Source: Escherichia coli | Lineage (GTDB): Bacteria; Pseudomonadota; Gammaproteobacteria; Enterobacterales; Enterobacteriaceae | Reading direction: 5' to 3' (one strand) | DNA: 64,000 nt | Assembly: GCA_902500055.1 (NCBI GenBank) | Contig: GCA_902500055.1_4131.1 | Part shown: one piece after another, positions 1 through 64,000 of the stretch | Numbering within the stretch: position 1 is the stretch's first letter | How the letters are laid out: every line of letters begins with the position of its first letter | Notes under the pieces: generated by a model | Databases searched by the model: none | Seen by the model: only the letters and a program-made list of their open reading frames with translations | Told to the model about the DNA's origin: nothing | Position numbers and translations under genes: made by a program

Positions 1-2
1 CT

Positions 3-839
3 AATACTTTCCAACAAGGATATACTGACTGGGCTGTGTATTTCACTGGTATAGATGTTACCCAAATTAAAAAAATGTTATGTGGTTATACAGCATTTAC
101 ATTAATGAAAGACGGAACACTTTATGGAAGAGGATGGAATCGAAGTGGTTCATTAGGTTTAGGACATAAAAATTATGTTTCAGCGTGGACTGTACTTGAC
201 ACTAATGTGGATAATATATTTGGCGGTTACCTTGGCGATACATTGTTTAAGATTAAAAACGATGGAACTGTATATGGTTCAGGTTCAAATAACAGCTTTC
301 AAGTTAAAGCAACATCGGGTGATGCAACCACATTTGTTCCGTTGTTTGATGATATATCTTATGATATAAAATGCAGTTTTGTTTCTGGTGTTGGTTTTGT
401 AATGATAACATCTGATAATAAAATATATGCAACTGGAACTACTTTTGCTGGTAGTGGTGCACATAGTAAAGTTTTTGATGTTGGTTTTACTATAGGTGAT
501 ATGAGTAATATATATCATCCTGATTCGTTGGACTATTCGACTAGTGTTGTATTTTTAATTAATGCAGATACAAACAAACTAATAGCAACTGGGCATACCC
601 CATTTACGGGAAGTAGTTCAAGTTCCCTTCCATATTTTACAGCATTTCAAGAATTCAATTTTACATCGTTCAATTCGAATACACGATATAGTGGGTCTTT
701 ATACTGGAATACATTTTACGAAGGTAATAATGTATGGATGAATGGATATAATCCTAAAAATACGGGTGGAAAGAATTTCTCATTGTGTTCAATACCGTTA
801 GATACTATTATTACTAAGCAAATTGATTTACCTTTTTGA
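3..839 (+). CDS. RCC1-like beta-propeller repeat protein, 5' end cut by the window edge (array paralog 1)
   Basis: The frame is open from nt 3. It has RCC1-type glycine repeats (GWNRSGSLGLGHKN, GSGSNNSFQV) and a C-terminal ...QIDLPF like the other paralogs. Confidence 0.8.
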   Translation, partial: NTFQQGYTDWAVYFTGIDVTQIKKMLCGYTAFTLMKDGTLYGRGWNRSGSLGLGHKNYVSAWTVLDTNVDNIFGGYLGDTLFKIKNDGTVYGSGSNNSFQVKATSGDATTFVPLFDDISYDIKCSFVSGVGFVMITSDNKIYATGTTFAGSGAHSKVFDVGFTIGDMSNIYHPDSLDYSTSVVFLINADTNKLIATGHTPFTGSSSSSLPYFTAFQEFNFTSFNSNTRYSGSLYWNTFYEGNNVWMNGYNPKNTGGKNFSLCSIPLDTIITKQIDLPF

Positions 840-846
840 ATACTAT

Positions 847-911
847 GCCAGTACTCAAGTACTGGCTTTTATTTTTGATTAAATATAGTATAATGAATAA
901 AGGAGGGAAAT
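847..911 (+). promoter_or_regulatory. Intergenic cassette: terminator hairpin, conserved TATAAT box and SD
   Basis: Hairpin gccagtactcaagtactggc (847-866) plus a T-run, then TAAATATAGTATAATGAATAAAGGAGG. TATAAT lies at 889-894 and the ATG at 912. Confidence 0.75.
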
Positions 912-2105
912 ATGTTACCTTTTGCTAGAATGGTTAAATACGGGAATAAACTGCCTATTCCTGATCCAGTTGAGTTCACTGATGTTTTACAGCAACATTA
1001 TACTAATGCTATGTATCTACATAAGCCCACGAATACACTATACGGTTATGGTGGTAATAACTTGAGCCAATTAGGTCTAGGGAATCGATCGGCAGTTTCT
1101 ACTTTTACAGTACTGGCAACGCACTGTGCAGCCTTTTGGTTAGGCGTTCATGGATCATTGATGATTGACTTGGATAATAGAATATATTTCACAGGGAATA
1201 CAGTAGCATTCCCCGATTATGGAGATGCAACTCCAGTTAATGGTTATTTTAGAACATGGACTGATGTTACTGCCGCATTTAACAAAATAAATGTACACGC
1301 TAATTTAATCAAGAGTGTACATATAGGTGAAAGTACTAGAATATTACTACACGATGGAAGAGTCGTTGTTTGTGGTAAAAATGCAAATGCCGAATGTGGA
1401 ACAGGTAACCAAAATCCCATTCCAGTACTAACAGTTGTTACTGGTATGGGTGAAGTTTCTCAATTGGCGTGTTCATTACAGGGTACGCACTATCTCAAAA
1501 CAAATAAAGAAGCATGGTTTTGTGGTAAGGATAACTTTGGTGAAAGTGGTGGTGGGACTAGCTCATACGTTTTTACTAATAAATTAATACGAACCAACGT
1601 CGATTATATAAGTACTACTTATGATGTTACCTGGTGGTTTACTGCCGGTAGGGTGTACTGGAGTGGTAGAAACAATTCTGGACAAGCTGGGAATGGTACT
1701 ACTTCAACTACAAACCAATTAACTACAGTTCAGAATTCACAGGTTATAGTGAATATTAGTGATGGTTTCCTGTGTCCTAGTAATATGGGTAACTCAACAA
1801 TTGGTGCACCTATGGCTCAATACCCATCATATGTCAGGAGTGCAGGCATCAATACATATGGTCAAGAAGGGACGGGAAATACAACAATAATTACTTCGTG
1901 GGGGGCGTTTTCTTTAAGTGCGATACAGGGTGGATATGACAATGTTCTTATGGCATCCAAAGACTGGTCCAGAACAATAATTATAACTAAAGATTATAAA
2001 TTATATGCATGTGGGGGCTTTAACGGTTCAGGTAGTAAATTACCGGATGGTACTTACTTAATTAAAACATTAACATTAATGCCAACGCAGTTATGGCAAT
2101 CATAG
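912..2105 (+). CDS. RCC1-like repeat protein with MLPFARMVKYGN leader (paralog 2)
   Basis: Contains GGNNLSQLGLGNRS, GRNNSGQAGNGTTS and GINTYGQEGTGNT repeats. A strong SD lies upstream. Confidence 0.85.
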   Translation: MLPFARMVKYGNKLPIPDPVEFTDVLQQHYTNAMYLHKPTNTLYGYGGNNLSQLGLGNRSAVSTFTVLATHCAAFWLGVHGSLMIDLDNRIYFTGNTVAFPDYGDATPVNGYFRTWTDVTAAFNKINVHANLIKSVHIGESTRILLHDGRVVVCGKNANAECGTGNQNPIPVLTVVTGMGEVSQLACSLQGTHYLKTNKEAWFCGKDNFGESGGGTSSYVFTNKLIRTNVDYISTTYDVTWWFTAGRVYWSGRNNSGQAGNGTTSTTNQLTTVQNSQVIVNISDGFLCPSNMGNSTIGAPMAQYPSYVRSAGINTYGQEGTGNTTIITSWGAFSLSAIQGGYDNVLMASKDWSRTIIITKDYKLYACGGFNGSGSKLPDGTYLIKTLTLMPTQLWQS

Positions 2106-2114
2106 GAGAAAATC

Positions 2115-3224
2115 ATGTTACCTTTTGTTAGAATGTTTGATTATGGGAATATCACACCTGGTCCTAAAAATATAATTAAAGTTGGTGCTTCTACACAGGG
2201 TCAATTCTTATTGACAGATTCACATGATTTATATTACATAGGTAGAAATCAAGGTGGTGAATCTGGAAATGGAAATACCAACACAGTATCCTCATGGATA
2301 TTAGTAAGTACAGATGTTTCTAATTTTTTCGTGGGTGATCGTACACTTGTTATTATTAAAAATGATAATACGATATGGTCATCAGGTCAAACGTACTGGT
2401 TCACATCTTCCACAACTACTTCTTACAGTACTGTATTAGTTGATAGAACCAGTTGGTTCACAAATGCAATACCAGTAAGTGAAATTGCTAATATTGTATG
2501 TACATATGGTTTAATATTTGTACTTAGCACTAATTCAGTACTCTATGGTGCAGGGGCTAATGGATATCGTGGTGCTTTAGGTATTGGTTCATCATCAATT
2601 TACACATTAACTCAATGTGCTACTAATGTGCGTAAAGTAATGACGAATTCAAATGACAGTATGTATATTACATTAGATAATAAGTTATATAGTTCTGGGT
2701 GGAATGACAGGGGTCAGCATGGCACGGGGAACCGAACACAAATTAACACGTGGGGATTACGTAGTACTGGAGTAATAGATGCAGCTATTGGTGGACATAC
2801 ACTCAATTACTATAATGGTACATCATATTTCACATGTGGTACAACTCCAAACTTTCTTAGTTCAGATTCAACTACATTCAAAGCAGTTCCTGTAAGTACT
2901 TTACCTAATAATTCACCTTTGTTTATGACAAATTCAGAGGCAACAAGCACGGCTACGCAAATTATATTAACTAGTGCATATCAGAAAGGTATTGGGGGAA
3001 ACCGTGGTTTGGGATTAAACAATTCTCAAACGGGTGCTATCTATAGTGCTGCTAATTTACAATTACCTGTAGAAGTTAGTGAGATTAGTGATGTTGCTTT
3101 TAGTGACGGATTAACATCATTATTAACCAAAGACGGGAATGTATATAGTACTGGATCGTATTACGCCATTCCAGGTGCAAGTGCAGATGTTGCAGTCTTT
3201 ACTAAAATTGATTTACCAAAATAA
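2115..3224 (+). CDS. RCC1-like repeat protein with MLPFVRMFDYGN leader (paralog 3)
   Basis: Contains GWNDRGQHGTGNRT and GANGYRGALGIGSS repeats. It is joined to paralog 2 only by a GGAG SD, so the two form an operon. Confidence 0.85.
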   Translation: MLPFVRMFDYGNITPGPKNIIKVGASTQGQFLLTDSHDLYYIGRNQGGESGNGNTNTVSSWILVSTDVSNFFVGDRTLVIIKNDNTIWSSGQTYWFTSSTTTSYSTVLVDRTSWFTNAIPVSEIANIVCTYGLIFVLSTNSVLYGAGANGYRGALGIGSSSIYTLTQCATNVRKVMTNSNDSMYITLDNKLYSSGWNDRGQHGTGNRTQINTWGLRSTGVIDAAIGGHTLNYYNGTSYFTCGTTPNFLSSDSTTFKAVPVSTLPNNSPLFMTNSEATSTATQIILTSAYQKGIGGNRGLGLNNSQTGAIYSAANLQLPVEVSEISDVAFSDGLTSLLTKDGNVYSTGSYYAIPGASADVAVFTKIDLPK

Positions 3225-3230
3225 CATAAT

Positions 3231-3295
3231 GCCAGTACTCAAGTACTGGCATTTCTTTTTGGGGTAAATATAGTATAATGAATAAAGGAGGAATT
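3231..3295 (+). promoter_or_regulatory. Intergenic cassette: terminator hairpin, conserved TATAAT box and SD
   Basis: Hairpin gccagtactcaagtactggc (3231-3250), TATAAT at 3274-3279, AAAGGAGG, ATG at 3296. Confidence 0.75.
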
Positions 3296-4465
3296 ATGTT
3301 ACCTTTTGTGAGATTGTTTGATTACGGGAATATTGCACCTGATAAACCAAATATTAAAAAAATACTTGCTAACAACTATAATGTTGCTGTTTTAACAAAC
3401 AGTGGTGATTTATATGTGCGTGGTGATAATGCATATGGTATTTTGGGTTTAGGTCACAAAAATACTGTTACTACATGGACTTTTAGTACTTCTGGTGTTG
3501 AAGATTTTTGGATGGGAGCCACGTCGATAGTTGTTAAGAAAAGCAATAATGAAATATGGTACAGTGGAAGTTCAACAACTGTTGGTATGAAAGGGTCAGG
3601 AGTATCAATATGGACATCTGCTATGCCTATATTCAATACATTAACATTACCAATATTAGATATAGCCGTTAGTTATCAGACTACAAGTGTGTTACTATCA
3701 GACCAAACAATATGGAGTACTGGAGTAGGGTCGGATGGTCAGTTGGGTGATGGGACAACAATTAACCATGTTTCTGGTAGATTCGTCAAAAGTACTGTTC
3801 CTACCGCAGCAAATCAATTACCTGTTAAATTGTTTGCAAGTAATTTAATGCACGGTTATGTTACAAACCAAGGATGGTTATTTTATACAGGAAGAGTCAA
3901 TGCAGTTACAAGTTCAGGAAGTAAGTTATATAATATATATTATGGTGCTCCTACCAGCTTAAGTAATACAATTAATATAAAGTACTATGTGAATAATGGT
4001 ACTTCAATGGCAATGGCAATAGGCACTGATCCCACTGGTAAAACTATCATCGCAAATGGTGGTTCAAGAATATTTGGTGCACAAGCAGATGGGAAAGATG
4101 GTTCTCTCAAAGATTATAGAGCATTTGAGGTACAAACAGCATCACTAATGCCACCTGGTGATGTAGTAAGCATTGCTAACAATACTTCATATTATAACCA
4201 AGTTATTGCTACAACAGATGGTATATATTGTTGCGGCTACAATCAATCTACACAAGCTGGTATGTTAGGTATTGGTACATCTACTAATGCATTAGTATAT
4301 ACCAAAGCAATCGTACCTGATGGGTTTGATTATAGTAAGTCACAGATGGCAGGTAGTTATAACCGAACTTATATAACTGATGGTAATTTTGTATATAGCA
4401 CGGGAACAGATGTCACATATGGTGGCATTAGTAGTTTAGAATTTATATTAGATTCGCCAGTTTAA
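3296..4465 (+). CDS. RCC1-like repeat protein with MLPFVRLFDYGN leader (paralog 4)
   Basis: The start was moved to the MLPF ATG because the track ATG lies inside the SD box. Contains GDNAYGILGLGHKN and GSDGQLGDGTT repeats. Confidence 0.85.
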   Translation: MLPFVRLFDYGNIAPDKPNIKKILANNYNVAVLTNSGDLYVRGDNAYGILGLGHKNTVTTWTFSTSGVEDFWMGATSIVVKKSNNEIWYSGSSTTVGMKGSGVSIWTSAMPIFNTLTLPILDIAVSYQTTSVLLSDQTIWSTGVGSDGQLGDGTTINHVSGRFVKSTVPTAANQLPVKLFASNLMHGYVTNQGWLFYTGRVNAVTSSGSKLYNIYYGAPTSLSNTINIKYYVNNGTSMAMAIGTDPTGKTIIANGGSRIFGAQADGKDGSLKDYRAFEVQTASLMPPGDVVSIANNTSYYNQVIATTDGIYCCGYNQSTQAGMLGIGTSTNALVYTKAIVPDGFDYSKSQMAGSYNRTYITDGNFVYSTGTDVTYGGISSLEFILDSPV

Positions 4466-4471
4466 ATATAG

Positions 4472-4536
4472 GCCAGTACTTGATACTGGCTTTTCTTTTT
4501 TGTATTAAATATAGTATAATGAATAAAGGAGGAAAT
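4472..4536 (+). promoter_or_regulatory. Intergenic cassette: terminator hairpin, conserved TATAAT box and SD
   Basis: Hairpin gccagtacttgatactggc (4472-4490), TATAAT at 4515-4520, ATG at 4537. Confidence 0.75.
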
Positions 4537-5727
4537 ATGTTACCTTTTGCAAGAATGATGAATTATGGGAATATTGTGCCTGTACCACTACAAATTAAGA
4601 AAATAATACCAACTGATACTGAGGTTGTTGTACTTTATACCGACGGTCAACTATACGCACGAGGCAGTAATAGTTATGGGAAGTTTGGTAGAGGAAATAA
4701 TAATGCAGTAAGGTCGTGGACATTAATTAGAGAAAATGTCAAAGATTGCTGGATGACACAAGGAACTTTGTTAGTACAAGATAATGACTTAAATTATTTT
4801 TATTGTGGATATGGTAGTCATATTGGTTTAGAAACTAGTACTACATCATTTTTAAGTTATAACCAATATATTGAAAATTTGTACACACAAAGTTCAAGTA
4901 CTTCAATTAAACAGATGTATGCAGGTACTACGTGGTTTACTTTCTTAATGGATAATAATACAATATGGAGTACAGGGTGGAATAGTGCTAGACAATTCGC
5001 AGATGGTACAGGAACTACTTATCAAATATCAGATGGTTCATTTGTTAAAGCGGTAACACCAGATGTAGATATTGCACAAATACAGTCAACAAATTACTGT
5101 GCAATGTTTTTTGATACACAAAATAATTTATATATTGGTGGTAGTACATCTGGCATAAGTACTAGTACCACATGGACACCATTTAATGAATATACTTTGT
5201 ATAAGCCAAGTACCACATATACAAAAACATTACAATATACTGTTTGTTCATTTGGTGCTGTCAGTGCTTTAGTGGAGAATCCAAATACAGGAGCACGTCA
5301 GTTTCTAGTTGGTGGATTAGCTAATAATGGGGCATGGGGTAATAACACTACGAATAGTACAGCACTAGCAGTATTAGGGAATAATAGTACTACATTACCA
5401 TCAGGAACTTATTATTCAATCCATACTGGATATGCATCACAATCTAGTATACTAGTTACGAGTACAGGTGTATATGCAACTGGTTTAAATGCGAGTGGTT
5501 ATGCTGGTACATTAGGTGTTGGTTCTAATGTTACCATTGGTAAATTTACTGCATGTCCATTGCCGTCAGGAATAACATATTCTATGTATGATAAAATTAA
5601 AATATATCGCGGTTCGTATCGTACTTTCCTAACTGCTGATATGAAAAATATATATTCAACCGGAACGCATGATGATGGTGGTCCTCGTACAAATAGATAT
5701 GTACTGGATACTCCAAGACAGTTATAA
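4537..5727 (+). CDS. RCC1-like repeat protein with MLPFARMMNYGN leader (paralog 5)
   Basis: Contains GSNSYGKFGRGNNN and GLNASGYAGTLGVGSN repeats. The start was set at the MLPF ATG. Confidence 0.85.
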   Translation: MLPFARMMNYGNIVPVPLQIKKIIPTDTEVVVLYTDGQLYARGSNSYGKFGRGNNNAVRSWTLIRENVKDCWMTQGTLLVQDNDLNYFYCGYGSHIGLETSTTSFLSYNQYIENLYTQSSSTSIKQMYAGTTWFTFLMDNNTIWSTGWNSARQFADGTGTTYQISDGSFVKAVTPDVDIAQIQSTNYCAMFFDTQNNLYIGGSTSGISTSTTWTPFNEYTLYKPSTTYTKTLQYTVCSFGAVSALVENPNTGARQFLVGGLANNGAWGNNTTNSTALAVLGNNSTTLPSGTYYSIHTGYASQSSILVTSTGVYATGLNASGYAGTLGVGSNVTIGKFTACPLPSGITYSMYDKIKIYRGSYRTFLTADMKNIYSTGTHDDGGPRTNRYVLDTPRQL

Positions 5728-5733
5728 TATAAT

Positions 5734-5799
5734 GCCAGTACAGAGTACTGGCTTTTCTTTTTTGTATTAAATATATTATAATGAATAAAGGAGGGAATT
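5734..5799 (+). promoter_or_regulatory. Intergenic cassette: terminator hairpin, conserved TATAAT box and SD
   Basis: Hairpin gccagtacagagtactggc (5734-5752), TATAAT at 5777-5782, ATG at 5800. Confidence 0.75.
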
Positions 5800-6537
5800 A
5801 TGTTACCTTTTGGAAGAATGGTTAAGTACGGGAATAAAATTGAATATAAGCCACATGGTGAACAATTAATCACGACAATAGGAACAACACAATTTACAGT
5901 TCCTGCTGGCGTTACCGAAATATCAGTATGTGTTATTTCGCCGGGTGGTCAACGTGGTGCTGGTGGCGGCTTATCGTGGCGTAATAATATTCCGGTTACT
6001 AGTGGTGAGTACTTAAGTGTTTCTCTTACACATCCCAACACTACTACACCAGTTGAAAACGGTTTATATCGTGGAACTGAAAAACTATGTGTTAGCTTCA
6101 CTGGTGAATATAGGGTTGGTGGACTAGGTGGGAAAGCTGCTAACGCTATTAATGATGGTGGTGGTAATGGGGGCAACGCTGGTGTAAGTGGTGGTGCAGT
6201 CATTGGTGGTGGTGCTGGTGGCTACACTGGTAAAGGTGGTAACGGAGATGCAATCACTGGTGAAAATGGTGCTGGCGGCGGCGGTGGTGGTGGTGCATTC
6301 TATAATACCTCGTTCATTGGTACGGGTGGTGGTACTGGTATCATTGTTCAAGGTGCTAATGGCATTGGCGGTAGATACGATGGTTCATATAATGGTGGTG
6401 CTGGTAGTGGTGGTGCTGGTAAGATGTATGGTGGTGGTGGTAGTATATGGGATAATTTTTCTTATACGGCTGCTGGTGGTGGTGCTGTGCGAATAATATG
6501 GGGACGTGGGAGATATTATCCTAACAATTCAGTCTAA
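5800..6537 (+). CDS. Glycine-rich domain protein with the same MLPFGRMVKYGN leader (array member 6, not RCC1)
   Basis: Begins FTVPAGVTEISVCVISPGG, continues with long GGxGG tracts and ends GGGAVRIIWG. This is the layout of glycine-rich-domain proteins. Confidence 0.8.
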   Translation: MLPFGRMVKYGNKIEYKPHGEQLITTIGTTQFTVPAGVTEISVCVISPGGQRGAGGGLSWRNNIPVTSGEYLSVSLTHPNTTTPVENGLYRGTEKLCVSFTGEYRVGGLGGKAANAINDGGGNGGNAGVSGGAVIGGGAGGYTGKGGNGDAITGENGAGGGGGGGAFYNTSFIGTGGGTGIIVQGANGIGGRYDGSYNGGAGSGGAGKMYGGGGSIWDNFSYTAAGGGAVRIIWGRGRYYPNNSV

Positions 6538-6544
6538 AATATAG

Positions 6545-6608
6545 GCCAGTACAGAGTACTGGCTTTTCTTTTTGTATTAAATATAGTATAATGAATAAAG
6601 GAGGAAAT
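6545..6608 (+). promoter_or_regulatory. Intergenic cassette: terminator hairpin, conserved TATAAT box and SD
   Basis: Hairpin gccagtacagagtactggc (6545-6563), TATAAT at 6587-6592, ATG at 6609. Confidence 0.75.
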
Positions 6609-7718
6609 ATGTTACCTTTTGGGAGAATGTTAAAGTACGGGAATATAGCACCTGAAGATCCAAAGATAAAGAAAGTACTGTGCGGTCTTGATAATTTGTA
6701 CGTCCTCTATGGCGATGGCTCACTTTATGGTTGTGGGGTTAATACTTATTTTCAGTTAAACGTTGAAAATACAGCAACAAGAAATACTTGGATATTAATT
6801 TCAGAAGGTGTTACTGATGCATGGGCTGGGGCGTACAATATTCTTTATCTCAAGGGTGAAGAATTCATAATGCATGGAGTTACCACACAATTAGGCACAG
6901 GAAATACTACGATTCCGTTGGGTGGTTTGAATGTTACTTCTTCATTTCCACATATATCTAATATTAAAATGATATCAATTGGTGTAGATACAATGCACTA
7001 CGTTGATGCTAGTGGTTCGATTGTTTATGGTAGAGGCATGAATGGTAACTATTCACTCGGTGGTGGGTATTCCACGGCTCAGAGTACTTTTGTTTCAGTT
7101 ATTAATACCGGAGCTAATACAGTCCTTGATATATTGGGTACACAGAATAACACATTAATATTAACATCAAATGGTGAACTTCTCGGTTGTGGGAGTAGTG
7201 GGTATGGTTCACTTGGCGTAAGTCCAGGACAGTATACTACACTAGTAAGCAGGTTAACCAGTGTTAAACTGTTTGGTGGTAACAGTACTGGTACTCTTGC
7301 TTATTCAGCCAGCAATATATACAACGCAGGTTGGCAGTATATTGGTCAACTTGGTAACGGTATTACAACGAACACACAAGTATATCCATTTGCATTTAAC
7401 TCCACTACTATTGATAGTAAGATACATAAAATATCAAAATCAAGTGCGACTTCATATGTTAATATGTACGCAACAACCGAAGGAAAGATATACAGTACTG
7501 GTGAATTTGGTAGAAATGGTTCTGGTGGTGGTTTGAGTAGATTCACCAATACACTAACTTTAGATAATTACAACCCAGAAAAATCAGCATTATACACATG
7601 TGCACATTTTAGTATAGTATTTGATGGTAATAATCAAATTTATGCTTGTGGTTCTTTTTTGTATGTGCCAGGTCCTATTACCACGAACTCATGGTCTGCA
7701 ATTACAATGCCGAAATAA
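6609..7718 (+). CDS. RCC1-like repeat protein with MLPFGRMLKYGN leader (paralog 7)
   Basis: Contains GVNTYFQLN, GMNGNYSLGGG and GSSGYGSLG repeats. The start was set at the MLPF ATG. Confidence 0.85.
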   Translation: MLPFGRMLKYGNIAPEDPKIKKVLCGLDNLYVLYGDGSLYGCGVNTYFQLNVENTATRNTWILISEGVTDAWAGAYNILYLKGEEFIMHGVTTQLGTGNTTIPLGGLNVTSSFPHISNIKMISIGVDTMHYVDASGSIVYGRGMNGNYSLGGGYSTAQSTFVSVINTGANTVLDILGTQNNTLILTSNGELLGCGSSGYGSLGVSPGQYTTLVSRLTSVKLFGGNSTGTLAYSASNIYNAGWQYIGQLGNGITTNTQVYPFAFNSTTIDSKIHKISKSSATSYVNMYATTEGKIYSTGEFGRNGSGGGLSRFTNTLTLDNYNPEKSALYTCAHFSIVFDGNNQIYACGSFLYVPGPITTNSWSAITMPK

Positions 7719-7732
7719 TACTATAAAACTAT

Positions 7733-7796
7733 GCCAGTACTTTGTACTGGCTTTCTTATTTGTATTAAATATAGTATAATGAATAAAGGAGGAATT
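7733..7796 (+). promoter_or_regulatory. Intergenic cassette: terminator hairpin, conserved TATAAT box and SD
   Basis: Hairpin gccagtactttgtactggc (7733-7751), TATAAT at 7775-7780, ATG at 7797. Confidence 0.75.
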
Positions 7797-8966
7797 ATGT
7801 TACCTTTTGGAAGAATGTTAAAGTACGGAAATATTAAACCAACTCTTCCCGAAATAAAGAAATTGGATGGTAGTCAATTACATGTCGGATTACTTTATAG
7901 TACAGGGAATATGTATATGCGTGGTTCTGGATCGAACTACAAATTAGGAACAGGGAATGATAGTGATGTATTAGGTGGTTGGGTACATGTACCCTATGAA
8001 GTTGATGATTTTTGGGCGTGTGTATCCGGTACATTAATAAAGACGGTTGATAATAAGTTATATTGTGCCGGACTATACATGGGTGGATATTTTGGGGCTA
8101 GTGGTTCATATGTTAACTGGACTGAAGTAACTTCATTATTTGTAGGTATTGACGTGTCGCAAATAAAGAATATAGAATTTACGTCAGCAGGTACGTCAGG
8201 TAGTACACTAATATTGATGTTAGATGGTCGTTTATATGGGTTCGGTATGAACAGTAGATCTGAGTTAGGTGTTAATAACAAAGTTGTATCTCCCATTCTT
8301 ATAGATACTGGGGTAAGTGAAATAGGAGCACATAAGTTAGGCGGTTCATCGTTCCATTATATAAAAGGCGGTAAGTACTACAGATGTGGAACATCGGTTG
8401 GTAGTAATATTGGAAGTTCTTCTTTAACTACTTTTACGGTATTGAGTATTCCTGATAACGTTATATCTATGCAAATTTTATATGACAACGTACAGTTATT
8501 ATGTTTAGGAAGTTCTGGATATAGTATCTATATGGCTGGTTCTAATGATTATGGTGGAAGAGGTGTTGGTGGTTCTACTGTTTACACTACATTCAGGAAA
8601 ATAGATCTTACAGGATTTGGTGTTGTTCCCAGTGAAATACTATTTGAAAATGCCGGAAATGGTTATGTTAATATATCAACTGATAGTACTGGAGTATATA
8701 CATGTGGTGGTGGAGCGGGTGTTAACGGTTTAGGTAGACCAACTAATGTAATACCAAGTTCACAGTTGGGGGTAGTTCAGTTCAGTACTGGAGTAGAACA
8801 ATCAAATATAAGTCGTGTGTATTCACAGAGTTCGAGTTCTGTTATATATTGTATAGTCAATAATGAATTGTACTGGGCTGGGAGTAATTCATATTTTACT
8901 GATCAAACCACAAATACTGGTACACAATTTTCATTTATTAAGATGAAGAATATGCCTTCTGCTTAG
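7797..8966 (+). CDS. RCC1-like repeat protein with MLPFGRMLKYGN leader (paralog 8)
   Basis: Contains GSGSNYKLGTGN, GMNSRSELGVNN and GSNDYGGRGVGG repeats. Confidence 0.85.
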   Translation: MLPFGRMLKYGNIKPTLPEIKKLDGSQLHVGLLYSTGNMYMRGSGSNYKLGTGNDSDVLGGWVHVPYEVDDFWACVSGTLIKTVDNKLYCAGLYMGGYFGASGSYVNWTEVTSLFVGIDVSQIKNIEFTSAGTSGSTLILMLDGRLYGFGMNSRSELGVNNKVVSPILIDTGVSEIGAHKLGGSSFHYIKGGKYYRCGTSVGSNIGSSSLTTFTVLSIPDNVISMQILYDNVQLLCLGSSGYSIYMAGSNDYGGRGVGGSTVYTTFRKIDLTGFGVVPSEILFENAGNGYVNISTDSTGVYTCGGGAGVNGLGRPTNVIPSSQLGVVQFSTGVEQSNISRVYSQSSSSVIYCIVNNELYWAGSNSYFTDQTTNTGTQFSFIKMKNMPSA

Positions 8967-8973
8967 ATTTTAT

Positions 8974-9037
8974 GCCAGTACTTAACACTGGCTTTTCTTT
9001 TTGATTAAATATAGTATAATGAATAAAGGAGGATTTT
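8974..9037 (+). promoter_or_regulatory. Intergenic cassette: terminator hairpin, conserved TATAAT box and SD
   Basis: Imperfect hairpin gccagtacttaacactggc (8974-8992), TATAAT at 9015-9020, ATG at 9038. Confidence 0.7.
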
Positions 9038-10243
9038 ATGTTACCTTTTCCAAGGATGTTAAAATACGCAAATAAAATGAAAGTTCCTGAAGTGAAAGAA
9101 ATCTTTATGTACAATGGTTATAGTGCGTCAGTTATTCCAGCAACAGCACTCTTACTATTATATAAAAATGGAGACTTAATGGGTATAGGTGGAACTAGTT
9201 CACAAAACTATGGATTCGGAAATGGTGTACCTAATGCGAAAGTAAAAGAGTGGGCTTTAATATACCAAAATGTAAAACGTTTTAGAACAGCCCAAGGTTC
9301 TTTTAATTTAATCCAAACCGAAGATAATAAATTTTATTACAGTGGCGTAGGTAGAGCTATTGGTACAGGATTAAGTACTGTCAGTACTTATACTGATTGT
9401 ACTTCATATTTTACATCAGTATTCAATGCAACACAATTGTCGCAAATTAAGGACATTCAAATTGTAGGGGAGGGTATTTTTGTTTTACTTCAAAATGGTA
9501 CGCTATATGGAATGGGGGCCAATACACAGGGATATTTTGGTAATAACACAACCACAAGATTATCAACATTTACTTCAATTAATACGAATGTGGATAGTGT
9601 AAAAACAGGTTCAAGTGCAGTGATTGTGCAGAAAATTGATAAAACACTTTGGGTCACTGGTCAAAACACATGGGGTTCACTTGGTATAAGTAATGGTGAA
9701 ACTAACATTAGAGTATGGACACAAATGGGTGCATTAGCCAACAATACTGTTATACATTATGAACTTGGTGGGAGTGCATCATGGGTTGTATCTAAACACA
9801 ACACGAATAATACATATACAGTTCGTGCAAGTGGGATTCAATCGGAAGGTAACTTGGGTAATAGTTCAGCCGCTTCATCAGGGACAGTATTATCTACAAT
9901 CTCCACTCTACCAATATCAGATAATATGGAAATGAAATCAAATTCATTAACATATGGTGGGCTTACGGTTAAAACTAACAATTCACTTTATATGTGTGGT
10001 ATAAACACATATGGTAGGCTCGGTCGCGGTAATACCACATCAAGTACTACATTTGTAGTTCCAGTTGATGCACCTAAAGTTGGCAGCATCGAGTTATTCT
10101 GTCCAAGTGAATGTACAAATGTGTATATGGATAATCAAGGGGATGTGTATTTGAGTGGCTATATCCCACAAGCAGCAGGGACAACAGTTTCTGATTACTA
10201 CACTAAATTCCAATTATATCAAATACCCAGTCGTGGTATATAA
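9038..10243 (+). CDS. RCC1-like repeat protein with MLPFPRMLKYAN leader (paralog 9)
   Basis: Contains GANTQGYFGNN, GQNTWGSLGISNG and GINTYGRLGRGNTT repeats. Confidence 0.85.
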   Translation: MLPFPRMLKYANKMKVPEVKEIFMYNGYSASVIPATALLLLYKNGDLMGIGGTSSQNYGFGNGVPNAKVKEWALIYQNVKRFRTAQGSFNLIQTEDNKFYYSGVGRAIGTGLSTVSTYTDCTSYFTSVFNATQLSQIKDIQIVGEGIFVLLQNGTLYGMGANTQGYFGNNTTTRLSTFTSINTNVDSVKTGSSAVIVQKIDKTLWVTGQNTWGSLGISNGETNIRVWTQMGALANNTVIHYELGGSASWVVSKHNTNNTYTVRASGIQSEGNLGNSSAASSGTVLSTISTLPISDNMEMKSNSLTYGGLTVKTNNSLYMCGINTYGRLGRGNTTSSTTFVVPVDAPKVGSIELFCPSECTNVYMDNQGDVYLSGYIPQAAGTTVSDYYTKFQLYQIPSRGI

Positions 10244-10250
10244 AAAAAAT

Positions 10251-10315
10251 GCCAGTATTTTGTACTGGCATTTTTTTGTCCTAAATATAATAACGATTTA
10301 CATTTGGAGGATACA
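10251..10315 (+). promoter_or_regulatory. Divergent copy of the intergenic cassette
   Basis: Hairpin gccagtattttgtactggc (10251-10269) flanked by an A-run and a T-run. TATAAT at 10286-10291, GGAGGA SD, ATG at 10316. Confidence 0.6.
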
Positions 10316-11468
10316 ATGCTACCCTTTGGAAGAATTATCACATCATCAAAAAAGAACATACAACCTTCTGTAACAAAAATAGCTTCATCTGATACAACAG
10401 TTTTTGCCCTTATGTCAGATGGTACGTTGTACAGTAGAGGCTCTCAAGAGTTTGGGCAAATGGGTATAGGTAATATTATAACACAAACCAAATGGGTTTT
10501 GTGCAATACAAACGTAGAAGATATATGGGTGCGGGTATGAGTCAACCTTAATAAAAAAGAAAGATAATACGATGTGGTACGCTGGAAATGGTGCATCATT
10601 CGGATTATCAACTGATAAGTCAACAACATGGGCTTCTGCAAAGATAGTGTTTGATAGAATAACCGCCCTAGGCAAAACAATAAAACAAATTGCAGTTAGT
10701 GCAGGTGCATTAAGCGTATTATGCACAGACAACACTATATGGAATACGGGCTATGGTAGTTATGGTCAACTGGGAAATGGTAGAAGTACCGATTCACTTT
10801 CATCATTTGTACAAGGAACAGTACCTACTGGAGTAACACCATCCAAAATACTGGCAAATTTTCTTATGCAAGGATTTATTGGAACCGATGGGAGATTGTA
10901 TTATACTGGTGCAATATCAGGCGTAGGTACAACCGACATGACGTTATATTCAAAGTACACGTTATGTTCTCAAATAACTAATACCTATACGGTGAAAGAT
11001 TATACAACAAACTCAAGTTACTTCGCTTTTGCTATAGCAAGTAATAATAGTAGTAATAAATTATTTGCATATCATGGTGGTGGACAATACTTTGGTCAGT
11101 TAGCAAATGGTTCTACATCACAAACATATATTTCGTTAAGACAAACAACACAAGCACCAGGTGATATAATAAGAAGCAGTGTGGGTTATTCATATTTTTC
11201 TAATCATATTATAACTTCATTAGGTGTTTACGCAACTGGTTATAACACAGGCGATAACGCAGGTCAATTAGGTATAGGTACACAAACAGATGTCTCAGCC
11301 TATACCAAATGTGTACTACCAATAGAGATGAATATGAATAACGTATATGTTACAGCAACTTTATACAGAACTTACTTAACCGATGGTATACAAATTTACA
11401 GTACTGGACAATATGTTACAGACGGTGGAGTTGCCAGTACTGTATTTGTCAAAGATTCACCATTTTAG
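10316..11468 (+). pseudogene. RCC1-like paralog 10, reading frame broken by a +1 shift between 10518 and 10540
   Basis: The MLPFGRIITS... frame stops at 10538-10540. The +1 frame is open from 10518 and reads GCGYESTLIKKKDNTMWYAGNG, which continues the paralog alignment to 11468. Confidence 0.6.
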
Positions 11469-12111
11469 GAATATTGTACAAAGTGTATGCGGTTATTTTA
11501 GAACTCTTTTTAAATTCATCGTAAAGATAATTCAAAATTTTGGAGCATTCAATATACTTTTCAATATCTTTATGGATTAATGAGTACTGAAACATTAAAT
11601 CAGATGATATAGTGTAGGTACTACCTTTTAAACTGTTTAAAATATCACAGATTTCAGGGTTTACTGGTACTTCGTCAAAATTATCATCTAAAACATTTAT
11701 TTCAAAATCAAAGCTATCTTTGTTTTTGATTAATTTGATAATAGAATCACCATAAACATTATATTGTTTTAATGGATTTACTACAATGTTAAAAAGATTG
11801 GATGTATTACAATCAATATCCATAAAGTATGTATTATCATTGTACTTAATATTGAAACATCCGTACTCAATAAAATCACCAGGAGTTATTGATGAGTTTC
11901 TTCTCGTTTCAACATAAGAAGCTTTAATTTTGTTTTTATGTAAAAGAGTAATAAATTTCTTAGACTGTTTAGCACCAGCTAAGTAAGTATTATAACTTGG
12001 TCTTTTAAAGATTATAGGACTAGACTTCTCGCCAGAGAAATATTTTTTTATAAATTTACGTTGTTTAACAAAATAGTTTTTATAAAACAAACCTAATTTT
12101 GATTTCATCAT
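11449..12111 (-). CDS. Hypothetical protein, distant member of the F-Q-x-S motif family
   Basis: Intact 220-aa ORF, convergent with the array. Carries the C-terminal motif SDLMFQYSLI. Confidence 0.7.
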   Translation of the reverse strand: MMKSKLGLFYKNYFVKQRKFIKKYFSGEKSSPIIFKRPSYNTYLAGAKQSKKFITLLHKNKIKASYVETRRNSSITPGDFIEYGCFNIKYNDNTYFMDIDCNTSNLFNIVVNPLKQYNVYGDSIIKLIKNKDSFDFEINVLDDNFDEVPVNPEICDILNSLKGSTYTISSDLMFQYSLIHKDIEKYIECSKILNYLYDEFKKSSKITAYTLYNIPKMVNL

Positions 12112-12123
12112 AACTCCTTATAC

Positions 12124-12147
12124 ATCCAGTACTTAATAGTACTGGAT
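12124..12147. other. 10-bp perfect hairpin ATCCAGTACT-taat-AGTACTGGAT
   Basis: Inverted repeat read directly from the sequence. The T-run lies only on the + side, so its role as a minus-strand terminator is doubtful. Confidence 0.5.
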
Positions 12148-12153
12148 TTTTTA

Positions 12154-12525
12154 TTATGACATACGCTTATTATGAATGGAATTATGAATGGATTTTAAAT
12201 AATTATATAATTTTATCAATCCACTACCAGTAGCTACAAACAGTAGTGCTGTTGGTATCATACATCCAAACATGGTTATTAATTCATGTATTTCCATACC
12301 ATCACTATTTGGTCCCACATCAAATATAACAACCAAAACAACACCTAAAATGCTTAGACAATAATATCCCATAAAGACCATAAAAGTGATATATCCGGCA
12401 CTTGATTTAATATTAGATAACATATTATACACTGGATTAATACAGAAGAAGTATAATAACCATACCAGTGTTCCAGTACTGAACATAATAATTGAAATAA
12501 TGGAAAATATCTCACGGTAACTCAT
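12154..12525 (-). CDS. Small multi-pass membrane protein (TM family, cluster 1)
   Basis: Has several hydrophobic segments and a basic tail ...SIHNKRMS. It abuts its neighbour. Confidence 0.7.
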   Translation of the reverse strand: MSYREIFSIISIIMFSTGTLVWLLYFFCINPVYNMLSNIKSSAGYITFMVFMGYYCLSILGVVLVVIFDVGPNSDGMEIHELITMFGCMIPTALLFVATGSGLIKLYNYLKSIHNSIHNKRMS

Positions 12526-12526
12526 A

Positions 12527-12889
12527 TTATTTCCTCATACCCAAACGTTGGTGGATTTCAGAGATCTTTATATACAATAGTACCACAAGGTGCAGTACTA
12601 AACAACATATAATTACGGCTAATACCAATGAACATATCATAAGACCGAAGGTTATTGTATTCAAAGAGGATGTGAACAGTCCAATTATTAATACAATAAA
12701 ACCAAAATTGAATACTGTACCCAACACAGTATATGCTGGACTATATCTCTTTTGGATTACATCATATATATTTGATAATGGTCGCTTATGGAAGTACTTC
12801 CCAATGCACACGAATGCATTCAGTGAGAAGATAAATGTATACGCCATTACTAGTAATTGACCAACGAAAGATAATTCTATCCCGTTCAT
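12527..12889 (-). CDS. Small multi-pass membrane protein (TM family, cluster 1)
   Basis: The start was moved to MNGIELSF (12889), just after the upstream stop at 12891. It is hydrophobic and ends ...HQRLGMRK. Confidence 0.7.
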   Translation of the reverse strand: MNGIELSFVGQLLVMAYTFIFSLNAFVCIGKYFHKRPLSNIYDVIQKRYSPAYTVLGTVFNFGFIVLIIGLFTSSLNTITFGLMICSLVLAVIICCLVLHLVVLLYIKISEIHQRLGMRK

Positions 12890-12890
12890 A

Positions 12891-13259
12891 CTAACCTCGT
12901 TTACGTTTTTTAATTGTACTGTGCATCTTTTCGAAATAGGGAACCAAAACATATTGAACAGTTTGCCAGATAACCATTAGATTATGCACTGCACCACCAA
13001 GGATACCAAACACTAGAACAATAATTGCCATAATAGGATCACCGTCTACCATACCCCATTTAAAGATATGTAAAATCCAAGCAATGACTAGACAAAATAA
13101 ACTAAGCCAATACGTAATGAAAAATCCGGCTTGTAGTTCATAATCATCAGCAATTTCATCGTATACCGTTTCTAAAAATGATACACAAAAGAATTTACCA
13201 ATTATAACCACAGTACTAATAAACAACATAGCAGTTAAGATAATAAGAGCAATTTCCAT
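12891..13259 (-). CDS. Small multi-pass membrane protein (TM family, cluster 1)
   Basis: Hydrophobic segments with a basic tail ...STIKKRKRG. Confidence 0.7.
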   Translation of the reverse strand: MEIALIILTAMLFISTVVIIGKFFCVSFLETVYDEIADDYELQAGFFITYWLSLFCLVIAWILHIFKWGMVDGDPIMAIIVLVFGILGGAVHNLMVIWQTVQYVLVPYFEKMHSTIKKRKRG

Positions 13260-13573
13260 TACATCCCTCGTTTACGCTTTTGATTGCGTCTAAATTCTGT
13301 TAGTCCACGGCTAATCGGCGGCATCAGACTACATAAAAAAGTAACAGTTGTTGGTAGTAACATCAAGTCAATCATTGCAGTGTTATCTGGTGGATCAAAA
13401 ACCAAAAAATACACACAAGAAACACTAATAATGGTTGAACCGATAAAAGGAATACAAAATTCTTTTATCTGTTTTTCAACATAATCAAACATCTTGAGTA
13501 CAAATAAAAATCCAACCCAACACATAATGAAATAGAATGAATACAACGTGTAAATCAATGTTACTATATCCAT
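13259..13573 (-). CDS. Small multi-pass membrane protein (TM family, cluster 1)
   Basis: Hydrophobic with tail ...RRNQKRKRGM. It has a 1-nt start/stop overlap with both neighbours. Confidence 0.7.
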   Translation of the reverse strand: MDIVTLIYTLYSFYFIMCWVGFLFVLKMFDYVEKQIKEFCIPFIGSTIISVSCVYFLVFDPPDNTAMIDLMLLPTTVTFLCSLMPPISRGLTEFRRNQKRKRGM

Positions 13574-13911
13574 TAGTACCTCGCATCAGGAACTTTAGCA
13601 CGTAACTTATGAACGACTGGGAACAACAACAAACTTACATATGCAATAGTTGAACCCCAATAGAATACTAATACAATTGGTTCACCATTAGAACGGAAAC
13701 CTCTACTAATCATTGAGTAGTGAATAATAGGCATAATCATCGCCATACCAAACCATGCGTGTAATTTTAATTGCAGCATGTTATCAGCGATGAATACTGA
13801 AATTGGTCGTTTAAAGAACCACATCAGAAAGTAGAATCCAGCACTAATAATATAGTACATGGTACTAACTTTCATATACCACGGCAGTAAATCAATAAAG
13901 TACTCCATCAT
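13573..13911 (-). CDS. Small 3-TM membrane protein (TM family)
   Basis: WFFKRP motif after TM1. Tail ...HKLRAKVPDARY. Confidence 0.75.
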   Translation of the reverse strand: MMEYFIDLLPWYMKVSTMYYIISAGFYFLMWFFKRPISVFIADNMLQLKLHAWFGMAMIMPIIHYSMISRGFRSNGEPIVLVFYWGSTIAYVSLLLFPVVHKLRAKVPDARY

Positions 13912-14255
13912 TCCTCCGGTATCTTATTTCGAAGTTCAATCATAACACAACAAATTTTAATGGTCAATATAAAAGTTAAACATATCATCCCAAGTGTGCC
14001 GTAAACTGCGGAAAAAGCTGGTAGTACCTTTCCTGTGAGTGTTGCTACAATACATGCAATCAATGTTGATGCAAACAACGATTGATTAATGGCAGAATTC
14101 ATAAAATCTTCACCATTACGTTTATAGAATTGTCGTTTAAAATACCATCCTAGAAACATAACTACCCAAAATGATACATAAGTTGTTAGAATAATCCCTG
14201 CAAGTGAATGTGCAACTGAACTACTCCTTAAAAACTCAAGATAAGCTTCAAACAT
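13908..14255 (-). CDS. Small 3-TM membrane protein (TM family)
   Basis: WYFKRQ motif, tail ...ELRNKIPEE, ATGA overlap with the neighbour. Confidence 0.75.
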   Translation of the reverse strand: MFEAYLEFLRSSSVAHSLAGIILTTYVSFWVVMFLGWYFKRQFYKRNGEDFMNSAINQSLFASTLIACIVATLTGKVLPAFSAVYGTLGMICLTFILTIKICCVMIELRNKIPEE

Positions 14256-14593
14256 TAGAAGTCTCCGCGAATTTTATCTCTACCATGAATAATGAGATGG
14301 ATTAAGTATACAACTAACCAAATGAACAACCCAAAGAATACAATATATTGTGAGATTGAGTTCAAGTGAGGATTGGCACAATAAATTAAGTGTGCCATAA
14401 GACCAACAATTGCAAACAAACCTTGAACTAGTGTGTAAAGAACTAGTGATGAATTCCTTACTGGATACAGTTTAAAAACAATTTTCTTTTTAAAATACCA
14501 CAGTACTACAACCAGTGCATGATAAAAGAAAAAACCAAACAGATAAATCAAAGTAATACTAATCATTGTATCTGAATTAAAAAACTCAAGCAT
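14255..14593 (-). CDS. Small 3-TM membrane protein (TM family)
   Basis: WYFKKK motif. Tail ...HGRDKIRGDF. Confidence 0.75.
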   Translation of the reverse strand: MLEFFNSDTMISITLIYLFGFFFYHALVVVLWYFKKKIVFKLYPVRNSSLVLYTLVQGLFAIVGLMAHLIYCANPHLNSISQYIVFFGLFIWLVVYLIHLIIHGRDKIRGDF

Positions 14594-14622
14594 ATCGTAT
14601 CTCCGGTGGTGAATATTAAGTT

Positions 14623-14651
14623 ATAGTACTACCATAGTGTAGTACTGTCAA
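14623..14651 (-). promoter_or_regulatory. Sigma-70-type promoter TTGACA-N17-TACTAT
   Basis: The reverse complement reads TTGACAgtactacactatggtagTACTAT, upstream of the TM gene cluster. Confidence 0.6.
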
Positions 14652-14660
14652 TACATGTAA

Positions 14661-15434
14661 TTAAATTTTCTCAAGGAACATATTCTCTGCCATTGATTCC
14701 CAATCGTATGGGAATTTATTATACAAACCAGCGATCAGTACTGGCATACGCAGTGATGGACTACGCAAACGTTCTTCGTTGTTCAGCATCCAATTCAGGA
14801 TTGCTTTACAACCATTTTTGTTAACACCATTGTTTTCAAGGATGTTAGTTTTGTTCATGATGTTCTCAATGTGAATCATCACTTCTTCGTTGGTGAACAG
14901 TTGCAGGTCAACAAAGATACTACGAGTGATCAGTGCATCGATGTGTGGTGCTAAGCTGCTTTTACCTTTAGCAATCTGTGACAGGTTTTTGTTAGTCAGA
15001 AAGATTACTTTACCACGGAATTCAAACTGCTTAGGGATACCCTGCTGTTCCAGGTACTTAGCAGAAGTCGCGTAAGAAACTACACGCTTCTCTGACGTAT
15101 CCAACACAGCTTTAAGCAAATCAATATTAGTCTCGTCAGAGAAGATATCAACGTCATCAAGTAACAGTACTGATGCGGCATGACGTGAACGATACAGTGC
15201 TTCGTACAGACCCAAAGTAGTTACTTTACCACTGATTTTCTTGTAGTCGATTTCAAAGTTATCATCAGCTTTCTGTAACCGTTGGTCAACGTTATAAGTT
15301 TTACCAACACCACCTTTACCTGATACGATCAGAGAGTTGATAGAGTTAGCTTGTGTATCAAGAAGGCATTCCAGTGCAGCCATCATGCTATTGAAGTTTT
15401 TTTCGATTTGGATTGCTTTCTCTTGACGGGTCAT
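14661..15434 (-). CDS. P-loop NTPase (AAA-like ATPase)
   Basis: Walker A VSGKGGVGKT and Walker B VLLLDDVD. The SD AAGGAGA precedes the ATG. Confidence 0.8.
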   Translation of the reverse strand: MTRQEKAIQIEKNFNSMMAALECLLDTQANSINSLIVSGKGGVGKTYNVDQRLQKADDNFEIDYKKISGKVTTLGLYEALYRSRHAASVLLLDDVDIFSDETNIDLLKAVLDTSEKRVVSYATSAKYLEQQGIPKQFEFRGKVIFLTNKNLSQIAKGKSSLAPHIDALITRSIFVDLQLFTNEEVMIHIENIMNKTNILENNGVNKNGCKAILNWMLNNEERLRSPSLRMPVLIAGLYNKFPYDWESMAENMFLEKI

Positions 15435-15462
15435 GGTTTGTCTCCTTCGTTTCGATATAGAT

Positions 15463-15494
15463 ATAATAGCAAAAGGGCCGACCTAAGTCAACCC
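15463..15494 (-). promoter_or_regulatory. Composite hairpin element (terminator-like stem with embedded -35 TTGACT) plus TATTAT -10
   Basis: The minus sense reads GGGTTGAC-TTAG-GTCGGCCC followed by TTTTGC. TTGACT (15486-15491), N17, TATTAT (15463-15468). Confidence 0.6.
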
Positions 15495-15504
15495 TTTTTT
15501 TATT

Positions 15505-15864
15505 CTATTCTAACTCACTCATTGTGGTGATAGTTAATCCCATTTCTTCTGCAATGTTGCATAGCAAACCAACTGCATTGCGAAGAATATCAGTGTTATC
15601 CACCGAGAATGATGAGTTTTCATTTACAGTTGAAGACTCAATGTAGTACTCAAAATAACGAGAAGTTGAACGGACAACTTTAACACCTTCATACTTCTGT
15701 AGTTCAGAGTTGATACGCTCGATGAGCGAATCTTCCAGTACTCGATAGTCACCATTCATTCCACGTTTCCATCCATCAGCAGGACGGAAGTAAAACGTCT
15801 TGGTGCGTTGAACAGTACTAATTACCAGTGGATTCAGTTCAGTGATTTCAGATAAAGATGCCAT
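15505..15864 (-). CDS. Hypothetical protein
   Basis: Intact ORF tiling the minus-strand block. I recognise no motif. Confidence 0.7.
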   Translation of the reverse strand: MASLSEITELNPLVISTVQRTKTFYFRPADGWKRGMNGDYRVLEDSLIERINSELQKYEGVKVVRSTSRYFEYYIESSTVNENSSFSVDNTDILRNAVGLLCNIAEEMGLTITTMSELE

Positions 15865-15894
15865 TTCCGATTCCTCATTAGTTGGTGTACATAC

Positions 15895-15923
15895 ATAATA
15901 CAGTTAAATGAGTACGGTGTCAA
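15895..15923 (-). promoter_or_regulatory. Sigma-70-type promoter TTGACA-N17-TATTAT
   Basis: The reverse complement reads TTGACAccgtactcatttaactgTATTAT. Confidence 0.65.
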
Positions 15924-15929
15924 TACCTT

Positions 15930-16199
15930 TTACTCAACAATTCCCAACTTAACAATCTCATACCCATCGAGTTGCCCGTGGGGACACTCAGGTGTTTCAT
16001 AAGATGAACCATCATGGATGTCCTGGCATTGACTTTTGGAATTCTCAAGCAATCGTTGCAGTACTGATACGTCATCAAGAACGTAATACAAGTTAGCATA
16101 TAAGTCCGTTACAATACAGTACTCCAACATGTCAAATGTATCAATCGAAATTTCAACCTTAGCAAATCGTTTCTTTTCTTTATTATACAGTGCGTACAT
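15930..16199 (-). CDS. Hypothetical protein (paralog of 18063..18317)
   Basis: The start was moved to MYALYNKEKK (GGAGA SD 5 nt upstream). It shares the M[FY]AL.NK...YEI..L pattern with 18063..18317. Confidence 0.7.
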   Translation of the reverse strand: MYALYNKEKKRFAKVEISIDTFDMLEYCIVTDLYANLYYVLDDVSVLQRLLENSKSQCQDIHDGSSYETPECPHGQLDGYEIVKLGIVE

Positions 16200-16200
16200 A

Positions 16201-16572
16201 TTAATCTCCATAATCAAGTTTAACCAACTTACCACACAGATACCCAAAGTTTTCTGGCTTCGCATCTGAATAGAAGAAGTCAGTACTTAACTCTGAATCC
16301 AATGCTAAAGCTCACAACTCCACCCAAAATAAACCCCTATGTTGTACTGGCTTACAACGTTTCTGTACAGTTACTAGTCCAGTACATGATGACCACAACG
16401 TAGGGCAGATACCACTATTACTACGCTTGGAGTACTGCATCCACGAACGTTCATTGAGGTTAGCTATCATCCCTGTTAAGAATAGCTTCCAACTTTTAAA
16501 GGTTGGAATCTTGATAGCATATTCCCCAATGAGTATGACAGTTCGTGTTGCACCTTTCAAATCTATATTCAT
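16201..16572 (-). pseudogene. Minimal protein-kinase-like gene interrupted by an in-frame TGA (16312-16314); pseudogene or readthrough
   Basis: The N-terminal part has TRTVILIGEYAIKIP (glycine loop and VAIK-like Lys). After the in-frame TGA the same frame reads ...FFYSDAKPENFGYLCGKLVKLDYGD (catalytic D-x-K-x-x-N and DFG-like DYG). Confidence 0.55.
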
Positions 16573-16583
16573 ATTTTTTTTAA

Positions 16584-16835
16584 TTAGAAGAACACAAACC
16601 AAGTCCAGAATAAATTCCACACTACAAATAAAGACATAGTGGTTTTATGTACAATATCAGCAGTACTGGTCCATCCTCCACCGTGTCCTATTCCATTTAT
16701 GAATAGAACTAAGAACAAGATACCATTTACTACAATAGTACATAGTAAGTACACAAACACATTCCATGCAAGTTCAGGGGATACTAACGTAAATGGTAAA
16801 ACAATTAGTAGTATTAGAACTAATAAAATTTTCAT
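16584..16835 (-). CDS. Small membrane protein
   Basis: 83 aa, almost entirely hydrophobic, with an N-terminal signal/TM segment. Confidence 0.65.
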   Translation of the reverse strand: MKILLVLILLIVLPFTLVSPELAWNVFVYLLCTIVVNGILFLVLFINGIGHGGGWTSTADIVHKTTMSLFVVWNLFWTWFVFF

Positions 16836-16863
16836 TTATCGCCTCACTTAATTAACGTGACAA

Positions 16864-17040
16864 TTAGTACGAATCAGATTCCCAGTACTCGATTGCTTCT
16901 TTCAGCAATTCTTTAGCACGTTGTTTTGCAATGCGAGCGGGAAACTGATATGTGTACATTAACTGACGCTTCACTTCATTCAGCGAAAGCTGTTCATGGT
17001 ACAGTGCATCCATCAGTCGATTACGAGTACGTAGTTTCAT
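16864..17040 (-). CDS. Hypothetical 58-aa protein (below the ORF-track cutoff)
   Basis: My own translation is MKLRTRNRLMDALYHEQLSLNEVKRQL...EYWESDSY. It fills an otherwise empty gap. The + ORF 16926..17129 is antisense to it. Confidence 0.55.
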   Translation of the reverse strand: MKLRTRNRLMDALYHEQLSLNEVKRQLMYTYQFPARIAKQRAKELLKEAIEYWESDSY

Positions 17041-17051
17041 ATAAGTTATCC

Positions 17052-17606
17052 TTATTTCAAAGAATCATAGTAAGCAGTGTCAAAGATTGGAGTCATAATA
17101 ACATAGTCAATACGGTCAATGTAAGTTGAACTCCACATTTCTGGTTTGTCATATAACTGACGCTCGCGTTCATTCATACGAGTCAGTACTTCTTCCAATT
17201 TACTACGTGAAGCCATCAATGTATTACGCGATCCATAAGTGAAGTACTCAGTCCATTGATATTCATATTCAGTACTGATAGATTGAATAGTACCATCTTT
17301 GAAATGAGCTAATGCATAACCTTTCTCTACAAAGTTATCAGGTGGAAGAACACCATCTGGATTAGTTTTCAATGCTTTTTCTAACTTTTCTTTAATTTCA
17401 GTTAACGTGCATACTGAACGAATGTTCTTCAGGTTTGATACTTGAAAATCACTGTACTTTCCAAAGAAAAATACACGCCAATCTTTAGGTTCATTATCAG
17501 ATACGGTAACATCAGGATGATGGGCGAGTAAACGAAGAAGGCCAGCTTTGTGACCGTTAATGTAGATTTCATGGATGTGGTTAGCAGTTTTCTTAAAAGT
17601 AATCAT
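17052..17606 (-). CDS. Hypothetical protein
   Basis: Intact 184-aa ORF with a GAGGAA SD upstream. Confidence 0.75.
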   Translation of the reverse strand: MITFKKTANHIHEIYINGHKAGLLRLLAHHPDVTVSDNEPKDWRVFFFGKYSDFQVSNLKNIRSVCTLTEIKEKLEKALKTNPDGVLPPDNFVEKGYALAHFKDGTIQSISTEYEYQWTEYFTYGSRNTLMASRSKLEEVLTRMNERERQLYDKPEMWSSTYIDRIDYVIMTPIFDTAYYDSLK

Positions 17607-17653
17607 GGTAGTTCCTCGATTGTAGGGATGAGAAGTTCATCCCCTTGATAAGC

Positions 17654-17681
17654 ATTATACAGTACTGAATGTGTTTGTCAA
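17654..17681 (-). promoter_or_regulatory. Consensus sigma-70 promoter TTGACA-N16-TATAAT
   Basis: The reverse complement reads TTGACAaacacattcagtactgTATAAT. Confidence 0.75.
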
Positions 17682-17682
17682 C

Positions 17683-18078
17683 TCAAAATAAATTCATTTC
17701 ATGTGCGTATTGTGGTTCAAGATAAGATAAGTTTTTGAAACTGTCTTTCAATTCCGCATCATCTACGTACACAGTACCAGGTACATTCCCCATAGTGAAG
17801 CCAACCCAAACAGTCATGTTTCCAGTTCCTAAGCGGGGCATTGATAGCGTCCCGTCAGGTGAAACATCAAACGCTACACTAAAGTCATCCGTTACAACTT
17901 CCGACCCATTTTCCAGAATAATACAACCACGTTCTTTAAGCTTCTGAATGTGGATAGCAGCCTCTACAGCACGTTTAAAGTTATAATAAGACTCTTTATC
18001 CTCGAACATTGATTGTTTAACCAGACGCTTGTTTAGCTCGGTTACTTTGTGCATTTGACGCATTACTTCAACTCCCAC
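17683..18078 (-). CDS. Hypothetical protein
   Basis: Intact 131-aa ORF in the tiling. Confidence 0.7.
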   Translation of the reverse strand: MGVEVMRQMHKVTELNKRLVKQSMFEDKESYYNFKRAVEAAIHIQKLKERGCIILENGSEVVTDDFSVAFDVSPDGTLSMPRLGTGNMTVWVGFTMGNVPGTVYVDDAELKDSFKNLSYLEPQYAHEMNLF

Positions 18079-18317
18079 AGTTGTAGAATTTCATAAGAGC
18101 CTGGTGGTGCTGGATTGATAATCTCAGGGTATTCAGTACTGTTAGGATTACCACCAGCATTGAACTCAGCAAGTAATAATTCGAGTTCATTCCTATCATG
18201 AACAACAAACACGCAATATCCAGTTCCTTCTTCAAGAACTGTAGTTGATCCCGCACAATCCCATACGGTATCAATACATAATAATTCTTTAGTGTTTTTA
18301 TTACGCAACGCAAACAT
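18063..18317 (-). CDS. Hypothetical protein (paralog of 15930..16199)
   Basis: Intact 84-aa ORF. The overlapping 137-aa ORF 18068..18481 has low-complexity composition and was rejected. Confidence 0.7.
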   Translation of the reverse strand: MFALRNKNTKELLCIDTVWDCAGSTTVLEEGTGYCVFVVHDRNELELLLAEFNAGGNPNSTEYPEIINPAPPGSYEILQLWELK

Positions 18318-18326
18318 ATATGTCTC

Positions 18327-18671
18327 CTATCGATTCGGCATATTCTTTCGTAGTCGCAAGAGAAATTCAACCACTGACCATGTTGTAATGAAGGCAATAT
18401 AAGTTGCAAGGAATCCAGTAAGAATAAATGCAACCAGCGTACTACCATTTGGGGAATCAGTTTTAATGCCGATGACACCATCGGCTACAGTGAAACATGT
18501 AGCCATTAATGTGTAACCTACGTACAACACAAAGAAAAACTCATTCTCCATTGAAGGATAGAAACGGTTAAACACTTTATAAAATTTAAAGTACAGTAGG
18601 ATTATACCAACAAAGGCATAGAATGTAAACAGTGTTGTTATAATATATGAGATTAGGTTCAAATTATACAT
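18327..18671 (-). CDS. Small 3-TM membrane protein (TM family, cluster 2)
   Basis: The start was moved to MYNLNLISY (GGAG SD). YFKFYKVFNRFYP motif and tail ...LRKNMPNR. Confidence 0.75.
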   Translation of the reverse strand: MYNLNLISYIITTLFTFYAFVGIILLYFKFYKVFNRFYPSMENEFFFVLYVGYTLMATCFTVADGVIGIKTDSPNGSTLVAFILTGFLATYIAFITTWSVVEFLLRLRKNMPNR

Positions 18672-18672
18672 A

Positions 18673-19020
18673 TCAACGCTCCGGTAGATTATCACGTAAT
18701 GTTTTAATTCGATGATACATTTTCATACCAATATTACCAAAGATACCATATCCAAGTACTAAAATGTATGCAATAAGCATAGTAATAATTACTATAGTGC
18801 CAAAACTATAATGTACACTACTGATACCCATTGTAGTTTCAACGATTATTTGAGAAACTGAAAGAATCAAAAGTACAACTACAATTGGATGATTTGGGTA
18901 CATTCGGTTGAACAACGTTTTGTACTTAAAGAAGCACAGTACTCCACCGAATAAGAAGTAAACAATGTAAATGCAAGCAACAGCATAGGCAAACATGTTA
19001 GTGTAATAAATCATTTCCAA
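18673..19020 (-). CDS. Small 3-TM membrane protein (TM family, cluster 2)
   Basis: FFKYKTLFNRMYP motif. Tail ...LRDNLPER. Confidence 0.75.
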   Translation of the reverse strand: MEMIYYTNMFAYAVACIYIVYFLFGGVLCFFKYKTLFNRMYPNHPIVVVLLILSVSQIIVETTMGISSVHYSFGTIVIITMLIAYILVLGYGIFGNIGMKMYHRIKTLRDNLPER

Positions 19021-19023
19021 TCC

Positions 19024-19362
19024 TTACTTTTCAGGGATATTAGAACGCCATATATCAATGCGATGAACTAGTCCAAAGAACAACCATACTGGAACGGCAG
19101 CTATCATAACAACAAATGAAAACCCAGTCAACACCGATACCAGATTTAATTCATCAGTACTATACCCACATATCAGTACTTCTAATATTCCCCACGTACA
19201 TGCACAAAACATCAAGAATGAAATTGGGGCATCATAGTAGATACGTTCATATAAAGTAGTATATCGGAAGAATGCAATAATATAGCAAAACATATAATAC
19301 ACCCAAACCAAAGATACTACATAAAATGATACTTTGTTTATTAATTCAAAATATTGTTCCAT
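19024..19362 (-). CDS. Small 3-TM membrane protein (TM family, cluster 2)
   Basis: FFRYTTLYERIYY motif. Tail ...WRSNIPEK. Confidence 0.75.
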   Translation of the reverse strand: MEQYFELINKVSFYVVSLVWVYYMFCYIIAFFRYTTLYERIYYDAPISFLMFCACTWGILEVLICGYSTDELNLVSVLTGFSFVVMIAAVPVWLFFGLVHRIDIWRSNIPEK

Positions 19363-19364
19363 TT

Positions 19365-19646
19365 TTACCCCAATATATATTCAGAGAGTAATGTATTAGC
19401 TTCATCTTTGTTCTTAAGGTAATACATGTAATATAGATTCGGTTCACCATCTTTAGAACTCAAATCGAAGTACTTTAAACTATGTACTTTCATAGTAAAA
19501 ACAAATAATGACTTAAAACCAATCTCACCGTACTTAATAAACAGTTCATCCAAATGAATGTAACTTTTTGATTTGGATAATTCTTTAACGTCTGCATCAA
19601 TTTCAGATAAAAGATGCTTACCTATTAAGTTTTCAAATGAACGCAT
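19365..19646 (-). CDS. Hypothetical protein
   Basis: Intact 93-aa ORF in the tiling. Confidence 0.7.
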   Translation of the reverse strand: MRSFENLIGKHLLSEIDADVKELSKSKSYIHLDELFIKYGEIGFKSLFVFTMKVHSLKYFDLSSKDGEPNLYYMYYLKNKDEANTLLSEYILG

Positions 19647-19682
19647 GATTTTATCCTTTACCGCAATTTTTATGGTTTATTA

Positions 19683-19711
19683 AGAATACACCAGAACATC
19701 AGTTCTGTCAA
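19683..19711 (-). promoter_or_regulatory. Possible sigma-70 promoter TTGACA-N17-TATTCT
   Basis: The reverse complement reads TTGACAgaactgatgttctggtgTATTCT. The -10 is weak. Confidence 0.4.
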
Positions 19712-20349
19712 TAAAAAACTGGATCTTCTTCAGTAACTGGTATTTCTCTACGTACATCACACGAAAGAGGATCAGTAATGAATACATTGCCATCTTTATC
19801 CATCATCACATTACTTGAATGAATGTCTGGTACAAAACGCCCGTGAAACTCTTTCATGATGTTAGCAGCGACCGTTGCAATAGCAATCTCTTCAGAATTT
19901 CCACGCATATCATTCACTGAAGTAGCGTACTGACCAGCATGTGCATAAGAATATAAATCTCCAATTTTAGTACTAACAAAGTCATCATAATTATTTTTTT
20001 GTTTAATTATAGGATAGTACTTGTCCATCTCATACCATCCAAAGTTTCCTTGTTCGTTGGCACTGTAGATCACTGGAAGAAACTTGGTTCCTGCGTTTTC
20101 AATGCAGTACTTTGCATAAGCACGAAAACCATCCCAGCGTGAAGTGGTTACTTTAAATGCACGTCCAGGATAGTTTTTATGTTCAACTACTACAGAGTAC
20201 ATCCCCATTCCAAGCAAAGTAAGTCCAGCAGCTTTAACTTGTGGAAAGATTACGCGTTCAGCATAAGGAATATCAAACTCCATCGCACAACGAGTTTTTG
20301 ATGGACGCAAAATGTCAATTAAAGTTTTGAATATGTCTTGCTTAGTCAT
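19708..20349 (-). CDS. Protein-kinase-like protein (atypical, short)
   Basis: GMGMYSVVV...GRAFKV (glycine loop and Lys) and FVPDIHSSNVMMDKDGNVFITDP (catalytic D-x-H-x-x-N and a DFG-like motif). The start was set at MTKQD after a GAGGA SD. Confidence 0.6.
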   Translation of the reverse strand: MTKQDIFKTLIDILRPSKTRCAMEFDIPYAERVIFPQVKAAGLTLLGMGMYSVVVEHKNYPGRAFKVTTSRWDGFRAYAKYCIENAGTKFLPVIYSANEQGNFGWYEMDKYYPIIKQKNNYDDFVSTKIGDLYSYAHAGQYATSVNDMRGNSEEIAIATVAANIMKEFHGRFVPDIHSSNVMMDKDGNVFITDPLSCDVRREIPVTEEDPVFY

Positions 20350-20378
20350 TACTTTATCCTCTGTAGTTAATACCAACA

Positions 20379-20409
20379 TCATAACAAAAAAGGCTGACCG
20401 AAGTCAACC
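20379..20409 (-). terminator. UUCG-tetraloop hairpin element GGTTGAC-TTCG-GTCAGCC plus U-run
   Basis: Hairpin at 20392-20409 followed (minus sense) by TTTTTTG. It carries an embedded TTGACT, but the -10 is only TTATGA. Confidence 0.65.
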
Positions 20410-20419
20410 TTTTGTTTTA

Positions 20420-21679
20420 TCATTTACCGTATTTGCTCATGATATCCTTTTCCCAAGGAGTTACATTTCCATTTTCGTAATCACGGAAAGAGTCATCAAG
20501 TGTAGTCAATGCATAATCATATGCCTCACCGGATTCAACATCAATGTCAACAGCACCATTCACTACATCAGTCCACGCTTTTTGTAGTTTACGAGCGTTG
20601 TTACCAACTTTATCTTTAATCCAACTAAGATTTCGGTTTATACTCTTCTTATCAGCACCAGCTTTTTCACCAACATCTGCAACCCATTGCATTAATTTCT
20701 GTAGTTCGTTATGGGATTTTTCAGTCATTTGGCGGTCTTGTGACAGTTCAGCTTCCATGTCATCAATTTCTTCGTCTGAATGAACATCATTCTGTTCTAC
20801 TGCACCTTCTTCATCATCACGCATCAGATAACCATCTCGTGTAACCTTCTCACCATGATCAGCTTCATACTTTTTCATAGTATTGAATGCAGCATCCATT
20901 GCAGTTACAAAACGACTCTTTTCACCTTGTACATAAGATTTAAGTGCATCGTTAACTGCATCAGATACTAATTTAATCTTATCGTCTTTACCTTCCAGAC
21001 GGTTTTCTAACTTAGCTAGTACATTCTTAACTTGTTGAGCATTAGCACGGTCTTCTTTACCAATACTATCAAATGTTTTAAGTACGCTTTCAAGACTTAC
21101 TTCCTCTTGTGCAGGCACATCACCTTGTTGCGTACCTTCAAGTGCACGCATTATAGTACTGAATACTTCAGTTGGTTCAGTACTGGTATTTCCACTCATT
21201 GCATCAAGTACAGCTTGTGCTTTGACTTTTAATTCTTCTTTAGGTACAGATTGCAATTCTTTCACAATACCTTGGATAAGTTGTGGTTTATTAGCAAAAA
21301 TCTTACCTAACTTATCAGACAGTTCTTTGACAGGGTTAACCGCCTTTGGTGCTTCTTGTTTTGGTTCTTCTTTCGCAGGAGCAGACTTTTCTTTTTCTTC
21401 ACGTTCCATATCAGCTAGACGTTGTTTTTGTGTAGCATTAAGAAGTCCCAATGAATTAACATAACGTAGCTTTTCTAGCTCAGTCATGTTCTCAGTACTC
21501 TTAACTTCACCTGCTTCTGCGTTTGCCTTACCAGCAAGTCCCGTTCCTTGGTTTCTGGAACCACGTGAACCTTGTCCTGCTTGATAACTATTTTTGCGAC
21601 GATTTCGGTCGGCCCATTTATCCGAGTGTTGTACTAGTCCACCATTACGATGTTTCATATCCCCATTATCTTGTGGCAT
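20420..21679 (-). CDS. Highly charged, Lys/Glu-rich hypothetical protein
   Basis: 419 aa with a basic Gly/Arg N-terminus. It shares the Y(V/L)(N/D)SLGLL...Q segment with 23024..23407. Confidence 0.75.
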   Translation of the reverse strand: MPQDNGDMKHRNGGLVQHSDKWADRNRRKNSYQAGQGSRGSRNQGTGLAGKANAEAGEVKSTENMTELEKLRYVNSLGLLNATQKQRLADMEREEKEKSAPAKEEPKQEAPKAVNPVKELSDKLGKIFANKPQLIQGIVKELQSVPKEELKVKAQAVLDAMSGNTSTEPTEVFSTIMRALEGTQQGDVPAQEEVSLESVLKTFDSIGKEDRANAQQVKNVLAKLENRLEGKDDKIKLVSDAVNDALKSYVQGEKSRFVTAMDAAFNTMKKYEADHGEKVTRDGYLMRDDEEGAVEQNDVHSDEEIDDMEAELSQDRQMTEKSHNELQKLMQWVADVGEKAGADKKSINRNLSWIKDKVGNNARKLQKAWTDVVNGAVDIDVESGEAYDYALTTLDDSFRDYENGNVTPWEKDIMSKYGK

Positions 21680-21683
21680 ATTT

Positions 21684-22226
21684 TTAATCCTCTATCCATG
21701 TTTGATTGTATAAAATACGACGTATTGTTTTTTTACATACACGGTATTTATTACAATTTTCTCGTGCATATTCTATCACATCATTATAATTATCATTATA
21801 ATCTTTTCTTATTTCTCTTACAATTTCCCATGTCAACACAGCAGCACCACGATTAGTTGTTGCGTTACCATGTGAATAAGAATATAGTACGTTTTCAGAT
21901 GCTGTGTTCCATTCCAAATTCAAATAGTGATTGTTACTTCTATTACAATCTTTATGGTTTATGTGAACAACTTTTTTCTTTGTTCTACTCGCCCACTGTA
22001 ACTGTTTCTGTGTGGGTGGTGGTAAAAATGCTTCAGCTACTAGTCGATGAATCGCCTTTCTATTTTTCACAGAATTGCGATACAAATCGACCTTCACATA
22101 CCCATCTTTATTTTTAAATCCACAACTTATATATCCAGTTTGTTCGTTTCTTACTCTTCCATGATCAGAAATTGAATAGTCATAATCAGGAATTAATTTC
22201 CAACGTTCCATGTTTATTTCTTCCAT
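21684..22226 (-). CDS. HNH homing endonuclease (NUMOD4-type N-terminus plus HNH_3-like core)
   Basis: ERWKLIPDYDYSISDHGRVRN, IHRLVAEAF and HINHKDCNRSNNHYLNLEWNTASEN. Confidence 0.85.
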   Translation of the reverse strand: MEEINMERWKLIPDYDYSISDHGRVRNEQTGYISCGFKNKDGYVKVDLYRNSVKNRKAIHRLVAEAFLPPPTQKQLQWASRTKKKVVHINHKDCNRSNNHYLNLEWNTASENVLYSYSHGNATTNRGAAVLTWEIVREIRKDYNDNYNDVIEYARENCNKYRVCKKTIRRILYNQTWIED

Positions 22227-22254
22227 TATATATAAAGGTTGACCGAAGTCAACC
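22225..22254 (-). promoter_or_regulatory. Composite hairpin element GGTTGAC-TTCG-GTCAACC with embedded TTGACT-N16-TATAAT
   Basis: Perfect 7-bp stem at 22237-22254. TATAAT at 22225-22230 (minus sense). Confidence 0.6.
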
Positions 22255-22276
22255 CTATTTTCACTGTACTATACCA

Positions 22277-22573
22277 TTAGTAGTTACAGTCAGCTTTCGC
22301 TGTGAATGTTTTACTTTCTCCGCGTTGTGTGGTGATTCGTCCGAGTAAAGTAGTTTTGTCAATAGTCATTGTAGTTAGTACTGGAACATTACCTTCAAAG
22401 TCAATAGCTTTGAAATTGTAGGTGGTTTCATTCTCCACTACACTTGGACCAAAGAGTTCATATGTGTTGATTTCAAGTGTGTCACCATCTGAACGCAACA
22501 GTGTGCAGTCCAGATTAGGAGTAGCCAGTACAGGGAAAGCCAAACACATTATCATTGCTATAATTAATTTCAT
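22277..22573 (-). CDS. Small secreted protein (signal peptide)
   Basis: N-terminus MKLIIAMIMCLAFPVLATP. Related in pattern to 26448..26798 and 27191..27550. Confidence 0.7.
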   Translation of the reverse strand: MKLIIAMIMCLAFPVLATPNLDCTLLRSDGDTLEINTYELFGPSVVENETTYNFKAIDFEGNVPVLTTMTIDKTTLLGRITTQRGESKTFTAKADCNY

Positions 22574-22833
22574 TTCACTTCTCCTGATTTTTTCTTAGGA
22601 TCAACCAATGACCAAATGAAGAATCCGAGAATTACAAGTACCCACAGAATCATGATAAAGAAAGCAAACAGTACAATAGTATTTGTCAAAAAGAAATACA
22701 ATAGAATGTTCGACCCAATACTACATACAATCAATGCAGCTTCATGTTTAACAACACGAATGGCTGTAATGAGTGCGGGAAGAAATCCGACAAATAACAG
22801 TACTAACGCATATAGTGATAATGTTTCAGCCAT
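22570..22833 (-). CDS. Small membrane protein
   Basis: 87 aa with three hydrophobic segments. ATGA overlap with the downstream gene. Confidence 0.7.
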   Translation of the reverse strand: MAETLSLYALVLLFVGFLPALITAIRVVKHEAALIVCSIGSNILLYFFLTNTIVLFAFFIMILWVLVILGFFIWSLVDPKKKSGEVK

Positions 22834-22841
22834 GATATCCC

Positions 22842-22955
22842 TTATTTGGTTTGTTCAACACTAGGTGTATTGATATAGGTGTCAATTGAATAACATACTG
22901 TACCCACTACAACAGCAGCGATTAGGGCAGCAACTACAAATTTCAAACCTTGCAT
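22842..22955 (-). CDS. 37-aa single-TM peptide (below the track cutoff)
   Basis: My own translation is MQGLKFVVAALIAAVVVGTVCYSIDTYINTPSVEQTK. A GAGGT SD lies 7 nt upstream. Confidence 0.5.
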   Translation of the reverse strand: MQGLKFVVAALIAAVVVGTVCYSIDTYINTPSVEQTK

Positions 22956-22984
22956 ATATGATACCTCAGTTATATTGAGAAGTT

Positions 22985-23016
22985 ATGATACAACAAAGGG
23001 CTGACCTTAGTCAACC
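22985..23016 (-). promoter_or_regulatory. Composite hairpin element GGTTGAC-TAAG-GTCAGCC with TTGACT-N18-TATCAT
   Basis: Hairpin at 22999-23016. The -10-like TATCAT is at 22985-22990. Confidence 0.5.
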
Positions 23017-23023
23017 ATTTTTA

Positions 23024-23407
23024 TTACTTCTTGAACTTATGTTTTTCACTTTCGATTGCATTCACGATTTCATCATGAATTTTACGAAGATTGTGAGTTT
23101 TCTTTAGAGAATCATGCAATGCACGGAATGCAGAGTGTACAGTTGCTTTAAAGTGCTCTTTAGGAGTTACTTTAAGTTTCTCGATAATATCACGTACATA
23201 GATTGGGTGATCCTCAAACACACGATTAAGCTCATGGCCTAGTGATTCTAGGCTAAATGCTTTTTCACGGGATGGACGATCATGTGCAAGACTTTGGTCT
23301 GGTTTTAGAAGACCTAGTGAATCTAGATACTTGTGCTTATGTGCATTGTCTAGACCAGAAATATCAACATCATGTGATGGATCTTTCTTATTCCATTTAC
23401 CAACCAT
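23024..23407 (-). CDS. Hypothetical protein (short paralog of 20420..21679)
   Basis: The segment KYLDSLGLLKPDQ...IIEKLKVTPKEHFKA parallels RYVNSLGLLNATQ...IVKELQSVPKEELKV. Confidence 0.7.
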   Translation of the reverse strand: MVGKWNKKDPSHDVDISGLDNAHKHKYLDSLGLLKPDQSLAHDRPSREKAFSLESLGHELNRVFEDHPIYVRDIIEKLKVTPKEHFKATVHSAFRALHDSLKKTHNLRKIHDEIVNAIESEKHKFKK

Positions 23408-23522
23408 TTTTATAACTCCTATAAGAGATAAATTTTACTATAATATTTATAGTTCCGTTGTCATTTATATCGAATGACATAAAACATTATATCATAATAA
23501 GAATGGTTGTCCCAAAGTTAAA

Positions 23523-23966
23523 TTAGTACTGATCAAGTTCAGATGTAAAAATGAATGCATCCATGTCTTCCAACGTAAGTTTTAAGTCTGGTACATACTT
23601 AAGAATAACGCACTCTGGCTTCTTAATAGCAGCTTGATAAGCAGCAATGGCAAGGGATTCCAACTGCTGTGCTGTATAATTTTTCCGTTCTGCATTAAAA
23701 ACTTTGTTTTTGATATCACCACCTGGGAGTTTTTCAAACTCACGCATAACTGCGGCAAGAACATCGTCGGCAGTGTTACTATATACCCATTGGGGTAATT
23801 GCATTACATTATAAATCACACCACTATCATCCATCAAAGAGATCCATTTATATCCATCACTCGCACTGAACAAACGCCCTTTTAGTACTGTATTATTGGT
23901 TAAATTTACAAATGCAAAAATATCTTGTTCGTTAAGTTCAATACTATTAACATTTACCCAACTCAT
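23523..23966 (-). CDS. Hypothetical protein
   Basis: The start was moved to MSWVNVNS to clear the upstream stop at 23980. Confidence 0.7.
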   Translation of the reverse strand: MSWVNVNSIELNEQDIFAFVNLTNNTVLKGRLFSASDGYKWISLMDDSGVIYNVMQLPQWVYSNTADDVLAAVMREFEKLPGGDIKNKVFNAERKNYTAQQLESLAIAAYQAAIKKPECVILKYVPDLKLTLEDMDAFIFTSELDQY

Positions 23967-23979
23967 TACGATTCCCCAT

Positions 23980-24552
23980 TCATAAATCACGAACAATATT
24001 CATTAAACACAATTTAGGCTTTATAGAATTCAAAACCCATATGCACTCTTTGTAAGTAGCTATTATATCATCTAAATGCTCAGTCACAATACTTTCTTGA
24101 AAATATTCTTCATCATTGAGCTTTGCTAATTTAGTAACATCACATGTAGGCACTATAGGTCTGGATTGTACACCCATTCCATTATTGATATTAGTGAAAT
24201 GTACAAAATGGTACTTCACAACACCTTTATCTAGATTTATTATACATGACAAATTTTCCAACTCAGTTAGTTTTTTATTACAAGTAACATTAATGAAACC
24301 AGCATTATAGGCTCTATAATCATCTACTGATATCTCAAAATCATTACGTTCAAATATAAGTGAAATGAGTTGGTCCAGTGGTTTGACATTCATATATTTT
24401 AATGAATTTACGTATGATACTTCAATCTTAGATGAAATTATCTTTTTACTAAGTGCAGTTAAATCTTTGTTAGATTTAACTGTTAAAACAATAGGTTTAA
24501 ACCTAGAACTTTTGTTCTTTTTTGATACTTTAAAACGACCTTTACGATTCAT
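23980..24552 (-). CDS. Hypothetical protein, F-Q-x-S motif family member
   Basis: The start was moved to MNRKGRFKV (GAGGA SD). C-terminal motif DEEYFQESIV. Confidence 0.7.
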   Translation of the reverse strand: MNRKGRFKVSKKNKSSRFKPIVLTVKSNKDLTALSKKIISSKIEVSYVNSLKYMNVKPLDQLISLIFERNDFEISVDDYRAYNAGFINVTCNKKLTELENLSCIINLDKGVVKYHFVHFTNINNGMGVQSRPIVPTCDVTKLAKLNDEEYFQESIVTEHLDDIIATYKECIWVLNSIKPKLCLMNIVRDL

Positions 24553-24559
24553 AATTTCC

Positions 24560-24781
24560 TCAATTAATAATTTCACATTTAACGTGTGGTTTATATAGCA
24601 TAATTAACCCATTTTTAAGTACAATGATTGTTGCTCTGTTAGTAATCGAAACGTTTTTAATTATACTTTTTTTATATGTTTCAACATATTTCTCTTCATA
24701 ATTTATACATTTAACATATTCTTTTTGTTTAGCACTTACAACAGTACTGAATAATATCAGTACAAGTACTATATATTTCAT
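24560..24781 (-). CDS. Small secreted protein
   Basis: Signal peptide MKYIVLVLILFSTVVSAKQ. Confidence 0.65.
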   Translation of the reverse strand: MKYIVLVLILFSTVVSAKQKEYVKCINYEEKYVETYKKSIIKNVSITNRATIIVLKNGLIMLYKPHVKCEIIN

Positions 24782-24833
24782 TACTATACCTTATAAACAA
24801 AAAGGAATTCATTTAAGAATTCCTATTTTACAA

Positions 24834-25127
24834 TCATTTATCTAACATACCATTGTGTAAACGTTCATATACTTCAGTTCGACGCAAATTCACAATATCT
24901 TCTGCGTATTTTAATGTAAATGCCCATGCTTTTGGATGTACGTTAAGCTTCATACGAATTCGATTTTTCATCAACTCTCCACTTAAACGAATAAATTCGT
25001 GTACACCACGACTACCGTATTCAGTAATTAAATCATTAATGTACATATCACGAAGAGTTTCATCTGCACATTCTTTAACCATTTCTACGTCAGCGACGAT
25101 GCTTTCATTAACTGAAGTACTGATCAT
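24834..25127 (-). CDS. Hypothetical protein
   Basis: Intact ORF. The antisense + ORF 24853..25146 was rejected. Confidence 0.65.
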   Translation of the reverse strand: MISTSVNESIVADVEMVKECADETLRDMYINDLITEYGSRGVHEFIRLSGELMKNRIRMKLNVHPKAWAFTLKYAEDIVNLRRTEVYERLHNGMLDK

Positions 25128-25138
25128 TTTAATTTACC

Positions 25139-25405
25139 TTATTTAAATTCGACTGTAATTTTATCACCTTCAACTACGAACTTACAGTTGTAGCGACGTG
25201 CCATATCCATGTACATATGCTCAGAGTACCAAGGAACATCAATAATCGGATGCTCTGCATATTGTAGAACTTCACGGTCGCCCACTGTAGTAATGATGAA
25301 AGGAATGTTCATCTCTCGTAAAAACAGTTCAGCACCAGGAGAACGATTAATAAATTCAGTATCATTACGTAAAGTAAATCCATTATATTGTAATTTAAGC
25401 TTCAT
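25139..25405 (-). CDS. Hypothetical protein
   Basis: Intact 88-aa ORF in the tiling. Confidence 0.65.
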   Translation of the reverse strand: MKLKLQYNGFTLRNDTEFINRSPGAELFLREMNIPFIITTVGDREVLQYAEHPIIDVPWYSEHMYMDMARRYNCKFVVEGDKITVEFK

Positions 25406-25419
25406 ATGTTATCCTCTAT

Positions 25420-25764
25420 TCAATACCATTCTTTAAAACCATTAAGTTCGGCTACGTGAGTGATTATAACACATATAACATTCAGGTCAAGTATAATTTG
25501 ATCATAATTTAATTTTATACGATCATCATTATATGCTCTAAAAACTACATCGTAATCAAAGAAATTTGCGTTTTCATCATTCATTGAAACGATTCGGTAT
25601 CTACGTCTTCCATCTGTATTGAATATAGTTAAACACTGTTGAAACTTTCTCATTAACTGTTTAGATAGGATATTATAATATTCAATATCTTTTTGTGAAT
25701 TACGTGGGTCATCAGGAAGATAGAATGAAACAAATTTCTTTAATTCTATTTGAGTTTTATCCAT
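25420..25764 (-). CDS. Hypothetical protein
   Basis: Intact 114-aa ORF in the tiling. Confidence 0.65.
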   Translation of the reverse strand: MDKTQIELKKFVSFYLPDDPRNSQKDIEYYNILSKQLMRKFQQCLTIFNTDGRRRYRIVSMNDENANFFDYDVVFRAYNDDRIKLNYDQIILDLNVICVIITHVAELNGFKEWY

Positions 25765-26197
25765 ATATTACCTCATGTGTTTCTCTTTTACTTTGTCGGA
25801 ACTCATCCTTTGCTTCCTTAACTGACATGATACGAACTAATTTAGCACTACCGCAATAGTACTGAACCTGATTACGACCAATGTCTACATGGTGGTCTGG
25901 AACTTCATATACAGATATAGCAAACCCAGCACGATGCAATTTACCTAAGTCCATAGTGAAGAATCTGAACAAATCTTTCAAACTTTGACAGCCAAATACC
26001 CATCCACTTTTGATTGAATAGATCCCATCCTCAGTTGGTTCAGGTTGGAATTGAGAAGGTGTAGTCATGAGCAAACGGTCAAATCCATTTTTAGTACTGT
26101 ATCTGGTTGAATACCGTGCAAACGGACCTACAGTTCGTGCAGGATCTAAGTTAGGTTCAATGTAACTAAATTTAAGTTCAAAACGATATACATACAT
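25757..26197 (-). CDS. Hypothetical protein
   Basis: Intact 146-aa ORF in the tiling. Confidence 0.7.
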   Translation of the reverse strand: MYVYRFELKFSYIEPNLDPARTVGPFARYSTRYSTKNGFDRLLMTTPSQFQPEPTEDGIYSIKSGWVFGCQSLKDLFRFFTMDLGKLHRAGFAISVYEVPDHHVDIGRNQVQYYCGSAKLVRIMSVKEAKDEFRQSKRETHEVIYG

Positions 26198-26225
26198 AAT
26201 TAAAATCCTCTAATTTATTAAGAGA

Positions 26226-26257
26226 ATTATAACAAAAAAGGCTGACCGAAGTCAACC
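26226..26257 (-). promoter_or_regulatory. Composite hairpin element GGTTGAC-TTCG-GTCAGCC with TTGACT-N18-TATAAT
   Basis: Hairpin at 26240-26257 plus TTTTTTG. TATAAT at 26226-26231 (minus sense). Confidence 0.6.
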
Positions 26258-26443
26258 TTTGTTTTGAAGTTCTTGAACTAATTGTCGTACTTCGTTAATA
26301 TTATTACACTGCTTTACAGTGAAGTAATCATACTTACGACCATAGGTTCTTGGGTCATCACCTTCCATATACTGCTGCACATCAAAGATTTGTAAGTAGG
26401 GATGCTGCATAACACGAATATTTTCACTTTGATAAATCAACAT
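26252..26443 (-). CDS. Hypothetical 63-aa protein
   Basis: The start was moved to MLIYQSEN, clearing the upstream stop at 26448. AAGGA SD. Confidence 0.6.
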   Translation of the reverse strand: MLIYQSENIRVMQHPYLQIFDVQQYMEGDDPRTYGRKYDYFTVKQCNNINEVRQLVQELQNKG

Positions 26444-26447
26444 AATA

Positions 26448-26798
26448 TCAATCCTTATATTTACACAAGCCACCAAAACTAGTTTCTTTAGCACCACGAC
26501 GCATCATAACTAATTTAGCATATTGTGTACCATTACTATCTTCATATACATCTACTTCAATAAACGCTAAGAAGTTAGGGTCTGTGTCGTTAGAAAACTC
26601 AGTGAAGCTAATGTCGCCTACTGTATGCTCTTTAACAAACGTATATGATTGTCCATCAATATATACAATATCTCGATCGTCACTATCACCTTGATAGATA
26701 TGTTTAATATTACCATCTGTACAAACTAAACCTTCCAATGGTTCAGCATATGACAATCCACACATTAACATACATACAAAAAATAAAATAATTTTCAT
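26448..26798 (-). CDS. Small secreted protein (paralog set with 27191..27550)
   Basis: Signal peptide MKIILFFVCMLMCGLSYAEP. Core pattern C..G......G......V.IDG..Y.F. Confidence 0.7.
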   Translation of the reverse strand: MKIILFFVCMLMCGLSYAEPLEGLVCTDGNIKHIYQGDSDDRDIVYIDGQSYTFVKEHTVGDISFTEFSNDTDPNFLAFIEVDVYEDSNGTQYAKLVMMRRGAKETSFGGLCKYKD

Positions 26799-26800
26799 GA

Positions 26801-27178
26801 TTATTTTCCTCCAACGTTAAGTGATTTCTTGTACTGATATTCTTTATAAGTACTATACCATATATCACCAACGTAAATCAAGTACCACGTAGCAGGATAA
26901 AGAGCCAATCCAGTACTGATGTATACGAACTTTTGGTCAAGGACATCAAATACATGCAGAAGGAAAGTTACTCCCATAATGCAAGAACAAATTAACCATA
27001 AGTTATAAGCCATTGAATCGCAAGCAAAAATAGAATCAAGCTTAGAAATTAGGACATATTTGTTTGTTAAAATAAAATGAATTACTGCAACTAAACAATA
27101 TCCTGCCATAAAAATAGAAATTAAAAAAGACAGAATAATTGGAATATTCAACAACAAAAGTAAAATAGTGTTTACCAT
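26801..27178 (-). CDS. Multi-pass membrane protein
   Basis: 125 aa with four hydrophobic segments. Confidence 0.7.
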   Translation of the reverse strand: MVNTILLLLLNIPIILSFLISIFMAGYCLVAVIHFILTNKYVLISKLDSIFACDSMAYNLWLICSCIMGVTFLLHVFDVLDQKFVYISTGLALYPATWYLIYVGDIWYSTYKEYQYKKSLNVGGK

Positions 27179-27190
27179 TTTTTTTAAGTC

Positions 27191-27550
27191 CTATATTTCA
27201 CAGTGTAAGTTCAATTTATCTATATCTAGGTCACGGCGTACCGATGAGTCCAAGTAAATTACTATATAGATATCACCATTACCAGTTCTTGGGTCTACAA
27301 TTAATATTACGTTTGCTAATGTACCAGAATCATCTCTATAAGTCGAGATTTTTTTATTACCGATAATACTTTCTACTTTAAAACGATAAATCACACCATC
27401 AACAACTATATTTTTACCATTTCTAGGGTCGTTAGTCAATACATGCCACGTTCCCTTAGTACTACGACAATATGTTTCTGCTGCTACACCATAACTAAAA
27501 CATGAAAATAATGCACACACAAGTGCTATTAATTTTATATAGCTTTTCAT
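27191..27550 (-). CDS. Small secreted protein (paralog set with 26448..26798)
   Basis: Signal peptide MKSYIKLIALVCALFSCFSYGVAAE. Confidence 0.7.
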   Translation of the reverse strand: MKSYIKLIALVCALFSCFSYGVAAETYCRSTKGTWHVLTNDPRNGKNIVVDGVIYRFKVESIIGNKKISTYRDDSGTLANVILIVDPRTGNGDIYIVIYLDSSVRRDLDIDKLNLHCEI

Positions 27551-27628
27551 AACAAACCTCTAACGAGAAATACTTCTGTACTATATATATGTACAGAAGT
27601 ATTTAATACTATAGAGGTATTTTGACTG

Positions 27629-27955
27629 TTACATCTTATTCGTGAACTTGAATTTGATAATATCAATCCAAATTTTAACATTTCCTGCAAATAGTGCTTT
27701 GATTAGCCACATAATTGCAACAAAGTTCTCAACTAAATCCAAAGTTTTAACTACTGCACCGAGTGGGAAGATAAAACTCAAAACCCATACAATTACTGAA
27801 ACCACAACGACTGTATAGAAAATACGCACAATCGGTGAATCAAGCATAAACAACTCAGAGAACTCTTTTTTATCATTATCATCAGTAATAAAGCATTCGT
27901 AAACCAGAAGCCAAATCAGAATTAAAGACGGAATTGAAATTAGTACTGATAGCAT
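27629..27955 (-). CDS. Small membrane protein
   Basis: 108 aa with three hydrophobic segments. Confidence 0.7.
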   Translation of the reverse strand: MLSVLISIPSLILIWLLVYECFITDDNDKKEFSELFMLDSPIVRIFYTVVVVSVIVWVLSFIFPLGAVVKTLDLVENFVAIMWLIKALFAGNVKIWIDIIKFKFTNKM

Positions 27956-28001
27956 ATTTTTTACCTCAAGTTTAAGTGTTAAGTTTCAGACTACAGGAAC
28001 C

Positions 28002-28029
28002 ATTATACAGTACTACTAATTGTTGTCAA
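28002..28029 (-). promoter_or_regulatory. Consensus sigma-70 promoter TTGACA-N16-TATAAT
   Basis: The reverse complement reads TTGACAacaattagtagtactgTATAAT. Confidence 0.75.
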
Positions 28030-28255
28030 CTGGTTTTTCTTCAATAAGCATAAGATAACTGATTACGAAGAGTAATACCGACACAATATCAATAACAGTA
28101 AAGCTCACGGGAATGATAATAGAAACCAGTACTAATGCCACGTTTAGCAAGAATACAGTAGTGATATCTACAATCGGTCGTTTAGTGGCTAATGCTACTA
28201 GTGTAGGATAAAACATAAACAATAGTGCAACAACAAAACTTAGTACTAGATACAT
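28016..28255 (-). CDS. Small membrane protein
   Basis: 79 aa with two long hydrophobic segments. Confidence 0.65.
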   Translation of the reverse strand: MYLVLSFVVALLFMFYPTLVALATKRPIVDITTVFLLNVALVLVSIIIPVSFTVIDIVSVLLFVISYLMLIEEKPVDNN

Positions 28256-28926
28256 TTCTTTTTCACCTTAATAAAATTATAACACAAAACCACATCAACA
28301 TCTGGTTCATCATACAAGTACTCAAAACGTTCTTTACTTCGTTTAGTACCAATATAATCACCATTCTTATGCCAACGCCATCCACCATCCTTTGGTTGTT
28401 CAGACTTCAGTACTGGGTGATAGCACAGGACAATTTCTTCTGGACCTTCAATTAGGTTCTTGTACTTATTCATAATCTGTTCAAGCGTATCTGCTACACC
28501 ATAAGATGGATGCATAAGATAAGACTCAGGACGTGGACGTCCACTTGGTAGAATATCATCAGTACTATTAAAGATAGCACGGAAGTCTTCAGATGTGTAT
28601 AGACTTCCATCTTCATGGATCATTGGGTATTCATCCACTACATCGTAATCAGTGAAGTGTTCAATTGCATGTCCAGGTCGATAACCTGCAAGGATACCTG
28701 CATGTTTAGTCTGGACAATAGTCATAACAGATGTATTGTTGTTTACAGTTGGATCATGAATTTCAGCCCAGAACGGATGATTTGGGTCAAAAGTTGCATT
28801 TACCAATGTACACTCACCAATGTAATCAAACATAGTTTCCTTGAAGTTTAAAGAAACCCCACGTAATGCCCAGTCAGGTGAAGTGATGAAATTAAGATTA
28901 ACTAACATAAGTATCCTCAGATGCAA
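28246..28926 (-). CDS. Hypothetical protein
   Basis: Intact 226-aa ORF. The start codon is uncertain (several Met near the N-terminus). Confidence 0.7.
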   Translation of the reverse strand: MHLRILMLVNLNFITSPDWALRGVSLNFKETMFDYIGECTLVNATFDPNHPFWAEIHDPTVNNNTSVMTIVQTKHAGILAGYRPGHAIEHFTDYDVVDEYPMIHEDGSLYTSEDFRAIFNSTDDILPSGRPRPESYLMHPSYGVADTLEQIMNKYKNLIEGPEEIVLCYHPVLKSEQPKDGGWRWHKNGDYIGTKRSKERFEYLYDEPDVDVVLCYNFIKVKKKCI

Positions 28927-28939
28927 TTTTTTGATGTGG

Positions 28940-29155
28940 TTATTGTATCAAAGATGTATCGATTTGTACAACATTTATTGTAACTATTTCGTACATATAG
29001 TCAGGTGCATTGAACTCAGCATACCACTCAATGATCTCACAGGCAGCATCAACTTGGTTGTTCGCATTAACACGTCTTGCATAGGTACTAGACATTTTAT
29101 ATCTACCATTTACATACACGTTATATACACCATGACACCACCACATCTTAGTCAT
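28940..29155 (-). CDS. Hypothetical protein
   Basis: Intact 71-aa ORF in the tiling. Confidence 0.6.
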   Translation of the reverse strand: MTKMWWCHGVYNVYVNGRYKMSSTYARRVNANNQVDAACEIIEWYAEFNAPDYMYEIVTINVVQIDTSLIQ

Positions 29156-29366
29156 TTATGCTAGGCCATACTTTGTATTGTAAGTTCTGGTATTGAAATT
29201 TACCAATTTCATTTTTCTTACGGAATGATTCATCTACTTGAATTTCCGCATCGTACTGACCATCAGCCTGTACAACGTACTTAAATTCTTCTACGTGTGA
29301 AAAACGTTGACCTTCACCTTCTGGTTTATAGACTTGTACTAAACCTTCAACTAGATATAAATTCAT
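29148..29366 (-). CDS. Hypothetical protein
   Basis: Intact 72-aa ORF in the tiling. Confidence 0.6.
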   Translation of the reverse strand: MNLYLVEGLVQVYKPEGEGQRFSHVEEFKYVVQADGQYDAEIQVDESFRKKNEIGKFQYQNLQYKVWPSIND

Positions 29367-29369
29367 TTA

Positions 29370-29591
29370 TCATTCCTCATCACTTTCAGTTAGCATAATG
29401 CTATGTACAGTTTCCACATAGCGGTGTGTTTTAGGTGTGTTATACTTTGTAATTTCATCAAACAATTTAAACAGTGCATCTACTTCACTAAGAGCACGAA
29501 TGAATACATCCATCTTGGTGACTACTCTGGAAAACCCGCGTATGTTATTAAATTCAGAGACGTGTTCATACACAACATAGTATCTATTCAT
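29370..29591 (-). CDS. Hypothetical protein
   Basis: Intact 73-aa ORF in the tiling. Confidence 0.6.
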   Translation of the reverse strand: MNRYYVVYEHVSEFNNIRGFSRVVTKMDVFIRALSEVDALFKLFDEITKYNTPKTHRYVETVHSIMLTESDEE

Positions 29592-30106
29592 ATATTAAAA
29601 AGTTCCATGAATTCATTGAATAAAGAAGTTCTAATGCACATAACAAATTCAAAGTCAACATCGATGGTGTCAAGTAGTTTGAACAACTTTGGTACTAATG
29701 GATCATTCACCTCAAAGTTATAAATCAAACTTTGTTGAAACACATTTTCTTCAGTACTATAATCAATAACAAAATATTCAGCAATACCAGGTGGTGTGTA
29801 AACATCATATAAAATATGGCGGTGATGATTTGTTTTAGAACTAGGGGAATATATAAGTTCTATTTCATAAGATTTATCAGCACTGCGTGCGTAACAAACA
29901 ATATCAGTACTTGTTATTTCTGAACCATCACTTCTCTCTGAAAAACAAATATCAGCATATCGTTTTCCAGAAAGATTCAAAAGATCATGAGTTGTTTTAC
30001 CATAACAGAAATCAGTTTCAATGCGTATCACATCTTGATATTCAATTGGTCTTGTATCGCGGCGTTCACGATTAAACACTAATGTCAACAACTCATTAAT
30101 ATCCAT
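29588..30106 (-). CDS. Hypothetical protein, F-Q-x-S motif family member
   Basis: C-terminal motif STEENVFQQSLIYN. Confidence 0.7.
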   Translation of the reverse strand: MDINELLTLVFNRERRDTRPIEYQDVIRIETDFCYGKTTHDLLNLSGKRYADICFSERSDGSEITSTDIVCYARSADKSYEIELIYSPSSKTNHHRHILYDVYTPPGIAEYFVIDYSTEENVFQQSLIYNFEVNDPLVPKLFKLLDTIDVDFEFVMCIRTSLFNEFMELFNI

Positions 30107-30306
30107 TACTTAGTCTCAATAACCTTTAGATTTACAAAGTCACCTTTAACCTTCATACATTTGTATTCAGTGCGAGTTTCATCACCAGCATCACGAGGCC
30201 AATGAGTTGCAGAGTAACACTGATCAGGTGTTTTATATACACCTTCACCAACGGTGCGAGTGATTTCACCATTAGTTAGTACTACTGCAAGATATAAAGT
30301 AAACAT
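30106..30306 (-). CDS. Hypothetical protein
   Basis: Intact 66-aa ORF in the tiling. Confidence 0.6.
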   Translation of the reverse strand: MFTLYLAVVLTNGEITRTVGEGVYKTPDQCYSATHWPRDAGDETRTEYKCMKVKGDFVNLKVIETK

Positions 30307-30314
30307 ATTAGTCC

Positions 30315-30461
30315 TTACAATAATTTATTAATAATAATAGCACCCAAACCAAGTACTGCAATAATTGCAGATACCCACATTACCGCGTTCACTGTACCTG
30401 TGAGTTCTTTATCAAACTCTCGGCACTTCTTGCGGTAATCTTCCCACTCTTTGTTATTCAC
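30315..30461 (-). CDS. 48-aa tail-anchored membrane peptide (below the track cutoff)
   Basis: My own translation from a GTG overlapping the upstream TGA (GTGTGA) is VNNKEWEDYRKKCREFDKELTGTVNAVMWVSAIIAVLGLGAIIINKLL. Confidence 0.45.
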   Translation of the reverse strand: MNNKEWEDYRKKCREFDKELTGTVNAVMWVSAIIAVLGLGAIIINKLL

Positions 30462-30673
30462 ACTGCCACTCCTAATAGGTCGGTAGCTTTCTTGAGTACT
30501 ACGTCAATGGTTTCCAGTACTGCACCTTTGTGTTCAATTGATACAATATTATTATAAGTATCAAGGTCCAAGTACTCCATATATTCAGTTTTGAATACAC
30601 GAACATCAGTACTAGTGATTTTAATATCACAACCTTTATCCCAAATAACCTGCATCATTTCATTGGTAGTCAT
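30458..30673 (-). CDS. Hypothetical protein
   Basis: Intact 71-aa ORF in the tiling. Confidence 0.6.
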   Translation of the reverse strand: MTTNEMMQVIWDKGCDIKITSTDVRVFKTEYMEYLDLDTYNNIVSIEHKGAVLETIDVVLKKATDLLGVAV

Positions 30674-30948
30674 TATTCAACCTTATCATAAACAAGTTTG
30701 TGTGTGCTTAGTACTTTGTTGTGATGTCCAGGGCATTCATATACATACAATCGCTCCTGTCGTTTTTCCCAACCACCACAGATACGACCTGATTGTGTAC
30801 ATACCTCATACTCGTTAATAAAAGACTTACCTGTGAATGTACAATCCTGACGAACTAAGTCTTTTGCACTAAACCTGCCGTCATCATTACATGCTGTAAG
30901 AAACATTGTACAGAATACAAAGACAACTGTCAATAGTTTTTTAATCAT
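30673..30948 (-). CDS. Small lipoprotein
   Basis: Signal peptide with lipobox: MIKKLLTVVFVFCTMFLTAC-NDD. Confidence 0.7.
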   Translation of the reverse strand: MIKKLLTVVFVFCTMFLTACNDDGRFSAKDLVRQDCTFTGKSFINEYEVCTQSGRICGGWEKRQERLYVYECPGHHNKVLSTHKLVYDKVE

Positions 30949-31313
30949 TGAACATCACCCCAACGGAAGCCATTCATATAATTCAAATTCACCTCAACGA
31001 GTTCATGTGTTTTTGTACACCAAATTGATAGAGTTTTTGTAACATCACCAGGTGAACTTTCATACTTCACACAATACCCTTCAATGCGAAGAGTTTTGTT
31101 AGTCCAATGTTGCCACTCAATCCAAATTTCATTAGGATAATAAACCATATCTTCCTTGAACCTATGGTATTGATCCATCGGTAAGTGACCTTCAACTTCA
31201 ATTACTTCAGCACTTCGAGCCAGTTTTTCAAGCTTGTACTTTATTTCAGCAAGATATTCTTCATCATTCAGACGAGTTAATAAATCTGCTGCACGTGTTG
31301 TATCAAGGCTCAT
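30945..31313 (-). CDS. Hypothetical protein
   Basis: Intact 122-aa ORF with an ATGA overlap. Confidence 0.7.
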   Translation of the reverse strand: MSLDTTRAADLLTRLNDEEYLAEIKYKLEKLARSAEVIEVEGHLPMDQYHRFKEDMVYYPNEIWIEWQHWTNKTLRIEGYCVKYESSPGDVTKTLSIWCTKTHELVEVNLNYMNGFRWGDVQ

Positions 31314-31315
31314 TG

Positions 31316-31561
31316 TTATTCTCCATGAATTACGGAAGTGTTGATTCGTGTTTTACCGCTAGTGTATCCAGTACTTGTATTTGCATTAGGACAGTACACA
31401 GTGTATAAAGTCGCACCAGCACCATCTTGTTGCATACGATAAATCTTACACCCTGCTTCTTTTAATTCAGCAGGTAGAACAAAATCACTTGTACGTTCTT
31501 TGGTAGAAGCATCACATGCAGTGAGTAGAAATGCGACGAGTACTGCTACAATGTATTTCAT
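31316..31561 (-). CDS. Small lipoprotein
   Basis: Signal peptide with lipobox: MKYIVAVLVAFLLTAC-DAS. Confidence 0.7.
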   Translation of the reverse strand: MKYIVAVLVAFLLTACDASTKERTSDFVLPAELKEAGCKIYRMQQDGAGATLYTVYCPNANTSTGYTSGKTRINTSVIHGE

Positions 31562-31869
31562 TAACGAACCTCCACTTCTTGAGAAAGAGCATGAGTCAGT
31601 GCATTTGAATTCGAACCATTCATTTCACGCTGACATACAAACATAATGGCATCTTGTACTGAACCTGCGATTTCATACTCACGACCTTCTGGATCAGTTA
31701 CCAGATGTTCAACGATACAACCACCTCTCAGTACAGAAGCACCAGTACTTACACTAATCCTGTAACCTAAAAAATCAAACTGCATACATGCGTCAGTAGG
31801 TTTCATCCAATAACCGCTGTTTTGATTCAAATCGATGATTACAAAACCTTGAGTGTTAGTTTGAAACAT
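31561..31869 (-). CDS. Hypothetical protein
   Basis: Intact 102-aa ORF with a GAGGAA SD. Confidence 0.7.
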   Translation of the reverse strand: MFQTNTQGFVIIDLNQNSGYWMKPTDACMQFDFLGYRISVSTGASVLRGGCIVEHLVTDPEGREYEIAGSVQDAIMFVCQREMNGSNSNALTHALSQEVEVR

Positions 31870-31962
31870 AGTTAATTCCTCATTTAATTTAAAAGGGCGG
31901 GAACGCAGTGACGAGTACGATTATGCTGTCTTTCCTTTCACTGCATTCCCTTTGATATAAAC

Positions 31963-31991
31963 ATTATACTGCTATTATTCAGTACTGTCAA
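31963..31991 (-). promoter_or_regulatory. Consensus sigma-70 promoter TTGACA-N17-TATAAT
   Basis: The reverse complement reads TTGACAgtactgaataatagcagTATAATgtttatatcaaa. Confidence 0.75.
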
Positions 31992-32266
31992 TCGATATAA
32001 GTACCTTTTTTAACATCACAGACTTCTTCCATCCAATGTGGATTTTCGTTTTTATCAGTGAAGATTTGTTCTGCTTCTTCTTTTGTTTCAGCTAGGACAA
32101 TACGATCCCCTTCATCCAAATCACGGATACGATACACTTTCAGTTCTTGTTTCTTCTCAAGAATATTACACAGTTCACGTGCTTTTTCTTCATCGCACTT
32201 CCCTTCATTAGCATAAAACCAAATTGCTTTTTTAATAAGGTCACGTTCTTCTTTAGAAAAAGACAT
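31988..32266 (-). CDS. Hypothetical protein
   Basis: The start is probably MSFSKEERD. An acidic 92-aa ORF. Confidence 0.65.
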   Translation of the reverse strand: MSFSKEERDLIKKAIWFYANEGKCDEEKARELCNILEKKQELKVYRIRDLDEGDRIVLAETKEEAEQIFTDKNENPHWMEEVCDVKKGTYID

Positions 32267-32311
32267 AATATTTCCTATCATTTGTTAAAGTGGATTTCGT
32301 TTGATATAAAC

Positions 32312-32339
32312 ATTATACAGTACTGATATCTTATGTCAA
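32312..32339 (-). promoter_or_regulatory. Consensus sigma-70 promoter TTGACA-N16-TATAAT
   Basis: The reverse complement reads TTGACAtaagatatcagtactgTATAATgtttatatcaaa. The downstream box is the same as in promoter 31963..31991. Confidence 0.75.
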
Positions 32340-32342
32340 GTA

Positions 32343-32426
32343 TTAATCACCAAAAATCATCAGATACCCAAACCAACCCACACAGACGACTAAGCTAACA
32401 ATACCAAAGACAATCTCTAAAGTCAT
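32343..32426 (-). CDS. 27-aa hydrophobic peptide (below the track cutoff)
   Basis: My own translation is MTLEIVFGIVSLVVCVGWFGYLMIFGD. A GGATG SD-like sequence lies 4 nt upstream. Confidence 0.35.
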   Translation of the reverse strand: MTLEIVFGIVSLVVCVGWFGYLMIFGD

Positions 32427-32435
32427 GTTACATCC

Positions 32436-32636
32436 TTAATCAATGATTTTATATTCACGATGACCATAGAAGCCAGCTTCAAGGATGCGATTACCATCAG
32501 CATCTTCCAAGTCCCAGCCACGGGATGTTTCGGCAATAATAGTCATGATGTGACCTCTTGGGAAAATCCCACTCAGAGTGGATACATCCTCAAGTAATTG
32601 AACTTTCTTACCAACATTGGAATTCGGTTTAAACAT
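32436..32636 (-). CDS. Hypothetical protein
   Basis: Intact 66-aa ORF in the tiling. Confidence 0.6.
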   Translation of the reverse strand: MFKPNSNVGKKVQLLEDVSTLSGIFPRGHIMTIIAETSRGWDLEDADGNRILEAGFYGHREYKIID

Positions 32637-32646
32637 TTTATTTCCC

Positions 32647-32829
32647 TTATTCGTTGATTACATCAAGTACTTTATCCAGCTTTTTACCAATGCTTTCCTT
32701 TGGTTTCTCACCATTCTGGAATACATTAGTACTGCAATACTCAGGACGCGTATTAGGAAACTTCTCGTTCATCCAGGAGTGACCGTAAACACCCAGCATG
32801 ATGCCAACGATAAGAATGATAATTTGCAT
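32647..32829 (-). CDS. Small N-terminally anchored membrane protein
   Basis: Hydrophobic start MQIIILIVGIMLGVYG. Confidence 0.55.
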   Translation of the reverse strand: MQIIILIVGIMLGVYGHSWMNEKFPNTRPEYCSTNVFQNGEKPKESIGKKLDKVLDVINE

Positions 32830-32844
32830 GATAATTTCCTCTGA

Positions 32845-33633
32845 TTAAATGTTAGTAGTATAGTACTTGATTTCGTTTTGAATTGCAAGTTCTATTTGTT
32901 TATTGAAAAGAATTCCAAACTCTTTGATTGATTCACAATCGAATTCAATAGAAAAAGTATACTCTGGTACACGTACATTGTCAATACCCAAATACTCTTT
33001 TATGTAAATTTTAATGAGTTCACATAGTGCAGTACTAAGACATTGAATTTCAAAATGTTTTGCACCTTTGTCAAAATACTTGAATGCATCAATATCACCT
33101 ACAATAAAACTATTCTTTAATGTAGTGAATAGGTTCTCAGGAAACACGGTAATAGGTGACATTGATTTAAGAATGTATGTATCTTTGGCATTCTTAATGT
33201 ACTCAATGAAGCAGTAGTTAACGTCAGGCTCGATTGAACGATCCGCGTTATGATACCAGTGTTTAAACTCACTGTATTCAGCAAACTTATGCTGGCGTAA
33301 TGCGTTACAATCTTCACACAGTGCAGTCATGTTCTCTTTATCATTACCGCCCTGAAGACAGTCCAGTACATTATGGTCTAACGTCATGCGTACAAGGCGT
33401 TTCCCTTTAAGTACATAAGGTCTGAATTTATAACGATCTTTAGTACTGTGCTTGTGTAAAGTGAATACTACATTTGATTCACCGCAACAATCACATTTAA
33501 AGCCATCACGTGACATTACATGAATGAGTTTTCGAGTATTTGGACCAAACTCTGATTTGGTAATGTTACCTACAATTTCTGATGGTTGGTAATATTTTGA
33601 ATTCCGTCGAATCAGTTCATCTATAGTGCTCAT
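32845..33633 (-). CDS. HNH endonuclease
   Basis: CDCCG...TLDHNVLDCLQGGNDKENMTALCEDCNALRQHK (Cys pairs plus an H-N-H core). Confidence 0.75.
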   Translation of the reverse strand: MSTIDELIRRNSKYYQPSEIVGNITKSEFGPNTRKLIHVMSRDGFKCDCCGESNVVFTLHKHSTKDRYKFRPYVLKGKRLVRMTLDHNVLDCLQGGNDKENMTALCEDCNALRQHKFAEYSEFKHWYHNADRSIEPDVNYCFIEYIKNAKDTYILKSMSPITVFPENLFTTLKNSFIVGDIDAFKYFDKGAKHFEIQCLSTALCELIKIYIKEYLGIDNVRVPEYTFSIEFDCESIKEFGILFNKQIELAIQNEIKYYTTNI

Positions 33634-33634
33634 T

Positions 33635-33865
33635 TTACATTAATCCTTCTATGCTACAACCAATAAGTACTTTTTTAACTTCAACAACTCGTACCAAATA
33701 GAATCCATTTGAAAAGTTAAAACTATACATTTGTACTAAGGCATCTGCTTCAGATTTCGCACGGATACATGATAGATAAATTTCACGTATATCACCATCT
33801 AACGATACTTGTTTCTCTGCATCGATGACAATAGAACGAATCTCAAAACGAACACCATAACTCAT
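33635..33865 (-). CDS. Hypothetical protein
   Basis: Intact 76-aa ORF in the tiling. Confidence 0.6.
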   Translation of the reverse strand: MSYGVRFEIRSIVIDAEKQVSLDGDIREIYLSCIRAKSEADALVQMYSFNFSNGFYLVRVVEVKKVLIGCSIEGLM

Positions 33866-34071
33866 TGAGTTTGTCCTACAATAAGCTTTGTGTTAGTATT
33901 ACTATTGTAACACCACATTTGTTCTTTATTAACTGTAATCCAAATATCTTTGTTTACTTGTTCGTATGTACTATCACGTACTGCTATGCATTGATTCATG
34001 GAATTCATTGGGGTTATTTGTATACCGGAATTAACAGAGAAAGCGACTACTAAAAAGATTACTGAATTCAT
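33862..34071 (-). CDS. Small secreted protein
   Basis: N-terminal signal-like MNSVIFLVVAFSVNSG. Confidence 0.6.
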   Translation of the reverse strand: MNSVIFLVVAFSVNSGIQITPMNSMNQCIAVRDSTYEQVNKDIWITVNKEQMWCYNSNTNTKLIVGQTQ

Positions 34072-34135
34072 TGGATATTCCTTAATGGTTAATCATCCAT
34101 CTCTTCGAGATGTCTGTTCGCTTCTAATACTACGT

Positions 34136-34164
34136 ATTCTACGCGAATGATTAATAACTGTCAA
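34136..34164 (-). promoter_or_regulatory. Sigma-70 promoter TTGACA-N17-TAGAAT
   Basis: The reverse complement reads TTGACAgttattaatcattcgcgTAGAAT. Confidence 0.7.
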
Positions 34165-34660
34165 GGACTTTTAATATTGACGGGATTTGAGGAAGGGATT
34201 TTTCTTCCCCCCCCAAGGAGGGAAATTTGACGCTGATGGTATCAGAGCTATTGCATTGAAGATTACTCATAACGAGTGCGAAAGCGGGTCATCCTGTTTC
34301 TCTCTACTTCAGTTTCATATGACGGTCTACACTTTTAAACATAGTGTATCTTCATTAAGTATCTATGCAATCAAATACTTAATGTGAGTACTCAAATTTT
34401 GGACGCAACTTTCCTGTACAAAATTCGATAACTCTCCCTTAGATAATTCGTAAGGTGTTATCCTTATATGTCTATCAAGGAACCACCAGCTATCCTAACG
34501 TGGTTCTTTATACAGCCGCATTGCCGTGAGGGGTTCAAACTATGCCCACATCTAACGGGTTTCTTTTGCTGTTCGCACTGTCGGACTGCTCAACTGCCCT
34601 CTACGTTTTCGAGTGGATCAGGTACATGAATATCATGCCAACAGAATTGTACAAGATAAT
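34165..34660 (-). ncRNA. Candidate structured non-coding RNA region; class unknown and strand tentative
   Basis: About 500 nt without a credible ORF and visibly GC-richer than its flanks. It has many local hairpins (for example GGAACCAC...GTGGTTCT and TTAAGTAT...ATACTTAA) and a C8 run. It is bounded by the sigma-gene terminator and the next promoter. The extended -10 TGaTATAAT lies near 34655-34663 on the minus strand. Confidence 0.35.
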
Positions 34661-34695
34661 TATATCACAAACTTTTACTTCATCCCATAAAAAAA

Positions 34696-34713
34696 GGTTG
34701 GCATAAGCCAACC
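34696..34713 (-). terminator. Rho-independent terminator (bidirectional form)
   Basis: GGTTGGC-ataa-GCCAACC flanked by an A-run and a T-run, directly after the sigma gene stop. Confidence 0.75.
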
Positions 34714-34721
34714 TTTTTTCT

Positions 34722-35687
34722 TTAGAAATCTTCGTATTCGTACCCTTTTGCAAGTACTAACTTCTTAAGCTTTTGCATAGCTTCACTGTACTTTCGGTGT
34801 ATTGATGAACGGGATTTAACATATTTTCCATTATCATCAACAAAACCATTATCAGCAATCTCACGAAGCGTTTCAGGTTCATATTCACCTAGACCATGAA
34901 CACGCTGGATAATCTCACGTTCTTTAGTACTCAATTCGTTAGTCAGTTCATTGATAGCATAACGTAAAGGTGCACGGATACTATCAACATTGAGGTTAAA
35001 ATCAGAAGCAGGTGAATGAATAATGTCACCTAATGTACCATCTGTAACACCGTCTAATGGTGCATCCAGCGAAGTGTATTCGCTTTGAAATAACAAACAA
35101 TTATTAACATGCTGAATCTCAATCCCAGTACCCTCTGAGATTATTTCAGGAGTTGGGCGAACACCATGTTTACGCATATATTCCTGACAGAATCTTTTTA
35201 CTTTGATCTTATGAACACTCATATAACGTGGGAAGTGTACCATATAGTTAGCGTCAGAACTTTCGTTATAGACTGTCATGTAAATACTAGAAGAAGCATA
35301 GGTAATGAACTTAACATTCTTATTAAGATCAAAGGTTTTTAGTGCTCTCATGAACCCCTCAACACCATATGAAATCTTATCTTCAAATGGGATATAACAA
35401 GTACATTTACTTGCTACATCAATAATCAGTCCATAATTGTAACGAACTAACAGTTCAGTGTTTTTCTTTACATTGATACCAGCTTGAATATCACGAATTA
35501 GATCTTCATTGGAAACATTTGGTGGTCGCTTAAGTGTAATATTATATTTGAAACTGCTTTGTACTTTACCTTCATTTTCATCTTTATCTTCAACGAAATC
35601 TAAGGCTTCTAGTGTGTTGACTTCTTCATTAGCAAAACATTCATCCAGAACTTCTTCGGCAATTGTATTTAAATCAAGCTTTTTCAC
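34722..35687 (-). CDS. Sigma-70 family RNA polymerase sigma factor
   Basis: Region 2-like LLVRYNYGLIIDVASKC...EGFMRALKTFDLNKNVKFITYASSSIYMTV. Region 4-like LSTKEREIIQRVHGLG...TLREIA...SRSSIHRKYSEAMQKLKK. GTG start after a GGAGAT SD. Confidence 0.85.
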   Translation of the reverse strand: MKKLDLNTIAEEVLDECFANEEVNTLEALDFVEDKDENEGKVQSSFKYNITLKRPPNVSNEDLIRDIQAGINVKKNTELLVRYNYGLIIDVASKCTCYIPFEDKISYGVEGFMRALKTFDLNKNVKFITYASSSIYMTVYNESSDANYMVHFPRYMSVHKIKVKRFCQEYMRKHGVRPTPEIISEGTGIEIQHVNNCLLFQSEYTSLDAPLDGVTDGTLGDIIHSPASDFNLNVDSIRAPLRYAINELTNELSTKEREIIQRVHGLGEYEPETLREIADNGFVDDNGKYVKSRSSIHRKYSEAMQKLKKLVLAKGYEYEDF

Positions 35688-35708
35688 TTACATCTCCTAA
35701 TGACGAAA

Positions 35709-36206
35709 TCAAAATCGATATACATTAATATTATCATCTGTGAAGCAATCATGGTTATGCACATCCATGAAAGTACTAAACACTTTATCATATAAAGTTG
35801 TATGTTCTTCATGAATAGCAGCATCTACCATGTATTCTCCACCACTTCCCATAAAGAAAGTGTAGTCTTCATGTAGATATTCAAGTTTTTTAATAAACTT
35901 TCCTTTAGTTAAAATCATATGAATAACATAATCTTTAGAAAGAAGCACACAATGGCAACTTAACTTTCTGTCAGGTATAACTGGTACTTTATTAATTAAC
36001 CAATCCAGTACTTTATCAATTTCACTTACTGCCCCACTAGCACTGAATAAACGGTCATGTACATATAAAGTTTTTTGATTAACAACTCCATATTGATATT
36101 TTGGTCTTAGTGGAAAAAAACCAAATAAGTTTCGTGGTATAGTTGACGTAACTCTAGAATCGGTAATCAATAAATTTAATCGTTTATCAATATAAACAGT
36201 TGTCAT
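35709..36206 (-). CDS. HslV / proteasome beta-subunit-like N-terminal-threonine peptidase
   Basis: Starts MTTVYI (Thr directly after Met) and has ITDSRVT, FSASGAVSE and FFMGSGGEYMVDAAIHE. These are collinear with HslV TTIVSV, IAGDGQAT, FAGGTADA and IAIGSGGPYAQAAARALLE. Confidence 0.6.
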   Translation of the reverse strand: MTTVYIDKRLNLLITDSRVTSTIPRNLFGFFPLRPKYQYGVVNQKTLYVHDRLFSASGAVSEIDKVLDWLINKVPVIPDRKLSCHCVLLSKDYVIHMILTKGKFIKKLEYLHEDYTFFMGSGGEYMVDAAIHEEHTTLYDKVFSTFMDVHNHDCFTDDNINVYRF

Positions 36207-36207
36207 A

Positions 36208-36627
36208 TTAAACCTTATCTAAGAATTTATCGTATATATAAAATTCTTTATCGGTGAATACATTAATTCTAGTATCGAATCTTTGCATCGTGTTCATATA
36301 CAATGAACTTTTTAAATAAAAATACAAAGCAACAAATTCTGATATATGCATATTCTTTTTATTGTTACATAAATTCTTTAGCATTTTGATGCTATCAAAT
36401 TCTTCTTTATCAAATCTGTACTGGTAAAAATTATATCTATTGAACTGGCACTCATAGATACGAAGTGCCATTATATCAATACATGCTTGCGATTTACAGT
36501 ACTTATTCAATACGTCATAATCACCCGTACATAATGCTACAAAGATTTTATGTGCAAGTGTAGCTTTTCCTTCAATCGTATGATAACCAAAGAACTTAAT
36601 GATTAAGTACTGAAGAAATCTAAACAT
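36208..36627 (-). CDS. Hypothetical protein
   Basis: Intact 139-aa ORF in the tiling. Confidence 0.7.
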   Translation of the reverse strand: MFRFLQYLIIKFFGYHTIEGKATLAHKIFVALCTGDYDVLNKYCKSQACIDIMALRIYECQFNRYNFYQYRFDKEEFDSIKMLKNLCNNKKNMHISEFVALYFYLKSSLYMNTMQRFDTRINVFTDKEFYIYDKFLDKV

Positions 36628-36632
36628 TTTAT

Positions 36633-36893
36633 TTAGAATTTCTCCGAAATTACAAGTGTATCATCATAATCATCAGCAATATCATGAAGAACTTTTAAGT
36701 TACTTTCACCAGAAACGCTTTTTACTTCGTTCAAAAGATAGTTTAGATCAACTTTAGTTACTTTTTCTGAATCAAACACACAGAAAGTTAATTCAGCGTT
36801 TGGACAGATCTTCTTCAGATTATCAGCAACCACTTGTTTGAAGTTGAAAGATGGGGAAGCAACTAGGTTAACTGCAACGAGAATAGATTTCAT
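36633..36893 (-). CDS. Hypothetical protein
   Basis: Intact 86-aa ORF in the tiling. Confidence 0.65.
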   Translation of the reverse strand: MKSILVAVNLVASPSFNFKQVVADNLKKICPNAELTFCVFDSEKVTKVDLNYLLNEVKSVSGESNLKVLHDIADDYDDTLVISEKF

Positions 36894-36932
36894 AATGTTT
36901 TCCTTTCTAGCTGATAATTAAATTAGGAGCAC

Positions 36933-36961
36933 ATTGTACTCCATATTATTTGTTATGTCAA
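36933..36961 (-). promoter_or_regulatory. Sigma-70 promoter TTGACA-N17-TACAAT
   Basis: The reverse complement reads TTGACAtaacaaataatatggagTACAAT. Confidence 0.7.
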
Positions 36962-36967
36962 ATACTT

Positions 36968-37219
36968 TTAGATACCAAGTGCAGTAGATAACTCTTTACG
37001 TTTGTTATATGAATCAGATTCAATCTTACTTTTCTTGTTGAAAAGGGATTCGATATCCTTATAGATTGCTTCGATAGATTTAGTTACTACCCATTCTGAT
37101 TCTTGAAGCATACCTTGGAGTCGTGCGTACTCAACTTTGATAGTACTGCGAAGTTCTTCACAAACTTCTTCATTCTTAATTAGTGCAGCACTAAGTTCTT
37201 TGACCTTATCGATGTTCAT
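36968..37219 (-). CDS. Hypothetical coiled-coil-like protein
   Basis: Intact 83-aa ORF rich in Lys, Glu and Leu. Confidence 0.65.
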   Translation of the reverse strand: MNIDKVKELSAALIKNEEVCEELRSTIKVEYARLQGMLQESEWVVTKSIEAIYKDIESLFNKKSKIESDSYNKRKELSTALGI

Positions 37220-37253
37220 AAGTTCCTTACTCTAATTTGTTTTTAACAAAATA

Positions 37254-37282
37254 ATTATATATAACATACTAAATTATGTCAA
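37254..37282 (-). promoter_or_regulatory. Consensus sigma-70 promoter TTGACA-N17-TATAAT
   Basis: The reverse complement reads TTGACAtaatttagtatgttataTATAAT. Confidence 0.75.
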
Positions 37283-37704
37283 GTATTTTTAGTACCTTCT
37301 TCTGCCATTTTTGTGATATACCAATTAAGTACTGATTTGTGTACCATAAAAAATGTGAATGCAAATATAGCAATAGCTGCTGATGTAACACTATTAGATA
37401 ATGACCCAAGTTGGATGTTAGTACCTAAAATAACAATAAATGGATACAACACAATCAATCTACTGTAAGGTTCGTCTCCAGTATCACGGAGAAATCCAAG
37501 CCTTTCATGATCAGTATCCATAGTGACAATTGGACAGAACATAAGTGCAGACATAAGAGCAATACCAATTTGTGCTACATTGGAAATTGTAAACCACAAA
37601 GGATTTAAACCATATGAAATATTATTTTCTGTACAGTAGTAACCAAACGAATTGAATGCACAAACTAAAAATACAAAAATACAAATCTTATTATAACCTC
37701 TCAT
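37279..37704 (-). CDS. Multi-pass membrane protein
   Basis: 141 aa with four hydrophobic segments. Confidence 0.7.
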   Translation of the reverse strand: MRGYNKICIFVFLVCAFNSFGYYCTENNISYGLNPLWFTISNVAQIGIALMSALMFCPIVTMDTDHERLGFLRDTGDEPYSRLIVLYPFIVILGTNIQLGSLSNSVTSAAIAIFAFTFFMVHKSVLNWYITKMAEEGTKNT

Positions 37705-38123
37705 TTGTTTAGCTCCGTTAATTTTCGTTTAACTTCTAGATCATGAAATTCATCGGCATATGAGTTTTGAACAGTTCTGATGTATTCCAACATAACAAAC
37801 ATAGTTCCACATACCCATAGATATGTATAGTAATCAAATACAAATGCATATAACATACACGGTACTAAAATGAAAGTGTAAACAAAACTATATCGGGTAG
37901 TTCCAAATACTTTCAGATATAACAAACGTCGATAATCACGGGCAAATGTATTGATGCACACTGAAAATGTAATTAATGTATACCATGAAATACCCTGAAT
38001 TAAACCTGAAACATTTAAAAGTTTATGTTCATCGGAAAACCCCAGTGCATTTAGCACTGGAGCCATAACCCAACCAATAATACTAATAAGAAAAAGATAT
38101 TTTGCATTACTTAGTGTGAACAT
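37701..38123 (-). CDS. Multi-pass membrane protein
   Basis: 140 aa with four hydrophobic segments and an ATGA overlap. Confidence 0.7.
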   Translation of the reverse strand: MFTLSNAKYLFLISIIGWVMAPVLNALGFSDEHKLLNVSGLIQGISWYTLITFSVCINTFARDYRRLLYLKVFGTTRYSFVYTFILVPCMLYAFVFDYYTYLWVCGTMFVMLEYIRTVQNSYADEFHDLEVKRKLTELNK

Positions 38124-38124
38124 A

Positions 38125-38583
38125 TTACTTTAGTCCCCATGCTTTTTTGATTGCATCAACAGAGTTTTGGTCCACTACTTCCTTTTTTTCTGATGTAGTT
38201 TGAAGTTTATTAATTACATATTCCTTTGCATCTTTTTCTATCATAAATTTACCATCAACCAACACACCAAAAACTTTAGAATTTCGGGCTGGATATGGAT
38301 TAATTTCATCAAGAGTACGGACTTTCTTATCAACTATAATGGCTTTGATGTAACCAGTTTCAAGTACTGTTGTAATCACAGTCATTTCAATTGCAACTGG
38401 TGAATCTTCCCAATACGCAATCCATTTAGTAAAGCTACGATCAGGTGAATCTTTTGTGCATTTTAATTTAATTGCACTATTAAAAATGTATTGTTTAAAA
38501 TTGTCATCGACAACTTCACTAATACTCAAATAACCTTCACGCTCTTCTGTGTTACGTTTGAAATTTGTAGCTAATACATCCAT
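38125..38583 (-). CDS. Hypothetical protein
   Basis: Intact 152-aa ORF in the tiling. Confidence 0.7.
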   Translation of the reverse strand: MDVLATNFKRNTEEREGYLSISEVVDDNFKQYIFNSAIKLKCTKDSPDRSFTKWIAYWEDSPVAIEMTVITTVLETGYIKAIIVDKKVRTLDEINPYPARNSKVFGVLVDGKFMIEKDAKEYVINKLQTTSEKKEVVDQNSVDAIKKAWGLK

Positions 38584-38625
38584 TTTCCATCCCCCCTTGG
38601 GTTACTTGGTGTGTTAATTATAATA

Positions 38626-39102
38626 CTAAGAATCTTTGTTGTCAAACTTTTCCCTCAAGTATTTTTCTATTAATCTAATTTGTGTTGGTGGTAAGATAAA
38701 GTAATCGTACATAGATTTACTACCATGTATCGAACAACCTACACTAATACTATAATCATATGGATATAAGTATATTGGGTCTTGTATATCAGGTATGAAA
38801 ACTATTCTTGGTATATTACCATTTCCTATTCTTACTTGGACGTTATCATTATTATTAAGATAATTTCTTATACAGTACTCAATTATACCATTTACTTTAG
38901 AATCATAACCATAATTTTTATATTCAGGAAAAATGAAATAGCGTTCATGGTATAGATATGAGCATAGTAATGCTGGGAAAAAATTCCAAAAACCTTCATG
39001 CTTTGCAATTGTTTGTGCATATTTAAAATGATTAGCATTACTAAAAATATTATACAGCACAAAATACACAAATGGACTAACCAACAACACTATTGTTAAC
39101 AT
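38626..39102 (-). CDS. Hypothetical protein with N-terminal TM segment
   Basis: Hydrophobic N-terminus MLTIVLLVSPFVYFVLYNIF. Confidence 0.7.
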   Translation of the reverse strand: MLTIVLLVSPFVYFVLYNIFSNANHFKYAQTIAKHEGFWNFFPALLCSYLYHERYFIFPEYKNYGYDSKVNGIIEYCIRNYLNNNDNVQVRIGNGNIPRIVFIPDIQDPIYLYPYDYSISVGCSIHGSKSMYDYFILPPTQIRLIEKYLREKFDNKDS

Positions 39103-39563
39103 CAGAAGCCTCTGTATTTTTCATACACTTCAACGCATTCCATGATTTTGTCATCGTCCATCATATCATAGCCTTGTAGAAATTCTTCTTTATCAACCTT
39201 CCCTGCCATCATATCTGTGTCAGAAATTCTGGAGTCATAGAAGTAATACATATCTTTATAGTACTGGTTTTTGTGCTGCTCAATCTTTACTTTAGCATAT
39301 CCAGCACAAAATGAAGGAGATTTAACAACTTCCCATTTATGCTTCTTGATGGGTTTATCATTAGCATGTTTTTCCCTGTATGTCTGACGATAACGTTCAC
39401 GCATTTCAGGCATGTATTCTTCAGCAGTACGTTTAGGGGGAGTTTTACCAGTCCCAATAGTTTTAATAGTTTGACGTTGTTCTTCTGCGTGTACTGGGGA
39501 AATGAAACATGATGTACCAAACAGTACTGCTACGATAACCATAAAATTCTTAAACATAATCAA
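39102..39563 (-). CDS. Secreted protein
   Basis: Signal peptide MIMFKNFMVIVAVLFGTSCFISPVHAEE. Confidence 0.7.
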   Translation of the reverse strand: MIMFKNFMVIVAVLFGTSCFISPVHAEEQRQTIKTIGTGKTPPKRTAEEYMPEMRERYRQTYREKHANDKPIKKHKWEVVKSPSFCAGYAKVKIEQHKNQYYKDMYYFYDSRISDTDMMAGKVDKEEFLQGYDMMDDDKIMECVEVYEKYRGF

Positions 39564-39787
39564 ACCTCTTTTACAATAATATCGATTGATACTGGAATTG
39601 CAATTTCACTATTACATGAATATACATCAGCACAGTACTCAATATCTAGCACTTTATAATATTTCTCAAAACCACAAATGGTAAGATTCAACGTTGACCC
39701 AACTGCTGGGAGTACAGGAAATGATAAGAACGCAATTTTAGAATGAAATTCTTCATTGATATCTTGATATACAGTTGCAGTAATCAC
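39560..39787 (-). CDS. Hypothetical protein
   Basis: Intact 75-aa ORF with an ATGA overlap. Confidence 0.6.
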   Translation of the reverse strand: MITATVYQDINEEFHSKIAFLSFPVLPAVGSTLNLTICGFEKYYKVLDIEYCADVYSCNSEIAIPVSIDIIVKEV

Positions 39788-40368
39788 AATGGTAACTCCT
39801 GTAGTGGTTTCATAATACCGAGTACTGGGTGATTTTCAATCATTGGTCGCCCTGGTACACCAGTGAGGATAACTGGGATAGAACTAATATCTTTTACATA
39901 GTTGAATCCCTCAAACGTGAACTCTTGTTTTTTCTCATTATACAATACCCATAGTATTACGTCAGCTTTTTTCTGGATATTTTTTAACTGTCGAGTACTA
40001 ACACATGGTCCAAAGTCAGTCCATGATTTATACTTGATACCTTTTACTTCAATACGAAGGTTGTTTACCTTAATATCACATTCACCGTCACGTGCTTCAT
40101 TTTGGAATGCTGGATCGATATTAAGTTTAATACCAGTATTGTTTTCAATTTCATTAAAAAGTACTAAAGATGCGTGCTCACACACCATACCAACAAAATG
40201 ACTATGTGCATGATTAAAACCATATGGCGATTTACTTGCTGGAGCCAAAAGTTTATATCTTTCTGATTTTTCAATCGCTTTTGCCATAAAGGAATCAGCT
40301 TCATCTTTATATAACTTAACAGTCATTTTTCCATTTTTCAGTACTAATCTATTATCAATAACATTCAT
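39784..40368 (-). CDS. Possible PD-(D/E)XK-fold nuclease
   Basis: GECDIKVNNLRIEVKG has D...E-x-K spacing. The call rests on this motif alone. Confidence 0.4.
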   Translation of the reverse strand: MNVIDNRLVLKNGKMTVKLYKDEADSFMAKAIEKSERYKLLAPASKSPYGFNHAHSHFVGMVCEHASLVLFNEIENNTGIKLNIDPAFQNEARDGECDIKVNNLRIEVKGIKYKSWTDFGPCVSTRQLKNIQKKADVILWVLYNEKKQEFTFEGFNYVKDISSIPVILTGVPGRPMIENHPVLGIMKPLQELPL

Positions 40369-40395
40369 AAAAACACCTCATTATTCATTCACTAC

Positions 40396-40424
40396 ATGAT
40401 AACACCAAATCATACACCAGTCAA
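40396..40424 (-). promoter_or_regulatory. Sigma-70 promoter TTGACT-N17-TATCAT
   Basis: The reverse complement reads TTGACTggtgtatgatttggtgtTATCAT. It is divergent from the + promoter. Confidence 0.6.
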
Positions 40425-40433
40425 GCTCATTTT

Positions 40434-40462
40434 TTGGATATGCATAATAAATACGTTATAAT
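40434..40462 (+). promoter_or_regulatory. Sigma-70 promoter TTGGAT-N17-TATAAT for the lone + strand gene
   Basis: TTGGATatgcataataaatacgtTATAAT, then a GGAGGG SD and the ATG at 40485. Confidence 0.65.
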
Positions 40463-40484
40463 AATTATACCAATGGAGGGATAA

Positions 40485-41639
40485 ATGTCAAGGTCAATTG
40501 CTGCGGCTGGACGCTATAAGTTTGGTGAATGTGGTTATGTTGTTGATGGTGCAATCCTCAATGATGGAACTAGACTAAAAAATATTAGAATCTATCGCCA
40601 AAGAAGCCATAGATTATATGATTTAGTTGATCCAAGAACTAATATAATATATCGTAAAGTACAAATAACAACTAAAGATAATAAAGGTTATCTATTAAAT
40701 TACAATAAAACTAATGACCAACTATTAAGTGAAATTAATAAAAATTGTTTCTTTGTTCGTGGATATTCTGAAGAGCCACAAGAAACTGATACTGGATTTG
40801 TATATAAATTTATGCTACATAAAACAATTTTAGGTAGTTCACAAACCTTGTATCATATGTATACACCTGAATGTGGTATTATAGATCGTGATATAGATAA
40901 TATTCTCATTTCACCAGTATTTGTTGGTAATGACTCAATTAGTGGTAAATTATTCAACACTGGTTCAGAAATTGATACTAACGGTATGGTAATAACAATC
41001 GTATTACCAGACGGGACAGAATACTTTACTACCCAATTTGTTAATGATGCATTTACAATTCCAGTTGATGTTATCACACAATCAGGGAAAGGTACTGCTA
41101 CACTCACTTCTCCATATTATAACACTAAAGTGGTGGAATTTGATGTTCTTGAAAGTGGTGAGGATATTGATTTTGTTACATCAGTTCTTCTATCCCAATT
41201 TGAACCTGTTTCGGAAGGTGTATTTTCTGCGGTTGTTCCATTTGATGTTCATGATCGTGGACAGTACTTAGCACTTCAAGCATACAGTGGTGACTTATAT
41301 CAAGTTGGTGTAGATCTTTCTGTAGACGCAGAAGGTAATATTACTGTGTATCAAACTGACAATTTACCTGTTTCTTTGAGTATAATCGGAAAAACACTGC
41401 ATACTACTCCTTTCCATAAAGAATATACTTTAAGTGAGTGGGTTCTCGGTGAAGACTCTATGTACTCTATCTCAGTTCCAGTAACTGAACATGGTAAAGC
41501 ACTACCACAAGTTCAATTATATTCTTCAGACAATCATGTAGTTCATAGTGAAATACAAGTGGATGAAGATGATAATGTAATTCTTAAAGTAGTAGAACCG
41601 CTTGACTGCTCAGTCGTAATAGTTGGTTACAACGCATAA
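40485..41639 (+). CDS. Hypothetical protein with an internally duplicated C-terminal module (beta-sandwich-like pattern)
   Basis: Two collinear segments, ...FDVHDRGQYLALQAYSGDLYQVGVDLSVDAEGNITVYQ...LSIIG and ...VTEHGKALPQVQLYSSDNHVVHSEIQVDEDDNVILKV...VVIVG. It is the only + gene in the minus-strand block. Confidence 0.8.
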   Translation: MSRSIAAAGRYKFGECGYVVDGAILNDGTRLKNIRIYRQRSHRLYDLVDPRTNIIYRKVQITTKDNKGYLLNYNKTNDQLLSEINKNCFFVRGYSEEPQETDTGFVYKFMLHKTILGSSQTLYHMYTPECGIIDRDIDNILISPVFVGNDSISGKLFNTGSEIDTNGMVITIVLPDGTEYFTTQFVNDAFTIPVDVITQSGKGTATLTSPYYNTKVVEFDVLESGEDIDFVTSVLLSQFEPVSEGVFSAVVPFDVHDRGQYLALQAYSGDLYQVGVDLSVDAEGNITVYQTDNLPVSLSIIGKTLHTTPFHKEYTLSEWVLGEDSMYSISVPVTEHGKALPQVQLYSSDNHVVHSEIQVDEDDNVILKVVEPLDCSVVIVGYNA

Positions 41640-41646
41640 TAAAAAA

Positions 41647-41665
41647 GCCACTACATTGTAGTGGC
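41647..41665. terminator. Bidirectional rho-independent terminator
   Basis: GCCACTAC-att-GTAGTGGC flanked by an A-run and a T-run, between convergent genes. Confidence 0.8.
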
Positions 41666-41680
41666 TTTAATTTTATCTAA

Positions 41681-42469
41681 TTATTTGAAATTGTCACGTA
41701 GAACTTCTTCAAGTGTTTTATCTGGATTGCTAATGGCTACATTATAAATCAATTCTTTAAATGCAGTTAGTGCCTGCTCAGTTGCTTCTGGACCAAAGTT
41801 CTCACTAATGCTTTTAAACATACTTTGTGCACGTTCTGATTTGATACAACTAGTTACAAACTTGTCAATTTCATTACGAAGCTGCTTAGTTGTCATGTCA
41901 CCAATGAGCATCTCACTAATTTCTTTTGGTTCATCTGCACTTGTTCGGACATTCGTAAAACCAAACACATCATCACCTGAGCCAAAGCTACGTTTTTCTT
42001 TTTTAGTTTCTTTTACTGGTTCTTCTTCAACTTCTTGTTCGTATTCTTTAGTAAAGAGATGAGATAGTACATCATCAAGATTTTTAACCATACCGTCAAT
42101 ACGAGATTCAGCATTCTTGGATACATGTTTGAATGCTTGCTCTAGTGCTTTTTCTTGAATCTGGTCACGAACATTATTAACTACATTACGAAGTTTTTCA
42201 TTACAGTTGTCTAAAATTTCTAATACTTCACCAGTTTTGATTTTTTCCAAAAGTACATCTAAATCAGATTTTACATGTTGTTTTTGACTTACTTCACCAT
42301 TAAGAATTGAATTCAATTCTTTAGCACCTTCAACTGCTTCTTCATGTGTTTTAAATTCAACTGGTACGTCAACACCATCCAGTACAATATTAAGCACTTT
42401 ACCATCAACGTAGGCGTAGGAGTAAGATGCTTTTTTGAAAGAAATAGTTTTGAAGAAAATGTTGCTCAT
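41681..42469 (-). CDS. Hypothetical acidic protein
   Basis: The start was moved to MSNIFFKT (GGAG SD) to clear the upstream stop at 42483. Confidence 0.7.
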   Translation of the reverse strand: MSNIFFKTISFKKASYSYAYVDGKVLNIVLDGVDVPVEFKTHEEAVEGAKELNSILNGEVSQKQHVKSDLDVLLEKIKTGEVLEILDNCNEKLRNVVNNVRDQIQEKALEQAFKHVSKNAESRIDGMVKNLDDVLSHLFTKEYEQEVEEEPVKETKKEKRSFGSGDDVFGFTNVRTSADEPKEISEMLIGDMTTKQLRNEIDKFVTSCIKSERAQSMFKSISENFGPEATEQALTAFKELIYNVAISNPDKTLEEVLRDNFK

Positions 42470-42482
42470 ATTGATATACTCC

Positions 42483-42824
42483 TTAATGCCCACTAGCTGG
42501 GAAGGTTTTAAACATATAGTGACATTGTACTAAATCATCGAACTTCAAGCCGAAGTCTTTAGTACCCATCAGTGTGTGGTAAAAATAATGCGAAATTGTA
42601 TTAGTTTCAGCGTCTTTAATATATATACCAAATTCGGTACAGCAAAACTGAACAACTTCATTATAACTTTCTAACTTGGAAATTACAAGTACTTGATCAT
42701 AAGAATTTTTATCAAATCCAATGATGTACATTTCCTCTGTTTCTGGGTGTACAATCATCCCACCGCGAGAAATAATTTTCTCGAAGTTACTGCTCAAGTA
42801 CTGAATTGTTGAACTTAAGTTCAT
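42483..42824 (-). CDS. Hypothetical protein
   Basis: Intact 113-aa ORF in the tiling. Confidence 0.7.
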   Translation of the reverse strand: MNLSSTIQYLSSNFEKIISRGGMIVHPETEEMYIIGFDKNSYDQVLVISKLESYNEVVQFCCTEFGIYIKDAETNTISHYFYHTLMGTKDFGLKFDDLVQCHYMFKTFPASGH

Positions 42825-43037
42825 TTACAACTCCTTACGTATTACTCGTCCGGTAAGATGTTCATCTGTACAGAACTTCATTATAAATGCTTTTAGATGG
42901 AAGTCTTCTAAAATTCTATATGCTTGCTTTTTCATAACGACTTCCTTCTTCTCCACATCAACAATTATATCATGTTTCTCGTGAAGTTCCTGGATCATTT
43001 GATATGAATTCAAACTTAGTACGCTCATAACCACCAA
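42825..43037 (-). CDS. Hypothetical protein (start uncertain: 43037, 43034 or 43028)
   Basis: Intact ORF. It overlaps the tail of 42970..43344, and a GGAGGA SD lies just upstream. Confidence 0.55.
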   Translation of the reverse strand: MVVMSVLSLNSYQMIQELHEKHDIIVDVEKKEVVMKKQAYRILEDFHLKAFIMKFCTDEHLTGRVIRKEL

Positions 43038-43344
43038 TGTCCTCCATCTCCCACAAAATTTGAACTGCCACTTCTAATTCGTGGTGAATTTGAAAATAAC
43101 CATTACTTGCAGTATAGATGTAGCCATTTTTAGTAATTGCATAACCCCACTTTTTACTTTGAGAATGCATCTCACGTTTCAACCCATAAGGTGATGGTGG
43201 CTTCTTGACTGGTTCTGGTTCTCGGTTTTCGTTGTAAATCTCTTGTTCGATTCGCAACGCTTTATGATATGAGTATACATGAATCAGGCGACAAAGTACA
43301 ATAGTAATGCAACAAATAATTGTAAATGTTATCAAGCTCATCAA
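42970..43344 (-). CDS. N-terminally anchored membrane protein
   Basis: Hydrophobic start MMSLITFTIICCITIVLCRLI. Confidence 0.65.
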   Translation of the reverse strand: MMSLITFTIICCITIVLCRLIHVYSYHKALRIEQEIYNENREPEPVKKPPSPYGLKREMHSQSKKWGYAITKNGYIYTASNGYFQIHHELEVAVQILWEMEDIGGYERTKFEFISNDPGTSRET

Positions 43345-43760
43345 TTTGCCCTCTGCCTAGATACATATTCATTAATTGCATCTTCCAAATCATACCCTGA
43401 CATTTTTACATTATCAATTGAAACATGATATTTTTTCAGCACTTTTTGTCCAGCAGTGTTCTCCCATATAGACCCATCAGGCTCAATATGAACTTTATGG
43501 TTCAGGATGAAATCGAACATTTCTTCTTTTGATAAGTTTGCTTTACGGGTTTCAATGTGATTAGTATTAAGTAATTCACGAGTATGTTTAATGCCATATT
43601 CAGTGTGCTCACCAACACTACGATGCAAAACTTTTAACTGCTCGGCAGCAGTATCTTCATCATAAACATGAATAGTTTCAGTACTATATAAAATATCCTG
43701 AATATTACCAGTACTCACTTCTGTCCATGTGTCTTTGAAATGCACTTTGATTGTTTTCAT
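43341..43760 (-). CDS. Hypothetical protein
   Basis: Intact 139-aa ORF in the tiling. Confidence 0.7.
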   Translation of the reverse strand: MKTIKVHFKDTWTEVSTGNIQDILYSTETIHVYDEDTAAEQLKVLHRSVGEHTEYGIKHTRELLNTNHIETRKANLSKEEMFDFILNHKVHIEPDGSIWENTAGQKVLKKYHVSIDNVKMSGYDLEDAINEYVSRQRAN

Positions 43761-43771
43761 AAAAGCTCTTG

Positions 43772-44218
43772 TTAGTTATATGCAGTGAATAGATCAATAT
43801 TTTTATCATCTACACTGATTAATTTACCAGTTGAACTAACAAACACAATATTACCACCAGGGGTGATTTGAACACGCTGGTTTACTGAATATTGATCACT
43901 AAGGTTATAATTAGCCCATTCAACTACATAACGCTGTTCAACACCGTTAGTATCATATAGATAAACGTGTGTAACGTCACGCATTTTTAAACGGTCTAAC
44001 AGTGTAGAGTTGTCCATGAAATCCGATGGTGTATTGCTGCGTAATGCAATACCGAACTCACCGATAACAGTACTAATTGTCAGTCCGTTTGAAAAACGGC
44101 TACAAAGAGTCTTCTCATCAGCAATATGCATCCATAAAACATTCTTTACATCAATATCAACAAATTCACAGTTTTCAAAAACCAAACCTACTTTGGAAAC
44201 TTTACCATTAAATTGCAT
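43772..44218 (-). CDS. Hypothetical protein
   Basis: Intact 148-aa ORF in the tiling. Confidence 0.7.
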   Translation of the reverse strand: MQFNGKVSKVGLVFENCEFVDIDVKNVLWMHIADEKTLCSRFSNGLTISTVIGEFGIALRSNTPSDFMDNSTLLDRLKMRDVTHVYLYDTNGVEQRYVVEWANYNLSDQYSVNQRVQITPGGNIVFVSSTGKLISVDDKNIDLFTAYN

Positions 44219-44618
44219 TAGTAACTCCTATTTTTTTATATTTTAAAATTAAATCACTCACGGCTTTCATTAGCTTATATGGAATAGCTAACTCTTGAAC
44301 AGTACTTTCCATAAAATGTTCTTCTTCTGTATCATAAAATGTTGAACTATAGTGTTCACAATCATCTATACTATCATAAAAAGAAGACGTAAGTTTATCA
44401 ACAATGACAGTGATTTGTTTGTCAGTTTTGGCACATCCTACCTGAACGGTTAATCCAATATCATCAGCCTCTACACGAATTATAAACGAATTATTAGTAT
44501 AGTTCAGCCAACAATCTTCACCAAAGTATACAACACTGTGTTTCTTCTGAAATGAAGTTGCGGTGTTAAGAACACCAATAACAACATCAACTGTTTTTTC
44601 ATTTAAAATATTAGACAT
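44208..44618 (-). CDS. F-Q-x-S motif family protein
   Basis: Motif TEEEHFMESTV. The start was moved to MSNILNEK. Confidence 0.7.
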   Translation of the reverse strand: MSNILNEKTVDVVIGVLNTATSFQKKHSVVYFGEDCWLNYTNNSFIIRVEADDIGLTVQVGCAKTDKQITVIVDKLTSSFYDSIDDCEHYSSTFYDTEEEHFMESTVQELAIPYKLMKAVSDLILKYKKIGVTNAI

Positions 44619-45027
44619 TTTTATTCCTGCTTCGTATGTTTCGTGAAATCTCAAATATTCCATTCAACTGCTCAACAGTTAAACCCTGTAAATCGTAAAC
44701 TGTTGATAGCTGAAAGAACATCTCTGAATCTATAGTATCATGTTCAATTGGAAGACTCAAGAGGTCTTTATTAATAAAATAATCATATGTTCGAATTGTC
44801 AAAGAATCACCAAAGATATCAATGTAAAATTTCGGAACATTATGTAACGAAACATCTATTAATATGTTTTCAGCATATCTACAAGAAATTTTAGAATTAT
44901 TTTTATAAGATTGGTATGAAAAATTATAAGGTTCATCGACCAATGTGTATGATGAGGTATCACCTTCGGAAAATATTACACCACATTCAATAAGATGTGT
45001 TAACGACTTAGGTGGAATTTTTAACAT
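44611..45027 (-). CDS. F-Q-x-S motif family protein
   Basis: Motif DSEMFFQLSTVYDLQGLTVEQLNGI. The start was moved to MLKIPPKS. Confidence 0.7.
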   Translation of the reverse strand: MLKIPPKSLTHLIECGVIFSEGDTSSYTLVDEPYNFSYQSYKNNSKISCRYAENILIDVSLHNVPKFYIDIFGDSLTIRTYDYFINKDLLSLPIEHDTIDSEMFFQLSTVYDLQGLTVEQLNGIFEISRNIRSRNKNV

Positions 45028-45028
45028 T

Positions 45029-45448
45029 TCACTTCCCATCCTTACTCATATTACTACGGATCACCCCACTAAGAAAACATATTTTCCTTAATGTATCATA
45101 ACTGATATTTGTAAGATCATGTACAAAATTCAACTGCAAGTACATTTCTTCAGTTAATTGATTAAATGTATCATCAACATGAATGTTAGTATGTTCCGTT
45201 ATATCTATTTCTATATTATTTTCCCAAATATCAATGCTAACAGCATAGTCTGATGTATGTCTGGATTGAACTGAAATAAAAATATTATTACTGTTGTATA
45301 ATGTCTCTGTGTATCCATTCAAAAATGATCCAACGACAACATCAAAAATGCCATCTCTAATTGGGTTTTTTGTTTCAAACGTATCACTACAAACTTGACG
45401 GTATACAATGTCAACATACTTATCAATTAAAGTAAACAAATAACTCAT
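45029..45448 (-). CDS. F-Q-x-S motif family protein
   Basis: Motif TEEMYLQLNFVHDLTNISYDTL. The start was set at MSYLF (AGGTGA SD). Confidence 0.7.
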   Translation of the reverse strand: MSYLFTLIDKYVDIVYRQVCSDTFETKNPIRDGIFDVVVGSFLNGYTETLYNSNNIFISVQSRHTSDYAVSIDIWENNIEIDITEHTNIHVDDTFNQLTEEMYLQLNFVHDLTNISYDTLRKICFLSGVIRSNMSKDGK

Positions 45449-45472
45449 TGCATTCACCTATATAAGAAAAAA

Positions 45473-45493
45473 GGCCGATTCATCGAATCAGCC
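45473..45493 (-). terminator. Rho-independent terminator
   Basis: The minus sense reads GGCTGATTC-gat-GAATCGGCC followed by TTTTTTC. Confidence 0.7.
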
Positions 45494-45622
45494 TTAAGTA
45501 TAACACAGTAGAAGTTAAAAAGTCAACTTCTAAATTACAGCATCCAAGAGGAATAAAAAGATACTGTTAGAGGGTAACGAATATAATGAATTTGAGGGTA
45601 ATATCATTATACGTAAAAAAGT

Positions 45623-45669
45623 GATAGCTTCTATACATAAGGAGGAATCAGTACTGACTAGAAGCTATC
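45623..45669 (-). terminator. Long-loop hairpin followed by a U-run
   Basis: 11-bp stem GATAGCTTCTA...TAGAAGCTATC with a 25-nt loop, then ACTTTTTT on the minus sense. Confidence 0.5.
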
Positions 45670-45682
45670 GGGTTAAACGATT

Positions 45683-45967
45683 TCAGTACTGAGTGTTTAG
45701 TTTAGGATGAGTATTTCCATCTTCGATTTGTTTTAGAATCGAGTCACGAATTTCTACTGCCCCTTGATAACTATATTTATCTTTTGGGATCACCCATGTA
45801 TATTCGCCATCAGTGGTTTTAAAATCAATACATGGATTATCCCTGTATTCAGATGCAATGATTGCAATAACATGTAATGAATTCAATGAATGATTTGTAT
45901 AAGGATAATTGTTATTATCTCTGAACGTGAATGTTTTAAGTTCATCAGGTGCAACAATGAATTCCAT
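45683..45967 (-). CDS. Hypothetical protein
   Basis: Intact 94-aa ORF in the tiling. Confidence 0.7.
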   Translation of the reverse strand: MEFIVAPDELKTFTFRDNNNYPYTNHSLNSLHVIAIIASEYRDNPCIDFKTTDGEYTWVIPKDKYSYQGAVEIRDSILKQIEDGNTHPKLNTQY

Positions 45968-46158
45968 TATTCATCCTCGTACTTCTTGAATGGTGGAACA
46001 TCTACCTTGAAGTCTTTGCACATCTTAGTTGTACGAACTTCAGTATTGTTGTGATAATTTTTCTTAAATTCATAAGAAACATAATTACGAATACCAGGTG
46101 TATGAATAATAGCAAGAACCAATGTACGACCAAACAAGCATAATAAATTCCAGAACAT
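45967..46158 (-). CDS. Small N-terminally anchored protein
   Basis: Hydrophobic start MFWNLLCLFGRTLVLAII. Confidence 0.6.
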   Translation of the reverse strand: MFWNLLCLFGRTLVLAIIHTPGIRNYVSYEFKKNYHNNTEVRTTKMCKDFKVDVPPFKKYEDE

Positions 46159-46167
46159 ATGAATCTC

Positions 46168-46533
46168 CTAATTGTGGGTTTTAACCAAACGTGAGACAGC
46201 TAGTATAGCATTAACCTCATCCAATGTCAACCCACCAATGTCATTAATCATTGAGTACTGAAATAGTGATTCTTCAGTGTAATGGTAATCATGAGAAGCA
46301 ATAAAGATTGCTGGTTTAGATGCATCCAAAATTATCTTTGTCATTGTACTATATATATCAAATTGATATAATAGATTTTCACCTGTATATGCTACGTAGA
46401 TATTATTTGAATAGGCTGGATGTACCATTGTAAAACCATCATAACATAATATTTTTATGTTCGGATCGTCAAAATTGCCTGTATAAAGGTTATTACAAAC
46501 ATCTTGCATTATACGTACTATTAGACTAGTCAT
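46168..46533 (-). CDS. F-Q-x-S motif family protein
   Basis: Motif TEESLFQYSMINDIGGLTLDEVNAI. Confidence 0.7.
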   Translation of the reverse strand: MTSLIVRIMQDVCNNLYTGNFDDPNIKILCYDGFTMVHPAYSNNIYVAYTGENLLYQFDIYSTMTKIILDASKPAIFIASHDYHYTEESLFQYSMINDIGGLTLDEVNAILAVSRLVKTHN

Positions 46534-46954
46534 TTAACGGATTTAATACCTCTTCTGGAATCAATCTTTGAACTTTAAGGATAGCACTAATGTCATCAAA
46601 TGTTAATCCTAATGTGTTGTTAACGAGGCAGTACTGGAAGAATTTTTCTTCAGTGTTTATATCATCTACATTAAATTCAATGTTTTCATCAATATAATAA
46701 TCTTCATTAAAATTATCATATTCAGAAATTCTAAATGTAACAGTGTTCAAATACATATCAATTGAATAAAACTGCTTATTAAGTTCATAAGCCATAAAAA
46801 TATTAAAACATTTACTCAAATCAGTGATTTCATTCAATTCTGGATCATAGCAAAAAACACGCACTTCACCAACGTCTTCTACTTGTACATCGTGTAGTGA
46901 CCATGTTTTATTTTGTAATACATAATCAACAAATTTTACAATGTTCATTTTCAT
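46526..46954 (-). CDS. F-Q-x-S motif family protein
   Basis: Motif TEEKFFQYCLVNNTLGLTFDDISAI. Confidence 0.7.
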   Translation of the reverse strand: MKMNIVKFVDYVLQNKTWSLHDVQVEDVGEVRVFCYDPELNEITDLSKCFNIFMAYELNKQFYSIDMYLNTVTFRISEYDNFNEDYYIDENIEFNVDDINTEEKFFQYCLVNNTLGLTFDDISAILKVQRLIPEEVLNPLND

Positions 46955-46970
46955 TGTGTACCTTAAAAAT

Positions 46971-47672
46971 TTATTTACGATTCCTTGCGGAGTTTTTATT
47001 TCTTGCTCTAAATGTCGGTGTCATTGAATGACAATTCGGACAAAGAATTTTTAAATTCGATAGGTCATTATTTGTTGCATCACCATCAATATGTTCAACT
47101 TCGGTAAGGACTGCACCATCAACTGGATGACGTTCATCCCATCCACAATCTTCACATGCAGTTCCACGTGTTTCATGTAGGTATCTTCTCACATAATTAC
47201 TAATTTTGCAAGTCTTACCAGTACAACCCAGTTTATCACCAGCAAGCCAAGACTTAACATAAGTGTCATATTGGTGCTGTTTATGGCATTTCGAATCACA
47301 ATATTTCTTATCTGTTTTTCCTTTAGGTATAAATGTATTACATGATAAACAGTACTGATCCTTCACCATCTCACCTGTATGTCGGTTATAACCTTTATTA
47401 TTATAACTAGCAGCACAAGATTGATTGCAAAATTTCTTTACTTCAACCCCTTTACAAAAAGGTATTGAGTTATGACACATCAAACACAACGTTGGATTTT
47501 CATTATAATATCTTTCACGAAATTCTTTATTAAGATTCGACAATGTAAATCCATACTTTAATAGTATTGTATTATAAGAAGGTAGTTCTTTACATTCATT
47601 GATATCTTTTTTGGTTATATTTGATTTTTTATTTTTGTATAGATTGTACATAATCTCTTTCATAACATCCAT
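46971..47672 (-). CDS. HNH endonuclease with Cys-rich zinc-finger region
   Basis: CEDCGW...VEHIDGDATNNDLSNLKILCPNCHSMT, with multiple CxxC pairs upstream. Confidence 0.8.
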   Translation of the reverse strand: MDVMKEIMYNLYKNKKSNITKKDINECKELPSYNTILLKYGFTLSNLNKEFRERYYNENPTLCLMCHNSIPFCKGVEVKKFCNQSCAASYNNKGYNRHTGEMVKDQYCLSCNTFIPKGKTDKKYCDSKCHKQHQYDTYVKSWLAGDKLGCTGKTCKISNYVRRYLHETRGTACEDCGWDERHPVDGAVLTEVEHIDGDATNNDLSNLKILCPNCHSMTPTFRARNKNSARNRK

Positions 47673-47729
47673 ATCCTATATAAGTAATATATAGTATTTA
47701 GTGCTATGAAATAGATTCGAACTTATTTG

Positions 47730-47803
47730 TGCCCCAATTCCGACTCGAACGGAAAAATCTCACGATTACAAATCGTGTGCATTACCAATTTTGCTATTGA
47801 GGC
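47730..47803 (-). tRNA. tRNA-Thr (anticodon UGU)
   Basis: Cloverleaf folded by hand. Acceptor GCCTCAA/TTGGGGC, anticodon arm CACGA-TTTGTAA-TCGTG, T arm TTCCG-TTCGAGT-CGGAA. Confidence 0.85.
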
Positions 47804-47886
47804 TAATTTAGGAAGTAAGATAACCAACAAGTCTCCATACTCTTTCGCATTGAGGGGAGGTCATCTTACTGTATTATTTATCATTT

Positions 47887-48064
<178 letters not shown>

Positions 48065-48066
48065 TA

Positions 48067-48192
<126 letters not shown>

Positions 48193-48211
48193 GCATACTC
48201 GAAGTACCTCT

Positions 48212-48317
<106 letters not shown>

Positions 48318-48361
48318 AATTGCTTTATAAGCTACTGAATCGGGAATCACAACCTCCCCAT

Positions 48362-48616
<255 letters not shown>

Positions 48617-48625
48617 TAATACCCG

Positions 48626-49027
48626 CTAGTAGTTTAAGTCTGCGGCGTTGAATACACCAAGTGAAGTCTTACCACGTAGTTTAGGTGAAAGGACATACTT
48701 TGTCAATTTCTTTTTACCGTACCAGTGATTGAATTCGTCTTCAGTAACATGTGGGTTCTGGAAATCGTATTCACGTTTCTTATGAAGTTTTTTAGCTTGT
48801 TCTGCAATCTTAGTTCGTTGATCTTCTGGAATGTCGAATGTATTGTTACGTTTGCACCATTCGTGCACTAATGCTTCCAGAAGGAACTGTTCAGTTTCTT
48901 TGACTAGAGTGATTTTAGTCAAGCCTTTTTCGATGTTCATATAATCATCGACATATCCATTCCAAATAACAATCTCTGGATTGCCGTCAATCTCTTGAAG
49001 CATTTTGATCAAGTCATTCTTTTTCAT
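48626..49027 (-). CDS. Hypothetical protein
   Basis: Intact 133-aa ORF in the tiling. Confidence 0.7.
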   Translation of the reverse strand: MKKNDLIKMLQEIDGNPEIVIWNGYVDDYMNIEKGLTKITLVKETEQFLLEALVHEWCKRNNTFDIPEDQRTKIAEQAKKLHKKREYDFQNPHVTEDEFNHWYGKKKLTKYVLSPKLRGKTSLGVFNAADLNY

Positions 49028-49035
49028 TTAAATTC

Positions 49036-49293
<258 letters not shown>

Positions 49294-49316
49294 GTATACC
49301 TCTCGTTGTTTTTTTG

Positions 49317-49389
49317 CGACTCTGGAGGAACTCGAATCCCCAACCAATTAATTAACAGTTAATCGCACCACCTATTGTGCTACAGAGTC
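49317..49389 (-). tRNA. tRNA-Asn (anticodon GUU)
   Basis: Acceptor GACTCTG/CAGAGTC, anticodon arm ATTAA-CTGTTAA-TTAAT, T arm GGGGA-TTCGAGT-TCCTC. Confidence 0.85.
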
Positions 49390-49397
49390 ATAATTAT

Positions 49398-50102
49398 TTA
49401 TAAGCCATGTCTTTTCAAAAATCTAGCAAACACATTTTTGGAAGCACCATAACTTTCATATATACTAACTTTTTTCTCACCATTATTCAAACGTTGTTTG
49501 ATATCTTCTATGTTATCTTCTAAACGTTTTACGTTTGCAAATTTCTTAGATGGTATATTATTTTTGGTTCTATAATTCAGTACTGAACCTGAACTAATAT
49601 TCATTATTTTAGCAATTTCAGTATCTAATAAACCTTGGTTAATATATTCTTTTACCTTTTCATAATCAACAGATGTTTCACCACCCTTTGTATTAGAAGG
49701 AGGCTTGACCATTTTTTGTGAACACTCAACACTACAATATTTTGTATATGATTTCACTTTAGTATGCCTACGGGTAAATTCCATATTACAACAAGCACAT
49801 ACAAATGAATCATATCGTGCTTGCACACCATTCTTATGTGTTTTATAACGATGTTCATCAACATGAAGTATTTGCAAATTTGACAAATCATCATTTGTGA
49901 AATCATTATCAATGTGGTCTGCTTCTTCAGACTCAGTTAAATATCTACCTTCTTGTACTGCTAATAGATATCTGGCATATTGAGTACTGCTTCTATCAGT
50001 TGGAGAATTATAAAGTATTACAGTTCTTCTACCTTCAGGGTTTATCTGTATATACCCATTCTCCCAATCATTACTGTATGGATATTCTAATTTTATTTTC
50101 AT
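49398..50102 (-). CDS. HNH endonuclease with C-terminal helix-turn-helix-like region
   Basis: EADHIDNDFTNDDLSNLQILHVDEHRYKTH. The C-terminal DTEIAKIMNISSGSVLNYR looks like an HTH. Confidence 0.8.
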   Translation of the reverse strand: MKIKLEYPYSNDWENGYIQINPEGRRTVILYNSPTDRSSTQYARYLLAVQEGRYLTESEEADHIDNDFTNDDLSNLQILHVDEHRYKTHKNGVQARYDSFVCACCNMEFTRRHTKVKSYTKYCSVECSQKMVKPPSNTKGGETSVDYEKVKEYINQGLLDTEIAKIMNISSGSVLNYRTKNNIPSKKFANVKRLEDNIEDIKQRLNNGEKKVSIYESYGASKNVFARFLKRHGL

Positions 50103-50121
50103 TATTTTATTTCAAAGTTTG

Positions 50122-50426
50122 TGAGCCATCTGTGAGTCGAACACAGTACCTAACGATTCGTATAATCTATAGTTTTCACTATAGTACGGACTATATCATC
50201 ATCCCATAGGGATGCCGGACGCTAATGATGTATTACACAGTAAGATCGTACTGTACCATCTAGTCTCTGCACCTTCCCAATACGCTTATTGGGCTTGGCT
50301 CAGGATTGTCATCACCATTACGTGTTAAGATTTCCCTGAATTCATCCAGTTTTTCAATCACCATTACTGATGAAAGTCACCATTGTCGATGAGTCGTTTG
50401 CTCTAACCACCGTGAGCTAATGGCCC
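50122..50426 (-). tRNA. tRNA with CAU anticodon (elongator Met or Ile2), split by a group I intron
   Basis: 5' exon at 50389-50426 is GGGCCATTAGCTCACGGTGGTTAGAGCAAACGACTCAT. 3' exon at 50122-50158 is AATCGTTAGGTACTGTGTTCGACTCACAGATGGCTCA. Joined, they give a full cloverleaf with anticodon loop CTCATAA. It lacks the initiator features (1:72 is paired and there is no GGG/CCC in the anticodon stem). Confidence 0.85.
50159..50388 (-). mobile_element. ORF-less group I intron (230 nt) in the tRNA anticodon loop
   Basis: The conserved core elements are read directly. P-like TTCAGGGAAATC (50329-50340), Q-like AATCCTGAGCC (50297-50307), R GCAGAGACTAGA (about 50261-50270), S GATATAGTCC (50188-50197). 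The 5' splice site follows U and the intron ends in G. Confidence 0.85.
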
Positions 50427-50433
50427 GATTTAG

Positions 50434-50670
<237 letters not shown>

Positions 50671-50676
50671 AAATTA

Positions 50677-50695
50677 ATTATATCAGTACTGAAAA

Positions 50696-50705
<10 letters not shown>
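50677..50705 (-). promoter_or_regulatory. Sigma-70 promoter TGGACA-N17-TATAAT (extended -10 TGa) in front of tRNA-Ser
   Basis: The reverse complement reads TGGACAatagttttcagtactgaTATAAT. The tRNA 5' end lies 6 nt after the -10. Confidence 0.7.
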
Positions 50706-51085
<380 letters not shown>

Positions 51086-51448
51086 ATCACCAACTTTAAT
51101 TAAAAAAAATGGATGGTGACGCTTTTAAACGTCGCTGTCAATTCAGCTTTATAACCACCCGTTTTAACTTACCTTTCGGCTACCTTGACGTGGGGCGTAC
51201 AGGCTACTAAAAGCAACTTCTGTAAACATATTTCCACGCCTTACCCTTTTAAATAAAAGTCCATCCGGTTTTCCAGTTTGATGAAGGACTGTCACCTCTA
51301 GTTTAAACCTGCTAGTCAAGTAATAATTGCCTATCGTCCAATTATCAAACCCGTCTAGGTTAACATTCACCACTTCCTAGAGTACCAGAGATCTTGTTCT
51401 GGATTGCATCGACGTAACTTACACCATATACGTCTGATTGTGGAATTC

Positions 51449-51486
<38 letters not shown>

Positions 51487-51543
51487 ACAAATCTGGACGT
51501 TCATCTTTAAACATATTAATATCCTCAGTACTGAATTATTTAG

Positions 51544-51956
<413 letters not shown>

Positions 51957-51968
51957 GCTTTTTTTTAA

Positions 51969-52129
<161 letters not shown>

Positions 52130-52133
<4 letters not shown>

Positions 52134-52294
52134 ATTCGTACCATTAGTTCAATTAAGTACTTTTTATATTCTGGGTCGTTGATAAGTTTATCATACAGAT
52201 GCAACTTTGAAATGAATTCCCAATGATACTTTAGCCATTTACCAATACCTGCATATCTAAAATTAATATCATTCATCCATTCTTCATGCGTCAT
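52130..52294 (-). CDS. MTHEEW micro-protein, 54 aa
   Basis: My own translation is MTHEEWMNDINFRYAGIGKWLKYHWEFISKLHLYDKLINDPEYKKYLIELMVRI. ATGA coupling at both ends. Confidence 0.65.
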
Positions 52295-52455
52295 ATTCGT
52301 ACCATTATTTCAATAAAGAACCACGGATACACTTCATGATTTATAAGTTTATCGTATTCTGCTGGGTCTGATATAATCTCCCAATGATATTTTCGCCAAT
52401 TACCTATGCCGGAGTATCTGAACTTTAGTTCACTTAACCATTCTTCATGGGTCAT
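52291..52455 (-). CDS. MTHEEW micro-protein, 54 aa
   Basis: My own translation is MTHEEWLSELKFRYSGIGNWRKYHWEIISDPAEYDKLINHEVYPWFFIEIMVRI. Confidence 0.65.
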   Translation of the reverse strand: MTHEEWLSELKFRYSGIGNWRKYHWEIISDPAEYDKLINHEVYPWFFIEIMVRI

Positions 52456-52489
52456 GGTTTTCCCTTTTAATTAATGGAATATAATTGTA

Positions 52490-53032
<543 letters not shown>

Positions 53033-53046
53033 AATATTATATTTTA

Positions 53047-53118
53047 TAAAGGGCCGGAGAATCGAACTCCGATTGGATTCTTAGAAGGAATCTGTTTTAT
53101 CCGTTAAACTAGCCCCTC
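53047..53118 (-). tRNA. tRNA-Arg (anticodon UCU)
   Basis: D arm GTTT/AAAC, anticodon arm GATTC-CTTCTAA-GAATC, T arm CGGAG-TTCGATT-CTCCG. The acceptor has two G-U pairs. Confidence 0.8.
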
Positions 53119-53128
53119 AGTACTAATA

Positions 53129-53156
53129 ATTATATCACATCTTTTTGTGCTGTCCC
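53129..53156 (-). promoter_or_regulatory. Promoter GGGACA-N16-TATAAT (extended -10 TGa) in front of tRNA-Arg
   Basis: The reverse complement reads GGGACAgcacaaaaagatgtgaTATAAT. The tRNA starts 10 nt after the -10. Confidence 0.55.
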
Positions 53157-53161
53157 ATTAT

Positions 53162-53434
53162 TTATGATTCGGTTTGGGGATTAAATTTGATAAATTCATC
53201 TTTATGTTCATCTTCGATTGCAATATCTTCTACATCTTCAGGCCAGATTGTGGTGTCATCTTGGAAGAAGCGATAATTATCGAATTCTGCACTACGTGTT
53301 CTTCCCTGTTTCCAACCAATAGTGCAGTCATGATATACATCACCACTACGTGTACGAATACTAATTGAGTCTTGTGTTTCATAAAGAACATCAATGCGTG
53401 TGTCACGACTTGTGTTGAATTTTTCAAAATGCAT
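53162..53434 (-). CDS. Hypothetical acidic protein
   Basis: The start was moved to MHFEKFNT (GAGGA SD). Confidence 0.65.
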   Translation of the reverse strand: MHFEKFNTSRDTRIDVLYETQDSISIRTRSGDVYHDCTIGWKQGRTRSAEFDNYRFFQDDTTIWPEDVEDIAIEDEHKDEFIKFNPQTES

Positions 53435-53528
53435 AATATTATCCTCATTTAGAACCAATGATAATCATTATATAATGAATTAATCATTTATGCAAGTGCT
53501 TTAGATACACTAACGCAATTTTCTATAT

Positions 53529-53708
53529 TCATTGTTTGATTGTTTTTCTAAATGCCAGTTCGCATATAAACCAGGGTTTTCTGGTATCCAAAACATATGA
53601 CCTGAAAAGATTTTCATCTCTTAAGATGTCATAGTGTACCTGACGAATACCATTCCCAAAGAAATCATGTTCTTTATGTTGTTTGGACATCCATTCTTTG
53701 TGTGTCAT
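53529..53708 (-). CDS. MTHEEW-family micro-protein, 59 aa (MTHKEW variant)
   Basis: My own translation is MTHKEWMSKQHKEHDFFGNGIRQVHYDILRDENLFRSYVLDTRKPWFICELAFRKTIKQ. Confidence 0.6.
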   Translation of the reverse strand: MTHKEWMSKQHKEHDFFGNGIRQVHYDILRDENLFRSYVLDTRKPWFICELAFRKTIKQ

Positions 53709-53709
53709 T

Positions 53710-54045
<336 letters not shown>

Positions 54046-54050
54046 TCTTA

Positions 54051-54227
54051 CTATTTTTTATCTCTAATAGCAAGCTCGTAGATGAACCAGTGGTTGGAAT
54101 CTTCGTCCAAAACCAATGATTCGAACGTTTTTTTATCGTTCAAAATATCATAATGGCCTTGGCGTATACCAAATCCAAAATGATCATGTTTATATTTTAG
54201 TGACTCTATCCATTCTTCATGTGTCAT
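54051..54227 (-). CDS. MTHEEW micro-protein, 58 aa
   Basis: The start was moved to MTHEEWIESLKYKHDHFGFGIRQGHYDIL.... Confidence 0.65.
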   Translation of the reverse strand: MTHEEWIESLKYKHDHFGFGIRQGHYDILNDKKTFESLVLDEDSNHWFIYELAIRDKK

Positions 54228-54305
54228 TTTATGTATCCAGTTCAATTAAGTGTTTCATTTATTCTTCTGTAAAGAAAGCATTGCAATGGACAATGGAAAA
54301 GGTTA

Positions 54306-54485
54306 TTATATTTTTTTGTCTCTAACCGCAAGCTCATAGATGAACCAACGATTTCCATTCTCATCTAGTACATATGATTCGAACTTATATTTGTCTCGTA
54401 AAATATCGAAATGACCATCAATAAATCCATTTCCAAACTGGTCATAACGTTTTTTCATCATTGCCATCCATTCTTCATGTGTCAT
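54306..54485 (-). CDS. MTHEEW micro-protein, 59 aa
   Basis: My own translation is MTHEEWMAMMKKRYDQFGNGFIDGHFDILRDKYKFESYVLDENGNRWFIYELAVRDKKI. ATGA overlap with 54482..54667. Confidence 0.65.
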   Translation of the reverse strand: MTHEEWMAMMKKRYDQFGNGFIDGHFDILRDKYKFESYVLDENGNRWFIYELAVRDKKI

Positions 54486-54667
54486 CTCTTAATATCCATA
54501 ACGGCTATACTAAAATATGTACCAAAATCATCACAATTGATAATGTTGTTATAGTACTCAATTGGGTTACGCAATGATATATACAATTCAAGCTTAAAAT
54601 AGTATATATCTGCTGCATTTATATTATAGTGTAGATTAAACCACTCATCAAATGTCTTAGGCTGCAT
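54482..54667 (-). CDS. Hypothetical protein
   Basis: Intact 61-aa ORF in the tiling. Confidence 0.55.
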   Translation of the reverse strand: MQPKTFDEWFNLHYNINAADIYYFKLELYISLRNPIEYYNNIINCDDFGTYFSIAVMDIKR

Positions 54668-55061
54668 TATATTTATCTTTATAAAAATCCATGATTTTAG
54701 TCAACAGTACTGCAATCGTATAATCTAAATCAGGATAAAGTAAATTGTACTGAAATTCTTCCTCAACACTATAGTTAGTGGTACAGTACTGGTAATCTTT
54801 ATAACCTATTGAAAAATAATTCGGATACAATGTACAACGAAAGCGATAAGCTTCATCTGTCATATAATCATTGTATTCAACACAGAAGTATAGTGATTTT
54901 GAATTTAATTCGATAAGCTCCACGAAACCATCTGGTAATGAATGATTATAAATGGTATTATCATTATTAAACCATTCATAATATTTTTCTAAAAAATCAC
55001 TAATAGATACATCAAGACTTTGTATAGGTGGAGTTATGATAATTTGAACTTCGTTATTCAT
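54657..55061 (-). CDS. F-Q-x-S motif family protein (divergent)
   Basis: Motif SVEEEFQYNLLYPDLDYT. Confidence 0.7.
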   Translation of the reverse strand: MNNEVQIIITPPIQSLDVSISDFLEKYYEWFNNDNTIYNHSLPDGFVELIELNSKSLYFCVEYNDYMTDEAYRFRCTLYPNYFSIGYKDYQYCTTNYSVEEEFQYNLLYPDLDYTIAVLLTKIMDFYKDKYNAA

Positions 55062-55546
55062 TTTCTCCCCTTATTATATTTTACATATGGGTTATCATAA
55101 AGATCATAACTTTTCTGAGCACGTTCTTTTTTGCGTTCATACATAATTCTATCATACTCCTTCGCTTTCCCATTTGCTTCATTATACAGTTTTAAAATTA
55201 GCAAAAATGTATCAAGGTCAGGGTAGTTTGCTGGATTGATAGTACTTAACATAAATCGTTCTTCTTCAGTTCTAGCAACATCAAACTCATACTTAATAGT
55301 TTTATACCCACTCCATTTATATGTGTGTATTACTTTGTTAGTAAGTACATTATATTCAACGAAATCAGTACTACCATCAAGTACACGAGTAATCTTAATA
55401 GATGTACCAATGACAATCTGTACAGAACTCATTTCTGAAGTTTTAAAGTAATAAATGTTATTACGGCGAAGATTAACTTCTCGATCTCCAATGCGAACAT
55501 GCTTAATAACTTCCATTAATGGTTCTGGTACACCACGAATTGGCAT
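55058..55546 (-). CDS. F-Q-x-S motif family protein (divergent)
   Basis: Motif TEEERFMLSTINP. The start was moved to MPIRGVPE (GGAG SD). Confidence 0.7.
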   Translation of the reverse strand: MPIRGVPEPLMEVIKHVRIGDREVNLRRNNIYYFKTSEMSSVQIVIGTSIKITRVLDGSTDFVEYNVLTNKVIHTYKWSGYKTIKYEFDVARTEEERFMLSTINPANYPDLDTFLLILKLYNEANGKAKEYDRIMYERKKERAQKSYDLYDNPYVKYNKGRK

Positions 55547-55547
55547 G

Positions 55548-55766
55548 TTAATGCTCCTTTTTAATTCTATACATTTTAACAGCACTGGTTTCCCAAAAGT
55601 CACCATCTAAGTTGCTGAATTTATATATAGTTTCGAGATTTTCACCATCAAACGAAAACAACACAACATCTTCTTGTACAGTGCCGTTATGTAACATGAT
55701 ATCATAAACTTCATTTCTTACAAATAATTCTTTGGCCTTAGAAATATCAAAATCAATAAATTTCAT
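55548..55766 (-). CDS. Hypothetical protein
   Basis: The start was moved to MKFIDFD (GGAGG SD). Confidence 0.65.
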   Translation of the reverse strand: MKFIDFDISKAKELFVRNEVYDIMLHNGTVQEDVVLFSFDGENLETIYKFSNLDGDFWETSAVKMYRIKKEH

Positions 55767-55814
55767 ATATCCTCCTATTATCATTATTTGTATTATATCA
55801 GAGTTTCATTGCAT

Positions 55815-56207
55815 CTACCAGCATGTTTTCATAACTTCTGTGATGTGATTCATTTTATCTTTAAGTACGTAAGGGATGCAAATTTCACCTGGGCTTAACG
55901 TTGTGTTCTTTTGAAACTCATCTTCTTCGGAATCAGCCAGGTAAAATGGGTGTGTCACAAAGGTATCATCAACTGGACGATTATGTGGTTTCATTAATGC
56001 ATCATGATTGACAAAATAATAAGCATCAATATCAGGACGGAAATACAAACAATCAACCTTAATGCACGGGTGTAACCATAAGGACAAAGAATATGTTATT
56101 TGGTTACCAATTTGTCTTGGGCCTGATGCAATTGTATTGATGTTATTTTTATCTTGTACCATTTCATAAATGAAATCTATCATTTCGTGTAGTTCTGATT
56201 CAGTCAT
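55815..56207 (-). CDS. F-Q-x-S motif family protein (divergent)
   Basis: Motif SEEDEFQKNTTLSP. Confidence 0.7.
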   Translation of the reverse strand: MTESELHEMIDFIYEMVQDKNNINTIASGPRQIGNQITYSLSLWLHPCIKVDCLYFRPDIDAYYFVNHDALMKPHNRPVDDTFVTHPFYLADSEEDEFQKNTTLSPGEICIPYVLKDKMNHITEVMKTCW

Positions 56208-56224
56208 TTTATTTCCTTAAAAAA

Positions 56225-56247
56225 ATACCCAGTACTTGACTGGGTAT
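56225..56247 (-). terminator. Rho-independent terminator
   Basis: ATACCCAGT-caagt-ACTGGGTAT followed by TTTTTTT on the minus sense. Confidence 0.75.
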
Positions 56248-56261
56248 TTACAAAGTAACGT

Positions 56262-56411
56262 TTAATCAGATTTATTTTCGTAATCTGTAAAAACAGTCAG
56301 GATTGTTGCACATAGTGAATCAACTACTGATGCACGTGTGTTATCAAGGTCTTTAGCTAGTGCTTGAATCTCTTGAAGTTTTACTACTAAGTCGATTTTT
56401 TGATTACTCAT
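56262..56411 (-). CDS. 49-aa hypothetical protein (below the track cutoff)
   Basis: My own translation is MSNQKIDLVVKLQEIQALAKDLDNTRASVVDSLCATILTVFTDYENKSD. A GGAG SD lies 5 nt upstream and a terminator follows. Confidence 0.6.
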   Translation of the reverse strand: MSNQKIDLVVKLQEIQALAKDLDNTRASVVDSLCATILTVFTDYENKSD

Positions 56412-56433
56412 TACTTCTCCTATTGGATGTTTT

Positions 56434-56724
56434 TTAGATATTAATTTTTATACCACTAAGGTCTAGAACTTTTTTATTAGATACTGTTTCTGATTCTAAT
56501 TTAGTTTCTTTTACCTCAGTGTTAATATTTACGTCATCTTTGAGAATATCAGGGATAATACCATGTTGAATATCATCGTACATAGAAACAACGGTTTCGG
56601 CACAAGATAACATTTCACGAACTTTGTACTGATAACCCTGTGGTAACTCATTGATGATTTCCATAATATCTAATAATTTAGTTTGGACATCAATAAGAAT
56701 TTTTCTTGATTTTTCTGGTTCCAT
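56434..56724 (-). CDS. Hypothetical protein
   Basis: Intact 96-aa ORF in the tiling. Confidence 0.7.
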   Translation of the reverse strand: MEPEKSRKILIDVQTKLLDIMEIINELPQGYQYKVREMLSCAETVVSMYDDIQHGIIPDILKDDVNINTEVKETKLESETVSNKKVLDLSGIKINI

Positions 56725-57230
56725 TACTCCAACTCCACAACATTACTTTTTTTGGATTTAATCACTGATGGTGGCTCATTAACGCTTGTTTGACCACGAA
56801 GTGATTTTTCCAACGCAATGATGCGTTTTAAAGTTTTTATTGATGGTCGCTTCTTCGTCAACTCAGCTTTTGCTTCTGAATAATATTTTCTTACATATCC
56901 ATAGGCATAATATTTTGAACCAATGAAAATTTCAGCAACTACTGGATTTGAGTATTGTGTATCAATCCCATTCTGTTCTGTCTCTACAGTGTAAAATGAA
57001 ATATTTGTATCACATGCTGAAATTTTAGCCACCAAAAGATTTGCATCGAACTTATCTAAAATTAGAGAAATTGTTTTTTCGGCATCAGCACTATATGGCA
57101 TAGCAGACATTAAAAGTTGGAATGTCTTAAAGTACTTACTTCCACTAATCATGGTATTGAAAATCAATCCAATGGTGATTAATGCAAGTGTACCAATACA
57201 CACAAACAAAAACCAATATTCAACACTCAT
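56724..57230 (-). CDS. N-terminally anchored membrane protein
   Basis: Hydrophobic start MSVEYWFLFVCIGTLALITIGLIF. Confidence 0.7.
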   Translation of the reverse strand: MSVEYWFLFVCIGTLALITIGLIFNTMISGSKYFKTFQLLMSAMPYSADAEKTISLILDKFDANLLVAKISACDTNISFYTVETEQNGIDTQYSNPVVAEIFIGSKYYAYGYVRKYYSEAKAELTKKRPSIKTLKRIIALEKSLRGQTSVNEPPSVIKSKKSNVVELE

Positions 57231-57262
57231 TTATAAATCCTCTTACTTTATATGATTAAAAT

Positions 57263-57284
57263 GCCCCATCAAAAATGATGAGGC
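57263..57284 (-). terminator. Rho-independent terminator
   Basis: The minus sense reads GCCTCATCA-tttt-TGATGGGGC followed by ATTTTAAT. Confidence 0.65.
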
Positions 57285-57295
57285 GGTAAGATAAA

Positions 57296-57505
57296 TTACT
57301 TACGATTTGCTTTACGCAGTTCAGATAGTTCTTCTTGAAGACTTTTCTTCCATGCAATCAAGTGAGCAAAACGGATTGGCCTTGCACCAGTACCGTGGAA
57401 TACTGCTAGAGCTTCTTCTGCTTGATGAATCTGGAATTGAATATAGTTCACAGTGCGGTCGAAGTCGGTGATATCTAGTACTTGTGCGTTAGTTTCTTTA
57501 GCCAT
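57296..57505 (-). CDS. Hypothetical protein
   Basis: Intact 69-aa ORF in the tiling. Confidence 0.65.
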   Translation of the reverse strand: MAKETNAQVLDITDFDRTVNYIQFQIHQAEEALAVFHGTGARPIRFAHLIAWKKSLQEELSELRKANRK

Positions 57506-57588
57506 TTTAATACCCTTTTATTTCTTTTTTATGAAAAACCCTCATCATTGAGGAATGGTTTGCATTTTAATATCTGCCGATAACAAAC

Positions 57589-57616
57589 ATTATATCACAA
57601 TATCTGTTCTTGTCCA
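57589..57616 (-). promoter_or_regulatory. Sigma-70 promoter TGGACA-N16-TATAAT (extended -10 TGa)
   Basis: The reverse complement reads TGGACAagaacagatattgtgaTATAAT. Confidence 0.7.
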
Positions 57617-57620
57617 ATTT

Positions 57621-57917
57621 TTAATTATTAGAAAGAACAATTTTTGAAACTGGTAAATCTGTATTATTTACACGTTGTTCATTATATCCATTCTGTACAA
57701 GAATGTCAATAACTTTAGACTTATCAATTGTAAATGATTCTAACATATCATATCGGTAATAACCAATAGTCTGACTGAACTCATATTTTCCTGGCTGTTG
57801 ACGACAACACGTATTTGTTTCAGCCATAATCTTATTGATTAGGTAATATGTTTCAGTACTATCAATATTTGGAATATAGATCTTATCATCAAAATGAATT
57901 ACTTCATGTTTATTCAT
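57621..57917 (-). CDS. Hypothetical protein
   Basis: The start was moved to MNKHEVIHFDD, overlapping the upstream stop. Confidence 0.65.
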   Translation of the reverse strand: MNKHEVIHFDDKIYIPNIDSTETYYLINKIMAETNTCCRQQPGKYEFSQTIGYYRYDMLESFTIDKSKVIDILVQNGYNEQRVNNTDLPVSKIVLSNN

Positions 57918-58179
57918 AGAGTGATTCAATCTCCGCTTTAAGAATGGAAATAATCTCTTTCTGAAGGCCAGTAATTTCACTGTTCAAAGATGATAGTCGC
58001 TTCGATAATGCCATGAATTGCTTTGCATCTTCTTTAGAACGGTCATTTCGTACTTTATCAGAACTCCAGTTAGCATATGATTGCTCATCTTTCCTGTTAA
58101 GGATATCCCAGTCTAAACGTACTAGTTTACGTTCTTTCTTCAGTTCGCTTAAGCGAGATTTCATTTCTTCTTTAGTCAT
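57910..58179 (-). CDS. Hypothetical coiled-coil-like protein
   Basis: Intact 89-aa ORF rich in Lys, Glu and Leu. Confidence 0.65.
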   Translation of the reverse strand: MTKEEMKSRLSELKKERKLVRLDWDILNRKDEQSYANWSSDKVRNDRSKEDAKQFMALSKRLSSLNSEITGLQKEIISILKAEIESLYE

Positions 58180-58469
58180 TAAATTGTTCCTTTCATGAAG
58201 TCTGGAATAACGATTACGATAGGAGGATTATACTCTACATAACCATTTTTTGTCAATAGACTTTTAATATCTGAAATCACATTATCATGCTGTTCAATAT
58301 CTTTATCACAAAAGATTTCCAATTCTTTCTGAAACGGTTTTTTAACCGAGATGTTTTGAGTCAGTGTTTGGATTCTCTGTAACATATCAATTGGATCTGG
58401 ACTGAACTCATTACCAACATAAAGAGTACCAGATGCATCTTTTTCTAGCAAGACTTCTAAAATTTTCAT
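58179..58469 (-). CDS. Hypothetical protein
   Basis: Intact 96-aa ORF in the tiling. Confidence 0.65.
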   Translation of the reverse strand: MKILEVLLEKDASGTLYVGNEFSPDPIDMLQRIQTLTQNISVKKPFQKELEIFCDKDIEQHDNVISDIKSLLTKNGYVEYNPPIVIVIPDFMKGTI

Positions 58470-59302
58470 TTCTTATCCTTCAATTTACTAAAGTTTTCTC
58501 GTGTAAATCCAGGAACTGGAAAATATACATCACAGTCAACATCAGGATTAATAATTACCATGTCATTACATATTATATCACGAATTTTACTACCGTCCAC
58601 GATTTTTTGCATTAAATCATTCCATTTTTTACGAGAAACAACGAATGTACTAATTATACATAAATCATGTCCACGTTTTGAAATATATCCTAATACTTCA
58701 TTATCGTAAACAACACGTATGGTAACTTTTCCAATTGTTACCCCTCTTACTGGATTAATACTAGTATCTTCAAAAATTAATTCTAATTTAAGTTTACCAT
58801 TTGAAATAAGTGATGAAGTATATTTAGAAACCATTTTATCAATTTCTTGAGTCAAATCATCTCTACCTAGATATTCAAATACAGAATAAGTTAATTCGTC
58901 TGCACCTAACTGTTGGATAGTTGGAAGCTGGGCAACCATATCTAAAGATACAGGTTCGATATATATTCTTTCAATATCAGACGATTGTATAAATAGACAA
59001 CCATCAGGTGTCGTATCTCTAACAATTTCGGCATAATATGTATAAAGATAAAAAACATTAGACTCTGATGAGTCAGTTTCTACCCAAATCTCAGATTGTT
59101 TCATTTCATCTTTATGAAGAATTCGTTGAGTAAATCCTATGTAAAAACCAAGATATAAATCATCATCAGTTTCAAACGGATTAAACATCAAATACGGATA
59201 TTTGTCAAGGTACTCATTGAACTTACGCTGCACATCTCTATCACAATCCATGATATACTTTCGGAATTCAGAAATGATTATTTTTTCTAATGACATAATC
59301 AA
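58466..59302 (-). CDS. Hypothetical protein
   Basis: Intact 278-aa ORF in the tiling. Confidence 0.75.
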   Translation of the reverse strand: MIMSLEKIIISEFRKYIMDCDRDVQRKFNEYLDKYPYLMFNPFETDDDLYLGFYIGFTQRILHKDEMKQSEIWVETDSSESNVFYLYTYYAEIVRDTTPDGCLFIQSSDIERIYIEPVSLDMVAQLPTIQQLGADELTYSVFEYLGRDDLTQEIDKMVSKYTSSLISNGKLKLELIFEDTSINPVRGVTIGKVTIRVVYDNEVLGYISKRGHDLCIISTFVVSRKKWNDLMQKIVDGSKIRDIICNDMVIINPDVDCDVYFPVPGFTRENFSKLKDKK

Positions 59303-59496
59303 TCCTCAAGATGCATGTAGTACATAAACATCGCCAACCATATAAAAAAGCCGAAACAACGAAGTAAAATATCAATTGTTGGATCTGTCCCACCATTAAC
59401 TTGGTAAACGATTACTGGGATTAAAGCAATAGTAAGAGACACAGCACATAAGATGAATGCAACAAACACCTCAAACATAAACTTAATCGTTTCCAT
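59299..59496 (-). CDS. Small 2-TM membrane protein
   Basis: 65 aa with two hydrophobic segments. Confidence 0.6.
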   Translation of the reverse strand: METIKFMFEVFVAFILCAVSLTIALIPVIVYQVNGGTDPTIDILLRCFGFFIWLAMFMYYMHLED

Positions 59497-60055
59497 TATT
59501 ATCCTTCAGTGTGTAGTGTAGTACATCTAAAAAGTTATACATTGATTCATTACGCATAACCTTGATTGTTAAATTACGACAACCCAACATACGTTTGAGG
59601 CGACGCTTCACCGCAGTTAAATCATGTGTACTATTCGTATACAGACCATTAACCTGACCTGGAACAGTTGGCACATGAAGAATGTAATCATAATTCATTA
59701 GTAAGCGTTGATTATATTTCTTTAATGCTTGCTTGTATTCTGAAATATTTTCAAAGAATGTACAATAACGGTCGTAACGATTCATTTTATTCAAAATTGA
59801 AATACGAAAAGCGTTACCACTATTCCAATCATCTTCAGTTGGGTTTGGGTTGATATGTGCCATGTTAGCTGTACTGTACCCACCACTTGTGAAAACTTCA
59901 GAATATCCATTCTCAAAAACATACAATGTTGCTTTGTGGCCTCTGAATTCTTTACGGTACTTTGACAGTACTTGGATGTGATTACGCTTGGACTTGTACA
60001 TTTCGTAACCTTCATAATCTGAACTGAATTCACAAATTTTATCAACACCAGCCAT
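59483..60055 (-). CDS. Hypothetical protein
   Basis: Intact 190-aa ORF. The overlapping ORF 59791..60096 was rejected. Confidence 0.75.
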   Translation of the reverse strand: MAGVDKICEFSSDYEGYEMYKSKRNHIQVLSKYRKEFRGHKATLYVFENGYSEVFTSGGYSTANMAHINPNPTEDDWNSGNAFRISILNKMNRYDRYCTFFENISEYKQALKKYNQRLLMNYDYILHVPTVPGQVNGLYTNSTHDLTAVKRRLKRMLGCRNLTIKVMRNESMYNFLDVLHYTLKDNNGND

Positions 60056-60087
60056 TTCGTATATCCTCGTTTAATTAATATAGGAGT

Positions 60088-60116
60088 ATTATACATACTC
60101 CATTTTCATGTGTCAA
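60088..60116 (-). promoter_or_regulatory. Consensus sigma-70 promoter TTGACA-N17-TATAAT
   Basis: The reverse complement reads TTGACAcatgaaaatggagtatgTATAAT. Confidence 0.75.
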
Positions 60117-60256
60117 GCTTTATAATACGGAAGACTTTTTACTAAAGATTCAGACGTATTATTTTTTACCCATGTACTACCGTTGTCATTAGATACGTAT
60201 CCAGTACCATTAATAAATTTACGCATAATACCAGTAAAAATGTTAGTGTATACCAT
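60113..60256 (-). CDS. 47-aa hypothetical protein (below the track cutoff)
   Basis: My own translation is MVYTNIFTGIMRKFINGTGYVSNDNGSTWVKNNTSESLVKSLPYYKA. TAATG overlap with the upstream gene. Confidence 0.45.
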   Translation of the reverse strand: MVYTNIFTGIMRKFINGTGYVSNDNGSTWVKNNTSESLVKSLPYYKA

Positions 60257-60426
60257 TATTCAGTATCCTTCGGTTTAGAATGCAAACCATACTTTTCATC
60301 ATAACGATCATAGGTAGTGCCATTAGTACTGGCTTTGATGCTTTCTGTTCGATTGATTTTTTCAATCTTAACACCACGATAACCAATCTCTTCTTTAAAT
60401 TGTTCCCATGATTCACGTAGACTCAT
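60256..60426 (-). CDS. Hypothetical 56-aa protein
   Basis: The start was moved to MSLRESWEQ (GGGGC SD-like). Confidence 0.55.
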   Translation of the reverse strand: MSLRESWEQFKEEIGYRGVKIEKINRTESIKASTNGTTYDRYDEKYGLHSKPKDTE

Positions 60427-60440
60427 TTTAGCCCCTTTTG

Positions 60441-60584
60441 TTATTTCATACACTCACGTAGGTCAATCTTTTCAACTGAACCACCGAGTACTAGATAGTG
60501 AAAATTAGAATCTTTGTTTGCCATATTCAAAAGATCTGCTTTCTGTTGAAGCGTAAAGCGTGAAGTACTGTTACGTACTGGCAT
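60441..60584 (-). CDS. 47-aa hypothetical protein (below the track cutoff)
   Basis: My own translation is MPVRNSTSRFTLQQKADLLNMANKDSNFHYLVLGGSVEKIDLRECMK. A GGAG SD lies 5 nt upstream. Confidence 0.5.
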   Translation of the reverse strand: MPVRNSTSRFTLQQKADLLNMANKDSNFHYLVLGGSVEKIDLRECMK

Positions 60585-60586
60585 AG

Positions 60587-61030
60587 TTACTCCTTAAAGT
60601 AGATATCACGAATTTGCTTAATCATCTCTAACTCTTGAAGTCCTATCATACCAAAGTTTTCTTGTACTGTCAACTGTTGGAAGTACATTTCCTCTAAATT
60701 ATCATAAGGAATATCCACTAATGATAAAGGAACACGTTCACCACGGTATAGCAGATCTTCAACTAAAAGTTTTAAAATCATGATAGAAAATGAATCTTTT
60801 TGGATATGAAATTTGTAAAATGTCTGGTTAGTACTGAACATTGTATTTGATGGATTGAAACCCATTTCAACAAATACTGTATCTTTATCATTATGTGTGA
60901 CATATGTACATCTTGAATTCGCAAGAACTTTAGATTTTGGGAAATAAAAATCACCCATCAACTTCTGTCGTTTCCAATCCTCGTATACAACTGGATGCTT
61001 AACCTTCTTCAATTGGTGCAGTACTGTCAT
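60587..61030 (-). CDS. F-Q-x-S motif family protein
   Basis: Motif LEEMYFQQLTVQENFGMIGLQELEMI. Confidence 0.7.
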   Translation of the reverse strand: MTVLHQLKKVKHPVVYEDWKRQKLMGDFYFPKSKVLANSRCTYVTHNDKDTVFVEMGFNPSNTMFSTNQTFYKFHIQKDSFSIMILKLLVEDLLYRGERVPLSLVDIPYDNLEEMYFQQLTVQENFGMIGLQELEMIKQIRDIYFKE

Positions 61031-61410
61031 AGTTTTTTCCAGTCCAATGAATCGAAATCGATTTGCTCAGGATTATCAACAGCGACAACTCGTGCATTAT
61101 GAAGAGTTTCAAAGTAGCCGTTCCACGGTGTTCGTAATGGAACTGTCACATCGCCAACTTTAACCAAGAATGAATATTCTGGTGATATTGGGTCAAACCA
61201 CTCTTTTTGTTTAGCATTTTCAACGATAGTTTCGTGTTCTTTAGTATAGCAATTATCTTGCTTCATATAAAACACCCAATGCTCTTTTAGGCACTGTAAA
61301 GCAGCAACTGCTTCCTCTTTAGAAGACCATTGAATATCAATTGTATTAAGAACGTCATAACAATTTTCAGTGTCCCCTGTAGTGTAATGTACTTCAATGC
61401 TGTATTTCAT
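61027..61410 (-). CDS. Hypothetical protein
   Basis: Intact 127-aa ORF with an ATGA overlap. Confidence 0.7.
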   Translation of the reverse strand: MKYSIEVHYTTGDTENCYDVLNTIDIQWSSKEEAVAALQCLKEHWVFYMKQDNCYTKEHETIVENAKQKEWFDPISPEYSFLVKVGDVTVPLRTPWNGYFETLHNARVVAVDNPEQIDFDSLDWKKL

Positions 61411-61865
61411 TAATCATCGCCTTTTAGTAATTTACAAATTTCAATCATATGATAATAACATGTATTCCAAAATTGTCCATTAGTACTTCCAACATCATGC
61501 ACAGTACTTTGTTGGAAAACATATTCATCGTTGAACATCATTTTAATATCATCAATGTAAAATTCTGGTTTTGAATCATTATTGTATTCAATACTCGTTT
61601 CACCATCTGGATCAAGTGAAATTGATGATATGTCGTGAATTCCTCTCGGATTTGTTGGATAAATTCTCAACGTAAGAGGATAGAAGTCTGGATCGGTTTC
61701 ATAAGTATATTCGATTATGTAATAACCATCACCAGTAATTGATTGATATTTAAATGTAGTTTCAATTGAATTTGAGATGTTAAATCCCAGTTTCTTTATC
61801 TCATGTAGATGTGATAATATTTTATGTAAAGATCCTAAAACATGAATCAAATTATCAATTTTCAT
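61410..61865 (-). CDS. F-Q-x-S motif family protein
   Basis: Motif NDEYVFQQSTVHDVG. Confidence 0.7.
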   Translation of the reverse strand: MKIDNLIHVLGSLHKILSHLHEIKKLGFNISNSIETTFKYQSITGDGYYIIEYTYETDPDFYPLTLRIYPTNPRGIHDISSISLDPDGETSIEYNNDSKPEFYIDDIKMMFNDEYVFQQSTVHDVGSTNGQFWNTCYYHMIEICKLLKGDD

Positions 61866-62377
61866 TTACGATCCTTTGAAAAGTTCAGTTTAAAAGTTTT
61901 ACCAAATTCCATTGTAGCTTTACCCAGATTGTTAATATTTTCTTTCAACATTTCTTGCATCTTCCTAATACTTTCAATCCAGGCTTCTTCTTCGATACGA
62001 AGAATTGGTCGCAATCGTTCCTGAATATCGTTAAAACGTGTATTGAGTTCAACCAATGATTCATATGTGAAATCTTTCATATCGATAATAGTACTTCTTT
62101 GAAAGAATTCTTCTTCAGACAAATTACTTAAAATGATTTTATCACGACCAATAGATAATGTCAATTCATCATCTTTATTTTTTTTAATTACAATACTAAT
62201 AGGTGTTTTTAATGTAATGCAAATATCATGATTATTAAATGTTTCAGTTTGGTTTGACATTCTGAATTGAAGTTTCCCAGATAAAGCATGTACTGGTGAT
62301 GGTTGCTTTTTACCAGTAATAACATCTTCCCATGAATCGAGAATATTATTAATAATTTTAACATAAGGAATTGGCAT
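61862..62377 (-). CDS. F-Q-x-S motif family protein
   Basis: Motif SEEEFFQRSTIIDMKDFTYESL. The start is probably MPIPYVK (AGGTG SD). Confidence 0.7.
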   Translation of the reverse strand: MPIPYVKIINNILDSWEDVITGKKQPSPVHALSGKLQFRMSNQTETFNNHDICITLKTPISIVIKKNKDDELTLSIGRDKIILSNLSEEEFFQRSTIIDMKDFTYESLVELNTRFNDIQERLRPILRIEEEAWIESIRKMQEMLKENINNLGKATMEFGKTFKLNFSKDRK

Positions 62378-62419
62378 ATATGCACCTATGAAAAATCCAC
62401 GCATTGCGTGGATTTGTAA

Positions 62420-62950
62420 TTATTCAAGTATAGTAATTTCAATTAAACGAATTTCGATAAACTCGTTTTCAGTTTCCCATGACGTGCCAAATTTCTTTTC
62501 AAGTTCAGATTTCACATCACTTTTAAATTTTCCCATAGTATTAGGAATAATTTGTTTGGTTAATTTGTCGTAACCACAATAAAACATAGGTTTCTCCCTT
62601 CGAGATATTAGCTGAACAAAATCTTTTGGATATGCAGGTATGTTATGCATCACTTCATGAATACACTCAGTACTTGAATCTTGTACTTTGTACATTACAT
62701 TAAGTTTACCTCTGAAATTTGCGGTCATATCAACAATAGTTCCTTTACCCGATTTAAGTAAAGTTCCATTCTTTGAATGAGAGCAATAAAATACCTCATC
62801 ACCAATATTAGGATAATACAAATTAAATTCTAATTCAGATTTTACAGCCAGACGTTTGAAACTTTCTGCACGTTTTATATAAGTTTGGTGTTTGTTTATG
62901 TTCAAAAGAATATATCTCGTAGTAAGTGTGATATAACTGGCATAGTCCAT
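62420..62950 (-). CDS. Hypothetical protein
   Basis: Intact 176-aa ORF. Its first 49 nt overlap the methyltransferase 3' end. Confidence 0.65.
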   Translation of the reverse strand: MDYASYITLTTRYILLNINKHQTYIKRAESFKRLAVKSELEFNLYYPNIGDEVFYCSHSKNGTLLKSGKGTIVDMTANFRGKLNVMYKVQDSSTECIHEVMHNIPAYPKDFVQLISRREKPMFYCGYDKLTKQIIPNTMGKFKSDVKSELEKKFGTSWETENEFIEIRLIEITILE

Positions 62951-63762
62951 CCATTCCCAAGCATTTTGTATGCTTGTGTTGAACTACTAACTTTGAAGTA
63001 GTTTACATCAATTCCTTGCAACATGCAACACTCTTGTACTGTTAAATGACGATAGTCCACATTTCGCTTACCATGTTCAATAAGGAAATCCCTATCGATA
63101 TCAGGTTCTTTGAAAACAATTTGTCTTCTTGATTTATTAAAGTACTGGTTACAATCACCACCTTTAAAATAGTTAGCATCTATACAGTACGAAGCGGTTC
63201 TGTCAGTGTACCAACCATCTTCAATAATATCTTGAAGTTTAGGTGCATTGGATAATGCAGGTGGTATAAAAAGCTTATCAGTACTGTACCAGTAATATCT
63301 CTGCCTGAAGTGAGGCGTATAATGCTGGGAGTTTATCAGTACTGGTGCAACACCAATCTCTTTGTTGAATATATCCAATGATTCTTTTTTCATTTTAACA
63401 TTCTCAAACAAAAAATTCAAATTGGGATTTAAACTTTTTATGTGATTGAAAATGTCCATCATTGTGTAAAATAACATACTACGTGGATCTTGTAATCCTA
63501 ATTGTTTCCCAGCCGTTGATAGTCCTTGACATGGACTACCCCCGATAAGTAAATCAATTTTATCCCACTCAATATCCCATTCTCTCCATTTAGTTACATC
63601 ACCCAATTGGGTGATATCAGGAAAGTTAGCTTGGGATTCAGCTATTGCGTACTTGTCAATTTCGGATGAATAATATTTTTCAACAGGGATGCCAGCATCT
63701 TTTAATGCCATGTATCCCACACTCATCCCATTAAAAAGAGATAGTACTCGGATAGGTTTCAT
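62902..63762 (-). CDS. DNA (cytosine-5)-methyltransferase
   Basis: Motif I LFNGMSVG, motif IV GGSPCQGLS, motif VI FENVKM, motif VIII FRQRYYW, motif X LGNGWTMPV. Confidence 0.9.
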   Translation of the reverse strand: MKPIRVLSLFNGMSVGYMALKDAGIPVEKYYSSEIDKYAIAESQANFPDITQLGDVTKWREWDIEWDKIDLLIGGSPCQGLSTAGKQLGLQDPRSMLFYTMMDIFNHIKSLNPNLNFLFENVKMKKESLDIFNKEIGVAPVLINSQHYTPHFRQRYYWYSTDKLFIPPALSNAPKLQDIIEDGWYTDRTASYCIDANYFKGGDCNQYFNKSRRQIVFKEPDIDRDFLIEHGKRNVDYRHLTVQECCMLQGIDVNYFKVSSSTQAYKMLGNGWTMPVISHLLRDIFF

Positions 63763-63814
63763 ATAAAATCCTTTTTATATTGTTAAGGTACTATAATATA
63801 TTATAGCATCTTAT

Positions 63815-64000
63815 TTAGAAATCTTCCAAACTTTTTTCATCACACCATCGTGATGTACAGATGATTGCAGATGCCATAATTGAAGCACTTGCACGTCCTC
63901 CACCGAGTAAGTACTGGCTAATTACACCAATCATATTGAACACTTTATCATACTCGGTTAGTTGTTCAAAACCTTTCTTCCAATGCTGATATTCTTCTTC
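63815..64000 (-). CDS. Hypothetical protein, 3' end only (gene continues beyond the window)
   Basis: The frame is open from the window edge and reads ...EEEYQHWKKGFEQLTEYDKVFNMIGVISQYLLGGGRASASIMASAIICTSRWCDEKSLEDF with its stop at 63815. Confidence 0.5.
   Translation of the reverse strand, partial: EEEYQHWKKGFEQLTEYDKVFNMIGVISQYLLGGGRASASIMASAIICTSRWCDEKSLEDF

What the first reader, a model, noticed from the sequence alone, without database searches (positions are those of the whole stretch)
34165..34660. 500-nt ORF-free, GC-enriched, hairpin-dense region between the sigma-factor terminator and the next promoter
This is the largest gap in an otherwise gap-free gene block. The only track ORF (34187..34387, +) has no RBS and odd composition. 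The region is visibly richer in G/C than its surroundings and contains a C8 run (34208-34215).

It holds many short perfect stems:
- GGAACCAC/GTGGTTCT
- GATAAC-CCTTA...TAAGG-GTTATC (nested)
- TTAAGTAT/ATACTTAA
- TACACT/AGTGTA
- CTGAT/ATCAG
- a GAAA-capped stem on the + sense

An extended -10 (TGaTATAAT, minus strand, near 34655-34663) could launch a transcript that would run to the promoter at 34136-34164.

It could be a large structured ncRNA, and some large ornate RNAs are known from phages near tRNA or early regions. It could also be a replication origin, a packaging site or a decayed gene. I cannot classify it by eye.
Basis: partly seen in the sequence, partly recalled or inferred. Interest (0 to 1): 0.55.

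Follow-up and report, generated by a model that had tools for sequence, protein, structure and literature searches.

The report
New large pseudoknotted jumbo-phage RNA
The "empty" 500-base gap is a gene for a large, intricately folded non-coding RNA that matches no known RNA family, occurs 3-5 times in every related giant phage genome, and was also found in a bacterial anti-phage defence island.

Summary

- **Source.** The window comes from an Asteriusvirus jumbo coliphage, about 99.5% identical to 121Q, phAPEC6 and G17.
- **Layout.** The 650-nt gap (34072-34721) holds a minus-strand RNA unit. It has an extended -10 promoter (TGATATAAT, 34659-34667), a body of about 425 nt, a G-run hairpin and an invariant 3' module.
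- **Conservation.** Only this stretch aligns, at 68-72% identity, with distant Rak2-like phages (Serratia BF, CBB, GAP32, Yersinia, Xanthomonas). Their neighbouring genes are unrelated.
- **Copy number.** Each genome has 3-5 dispersed, co-oriented paralogs.
- **Structure.** A 36-sequence alignment supports 71 base pairs in 15 helices, including three pseudoknots. 98% of cells are paired and 48 pairs show compensatory changes. Slid controls give 37-45% paired.
- **Strand.** G-U pairs outnumber A-C 127 to 13, which identifies the minus strand as the RNA.
- **Held-out copies.** Three of four keep 66-69 of 70 pairs.
- **Exclusions.** There is no coding signal. Rfam 15 gives no hit on 14 copies, and four literature searches found no description.
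- **Host copy.** A full-length, structurally intact copy lies in an E. coli integrative defence island.

Function is unknown. My best guess is a stand-alone, trans-acting stable RNA. Expression has not been demonstrated.

The parts
34690..34720 (-). Intrinsic terminator of the upstream sigma-factor gene (GGTTGGC-loop-GCCAACC followed by a T run). It is not part of the RNA but marks its upstream boundary.
   Evidence: Sequence. Annotated as a terminator in phages G17 and UE-S1. The weak Rfam hits in the gap all sit on this hairpin.
34659..34667 (-). Extended -10 promoter TGATATAAT (P1) that drives the RNA. The predicted start is about 34650-34652.
   Evidence: TGNTATAAT occurs 25 times in the window against 9.4 expected; 20 are on the minus strand, and two lie directly upstream of tRNA genes. 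A TGnTAyAmT motif sits at the equivalent place in 38 of 40 family members (alignment). The start site is inferred from spacing only.
34226..34652 (-). Body of the structured RNA (about 425 nt), from the 5' pseudoknot to helix f (xGAy/CGUCA).
   Evidence: Only this stretch aligns with distant genera. A full-length nhmmer profile matches about 45 copies. Covariation is shown. In paralog groups C and D and in the E. coli copy, an intrinsic terminator follows helix f.
34575..34644 (-). 5' pseudoknot. H1 (34644-34637 with 34584-34578) pairs the 5' end with the loop of hairpin Hc (34589-34587 with 34577-34575). It encloses hairpins Ha and Hb; Hb has a GAAAAYGUA loop.
   Evidence: H1 has 8 pairs, 6 with double changes, 95% paired; Hc has 3 pairs, 2 with double changes, 100% paired. 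Ha and Hb: 10 pairs, all with double changes. Coordinates.
34451..34572 (-). Central conserved domain. It contains H2 (34572-34568/34516-34512), H3 (34558-34555/34527-34524), H4 (34506-34501/34485-34480) and H5 (34466-34463/34454-34451). The joining strands are invariant: AAAAGAAAC, CACGGCAAUGCGGC, AUAAAG and GAUAGACAUAUAAGG.
   Evidence: H4 has 6 of 6 pairs with double changes and H2 has 3 of 5. The invariant columns are listed.
34251..34384 (-). 3' core.
- Hairpin H8 (34384-34353). Its loop (34370-34365) pairs with 34256-34251; this is pseudoknot e.
- Hairpin H9.
- Pseudoknot a (34323-34319 with 34292-34288), which crosses helices b and c.
- Helix b (34311-34307/34261-34257).
- Helix c (34304-34300/34284-34280).
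- Hairpin d (34277-34265).
   Evidence: double changes per helix: e 5 of 6, a 3 of 5, b 4 of 5, c 4 of 5, d 3 of 3; all are 97-100% paired. Coordinates. H9.
34200..34225 (-). G-run hairpin (UUUCCCUCC-UUGG-GGGGGGAAGAAA).
   Evidence: helix 15: 98% paired, variation almost entirely C-G to U-G (for example CG 18, UG 16), which fits RNA on the minus strand. The G run is invariant.
34166..34199 (-). Conserved 3' module with the invariant CAAAUCCCGUCAA (34177-34189), followed by a TAnnAn hexamer. Its role is unknown.
   Evidence: Invariant columns. The motif occurs only once in the 64-kb window. It is present in all copies, even those with a terminator upstream of it.
34136..34164 (-). Sigma-70-type promoter (TTGACA-17-TAGAAT) of the downstream genes. 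It marks the downstream boundary of the unit.
   Evidence: 11 of 12 matches to consensus. Equivalent TTGACT-17-TACAAT promoters are visible in BF, CBB and GAP32 in the alignment.

Best explanation
**What is shown.**
- Window 34166-34667 (minus strand) is one member of a previously undescribed family of large non-coding RNAs carried by Rak2-like jumbo phages. The genera seen are Asteriusvirus, Mimasvirus, Eneladusvirus and relatives.
- The DNA unit is conserved and discrete.
- It folds on the minus strand into at least 15 conserved helices, including three pseudoknots, with invariant joining strands.
- It is present as 3-5 old paralogs per genome.

**What is inferred from sequence.**
- Host-type RNA polymerase starts at a conserved extended -10 promoter, the same promoter class that precedes the phage's tRNA genes.
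- The transcript ends after helix f. An intrinsic terminator sits there in several paralog groups. In this copy there is none, so the end would come from read-through or processing.

**Mechanism I commit to (inference only).** It is a stand-alone, stable, trans-acting RNA. Its conserved three-dimensional fold either binds a protein or nucleic-acid partner or is catalytic. Its business is the phage-host conflict or RNA metabolism during infection. It does not act as a leader for the adjacent genes.
For: **Conservation without synteny.** Only the RNA stretch aligns, at 68-72% identity, between this phage and BF, CBB, GAP32, Yersinia, Xanthomonas, Erwinia and Salmonella jumbo phages. The neighbouring genes fall into four unrelated contexts, and no neighbouring protein is shared (profile comparison).

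**Paralogs.**
- 121Q has copies at about 90, 193 and 327 kb.
- CBB has copies at about 32, 174, 258 and 336 kb.
- All copies are on one strand and are unannotated in most records.

**Structure.** 71 pairs are 98.0% paired. 48 pairs and 393 cells show double changes, and 0 of 500 shuffles reach this. Slid controls give 37-45% paired and 12-17 such pairs. RNAalifold independently found 31 of 55 pairs with compensatory changes.

**Held-out copies.** Metagenome copies keep 69/70, 66/70 and 67/70 pairs. The E. coli copy keeps 69/70.

**Strand.** 127 G-U cells against 13 A-C cells.

**Promoter.** Conserved in 38 of 40 copies. The motif class is enriched in the window and precedes tRNA-Ser and tRNA-Arg.

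**Discrete gene.** A hairpin plus a T6-9 terminator follows helix f in groups C and D and in the E. coli copy. A separate sigma-70 promoter serves the downstream genes.

**Not coding.**

**Moves as a unit.** The whole unit, and nothing else from the phage, is found in an E. coli integrative island that carries the candidate defence system PDC-M45.
Against: - No transcript has been seen. No RNA-seq for this phage group was found.
- This particular copy has no recognisable terminator, so it could simply be the 5' part of a longer mRNA.
- Single-sequence folding energy is unremarkable.
- The helices were picked on the same alignment on which they were then counted. The held-out copies and the slid controls mitigate this.
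- The conserved module downstream of the terminator in some paralogs is not explained by a simple 'RNA gene' model.
- Nothing identifies a partner or an activity, so 'trans-acting' rests on indirect arguments.
Confidence: 0.6

Rival explanations
1. Cis-acting leader, or a processive antitermination element of the HK022 put / EAR type. Under this reading the folded nascent RNA stays with the polymerase that made it, and lets that polymerase read through downstream terminators into the following gene block.
For: - Every copy sits directly behind a strong promoter.
- Every copy is co-oriented with the genes that follow.
- Several paralogs have an intrinsic terminator right after the RNA body and before the downstream genes.
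- Like putL and putR, there are several paralogous copies per genome.
Against: - A separate sigma-70 promoter lies between the RNA and the next gene, both in this copy and in BF, CBB and GAP32.
- Group B copies carry a hairpin plus U run before the RNA body, which such an RNA could not suppress.
- The size (about 430 nt) and the three pseudoknots far exceed known elements of this kind.
- The downstream genes differ completely between paralogs and in the E. coli island.
Confidence: 0.15
2. Primer RNA of a replication origin, like ColE1 RNA II or the promoter-driven R-loops of the T4 origins. Under this reading the structured transcript forms a persistent hybrid near its G-rich 3' end and primes DNA synthesis. 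The dispersed copies would be multiple origins.
For: - It is a promoter-driven, structured RNA of about 500 nt.
- It has an invariant G6-8 run near the 3' end.
- There are 3-4 dispersed, co-oriented copies per 350-380-kb genome.
- A mobile island that copies only a non-coding unit from a phage is what one expects for a hijacked cis-acting site.
Against: - There is no GC-skew inflection at the locus. The only sign change in the window is at about 11-12 kb.
- Terminators release the RNA upstream of the G run in groups C and D.
- The G run is paired inside an RNA hairpin that shows G-U variation.
- The depth of tertiary-type structure and the invariant junctions are unusual for a primer.
- No initiator gene or iterons accompany the element.
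Confidence: 0.12
3. Highly divergent member of a known RNA class (group I intron, RNase P RNA, tmRNA, 6S, GOLLD or ROOL) that the covariance models miss.
For: - Its size and pseudoknot content are in the range of RNase P, tmRNA and group I introns.
- The window does hold a genuine group I intron elsewhere.
- ROOL and GOLLD are also associated with phages.
Against: - No Rfam 15 family reaches even E = 5-10 consistently over 14 copies.
- ARAGORN finds no tmRNA.
- The element has its own promoter and lies between a terminator and a promoter, so it is not an intron.
- The helix order does not match RNase P P4 topology. This is from my own inspection, not a formal test.
Confidence: 0.05
4. A DNA-level element only (packaging site or protein-binding array), or a decayed protein gene.
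For: - The gap holds short ORFs, and some GenBank records annotate small hypothetical proteins there.
- The CGTCA motif occurs repeatedly.
Against: - Compensatory changes and the 127:13 excess of G-U over A-C cells require a folded single strand of defined polarity.
- 499 of 595 indels are not multiples of three, and substitutions show no 3-periodicity.
- The longest stop-free stretch is like shuffled sequence: median 74 aa against 64 aa.
- There are no Pfam hits.
Confidence: 0.03

Closest known systems
ROOL and GOLLD RNAs (large ornate RNAs of phages and prophages; cryo-EM shows RNA-only homo-oligomers, PMC12286853)
   Same: A large (over 400 nt), phage-borne non-coding RNA with many covarying helices, pseudoknots and invariant junction nucleotides. 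It is expressed as its own unit, and its function is unknown.
   Different: There is no sequence or structure match to their covariance models. It is found in Gram-negative jumbo myoviruses rather than in Lactobacillales or rumen phages. It has 3-5 paralogs per genome and is not next to tRNA genes here. Oligomerisation is untested.
ColE1 RNA II, and T4 oriF/oriG origin transcripts
   Same: A promoter-driven structured transcript of about 500 nt with a G run near its 3' end. In T4 there are several similar copies per genome.
   Different: It has three pseudoknots and invariant junctions. The G run is paired within the RNA. Some copies have a terminator upstream of the G run. There is no antisense RNA I equivalent and no skew signal.
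HK022 putL/putR antiterminator RNAs
   Same: Paralogous RNA elements placed just downstream of strong early promoters, upstream of terminators and co-oriented gene blocks.
   Different: It is about six times larger, separate promoters follow it, and it also occurs in an unrelated bacterial island.
ncRNA001-004 of the jumbo phage PA5oct (defined by RNA-seq, PMC7318152)
   Same: Unannotated transcripts of 240-620 nt in ORF-free gaps of a jumbo phage related to 121Q and GAP32. Two of them are very abundant.
   Different: There is no detectable homology to this family with a full-sensitivity nhmmer search of the PA5oct loci.

Membership tests
Any Rfam 15 family (including GOLLD, ROOL, HEARO, OLE, raiA, 6S, RNase P, tmRNA) | Match to the family covariance model at or near its gathering score | tested here: not met
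   The gathering scan of the window gave only 4 tRNAs and one group I intron, all elsewhere. Scans at E up to 10, 5 and 1 over this copy, 12 other copies and the E. coli copy gave only scattered terminator-like or chance hits, none recurrent.
ROOL/GOLLD-type large ornate phage RNAs (as a kind) | Large, phage-borne, multi-helix RNA with covariation and conserved junctions | tested here: met
ROOL/GOLLD-type large ornate phage RNAs (as a kind) | Self-assembly into RNA-only homo-oligomers | not testable with these tools
   This needs native gels or cryo-EM.
Group I intron | Conserved P3-P9 core detected by the covariance model, and insertion within a gene with continuous exons | tested here: not met
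   There is no Intron_gpI hit in the gap, although the model finds the true intron at 50167-50481 with 99 bits. The element lies between a terminator and a promoter and has its own promoter.
tmRNA | tRNA-like domain plus a tag reading frame | tested here: not met
   ARAGORN reports no tmRNA in the window. There is no Rfam tmRNA hit.
ColE1 RNA II-type origin primer | Promoter-driven structured RNA of about 500 nt with a G run near the 3' end | tested here: met
ColE1 RNA II-type origin primer | DNA synthesis initiates at the RNA 3' end (origin activity) | tested here: inconclusive
   The only proxy available is GC skew, and there is no inflection at the locus. This is weak evidence for a phage with multiple origins or recombination-driven replication.
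put/EAR-type cis antiterminator | Lies between a promoter and the terminators or genes it controls, with no intervening promoter | tested here: inconclusive
   A terminator follows the RNA in groups C and D. However, an independent promoter follows it in this copy and in BF, CBB and GAP32.
Protein-coding gene or pseudogene | Conserved reading frame, 3-periodic substitution, in-frame indels, domain match | tested here: not met

The most novel reading that the evidence does not exclude
The RNA is a new class of large functional RNA: a ribozyme, or a self-assembling or protein-sequestering RNA. It is a weapon in the jumbo-phage-versus-host conflict. The phages keep 3-5 diverged copies of it. A bacterial defence island has captured an intact copy to use against them, as a decoy that titrates the phage factor the RNA normally binds, or as bait. 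It would then be the first large structured RNA known to be traded between a virulent phage and a host immune island.
Probability: 0.25. Interest if true: 0.92.

Novelty: categorically new. Interest (0 to 1): 0.82.

Why it matters
**Rarity.** Large RNAs with this much conserved tertiary-type structure are rare. Here there are three pseudoknots, invariant junctions and peripheral hairpins that have moved between insertion points. Historically such RNAs have turned out to be ribozymes, ribonucleoprotein cores or, most recently, RNA-only cages.

**Accessibility.** This one sits in cultivable, sequenced E. coli phages (121Q, phAPEC6, G17, PBECO4), so it is directly testable.

**Clues to function.** Its multi-copy state, its use of the same promoter class as the phage tRNA genes, and its presence as a lone unit in a bacterial defence island all suggest a role in infection biology that current protein-centred annotation of jumbo phages misses.

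**Practical value.** It explains 3-5 long "empty" gaps per genome. It also flags spurious small ORF calls in many GenBank records.

Tried and rejected
- **Rfam.** Gathering and permissive scans on this copy, 12 other copies and the E. coli copy found no family.
- **ARAGORN.** No tRNA or tmRNA in the gap.
- **Repeats within the window.** There is no second copy and no iterons. Only the terminator palindrome recurs.
- **Coding gene or pseudogene.** Rejected.
- **Conserved partner protein.**
  - Neighbour clustering found four unrelated contexts.
  - HHalign between the ~260-300-aa neighbours F0, F1 and F16 and the island proteins gave probabilities below 1%.
  - Island proteins have no tblastn hit in the window.
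- **PA5oct lncRNAs.** No homology.
- **3' module as a general phage promoter.** The motif occurs only once in 64 kb.
- **Origin signal.** No skew inflection at the locus.
- **Thermodynamic stability.** Weak z-scores, not used as evidence.
- **Two-motif DNA patterns.** Only 4 metagenome loci and 8 further viral loci were true. The distribution outside phages is therefore under-sampled.
- **Plasmids.** No match.
- **Literature.** Four full-text searches found no description.
- **By-eye comparisons.** I compared the element with the RNase P CR-V/P4, hammerhead and k-turn consensus sequences. The resemblances are superficial and the topology differs. I did not test this formally.
- **Not done.** I did not build covariance models, because the full RNA exceeds the size limit and the HMM searches were already decisive.

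Full report
**1. Where we are.**
- Bases 33800-35000 of the window are 99.0-99.7% identical to Escherichia phages phAPEC6, 121Q, G17, Sharanji and others. These are Asteriusvirus jumbo myoviruses of about 350 kb.
- Genes around the finding are all on the minus strand.
- The upstream gene (34722-35687) is a sigma-70-family factor (Pfam r2/r3/r4). It ends in a hairpin plus T-run terminator at 34690-34720, which is annotated as a terminator in G17 and UE-S1.
- The next ORF starts at 34071. It is preceded by a TTGACA-17-TAGAAT promoter at 34164-34136.
- The 650-nt gap between them is unannotated in most GenBank records.

**2.
- GC content is 0.42-0.455 inside the gap, against about 0.30-0.37 around it.
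- The C8 run is at 34207-34214.
- The extended -10 TGATATAAT is at 34659-34667 on the minus strand.
- Folding energy of the single sequence is not significant on either strand: z = -1.74 and -1.25. The case therefore rests on comparative data.

**3. The gap is the most conserved thing in the neighbourhood.**
- A sensitive blastn with the gap found 62 phage records.
- In distant genera, window positions about 34167-34623 align at 68-72% identity, always inside an unannotated gap of 620-680 nt. These phages are Serratia BF, Erwinia pEa_SNUABM phages, Pectobacterium CBB, Cronobacter GAP32, Yersinia fHe-Yen9-03/04, Xanthomonas XbC2, Salmonella 7t3/Munch and a Klebsiella phage.
- When 2.9 kb of the window was compared with those loci, nothing but the gap aligned.
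- The flanking genes are not even homologous. Neighbour clustering gives four different syntenic contexts.

**4. It is a multi-copy family.**
- A scan of IMG/VR with one conserved motif returned several hits per genome.
- An nhmmer profile then matched about 45 loci over its full length.
- 121Q has three copies: this one at about 90.2-90.9 kb, and others at 192.8-193.3 kb and 326.6-327.2 kb. They are 72-80% identical to each other and all on one strand.
- CBB has four copies, at 32.3, 174.4, 258.1 and 336.4 kb, again all on one strand.
- The other copies of this phage lie outside the 64-kb window.
- Further copies came from metagenomes and viral contigs.

**5. It is a folded RNA on the minus strand.**

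*Helices.*
- RNAalifold on 36 non-redundant copies (alignment A2) predicted 55 pairs, 31 of them with compensatory changes.
- A column-pair scan added helices that cross each other.
- The curated set has 71 pairs in 15 helices. It includes three pseudoknots:
  - the 5' end with the loop of hairpin Hc;
  - helix a, which crosses helices b and c;
  - the loop of hairpin H8 with a strand about 110 nt downstream.

*Counts on A2.*

| Measure | Observed | Controls |
|---|---|---|
| Cells paired | 98.0% | 80.7% shuffled; 37-45% with partners slid by 1-3 columns |
| Pairs with changes on both sides | 48 | 33.6 shuffled (0 of 500 reach 48); 12-17 slid |
| Compensatory cells | 393 | 104 shuffled |

*Check against circularity.* The helices were chosen on the same alignment, so I tested them on sequences not used to choose them.
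- Three metagenome copies keep 69/70, 66/70 and 67/70 pairs, with 14-24 double changes relative to this copy.
- A fourth keeps 51/70, because it lacks hairpin H8 altogether.
- The E. coli copy keeps 69/70.

*Other points.*
- Hairpins Ha, Hb and H9 also covary.
- Strand: the paired cells hold 127 G-U or U-G against 13 A-C or C-A. The minus strand is therefore the one that folds.
- The joining strands are invariant: AAAAGAAAC, CACGGCAAUGCGGC, GAUAGACAUAUAAGG, UAAGGGAGA, CGACCGU and ACCCGC.
- One peripheral hairpin (H7-like) sits at different insertion points in different paralog groups. Large ribozymes and ribonucleoprotein RNAs behave this way.

**6. It looks like a gene.**
- 38 of 40 copies have TGnTAyAmT 108-202 nt upstream of the CGGCAAUGCGGC anchor.
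- In the window this motif class is enriched (25 found, 9.4 expected, 20 on the coding strand). It sits directly upstream of tRNA-Ser and tRNA-Arg.
- In paralog groups C and D, and in the E. coli copy, a hairpin plus T6-9 follows helix f. This gives a discrete RNA of about 430-450 nt.
- This window's copy (group A) has no such terminator.
- After that point every copy still has a G-run hairpin and an invariant CAAAYCNCGUCAR module. The hairpin varies by C-G to U-G, so it is also at the RNA level. The module occurs only once in the window. I cannot explain this module.

**7. What it is not.**
- *Not coding.* The gap ORFs have no Pfam hit. The other coding tests are all negative:
  - The longest stop-free stretches resemble shuffled sequence.
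  - 499 of 595 indels break the frame.
  - Substitutions show no 3-periodicity.
- *Not a known RNA family.* Rfam 15 gives nothing recurrent at permissive thresholds on 14 copies. ARAGORN finds nothing.
- *Not an intron.* It has its own promoter and lies between a terminator and a promoter.
- *Not homologous to the PA5oct RNA-seq-defined lncRNAs* (PMC7318152).
- *No conserved protein neighbour,* even by profile comparison.
- *No skew inflection* to suggest an origin.
- *No publication found*.

**8. An unexpected relative.**
- Searching complete E. coli genomes found the RNA in 2 of 5426 genomes, and the two copies are identical.
- In strain LR-29-1 it is a full-length copy (profile positions 4-521, E = 6e-115) with its own TGTGATATAAT, terminator, G hairpin and 3' module. 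It lies in a 1.4-kb unannotated gap.
- The surrounding 11-kb island is inserted between ffs and ybaA.
- The island carries a tyrosine integrase split by IS3 and a serine recombinase. It also carries the candidate defence system PDC-M45 (DuOB, DUF488, mSLOG/DUF4326).
- None of its proteins resembles anything in the window or next to the phage copies.
- The nearest phage copy is 79% identical. The island copy differs from it by 7 compensatory pair changes.
- So the RNA unit alone has moved between jumbo phages and a host mobile defence island.

**9. How it most likely works.**
- *Shown:* a conserved, promoter-associated, multi-pseudoknotted RNA-level structure, present as several paralogs.
- *Inferred:* transcription by host polymerase from P1, and release as a stable RNA.
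- *My preferred mechanism, held at moderate confidence:* a trans-acting RNA whose fold binds a partner or is catalytic, acting in infection. The reasons are:
  - the unit is self-contained;
  - its neighbours are interchangeable;
  - downstream genes have their own promoters;
  - it shares a promoter class with the tRNA genes;
  - it travels alone into a defence island.
- *Rivals:* a cis antitermination leader, an origin primer RNA, and a very divergent member of a known class. None is excluded by sequence alone. The experiments that would separate them are listed under next steps.

**10. Novelty and verdict.** By every test available here this is a new RNA family with no detectable relation to described ones. 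The nearest analogues in kind are ROOL and GOLLD. It deserves experimental follow-up.

Noticed in passing
L415 6906-7549 (E. coli LR-29-1 chromosome NZ_AP027515.1 3478954-3479614; identical in NZ_CM130020.1): A full-length, structurally intact homolog of the phage RNA lies in an integrative island between ffs and ybaA. The island carries the candidate defence system PDC-M45, an IS3-split integrase and a serine recombinase. It shares no protein with the phage. Only 2 of 5426 complete E. coli genomes have it.
   Followed up: partly
window 50122-50426 (minus strand): A tRNA gene with anticodon CAU (Met or Ile2) is interrupted in its anticodon loop by the group I intron that Rfam finds at 50167-50481. 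The 5' exon is GGGCCAUUAGCUCACGGUGGUUAGAGCAAACGACUCAU. The 3' exon ends ...CUGUGUUCGACUCACAGAUGGCUCA. ARAGORN did not call this gene.
   Followed up: partly
window, whole (for example 50677-50685 and 53129-53137, minus strand): The extended -10 motif TGNTATAAT is strongly enriched: 25 sites against 9.4 expected, 20 of them on the minus strand. It lies immediately upstream of tRNA-Ser and tRNA-Arg. It appears to be a main promoter class of this phage.
   Followed up: partly
GenBank records of related phages (for example GAP32_503A in L005 1495-1608; 7t3_0445-0447 in L006; SHEFM2K, E9.1, JP4): Several records annotate 3-4 small 'hypothetical proteins' inside the RNA gene. These ORFs are not conserved and are probably false gene calls. 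UE-S1 annotates a 'repeat_region' there.
   Followed up: partly
A2 columns 380-415 versus 550-590; L415 7212-7260 and 7375-7410: A conserved hairpin (AAUUUUG-UACAAUAUAGAUCCGUCC-AAAAUUUG) occupies different insertion points in different paralog groups. The E. coli copy has it at both places. This looks like transposition of a peripheral domain within the RNA.
   Followed up: no
window about 11000-12000: GC skew changes sign here, from +0.16/+0.26 to -0.1/-0.19. Presumably gene orientation flips at this point. It is the only such switch in the window.
   Followed up: no
window 32845-33633 (minus strand): The G17 record describes this 262-aa ORF as similar to a 121Q 'HNH endonuclease', but it has no Pfam match at E up to 0.01. 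Relatives of it (family F16) lie upstream of the group D RNA copies in other phages.
   Followed up: partly
window 34690-34720: The consensus terminator scan reported 0 terminators in 33500-35800, although an obvious hairpin plus T-run terminator is present and is annotated in related records. Negative results from that scan should not be trusted.
   Followed up: no

What the first reader, a model, noticed from the sequence alone, without database searches (positions are those of the whole stretch)
35709..36206. Stand-alone HslV / proteasome-beta-like peptidase immediately downstream of the phage sigma factor
The 165-aa product starts Met-Thr-Thr. It is collinear with E. coli HslV at the catalytic landmarks: N-terminal Thr, ITDSRVT versus IAGDGQAT, FSASGAVSE versus FAGGTADA, and FFMGSGGEYMVDAAIHE versus IAIGSGGPYAQAAARALLE. 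No HslU-like ATPase is visible in the window. The only P-loop protein (14661..15434) is 20 kb away and not obviously AAA+ unfoldase-like.

The phage proteases I know of are ClpP/S49 or herpesvirus-like prohead proteases, so an N-terminal-threonine protease in an early-type block is unusual. It could hijack host HslU or act on specific host or defence proteins.
Basis: partly seen in the sequence, partly recalled or inferred. Interest (0 to 1): 0.5.

Follow-up and report, generated by a model that had tools for sequence, protein, structure and literature searches.

The report
Phage mini proteasome-like threonine peptidase
The 165-residue gene in this jumbo coliphage really does encode a small proteasome/HslV-like enzyme with an N-terminal threonine, but such phage proteasome homologues are already described and this gene is already labelled HslV in public records, so it is a real, modestly interesting protein whose target is unknown.

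Summary
The ORF at 35709..36206 is real. It lies on the minus strand, so it sits 21 nt upstream of the phage sigma-factor gene, not downstream of it. The window is an Asteriusvirus jumbo coliphage (121Q/PBECO4 type) and the gene is 121Q gp166.

All 26 family members start Met-Thr-Thr. They keep an Asp that aligns with HslV Asp17, a near-invariant Lys45, and Gly-Ser-Gly. dN/dS is 0.085.

The protein lacks helix H2. That is the hallmark of the phage proteasome homologue PPH described in 2021.

No HslU-like gene is in the window, and I found none in related phages. These phages do carry a ClpA homologue with a ClpP-type docking loop elsewhere in the genome.

The gene sits behind a near-consensus sigma-70 promoter in a block of small genes, and its orthologue is absent from the phAPEC6 virion proteome.

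An orthologue is already annotated as HslV in GenBank and in a 2026 paper supplement. Verdict: a catalytically competent, early-expressed phage proteasome-like peptidase, a new member of a known kind, substrate unknown. The idea that it hijacks host HslU has no support.

The parts
35709..36206 (-). Gene for the 165-aa proteasome-like (PPH-like/HslV-like) N-terminal-threonine hydrolase, orthologue of 121Q gp166, phAPEC6 gp067c and fEgEco12 g518
36201..36203 (-). Codon for Thr2, the predicted nucleophile Thr1 once the initiator Met is removed
   Evidence: M1-T2-T3 invariant in 26/26 family members. Aligned with HslV Thr1. Met removal is inferred from the known maturation of E. coli HslV, not shown.
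36159..36161 (-). Codon for Asp16, equivalent to HslV/proteasome Asp17
   Evidence: Invariant in 26/26 members. Aligned to D17 of E. coli HslV by hhalign.
36072..36074 (-). Codon for Lys45, the probable equivalent of catalytic Lys33
   Evidence: Conserved in at least 90% of members. Lies directly before strand 46-49 in the model. hhalign places it 2 residues from HslV K33 in a low-confidence stretch, so the equivalence is inferred.
35841..35849 (-). Codons for Gly120-Ser121-Gly122, the GSG motif equivalent to proteasome Ser129
   Evidence: G120 and G122 invariant, S121 in at least 90%. Aligned with the HslV GSG. Reverse complement of 35841-35849 reads GGA AGT GGT.
35739..35750 (-). Codons for Asp153-x-x-Thr156, a conserved C-terminal D-x-x-[ST] motif
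   Evidence: D153 invariant and S/T at position 156 in all rows. The resemblance to 20S Asp166/Ser169 is from memory and was not tested structurally.
36212..36216 (-). Ribosome-binding site AAGGT, 6 nt before the ATG
   Evidence: Read directly from the sequence.
36933..36961 (-). Sigma-70-type promoter TTGACA-17-TACAAT (11/12), lying in the intergenic gap upstream of the four-gene run that ends with the sigma factor
   Evidence: Consensus scan. Function is inferred. Three perfect 12/12 promoters lie in intergenic gaps further upstream on the same strand.
36208..36893 (-). Two small upstream genes (86 aa and 139 aa), probably co-transcribed. They are not conserved across phage genera.
   Evidence: ORFs. 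phrog_26969 and phrog_37211, function unknown. No cross-genus similarity for the 139-aa gene.
34722..35687 (-). Phage sigma-70-family factor gene (GTG start, AGGAG ribosome-binding site), 21 nt downstream of the peptidase gene
   Evidence: Pfam Sigma70 r2/r3/r4 and phrog_351. Gene order kept in fEgEco12, K64-1, Munch and a metagenomic relative.

Best explanation
The gene encodes a catalytically competent, minimal member of the proteasome-like Ntn-hydrolase family. It belongs to the phage-borne branch that has lost helix H2 (PPH-like) and is not a true HslV orthologue.

Proposed mechanism:
1. Host RNA polymerase transcribes the gene early, from a sigma-70-type promoter, together with two small genes and the phage sigma factor.
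2. Host methionine aminopeptidase removes Met1 and exposes Thr as the nucleophile. There is no propeptide.
3. The Thr acts together with Asp16, Lys45 and the Gly-Ser-Gly loop to hydrolyse peptide bonds.
4. The enzyme works in the cytoplasm, not in the virion. It has no dedicated HslU-type ATPase, so it probably cleaves peptides, unstructured proteins or a specific host or phage protein during takeover.

Shown here: the fold, the conserved active-site residues, purifying selection, the gene order, and the absence of HslU-like genes. Inferred: Met removal, early timing, oligomeric state, ATPase independence. The substrate is unknown.
For: Fold:
- AF2 pLDDT 83.6 from 15 sequences and 94.5 from 26 sequences, with the same topology.
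- Foldseek PDB ranks 1-9 are all HslV, E 7e-6 to 7e-5.

Sequence:
- phrog_1040 'peptidase HslV family' is hit by 18 of 26 members, best E 6e-14.
- hhalign to HslV gives E 4e-5; to phage 'HslV family' proteins it gives Prob 82%, E 1.1e-5.

Active site and selection:
- M1 T2 T3 D16 G58 G120 G122 D153 are invariant; T15 K45 S121 are kept in at least 90%.
- dN/dS is 0.085.

Loss of H2:
- There is a single helix at 60-72, then coil at 73-83, and about 17 HslV residues are unmatched there.
- Fuchs et al. 2021 state that only PPH/RPC lack H2, that PPH is phage-borne, and that homologues other than proteasome beta and HslV have no propeptide (PMC8665760).

Timing and location:
- A near-consensus sigma-70 promoter lies at 36961-36933, with no terminator predicted before the sigma gene.
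- The equivalent region of the related phage CBB was proposed to be early (PMC5259590).
- The orthologue phAPEC6 gp067c is not among the 62 virion proteins, and a separate prohead protease exists.

No HslU:
- tblastn of E. coli HslU against 50,697 phage records lists Erwinia, Pseudomonas, Salmonella and others. Escherichia is not among the ten most frequent organism names, although the collection holds about 33 genomes of this phage group. Not every row was inspected.
- Nothing is found in the window.
Against: - No enzymatic, structural or genetic data exist for any member of this family.
- Pfam Proteasome is not reached: 0 hits for this protein, and a best E of 1.3e-3 among relatives.
- Lys45 is offset by 2 residues from HslV Lys33 in the only alignment available. 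I could not inspect model coordinates, so the active-site geometry is unverified.
- The residue aligned with the oxyanion Gly (HslV Gly45) is a variable Ser55.
- Early timing rests on a consensus scan whose total count is not above the shuffle expectation.
- ATPase independence is an argument from absence. Host HslU, host ClpX/ClpA or the phage ClpA homologue could still feed the enzyme.
Confidence: 0.6

Rival explanations
1. HslU hijack. The phage protein assembles into HslV-like rings that dock onto host HslU hexamers. This would form a hybrid ATP-dependent protease with altered specificity, or titrate HslU away from host HslV.
For: HslV chains are the closest solved structures by Foldseek. 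All known hosts (Escherichia, Klebsiella, Salmonella, Erwinia) are enterobacteria, which possess HslUV (general knowledge). The phage lacks its own HslU.
Against: - Helix H2 is deleted. It is one of the two helices on the face of the subunit that contacts the neighbouring ring or cap in proteasome-type complexes (Fuchs et al., plus my own knowledge of HslUV structures).
- A 10-12-residue hairpin extension replaces the region around HslV Lys28.
- TM-scores to HslV are only 0.52-0.63.
- Other proteasome homologues (BPH, Anbu) have no known unfoldase.
Confidence: 0.15
2. Non-proteolytic catalysis. As in archaeal connectase, the Thr1 active site performs a sequence-specific transpeptidation or ligation on one target, or it hydrolyses a non-protein amide.
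Against: Connectase lacks both H1 and H2 and carries a two-helix insertion over the active site. This protein keeps H1 and has no helical insertion. Sequence identity to connectase is 6-10%.
Confidence: 0.1
3. Partner of the phage's own AAA+ protein. The peptidase is fed by the phage-encoded 762-aa ClpA homologue.
For: Every jumbo-phage lineage that carries the peptidase also carries the ClpA homologue. ClpA is a genuine unfoldase type: E 5.6e-178 to E. coli ClpA over its full length.
Against: - The ClpA homologue keeps an I-G-M tripeptide exactly where E. coli ClpA has the ClpP-docking IGL loop, so it is built for ClpP.
- It also occurs in GAP32, fHe-Yen9-04, Erwinia pEa_SNUABM_50 and PA5oct, which gave no hit to the peptidase.
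- The two genes lie more than 100 kb apart.
- Distant peptidase relatives sit in 147-kb phages. I did not check those for ClpA.
Confidence: 0.05
4. Head-maturation (prohead) protease or other virion component.
For: Phages need a maturation protease, and a threonine protease could in principle serve.
Against: These phages have a separate T4-type prohead protease (phAPEC6 gp227c; Sharanji; fEgEco12 Gp214). phAPEC6 gp067c is absent from the 62-protein virion proteome. The gene lies among small non-structural genes behind sigma-70-type promoters.
Confidence: 0.02
5. Inactive structural relic or decoy that merely binds a host factor.
For: Many proteasome-family subunits are catalytically dead. The residue at the oxyanion-Gly position is variable.
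Against: Thr1, Asp16, Lys45, GSG and Asp153 are kept across members that are only 18-30% identical overall, which is the pattern expected of an active enzyme. dN/dS is 0.085.
Confidence: 0.05

Closest known systems
[quoted passage not shown]
   Same: Phage-borne. Small. In the HslV/BPH-like group I. No propeptide. Lacks helix H2, which is stated to be unique to PPH/RPC. Function unknown.
   Different: 165 aa against about 140 aa. It carries a long beta-hairpin (residues 18-41) before the catalytic Lys. Similarity to the phage 'peptidase HslV family' proteins I could collect is only hhalign Prob 82%, E 1e-5. Those proteins have their insertion after the Lys instead. Direct clustering with the published PPH representative was not done.
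Bacterial HslV (ClpQ), the peptidase of the HslUV protease
   Same: Met-Thr-Thr start with Thr1 as nucleophile. Asp17 and GSG motifs align. Similar length. Best Foldseek PDB hits. Existing GenBank/HHpred label for the orthologue (fEgEco12 Gp518, 6KR1, 99.4%).
   Different: No Pfam or PDB sequence-level match. H2 is deleted. The hairpin is extended. There is no adjacent or genomic hslU. Overall identity is 12-19%.
Phage 'peptidase HslV family' proteins (phrog_1040), e.g. SPN3US gp1, pSal-SNUABM-04 ORF1, phiEaH2 gp185, Jedunavirus gp29
   Same: Orphan proteasome-like proteins of 153-169 aa in large phages, all starting MTTI. They also align to HslV with gaps where H2 sits. The pSal-SNUABM-04 authors noted that no HslU accompanies theirs (PMC7823757).
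   Different: They are much closer to HslV (hhalign Prob 97.5%, E 6e-12) than this family is. They are in a separate PHROG and a different genomic context. Several of their phages do carry an HslU-like gene.
BPH and Anbu (bacterial proteasome homologues without a known unfoldase)
   Different: Both keep all four helices. BPH forms heptameric double rings with a long acidic pore loop, and Anbu has the H5 extension. Both are cellular, not viral.

Membership tests
Proteasome-like Ntn hydrolases (MEROPS T1 fold) | Alpha-beta-beta-alpha Ntn sandwich with the proteasome-beta topology | tested here: met
Proteasome-like Ntn hydrolases (MEROPS T1 fold) | Nucleophilic Thr/Ser at the mature N-terminus | tested here: met
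   Met-Thr-Thr in 26/26 members, with no upstream in-frame start. Actual removal of Met1 is not testable with these tools.
Proteasome-like Ntn hydrolases (MEROPS T1 fold) | Catalytic Asp17 and Lys33 equivalents | tested here: inconclusive
   Asp16 is invariant and aligns with D17. Lys45 is kept in at least 90% of members, but hhalign puts it 2 residues from K33.
Proteasome-like Ntn hydrolases (MEROPS T1 fold) | Gly-Ser-Gly loop (Ser129) and oxyanion Gly47 | tested here: inconclusive
   GSG 120-122 is conserved and aligned. The invariant Gly58 aligns with HslV Gly48, whereas the position aligned with the oxyanion Gly45 is a variable Ser55.
HslV proper (ClpQ) | Sequence-level membership (Pfam PF00227 / HslV models) | tested here: not met
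   No Pfam hit even at E<=10. No HslV hit in PDB phmmer or hmmsearch. Only profile-profile methods reach it (published HHpred).
HslV proper (ClpQ) | Four flanking helices H1-H4 | tested here: not met
   One helix (60-72) followed by coil 73-83 in both models. About 17 HslV residues have no counterpart there.
HslV proper (ClpQ) | Cognate hslU gene (operon partner) | tested here: not met
   No HslU-like sequence in the window. In the tblastn of HslU against the phage collection, Escherichia is not among the ten most frequent organism names, although not every hit row was inspected.
HslV proper (ClpQ) | Dodecamer of two hexameric rings, activated by HslU C-terminal tails | not testable with these tools
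   No multimer prediction or docking tool was available.
PPH (Fuchs et al. 2021) | Lacks helix H2 and has no propeptide | tested here: met
   for H2; for the MTT start. The definition is quoted from PMC8665760.
PPH (Fuchs et al. 2021) | Encoded by tailed phages (or prophage-derived host genes) | tested here: met
   52 phage records, all 310-386-kb Rak2-like jumbo phages. Distant members occur in Stephanstirmvirinae-type phages.
PPH (Fuchs et al. 2021) | Clusters by sequence with the PPH representatives (e.g. WP_042125023.1); about 140 residues | not tested
Proxy: hhalign to seven phage 'HslV family' proteins gives Prob 82%, E 1.1e-5. Length is 165 aa, not about 140.
Connectase | No H1/H2 pair; a two-helix insertion over the active site | tested here: not met
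   H1 is present and there is no helical insertion in the model.
Phage prohead protease | Located in the head-morphogenesis module and/or found in proheads or virions | tested here: not met
   Absent from the phAPEC6 virion proteome, and a separate prohead protease is annotated. The gene lies among small genes next to the sigma factor.

The most novel reading that the evidence does not exclude
The enzyme is an ATPase-independent minimal proteasome-like protease, functionally coupled to the phage sigma factor that it has stayed next to across four or more genera. For example, it could trim the sigma factor's acidic N-terminal region, or destroy host sigma-70 or an anti-sigma or defence protein, so that transcription switches to the phage programme. 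That would be the first assigned function for any viral proteasome homologue.
Probability: 0.1. Interest if true: 0.7.

Novelty: new member of a known kind. Interest (0 to 1): 0.3.

Why it matters
No viral proteasome homologue has an assigned function, although they recur in many large phages. This family is a compact, well-conserved example in cultivable coliphages with easy host genetics (delta-hslU, delta-hslV and delta-clpP strains exist). It would therefore be a convenient system to ask two questions: what a proteasome-like peptidase without helix H2 and without a dedicated unfoldase does, and whether it forms rings at all. As an annotation the result is modest. It corrects 'ATP-dependent protease subunit HslV' to 'phage proteasome-like (PPH-like) Thr peptidase, no HslU partner', and it corrects the gene's orientation relative to the sigma factor.

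Tried and rejected
- Pfam on the protein and on all 26 family members: no usable hit.
- phmmer and hmmsearch against PDB sequences: only chance hits, such as 5jqk.
- hhalign against a single E. coli HslV sequence: only the first 21 residues aligned, Prob 9%. A five-sequence HslV profile was needed.
- BLAST of E. coli HslV against phage records: found only host-contaminant contigs, not real phage genes.
- Two large protein searches (5.8 billion and 1.8 billion sequences): only 23 and 18 relatives, all phage-like, and no bridge to cellular HslV.
- A conserved partner gene: the immediate upstream neighbours are not homologous between genera. A 667-aa AAA_28 protein follows the gene in one distant relative only, and AAA_28 is not the AAA+ domain family of the Clp/HslU-type unfoldases.
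- Sigma-factor linkage: the gene order holds in Rak2-like phages. However, neighbouring genes there are collinear too, and the linkage is absent in distant members. I treat it as weak evidence.
- The afdb50 fold library was unavailable.
- Model coordinates are not exposed, so active-site distances, surface conservation and oligomer modelling could not be done.
- Prohead-protease and chance-ORF readings were rejected.

Full report
**What the window is.** The region 34000-38000 is 98-99% identical to about 20 Asteriusvirus jumbo coliphages (SHEFM2K, SP27, PBECO4, 121Q, phAPEC6; genomes around 350 kb). The finding's ORF equals 121Q gene 166, phAPEC6 gp067c and, at 74.5% identity, fEgEco12 g518.

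**The observation.**
- A 165-codon ORF occupies 35709..36206, but on the minus strand.
- Its ATG is the first start after the stop of the preceding gene (36208..36627). An AAGG ribosome-binding site lies 6 nt upstream.
- The product starts Met-Thr-Thr.
- Because of the strand, the gene lies 21 nt upstream of the sigma-factor gene (34722..35687, GTG start, AGGAG ribosome-binding site). It is not downstream of it.
- The sigma factor is confirmed by Pfam Sigma70 regions 2, 3 and 4 and by phrog_351.
- Comparison with the fEgEco12 orthologue gives dN/dS 0.085, so this is a real gene under selection.

**Is it proteasome/HslV-like?**

Plain sequence methods nearly miss it:
- Pfam gives nothing.
- phmmer and a family profile against PDB sequences give only chance hits.
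- PHROGs places the protein in its own family of unknown function (phrog_24804), with a weak second hit to phrog_1040 'peptidase HslV family' (E 1.7e-5).

The family is small. There are 15-23 clusters among 5.8 billion proteins and 18 representatives among 1.8 billion. All are 157-183 aa when complete. Across 26 members, 18 reach phrog_1040 (best E 6e-14) and two reach Pfam Proteasome below threshold (best E 1.3e-3).

Structure prediction settles the fold:
- The 15-sequence alignment gave pLDDT 83.6. The 26-sequence alignment gave 94.5 (pTM 0.85), with all five models above 93.7 and the same topology.
- Foldseek ranks nine HslV chains first (E 7e-6 to 7e-5). TM-scores are only 0.52-0.63.

**Active site.**
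- Across members that are only 18-30% identical, M1, T2, T3, D16, T20, G58, G120, G122 and D153 are invariant. T15, K45 and S121 are kept in at least 90%.
- D16 aligns with HslV Asp17, and GSG aligns with the HslV GSG.
- Lys45 sits immediately before strand 46-49, as Lys33 does in HslV. However, hhalign offsets it by two residues in a low-confidence stretch, so I rate the equivalence as probable, not shown.
- The invariant Gly58 aligns with HslV Gly48. The position of the oxyanion Gly45 holds a variable Ser55.
- I could not access coordinates to measure distances.
- This conservation pattern is what one expects of an active enzyme, not of a dead scaffold.

**How it differs from HslV.**
- Both models show only one helix (60-72) followed by a Pro-rich coil (73-83) where HslV has helices H1 and H2. 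About 17 HslV residues have no counterpart there.
- A long hairpin (18-41) adds 10-12 residues before the catalytic Lys.
- Fuchs, Alva and Lupas (2021) surveyed proteasome homologues. [quoted passage not shown] They note that propeptides occur only in proteasome beta and HslV (PMC8665760).
- To test this link I collected seven phage 'peptidase HslV family' proteins: pSal-SNUABM-04 ORF1, SPN3US gp1, phiEaH2 gp185, SPAsTU, a Jedunavirus, Gungnir39 and an Elvirus.
- Those seven align to HslV at Prob 97.5%, E 6e-12, with gaps at H2.
- They align to the present family at Prob 82%, E 1.1e-5, without a large gap there.
- The present family is therefore a divergent, H2-less phage branch. It is marginally nearer to those phage proteins than to HslV. 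I could not cluster it directly with the published PPH set.
- BFVD holds at least 16 phage proteins with this fold (Caulobacter CcrBL9 'Proteasome subunit beta', Erwinia RisingSun, Pseudomonas Noxifer and others).

**Partner ATPase.**
- The window has no HslU-like or ClpA-like sequence. Its 257-aa P-loop ORF (14661..15434) gives only a sub-threshold AAA_16 match.
- tblastn of E. coli HslU against 50,697 phage records finds HslU/ClpX-like genes in Erwinia and Salmonella chimalliviruses, PA5oct-like phages and Lak phages. Escherichia is not among the ten most frequent organism names, even though the collection holds about 33 genomes of this group. I did not inspect every row.
- The fEgEco12 annotation table pointed to a 762-aa 'Clp ATP-binding subunit'.
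- That protein has AAA, AAA_lid_9, AAA_2 and ClpB_D2-small domains. It matches E. coli ClpA end to end (E 5.6e-178).
- It is present in all Rak2-like phages, including PBECO4 and SP27.
- It has I-G-M exactly where ClpA has its IGL loop. That the IGL loop docks ClpP is established knowledge.
- So 'stand-alone' is true with respect to HslU. The phage does encode an unfoldase, but one built for ClpP. It also occurs in relatives that gave no hit to the peptidase (GAP32, PA5oct).

**Context and timing.**
- On the minus strand there are perfect 12/12 sigma-70 promoters at 40491, 38645 and 37282. An 11/12 promoter lies at 36961-36933, in the intergenic gap before the run 86 aa, 139 aa, peptidase, sigma factor.
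- No terminator is predicted between the peptidase and the sigma gene. The total count of promoter-like sites is not above the shuffle expectation, so only the near-perfect intergenic ones carry weight.
- For the related phage CBB, such promoters were reported to concentrate in the block of short genes that includes its sigma factor, and that block was proposed to be early (PMC5259590).
- The order peptidase then sigma factor is kept in fEgEco12, K64-1, Munch (33% identity; a terminator is annotated between the two genes there) and a metagenomic relative.
- Neighbouring small genes are collinear too, the immediate upstream gene is not conserved, and distant members in about 147-kb Stephanstirmvirinae-type phages have no sigma factor nearby. 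The linkage is therefore suggestive only.
- phAPEC6 gp067c is not among the 62 virion proteins found by mass spectrometry, and these phages have a separate T4-type prohead protease. That rules out a morphogenetic role.

**Prior knowledge.**
- GenBank already labels the orthologue 'ATP-dependent protease subunit HslV' (fEgEco12) and 'ATP-dependent protease' (Turkey3).
- The supplement of the fEgEco12 paper records an HHpred hit to S. aureus HslV 6KR1 (99.39%, E 3.1e-11).
- An orphan HslV without HslU was noted for pSal-SNUABM-04 (PMC7823757).
- I found no paper that tests the function of any phage proteasome homologue.

**Verdict.** Three points need correcting: the orientation, the 'HslV' label and the claim of rarity. 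The best explanation is an early, cytoplasmic, catalytically competent PPH-like threonine peptidase that has no dedicated HslU. Its substrate and oligomeric state are unknown. Hijacking of host HslU remains possible, but it has no positive support and is mildly disfavoured by the loss of helix H2. I rate it a new member of a known kind, with an interest score of 0.3.

Noticed in passing
outside the window; L016:1578-3866 (fEgEco12 g327); orthologues in PBECO4, SP27, K64-1, GAP32, PA5oct: All Rak2-like jumbo phages encode a full-length ClpA homologue (762 aa, E 5.6e-178 to E. coli ClpA). It has an I-G-M tripeptide at the position of the ClpP-docking IGL loop, which suggests it works with host or phage ClpP.
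   Followed up: partly
window 36..11468 (+): Ten tandem ORFs of 245-415 aa. Nine are mutually similar paralogues by blastp (25-49% identity; 5800..6537 gave no hit). The last one hits a PHROG named 'regulator of chromosome condensation' (RCC1-like). Proteins annotated as DNA condensation proteins are virion-associated in phAPEC6.
   Followed up: partly
window 19708..20382 (-): A 224-aa protein matching the PHROG for the T7 gp0.7-type protein kinase / host-transcription inhibitor (E 2.5e-97). This is another host-takeover gene on the same strand as the sigma factor.
   Followed up: no
window 40491-40464, 38645-38617, 37282-37254 (-): Three perfect 12/12 sigma-70 consensus promoters (TTGACA-16/17-TATAAT) in intergenic gaps of the minus-strand block of small genes, plus 11/12 sites at 36961 and 34164. 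They look like strong early promoters read by host RNA polymerase.
   Followed up: partly
window 36926-36942 (-): A terminator-like hairpin (GGAGTACAATGTGCTCC plus a T-rich tail) whose stem contains the -10 box TACAAT of the 36961 promoter, so a terminator and a promoter may overlap.
   Followed up: no
window 34722..35687 (-): The phage sigma factor starts with GTG. Before region 2 it has an acidic N-terminal segment of about 75 residues (17 Asp/Glu against 10 Lys/Arg), reminiscent of an autoinhibitory region 1.1.
   Followed up: no
window 32845..33633, 46971..47672, 49398..50102 (-): Three HNH homing-endonuclease-like genes scattered through the block. fEgEco12 differs from its relative Ecwhy_1 by HNH genes and the sigma factor, according to its paper.
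   Followed up: no
L003:6557-8560 (metagenomic contig with a distant family member): In one distant relative the peptidase gene is followed after 10 nt by a 667-aa protein with an AAA_28 (NadR-type P-loop) domain, with a PnuC-type NMN transporter nearby. This arrangement is not seen in other members.
   Followed up: no
phage collection hits H61-H74, H77-H79: Several records named as Listeria, Enterococcus, Staphylococcus, Salmonella or Escherichia 'phages' (OR84xxxx series, UNVERIFIED_ORG) carry ordinary bacterial hslV/hslU genes and look like host contigs. Hits to them should not be read as phage genes.
   Followed up: partly

What the first reader, a model, noticed from the sequence alone, without database searches (positions are those of the whole stretch)
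50122..50426. Phage tRNA(CAU) split by an ORF-less group I intron in the anticodon loop, next to a free-standing HNH endonuclease
The two exons join to a canonical 75-nt cloverleaf with anticodon loop C-U-CAU-A-A. The 230-nt insert lies after the U of CAU and ends in G. It carries the group I core: P TTCAGGGAAATC, Q AATCCTGAGCC, R GCAGAGACTAGA and S GATATAGTCC. A short P1 is possible between exon UCAU and intron GUGA.

Phage group I introns are classically found in protein genes, whereas tRNA-anticodon-loop group I introns are classically bacterial or plastid. The combination here is therefore unusual to my knowledge.

The intron has no ORF. An HNH endonuclease gene (49398..50102) starts 20 nt downstream of the tRNA. 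This is the arrangement proposed for collaborative (trans) homing of an intron with a free-standing nuclease. The tRNA lacks initiator features, so it is elongator Met or lysidine-dependent Ile.
Basis: partly seen in the sequence, partly recalled or inferred. Interest (0 to 1): 0.7.

Follow-up and report, generated by a model that had tools for sequence, protein, structure and literature searches.

The report
Self-splicing intron inside a phage tRNA
A giant E. coli phage carries a tRNA gene (most likely the isoleucine tRNA that reads AUA) split by a small self-splicing group I intron, which public annotations have missed and which, as far as I could find, has not been reported for any phage tRNA.

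Summary
On the minus strand, exons 50426..50389 and 50158..50122 join into a clean tRNA(CAU). The 230 nt between them score 99 bits against Rfam's group I intron model. Intron-less relatives (WPEC5, PBECO4) are colinear with the predicted exon join.

Across nine tRNA-borne copies, 98% of pairs hold and 30 of 63 pairs change on both sides. The guide sequence co-varies with the exon, and the splice-site U·G and terminal G never vary.

Refinements:
- **tRNA identity:** it most resembles E. coli tRNA-Ile2, and AUA is 32% of Ile codons here.
- **Intron family:** it is not the Azoarcus (IC3) type. It has an extra helix after P7. The same family occurs in bacterial tRNA(CAU) genes at the same site, in tRNA-Thr and tRNA(CAU) genes of uncultivated phages, and in phage terminase genes.
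- **HNH link:** the intron and the HNH gene occur in all four presence/absence combinations among RaK2-like phages. This HNH family always abuts a tRNA(CAU)-like gene, with or without the intron. HNH-assisted spread is plausible but unproven.

A 2014 review says no phage intron was known in a tRNA gene, and I found no later report. It is a new member of a known kind, of moderate interest.

The parts
50389..50426 (-). 5' exon of tRNA(CAU), 38 nt: acceptor, D arm, and anticodon stem and loop through U36 (...AACGACUCAU).
   Evidence: Read. Joined with the 3' exon it gives an ARAGORN tRNA(cat). It is 97.5% identical to the intron-less PBECO4 allele, and homology stops exactly at its last base.
50159..50388 (-). 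ORF-less group I intron, 230 nt, inserted between tRNA positions 36 and 37. It ends in the terminal G (omega-G) at 50159.
   Evidence: Rfam RF00028 scores 99.1 bits, E = 1.9e-24. No ORF of at least 20 aa lying inside the intron exceeds 38 aa. It is absent from WPEC5 and PBECO4 at exactly this junction.
50377..50381 (-). Internal guide sequence GGUGA (intron nt 8-12). It forms P1 with exon UCAU plus intron nt 1, with U·G at the 5' splice site.
   Evidence: RNAalifold pairs, including a C-G to G-C change in OU509535. In A3 the exon-guide pairs change C-G to U-A and A-U to G-C in the tRNA-Thr copies, and the U·G is present in 9 of 9. Coordinates.
50358..50373 (-). P2 hairpin UCAUCA-GUAA-UGGUGA, with a GNRA loop.
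   Evidence: Five of six pairs change on both sides across the family.
50343..50349 (-). P3 5' strand CUGGAUG. It pairs with CGUCCGG at 50215..50221.
   Evidence: 100% of cells paired.
50269..50339 (-). P4-P5-P6 domain.
   Evidence: Rfam alignment. P5 and P6 pairs show compensatory changes.
50261..50265 (-). It pairs with UAGUC at 50189..50193 (the 'S' element) to form the pseudoknotted helix that holds the guanosine-binding site in group I introns.
   Evidence: Invariant in 9 of 9 family members. Its role is known from the group I literature.
50227..50260 (-). Extra two-part hairpin between P7 and the 3' strand of P3 (P7.1-like extension).
   Evidence: Six of its nine pairs change on both sides. 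It is also present in the Vibrio phage terminase introns.
50200..50214 (-). P8 hairpin.
50167..50184 (-). P9 hairpin CUAUAG-UGAAAA-CUAUAG.
   Evidence: All six pairs change on both sides.
50122..50158 (-). 3' exon of tRNA(CAU), 37 nt: A37 A38, the 3' anticodon stem, T arm, acceptor strand and discriminator A. No CCA is encoded.
   Evidence: It is colinear with the intron-less alleles at 85-88% identity. The T arm matches the intron-bearing Muenster allele rather than the intron-less WPEC5 allele.
49398..50102 (-). Free-standing endonuclease gene, 234 aa. It has an N-terminal HNH-type nuclease domain, a CxxC...CxxxC zinc motif and a C-terminal helix-turn-helix.
   Evidence: PHROG 14913 'HNH endonuclease', E = 5e-56. 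Most of the listed homologues (about 40 of 62) carry Pfam HNH_3, and several carry HTH domains. D62, H63, N75 and four Cys are invariant. The best PDB fold match is I-HmuI. Pfam does not hit the protein itself.
49316..49389 (-). Context: tRNA-Asn(GUU), 8 nt after the HNH stop codon.
50581..50670 (-). Context: tRNA-Ser(GCU), 154 nt upstream of the split tRNA.

Best explanation
The locus is a phage-encoded tRNA(CAU) gene, most likely tRNA-Ile2, which reads AUA once C34 is converted to lysidine. It is interrupted between positions 36 and 37 by a 230-nt ORF-less group I intron.

**How it should work**
1. The precursor is transcribed and the intron folds into the P1-P9 core.
2. The guide GGUGA pairs with exon UCAU plus the first intron base, placing a U·G wobble at the 5' splice site.
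3. An external guanosine attacks that site.
4. The terminal G then enters the same binding site in P7, and the exons are ligated into a normal 75-nt tRNA.
5. The host must still add CCA, and probably lysidine.

**What kind of element it is**
- The intron is optional and mobile. It is present in about a fifth of RaK2-like jumbo phage genomes and absent from close relatives at exactly this junction.
- It sits in at least four different tRNA(CAU) exon backgrounds.
- It belongs to one family that also occupies bacterial tRNA(CAU) genes at the same site, tRNA-Thr(UGU) genes of uncultivated phages (with a retargeted guide), and phage terminase genes.

**The neighbouring gene**
- It encodes an I-HmuI-like HNH endonuclease from a family that is always next to a tRNA(CAU)-like gene.
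- It is therefore probably a homing endonuclease that targets tRNA(CAU) loci. It may carry the intron into new genomes by co-conversion, but it is a separate element.

**Shown:** sequence, structure, covariation, presence/absence polymorphism and synteny. **Inferred:** splicing activity, Ile2 identity, HNH cleavage and any mobility.
For: **Intron and tRNA**
- Group I model: 99.1 bits, E = 1.9e-24. Relatives score 84-104 bits.
- The joined exons form a tRNA(cat) cloverleaf.
- WPEC5 and PBECO4 match the exons contiguously (s2311|2312 and s2663|2664), so the intron is a clean insertion at the predicted junction.

**Structure is under selection**
- Four phage copies that are 94% identical already show 10 of 68 pairs with double changes.
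- Nine tRNA-borne copies have 98.0% of cells paired, against 85.8% in shuffles and 28-44% when partners are slid.
- In those nine copies, 30 of 63 pairs change on both sides, against 16.4 in shuffles and 4-8 when slid.
- In P1, the two middle exon-guide pairs co-vary between CAU and UGU tRNAs. The U·G, the terminal G and P7 are invariant.

**Ile2 identity**
- All 12 rows listed from across the ranking of matches in 5,426 E. coli genomes are genes annotated tRNA-Ile, and the example carries a CAT anticodon.
- Identity is 69% to that gene, against 60% to elongator Met and 43% to initiator Met.
- AUA makes up 22.4 per 1000 codons and 32% of Ile codons in the window.

**Family spread**
- Seven phage records carry the intron.
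- It aligns along its whole length with a Vibrio phage terminase intron.
- Four of 48 IMG/VR copies are in tRNA genes.
- Sixteen of 23 bacterial genome copies are in tRNA genes, 14 of them tRNA(CAU) at the same site.

**HNH**
- Identity as an HNH nuclease.
- Always next to a tRNA(CAU)-like gene.
Against: - No experimental evidence of splicing exists, and I examined no RNA data.
- The window allele lacks an encoded CCA and has a G2·U71 wobble. The intron-less alleles have neither feature, so some loss of function cannot be excluded.
- P10 pairing with the 3' exon is weak (about 3 bp, CGA/UCG, by eye).
- Ile2 versus Met rests on similarity only. ARAGORN labels any CAU tRNA as Met.
- Pfam does not recognise the HNH protein itself, and the fold match to I-HmuI is weak (E = 7e-3, TM-score 0.27-0.35).
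- The intron occurs without this HNH (Muenster-type genomes, OU509535), and the HNH occurs without the intron (RaK2, K64-1, CBB and others).
Confidence: 0.85

Rival explanations
1. Collaborative homing in the strict sense. The HNH enzyme cuts intron-less tRNA(CAU) genes at or next to the intron insertion site. The intron protects its own genome by splitting that site, and it is copied into cut genomes together with the HNH gene.
For: - An ORF-less intron lies with a free-standing HNH gene starting 57 bp from the insertion site.
- The HNH family is always adjacent to a tRNA(CAU)-like gene, which suggests the target lies in that gene.
- Genomes with this HNH but no intron mostly carry unusual tRNA(CAU) alleles, with odd D arms or long variable arms, as if they had diverged to escape cutting.
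- Genomes with both the HNH and the intron (window, L091) keep ordinary exons.
- Unrelated HNH genes also flank intron-bearing tRNAs in OU509535, L024 and L028.
Against: - All four intron/HNH combinations exist.
- RaK2 carries the HNH next to an uninterrupted anticodon arm, CCGACTCATAATCGG. The same arm is split by the intron in OU509535 and L091. That sequence alone therefore cannot be a sufficient target.
- L089 and L093 have the HNH next to ordinary intron-less tRNA(CAU) genes.
- HNH genes follow three of the six tRNAs in this window, so the base rate of adjacency is high.
Confidence: 0.25
2. Independent neighbours. The HNH gene is a tRNA(CAU)-locus homing endonuclease that spreads on its own, as SegB does in the T4 tRNA cluster. 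The intron spreads by ordinary recombination between co-infecting phages, or arrived with a tRNA gene captured from a bacterium. Their adjacency here is a coincidence of a crowded hotspot.
For: - The two elements are separable across genomes.
- Relative to WPEC5, the intron insertion and the HNH + tRNA-Asn block are two distinct differences with separate breakpoints.
- The closest non-RaK2 relative of the intron is a gammaproteobacterial tRNA(CAU) intron (81.7% over 175 nt). OU509535's 3' exon also starts like those bacterial genes, AATCGGCAGGTC.
- The SegB precedent.
Against: - The 3' exon between the intron and the HNH gene is more diverged from the intron-less alleles (85-88%) than the 5' side (92-97.5%). 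Its T arm matches the intron-bearing Klebsiella phage allele. This fits a conversion tract shared by that stretch.
- Any double-strand break or nick within a few hundred bp would co-convert the intron, as shown for MobE and the T4 nrdB intron.
Confidence: 0.4
3. Decaying gene. The intron no longer splices, or the tRNA is no longer used, and the locus is a pseudogene carried along in a gene-rich cluster.
For: - The window allele has lost the encoded CCA and carries a G·U pair in the acceptor stem.
- No public record I examined annotates the gene.
Against: - Nearly all substitutions in the helices are compensatory.
- The catalytic core, the splice-site U·G and the terminal G are intact.
- The exons fold into a clean cloverleaf.
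- The arrangement is kept in at least eight genomes across four exon backgrounds.
- AUA demand is high.
- Lack of an encoded CCA is tolerated in E. coli, which has a CCA-adding enzyme (general knowledge).
Confidence: 0.07
4. The tRNA is an elongator tRNA-Met rather than tRNA-Ile2.
For: ARAGORN and the public records label the intron-less alleles tRNA-Met. A CAU anticodon without modification reads AUG.
Against: - All 12 listed E. coli matches are the CAU-anticodon tRNA-Ile gene.
- Identity is 69% to Ile2 against 60% to Met.
- The C4-G69 and C5-G68 pairs are present. From memory these are TilS determinants, so this is a lead and not a test.
- The phage's heavy AUA use gives a rationale for an Ile2 tRNA.
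Confidence: 0.3

Closest known systems
Bacterial tRNA-Ile2/tRNA(CAU) group I introns at position 36/37 in Pseudomonadota, placed in the IA clade of the 2026 survey of bacterial tRNA introns (PMC13011429)
   Same: - Same host gene type and same insertion site.
- Same UCAU/GUGA P1, and no ORF.
- Same core, including the helix inserted after P7.
- A single core pattern retrieves them together with Patescibacteria tRNA-Asn introns, as in that paper's tree.
- Identity is 77-82% over 160-200 nt.
   Different: Those introns are in bacterial chromosomes, whereas this one is in a virus-encoded tRNA gene. Here it shows presence/absence polymorphism between closely related phages and is flanked by free-standing HNH genes.
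Azoarcus pre-tRNA-Ile(CAU) intron and Anabaena tRNA-Leu intron (subgroup IC3)
   Same: Small ORF-less self-splicing introns in a tRNA anticodon loop. From memory, Azoarcus is also in a CAU tRNA and uses a CAU/GUG P1.
   Different: The present intron has a covarying two-part hairpin of about 34 nt between P7 and the 3' strand of P3. From memory, the IC3 introns lack it. The present intron also aligns with Twort-type and terminase phage introns. I did not test it against subgroup models.
Cyanophage psbA intron with free-standing F-CphI: collaborative homing (Zeng, Bonocora and Shub 2009, as described in PMC2790892)
   Same: An ORF-less group I intron in a phage gene with a free-standing endonuclease gene next to it. 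A cyanophage psbA intron is also a sequence relative (77% over about 120 nt).
   Different: That host gene encodes a protein. F-CphI is not an HNH enzyme, and it was shown to cut at the intron insertion site. Here the cut site is unknown and the two elements are often found apart.
T4 MobE and the nrdB intron: trans homing (PMC2790892)
   Same: A free-standing HNH endonuclease next to an intron that cannot move on its own. Mobilisation is by co-conversion from a nick or break that need not be at the insertion site. The intron here lies 57 bp from the HNH gene.
   Different: That case is a protein gene whose intron holds a defunct endonuclease ORF, and it was demonstrated by phage crosses. Nothing is demonstrated here.
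T4 SegB (PMC2330249)
   Same: A free-standing homing endonuclease gene inside a phage tRNA cluster, next to tRNA-Ile. Its recognition site is a conserved tRNA gene motif, and it drives inheritance of the tRNA region.
   Different: SegB is a GIY-YIG enzyme that recognises the T-loop motif common to many tRNAs. No intron is involved.
ORF-less group I introns in the large terminase genes of Vibrio phages (R16F, 1.187.O) and introns of Twort-like Staphylococcus phages
   Same: Alignable over the whole intron, including the helix after P7 and P9, at 75-80% identity.
   Different: They interrupt protein-coding genes and use different guide sequences.

Membership tests
Group I intron (Rfam RF00028) | Covariance-model score at or above the curated gathering score | tested here: met
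   99.1 bits against 50, E = 1.9e-24.
Group I intron (Rfam RF00028) | Conserved P3-P9 core with the P3/P7 pseudoknot, supported by covariation | tested here: met
   98% of cells are paired and 30 of 63 pairs change on both sides. Slid controls give 28-44% paired. P7 itself never varies, so it is uninformative.
Group I intron (Rfam RF00028) | U·G wobble at the 5' splice site in P1, and a terminal G at the 3' end | tested here: met
   The U·G is present in 9 of 9 copies. The terminal G is invariant in alignment A3. The other P1 pairs co-vary with the exon.
Group I intron (Rfam RF00028) | Guanosine-dependent self-splicing | not testable with these tools
   Needs an in vitro assay or RNA data.
tRNA gene | The joined exons pass a tRNA detector and match natural uninterrupted alleles | tested here: met
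   ARAGORN calls tRNA(cat) on the joined exons. The intron-less homologues score 54-58 bits on Rfam tRNA. They are colinear with the join.
Initiator tRNA-fMet | Mismatched 1-72 pair and three consecutive G-C pairs at the bottom of the anticodon stem (definition from general knowledge) | tested here: not met
   G1-C72 is paired and the anticodon stem is AACGA/UCGUU. Identity to initiator tRNA is 43%.
tRNA-Ile2 (CAU, lysidine) | Closest cellular homologue is the CAU-anticodon tRNA-Ile gene rather than tRNA-Met | tested here: met
   All 12 listed E. coli matches are annotated tRNA-Ile, and the example has a CAT anticodon. Identity is 69% against 60%.
tRNA-Ile2 (CAU, lysidine) | TilS recognition elements (C4-G69 and C5-G68, recalled from memory) | tested here: inconclusive
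   Both pairs are present in the window allele. OU509535 has A4-U69 instead. The list of determinants is recalled and was not checked.
tRNA-Ile2 (CAU, lysidine) | Lysidine at position 34 and charging with isoleucine | not testable with these tools
   Needs tRNA sequencing, mass spectrometry or an aminoacylation assay.
HNH homing endonuclease (I-HmuI-like, Pfam HNH_3) | Pfam HNH model hit on the protein itself | tested here: not met
   No Pfam family reaches E = 0.01, and only GerE and DUF6553 appear at E = 10.
HNH homing endonuclease (I-HmuI-like, Pfam HNH_3) | Homology to HNH families, with conserved catalytic His and Asn | tested here: met
   PHROG 14913, E = 5e-56. Most of the listed homologues (about 40 of 62) carry PF13392. 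D62, H63 and N75 are invariant.
HNH homing endonuclease (I-HmuI-like, Pfam HNH_3) | Beta-beta-alpha-metal nuclease fold | tested here: inconclusive
   The model has pLDDT 87. The top PDB match is I-HmuI 1u3e at probability 1.00, but with E = 7e-3 and TM-score 0.27-0.35. I-PpoI also appears at ranks 3, 8, 12 and 23.
HNH homing endonuclease (I-HmuI-like, Pfam HNH_3) | Present or absent at the same locus among close relatives | tested here: met
   Present in the window, TH47, Turkey5, RaK2 and K64-1. Absent in WPEC5, PBECO4 and Muenster.
HNH homing endonuclease (I-HmuI-like, Pfam HNH_3) | Site-specific cleavage of the endonuclease-less allele | not testable with these tools
   Needs the purified enzyme.
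Collaborative homing (free-standing endonuclease plus ORF-less intron) | ORF-less intron with an adjacent free-standing endonuclease gene | tested here: met
Collaborative homing (free-standing endonuclease plus ORF-less intron) | Intron and endonuclease gene co-occur across genomes | tested here: not met
   All four combinations exist. The intron is without this HNH in Muenster, KP13-7, RCIP0023, phiKp_21 and OU509535. The HNH is without the intron in RaK2, K64-1, CBB, Yen9-04, L086, L087, L089, L093, L094 and L096.
Collaborative homing (free-standing endonuclease plus ORF-less intron) | The endonuclease cuts the intron-less allele at the intron insertion site | not testable with these tools
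   Indirect evidence is mixed; see the rival explanations.
Subgroup IC3 tRNA introns (Azoarcus/Anabaena type) | No extra helices between P7 and the 3' strand of P3 (definition from memory; P7.1 and P7.2 are named as class-defining peripheral elements) | tested here: not met
   A covarying insertion of about 34 nt lies at 50227..50260. Formal subgroup covariance models were not available.

The most novel reading that the evidence does not exclude
This HNH family is a homing endonuclease specific for tRNA(CAU) genes, and its recognition site spans the anticodon loop. The intron at position 36/37 then acts as an immunity element that splits the site and hitch-hikes with the nuclease.

On this reading, the intron-less tRNA alleles with odd D arms or long variable arms are the alternative escape route. 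The RaK2-like phages would be a natural series of intermediates in the proposed pathway by which free-standing nucleases and ORF-less introns combine into mobile introns. They would also be the first such case in a tRNA gene.
Probability: 0.25. Interest if true: 0.75.

Novelty: new member of a known kind. Interest (0 to 1): 0.6.

Why it matters
- **It contradicts a textbook generalisation.** The 2014 review of bacterial group I introns states that every phage intron then known was in a protein-coding gene, despite the many phage tRNA genes. Here one intron family occupies bacterial tRNA genes, phage tRNA genes and phage protein genes, and its guide sequence is retargeted between tRNAs. This is direct sequence evidence that the niches exchange introns.
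- **It affects annotation.** Standard tRNA finders miss the gene, so these phages are recorded as lacking a tRNA that probably decodes AUA, which is about a third of their Ile codons.
- **It offers an experimental system.** Cultured coliphages and Klebsiella phages naturally carry every combination of the intron and the tRNA(CAU)-associated HNH gene. They could be used to test trans or collaborative homing, and ideas on how mobile introns arise.

Tried and rejected
- **Azoarcus-type (IC3) intron.** This was my first guess, because of the CAU/GUG P1. I rejected it because of the covarying helix after P7 and the alignment with Twort-type and terminase introns.
- **A purely phage-type intron that jumped from a protein gene.** I held this view. 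The bacterial genome scan then showed the same family at the same tRNA(CAU) site in bacteria, so the direction of transfer cannot be decided.
- **Exact-pattern scans of IMG/VR.** The exon-intron junction and the P3'-P8-P7' block both found nothing. A shorter core pattern found 48 loci.
- **ARAGORN in intron mode.** It finds the split tRNAs but places the junction one to three bases upstream and mislabels the anticodon as Arg or Gln. I set the junctions by hand and by comparison with intron-less alleles.
- **Rfam hit boundaries.** The hit overshoots the 5' end by 93 nt.
- **HNH searches.** Pfam on the HNH protein found nothing. PDB sequence searches found only the C-terminal HTH.
- **Promoter and terminator scan.** No better than shuffled sequence.
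- **Tandem repeat scan upstream.** Nothing found.
- **Literature.** Nine searches found no report of a group I intron in a phage tRNA. The library lacks most subscription journals, so absence is not proof.
- **Left undone.** I did not use the metagenome scan, and I did not work out which genes the other 44 IMG/VR copies interrupt. One of them, L025, looks like a terminase (below the Pfam threshold).
Full report
**1. What is in the sequence**

The feature is on the minus strand. Reading 50426 downwards gives GGGCCAUUAGCUCACGGUGGUUAGAGCAAACGACUCAU. This is followed by 230 nt that end in G at 50159, and then by AAUCGUUAGGUACUGUGUUCGACUCACAGAUGGCUCA, which ends at 50122.

- ARAGORN finds five other tRNAs in the window but not this one.
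- On the joined exons it returns a clean cloverleaf with anticodon CAU.
- Rfam's group I intron model scores 99.1 bits against a gathering score of 50, with E = 1.9e-24. The hit boundaries overshoot the 5' end because the model places its P1/P2 in the upstream spacer.
- No ORF of at least 20 aa lying inside the insert exceeds 38 aa; a 69-aa plus-strand ORF overlaps it but runs out over the 3' exon.
- The ORF at 50102..49398 starts 19 nt after the tRNA.

**2. Which genome, and the natural controls**

The window comes from an Asteriusvirus-type jumbo coliphage. It is 98% identical to Escherichia virus TH47 and 94% to phage Turkey5 over this region. Relatives give a natural experiment.

- **Intron-less alleles.** WPEC5 and PBECO4 carry an uninterrupted tRNA(CAU) that is 93% identical to the joined exons. 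In pairwise BLAST, the match to the 5' exon ends at the last exon base. The match to the 3' exon starts at the very next base of the relative: s2311|2312 in WPEC5 and s2663|2664 in PBECO4. The 230 nt are therefore a clean insertion at exactly the predicted junction.
- **Other intron-bearing genomes.** The same intron, at 91-93% identity, sits in tRNA(CAU) genes of Klebsiella phages Muenster, KP13-7, RCIP0023 and phiKp_21. It also occurs in OU509535 and in a 348-kb ENA contig, L091.
- **Exon backgrounds.** These copies lie in four exon backgrounds. The window and OU509535 alleles are only 67% identical to each other; I did not align the L091 allele with the others.
- **Annotation.** Neither of the two annotated intron-bearing records I examined (Turkey5 and Muenster) annotates the split tRNA. 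TH47 and OU509535 carry no annotation at all.

**3. Structure and evidence of function**

RNAalifold on four phage copies recovers P1 to P9. In window coordinates:

| Element | Coordinates or sequence |
|---|---|
| P1 | exon UCAU plus intron base 1, pairing with GGUGA at 50381..50377 |
| P2 | 50373..50358, GNRA loop |
| P3 | 50349..50343 with 50221..50215 |
| P4-P6 | 50339..50269 |
| P7 | 50265..50261 with 50193..50189 |
| Extra two-part hairpin | 50260..50227 |
| P8 | 50214..50200 |
| P9 | 50184..50167 |
| Terminal G | 50159 |

Although the four copies are 94% identical, 10 of 68 predicted pairs already carry changes on both sides.

I then aligned nine tRNA-borne family members (four phage tRNA(CAU), two phage tRNA-Thr and three gammaproteobacterial tRNA(CAU)) and counted pairs for my hand-drawn structure, including the P7 pseudoknot.

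- 98.0% of cells are paired. Column shuffles give 85.8 ± 0.9%, and 0 of 500 shuffles reach the observed value. Sliding the 3' partners by 1-3 columns gives 28-44%.
- 30 of 63 pairs change on both sides, against 16.4 in shuffles and 4-8 when slid.
- In P1, the splice-site U·G is present in 9 of 9 copies. The two neighbouring exon-guide pairs switch from C-G and A-U (CAU tRNAs) to U-A and G-C (UGU tRNAs).
- The terminal G and P7 never vary.

This is what an intron kept under selection for splicing should look like. Splicing itself is inferred.

**4. Which tRNA**

- It is not an initiator. Positions 1 and 72 pair, the anticodon stem is AACGA/UCGUU, and identity to tRNA-fMet is 43%.
- Searched against 5,426 complete E. 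coli genomes, all 12 rows listed from across the ranking are genes annotated tRNA-Ile. The example I read has a CAT anticodon, so it is the ileX type.
- Identity is 69% to that gene against 60% to elongator Met. The Muenster and OU509535 alleles give 77% against 66% and 74% against 62%. My elongator and initiator sequences are from memory.
- The window is 33.9% G+C. In its 40 ORFs of at least 150 aa, AUA is 22.4 per 1000 codons and 32% of Ile codons. From memory, AUA is rare in E. coli, which would explain why the phage supplies this tRNA.

I put tRNA-Ile2 at about 0.7.

The window allele has no encoded CCA (the discriminator A is followed by CAA) and has a G2·U71 pair. The intron-less alleles have neither feature.

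**5. Which intron family**

My first guess was the Azoarcus type. That does not fit, because this intron has a covarying helix of about 34 nt between P7 and the 3' strand of P3.

- **Phage protein genes.** A lower-stringency BLAST of the intron alone against 50,697 phage records finds the seven RaK2-like genomes. The next hits are ORF-less introns in Vibrio phage large terminase genes (80% over 170 nt), a cyanophage psbA intron, Twort-like Staphylococcus phage introns, and terminase and polymerase introns. The alignment with the Vibrio terminase intron runs the full length.
- **Uncultivated phages.** A core pattern (GGTGCAGAGACTAG, 30-55 nt, AGCGTCC) finds 48 loci in IMG/VR, and four of them are inside tRNA genes.
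  - L028 is a tRNA(CAU) with the same anticodon arm and the same insertion site.
  - L024, L033 and L044 are tRNA-Thr(UGU) genes with the intron again at 36/37 and the guide changed to GCAA, which pairs with exon UUGU.
  - L044's neighbouring peroxiredoxin gene resembles that of a Pelagibacter myophage. L033's neighbours look more bacterial, so its viral status is less sure.
- **Bacteria.** The same pattern finds 23 loci in one-per-species bacterial genomes.
  - Sixteen of them span tRNA genes: 14 are tRNA(CAU) at 36/37 and 2 are tRNA-Asn at 35/36. A seventeenth is truncated.
  - The set includes isolates (Piscinibacter aquaticus, Alteromonadaceae Bs31) and a 1.3-Mb contig.
- **Ranking.** Ranked by similarity to the window intron, gammaproteobacterial tRNA(CAU) introns (77-82%), Vibrio phage terminase introns (80%) and phage tRNA-Thr introns (81-83%) are interleaved.
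- **Literature.** A 2026 survey of bacterial tRNA introns places Pseudomonadota tRNA-Ile2 introns in an IA clade next to Patescibacteria tRNA-Asn introns. That matches what the pattern retrieves.

The intron is therefore a member of a known bacterial tRNA-intron lineage that also circulates in phage genes. The direction of transfer cannot be decided from these data.

**6. The neighbouring endonuclease**

*Identity*
- Pfam does not hit the 234-aa protein. PHROG 14913 ('HNH endonuclease') matches at E = 5e-56.
- Most of the listed database homologues (about 40 of 62) carry Pfam HNH_3, and several carry C-terminal HTH domains.
- D62, H63, N75 and four cysteines are invariant in a 23-sequence alignment.
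- An AlphaFold model (pLDDT 87) has I-HmuI as its best PDB match, at probability 1.00 but E = 7e-3. I-PpoI also appears among the better matches.

I accept it as an I-HmuI-like HNH nuclease with a zinc motif and an HTH tail.

*Distribution across genomes*

| Intron | This HNH | Genomes |
|---|---|---|
| yes | yes | window, TH47, Turkey5; L091 (HNH upstream of the tRNA) |
| yes | no | Muenster type; OU509535, which has a different HNH_3 gene (68 bits) in the same place |
| no | yes | RaK2, K64-1 |
| no | no | WPEC5, PBECO4 and others |

Sources.

*Synteny*

Every homologue context I examined abuts a tRNA(CAU)-like gene. The contexts are CBB, Yen9-04, L086, L087, L089, L093, L094 and L096. The tRNA lies either upstream or downstream of the HNH gene. 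This is good synteny evidence that the family is tied to tRNA(CAU) loci, much as T4 SegB is tied to tRNA genes.

*For a link with the intron*
- Genomes with the HNH but no intron mostly carry unusual tRNA(CAU) alleles, with odd D arms or long variable arms. Genomes with both keep ordinary exons.
- The 3' exon between the intron and the HNH gene is more diverged from the intron-less alleles than the 5' side. Its T arm matches the intron-bearing Klebsiella phage allele.
- Unrelated HNH genes flank intron-bearing tRNAs in L024 (but not in its relative L044) and in L028.

*Against a strict link*
- The two elements are separable across genomes.
- RaK2 tolerates the HNH next to an uninterrupted anticodon arm that is identical to arms split by the intron elsewhere.
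- L089 and L093 pair the HNH with ordinary intron-less tRNAs.
- HNH genes follow three of the window's six tRNAs.

My estimates are 0.25 for strict collaborative homing and about 0.4 for the view that the two are independent neighbours. The remainder is occasional co-conversion in the MobE style.

**7. Novelty**

Hausner, Hafez and Edgell (2014) state that all phage introns observed to that date are in protein-coding genes, despite many phage-encoded tRNA genes. Nine full-text searches found no report of a group I intron in a phage tRNA. They included papers on RaK2-like and Asteriusvirus phages and the 2026 bacterial survey. The library lacks most subscription journals, so I cannot exclude an earlier report.

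The element itself is an ordinary member of a known intron lineage at a known site. What is new is the viral host gene, the presence/absence polymorphism among cultured phages, the retargeting between tRNA species in phages, and the association with free-standing HNH genes. I rate it a new member of a known kind, with interest 0.6.

Noticed in passing
window 46971..47672 (-) and 52490..53014 (-): Two more free-standing HNH genes sit directly after tRNAs. One is 233 aa (Pfam HNH, 22.5 bits), 56 nt after tRNA-Thr. The other is 174 aa (NUMOD4 plus HNH_3), 31 nt after tRNA-Arg. Three of the six tRNAs in this cluster are thus followed by an endonuclease gene.
   Followed up: partly
window 50119..50122 and the acceptor stem (50425 pairs with 50124): The window, TH47 and Turkey5 tRNA(CAU) allele encodes no CCA (the discriminator A is followed by CAA) and has a G2·U71 wobble. 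The intron-less alleles and the Klebsiella phage alleles encode CCA.
   Followed up: no
L003:2364-2447 (WPEC5) and L004:2402-2485 (Muenster): An 84-nt tRNA with a long variable arm and a GUU anticodon is annotated tRNA-Asn. A class II-like shape is unexpected for Asn. The window's own tRNA-Asn (49316..49389) is a normal 74-nt gene.
   Followed up: no
L086:1394-1480 and L087:1362-1453: tRNA(CAU) genes of 87-92 nt with long variable arms lie directly upstream of homologues of the window's HNH gene.
   Followed up: no
L002:1963-2037 (RaK2 NC_019526 178885-178959); L008:1098-1171 (CBB); L009:~1105-1179 (Yen9-04); L094 upstream of 923: These are tRNA(CAU)-like genes with unusual D arms and a shared GGCCCUU acceptor, each just upstream of an HNH homologue. 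The RaK2 gene is missing from the RefSeq annotation. ARAGORN does not call the Yen9-04 and L094 genes.
   Followed up: partly
L005 (Vibrio phage R16F) and L006 (Vibrio phage 1.187.O): The large terminase gene in each of these phages is broken by four group I introns (72-94 bits each) and is annotated as a string of short terminase fragments.
   Followed up: partly
L008:345-417 (CBB) and L009:561-636 (Yen9-04): tRNA genes with a CUA anticodon (amber-suppressor type, labelled Pyl or Sup) lie in the same tRNA clusters.
   Followed up: no
L024 ~5767-6471 (reverse-oriented coordinates) compared with L044: Two closely related uncultivated marine phage contigs both carry the intron-bearing tRNA-Thr. 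Only L024 has a 234-aa HNH gene inserted between the peroxiredoxin gene and the tRNA. This is another endonuclease presence/absence polymorphism beside a split tRNA.
   Followed up: partly
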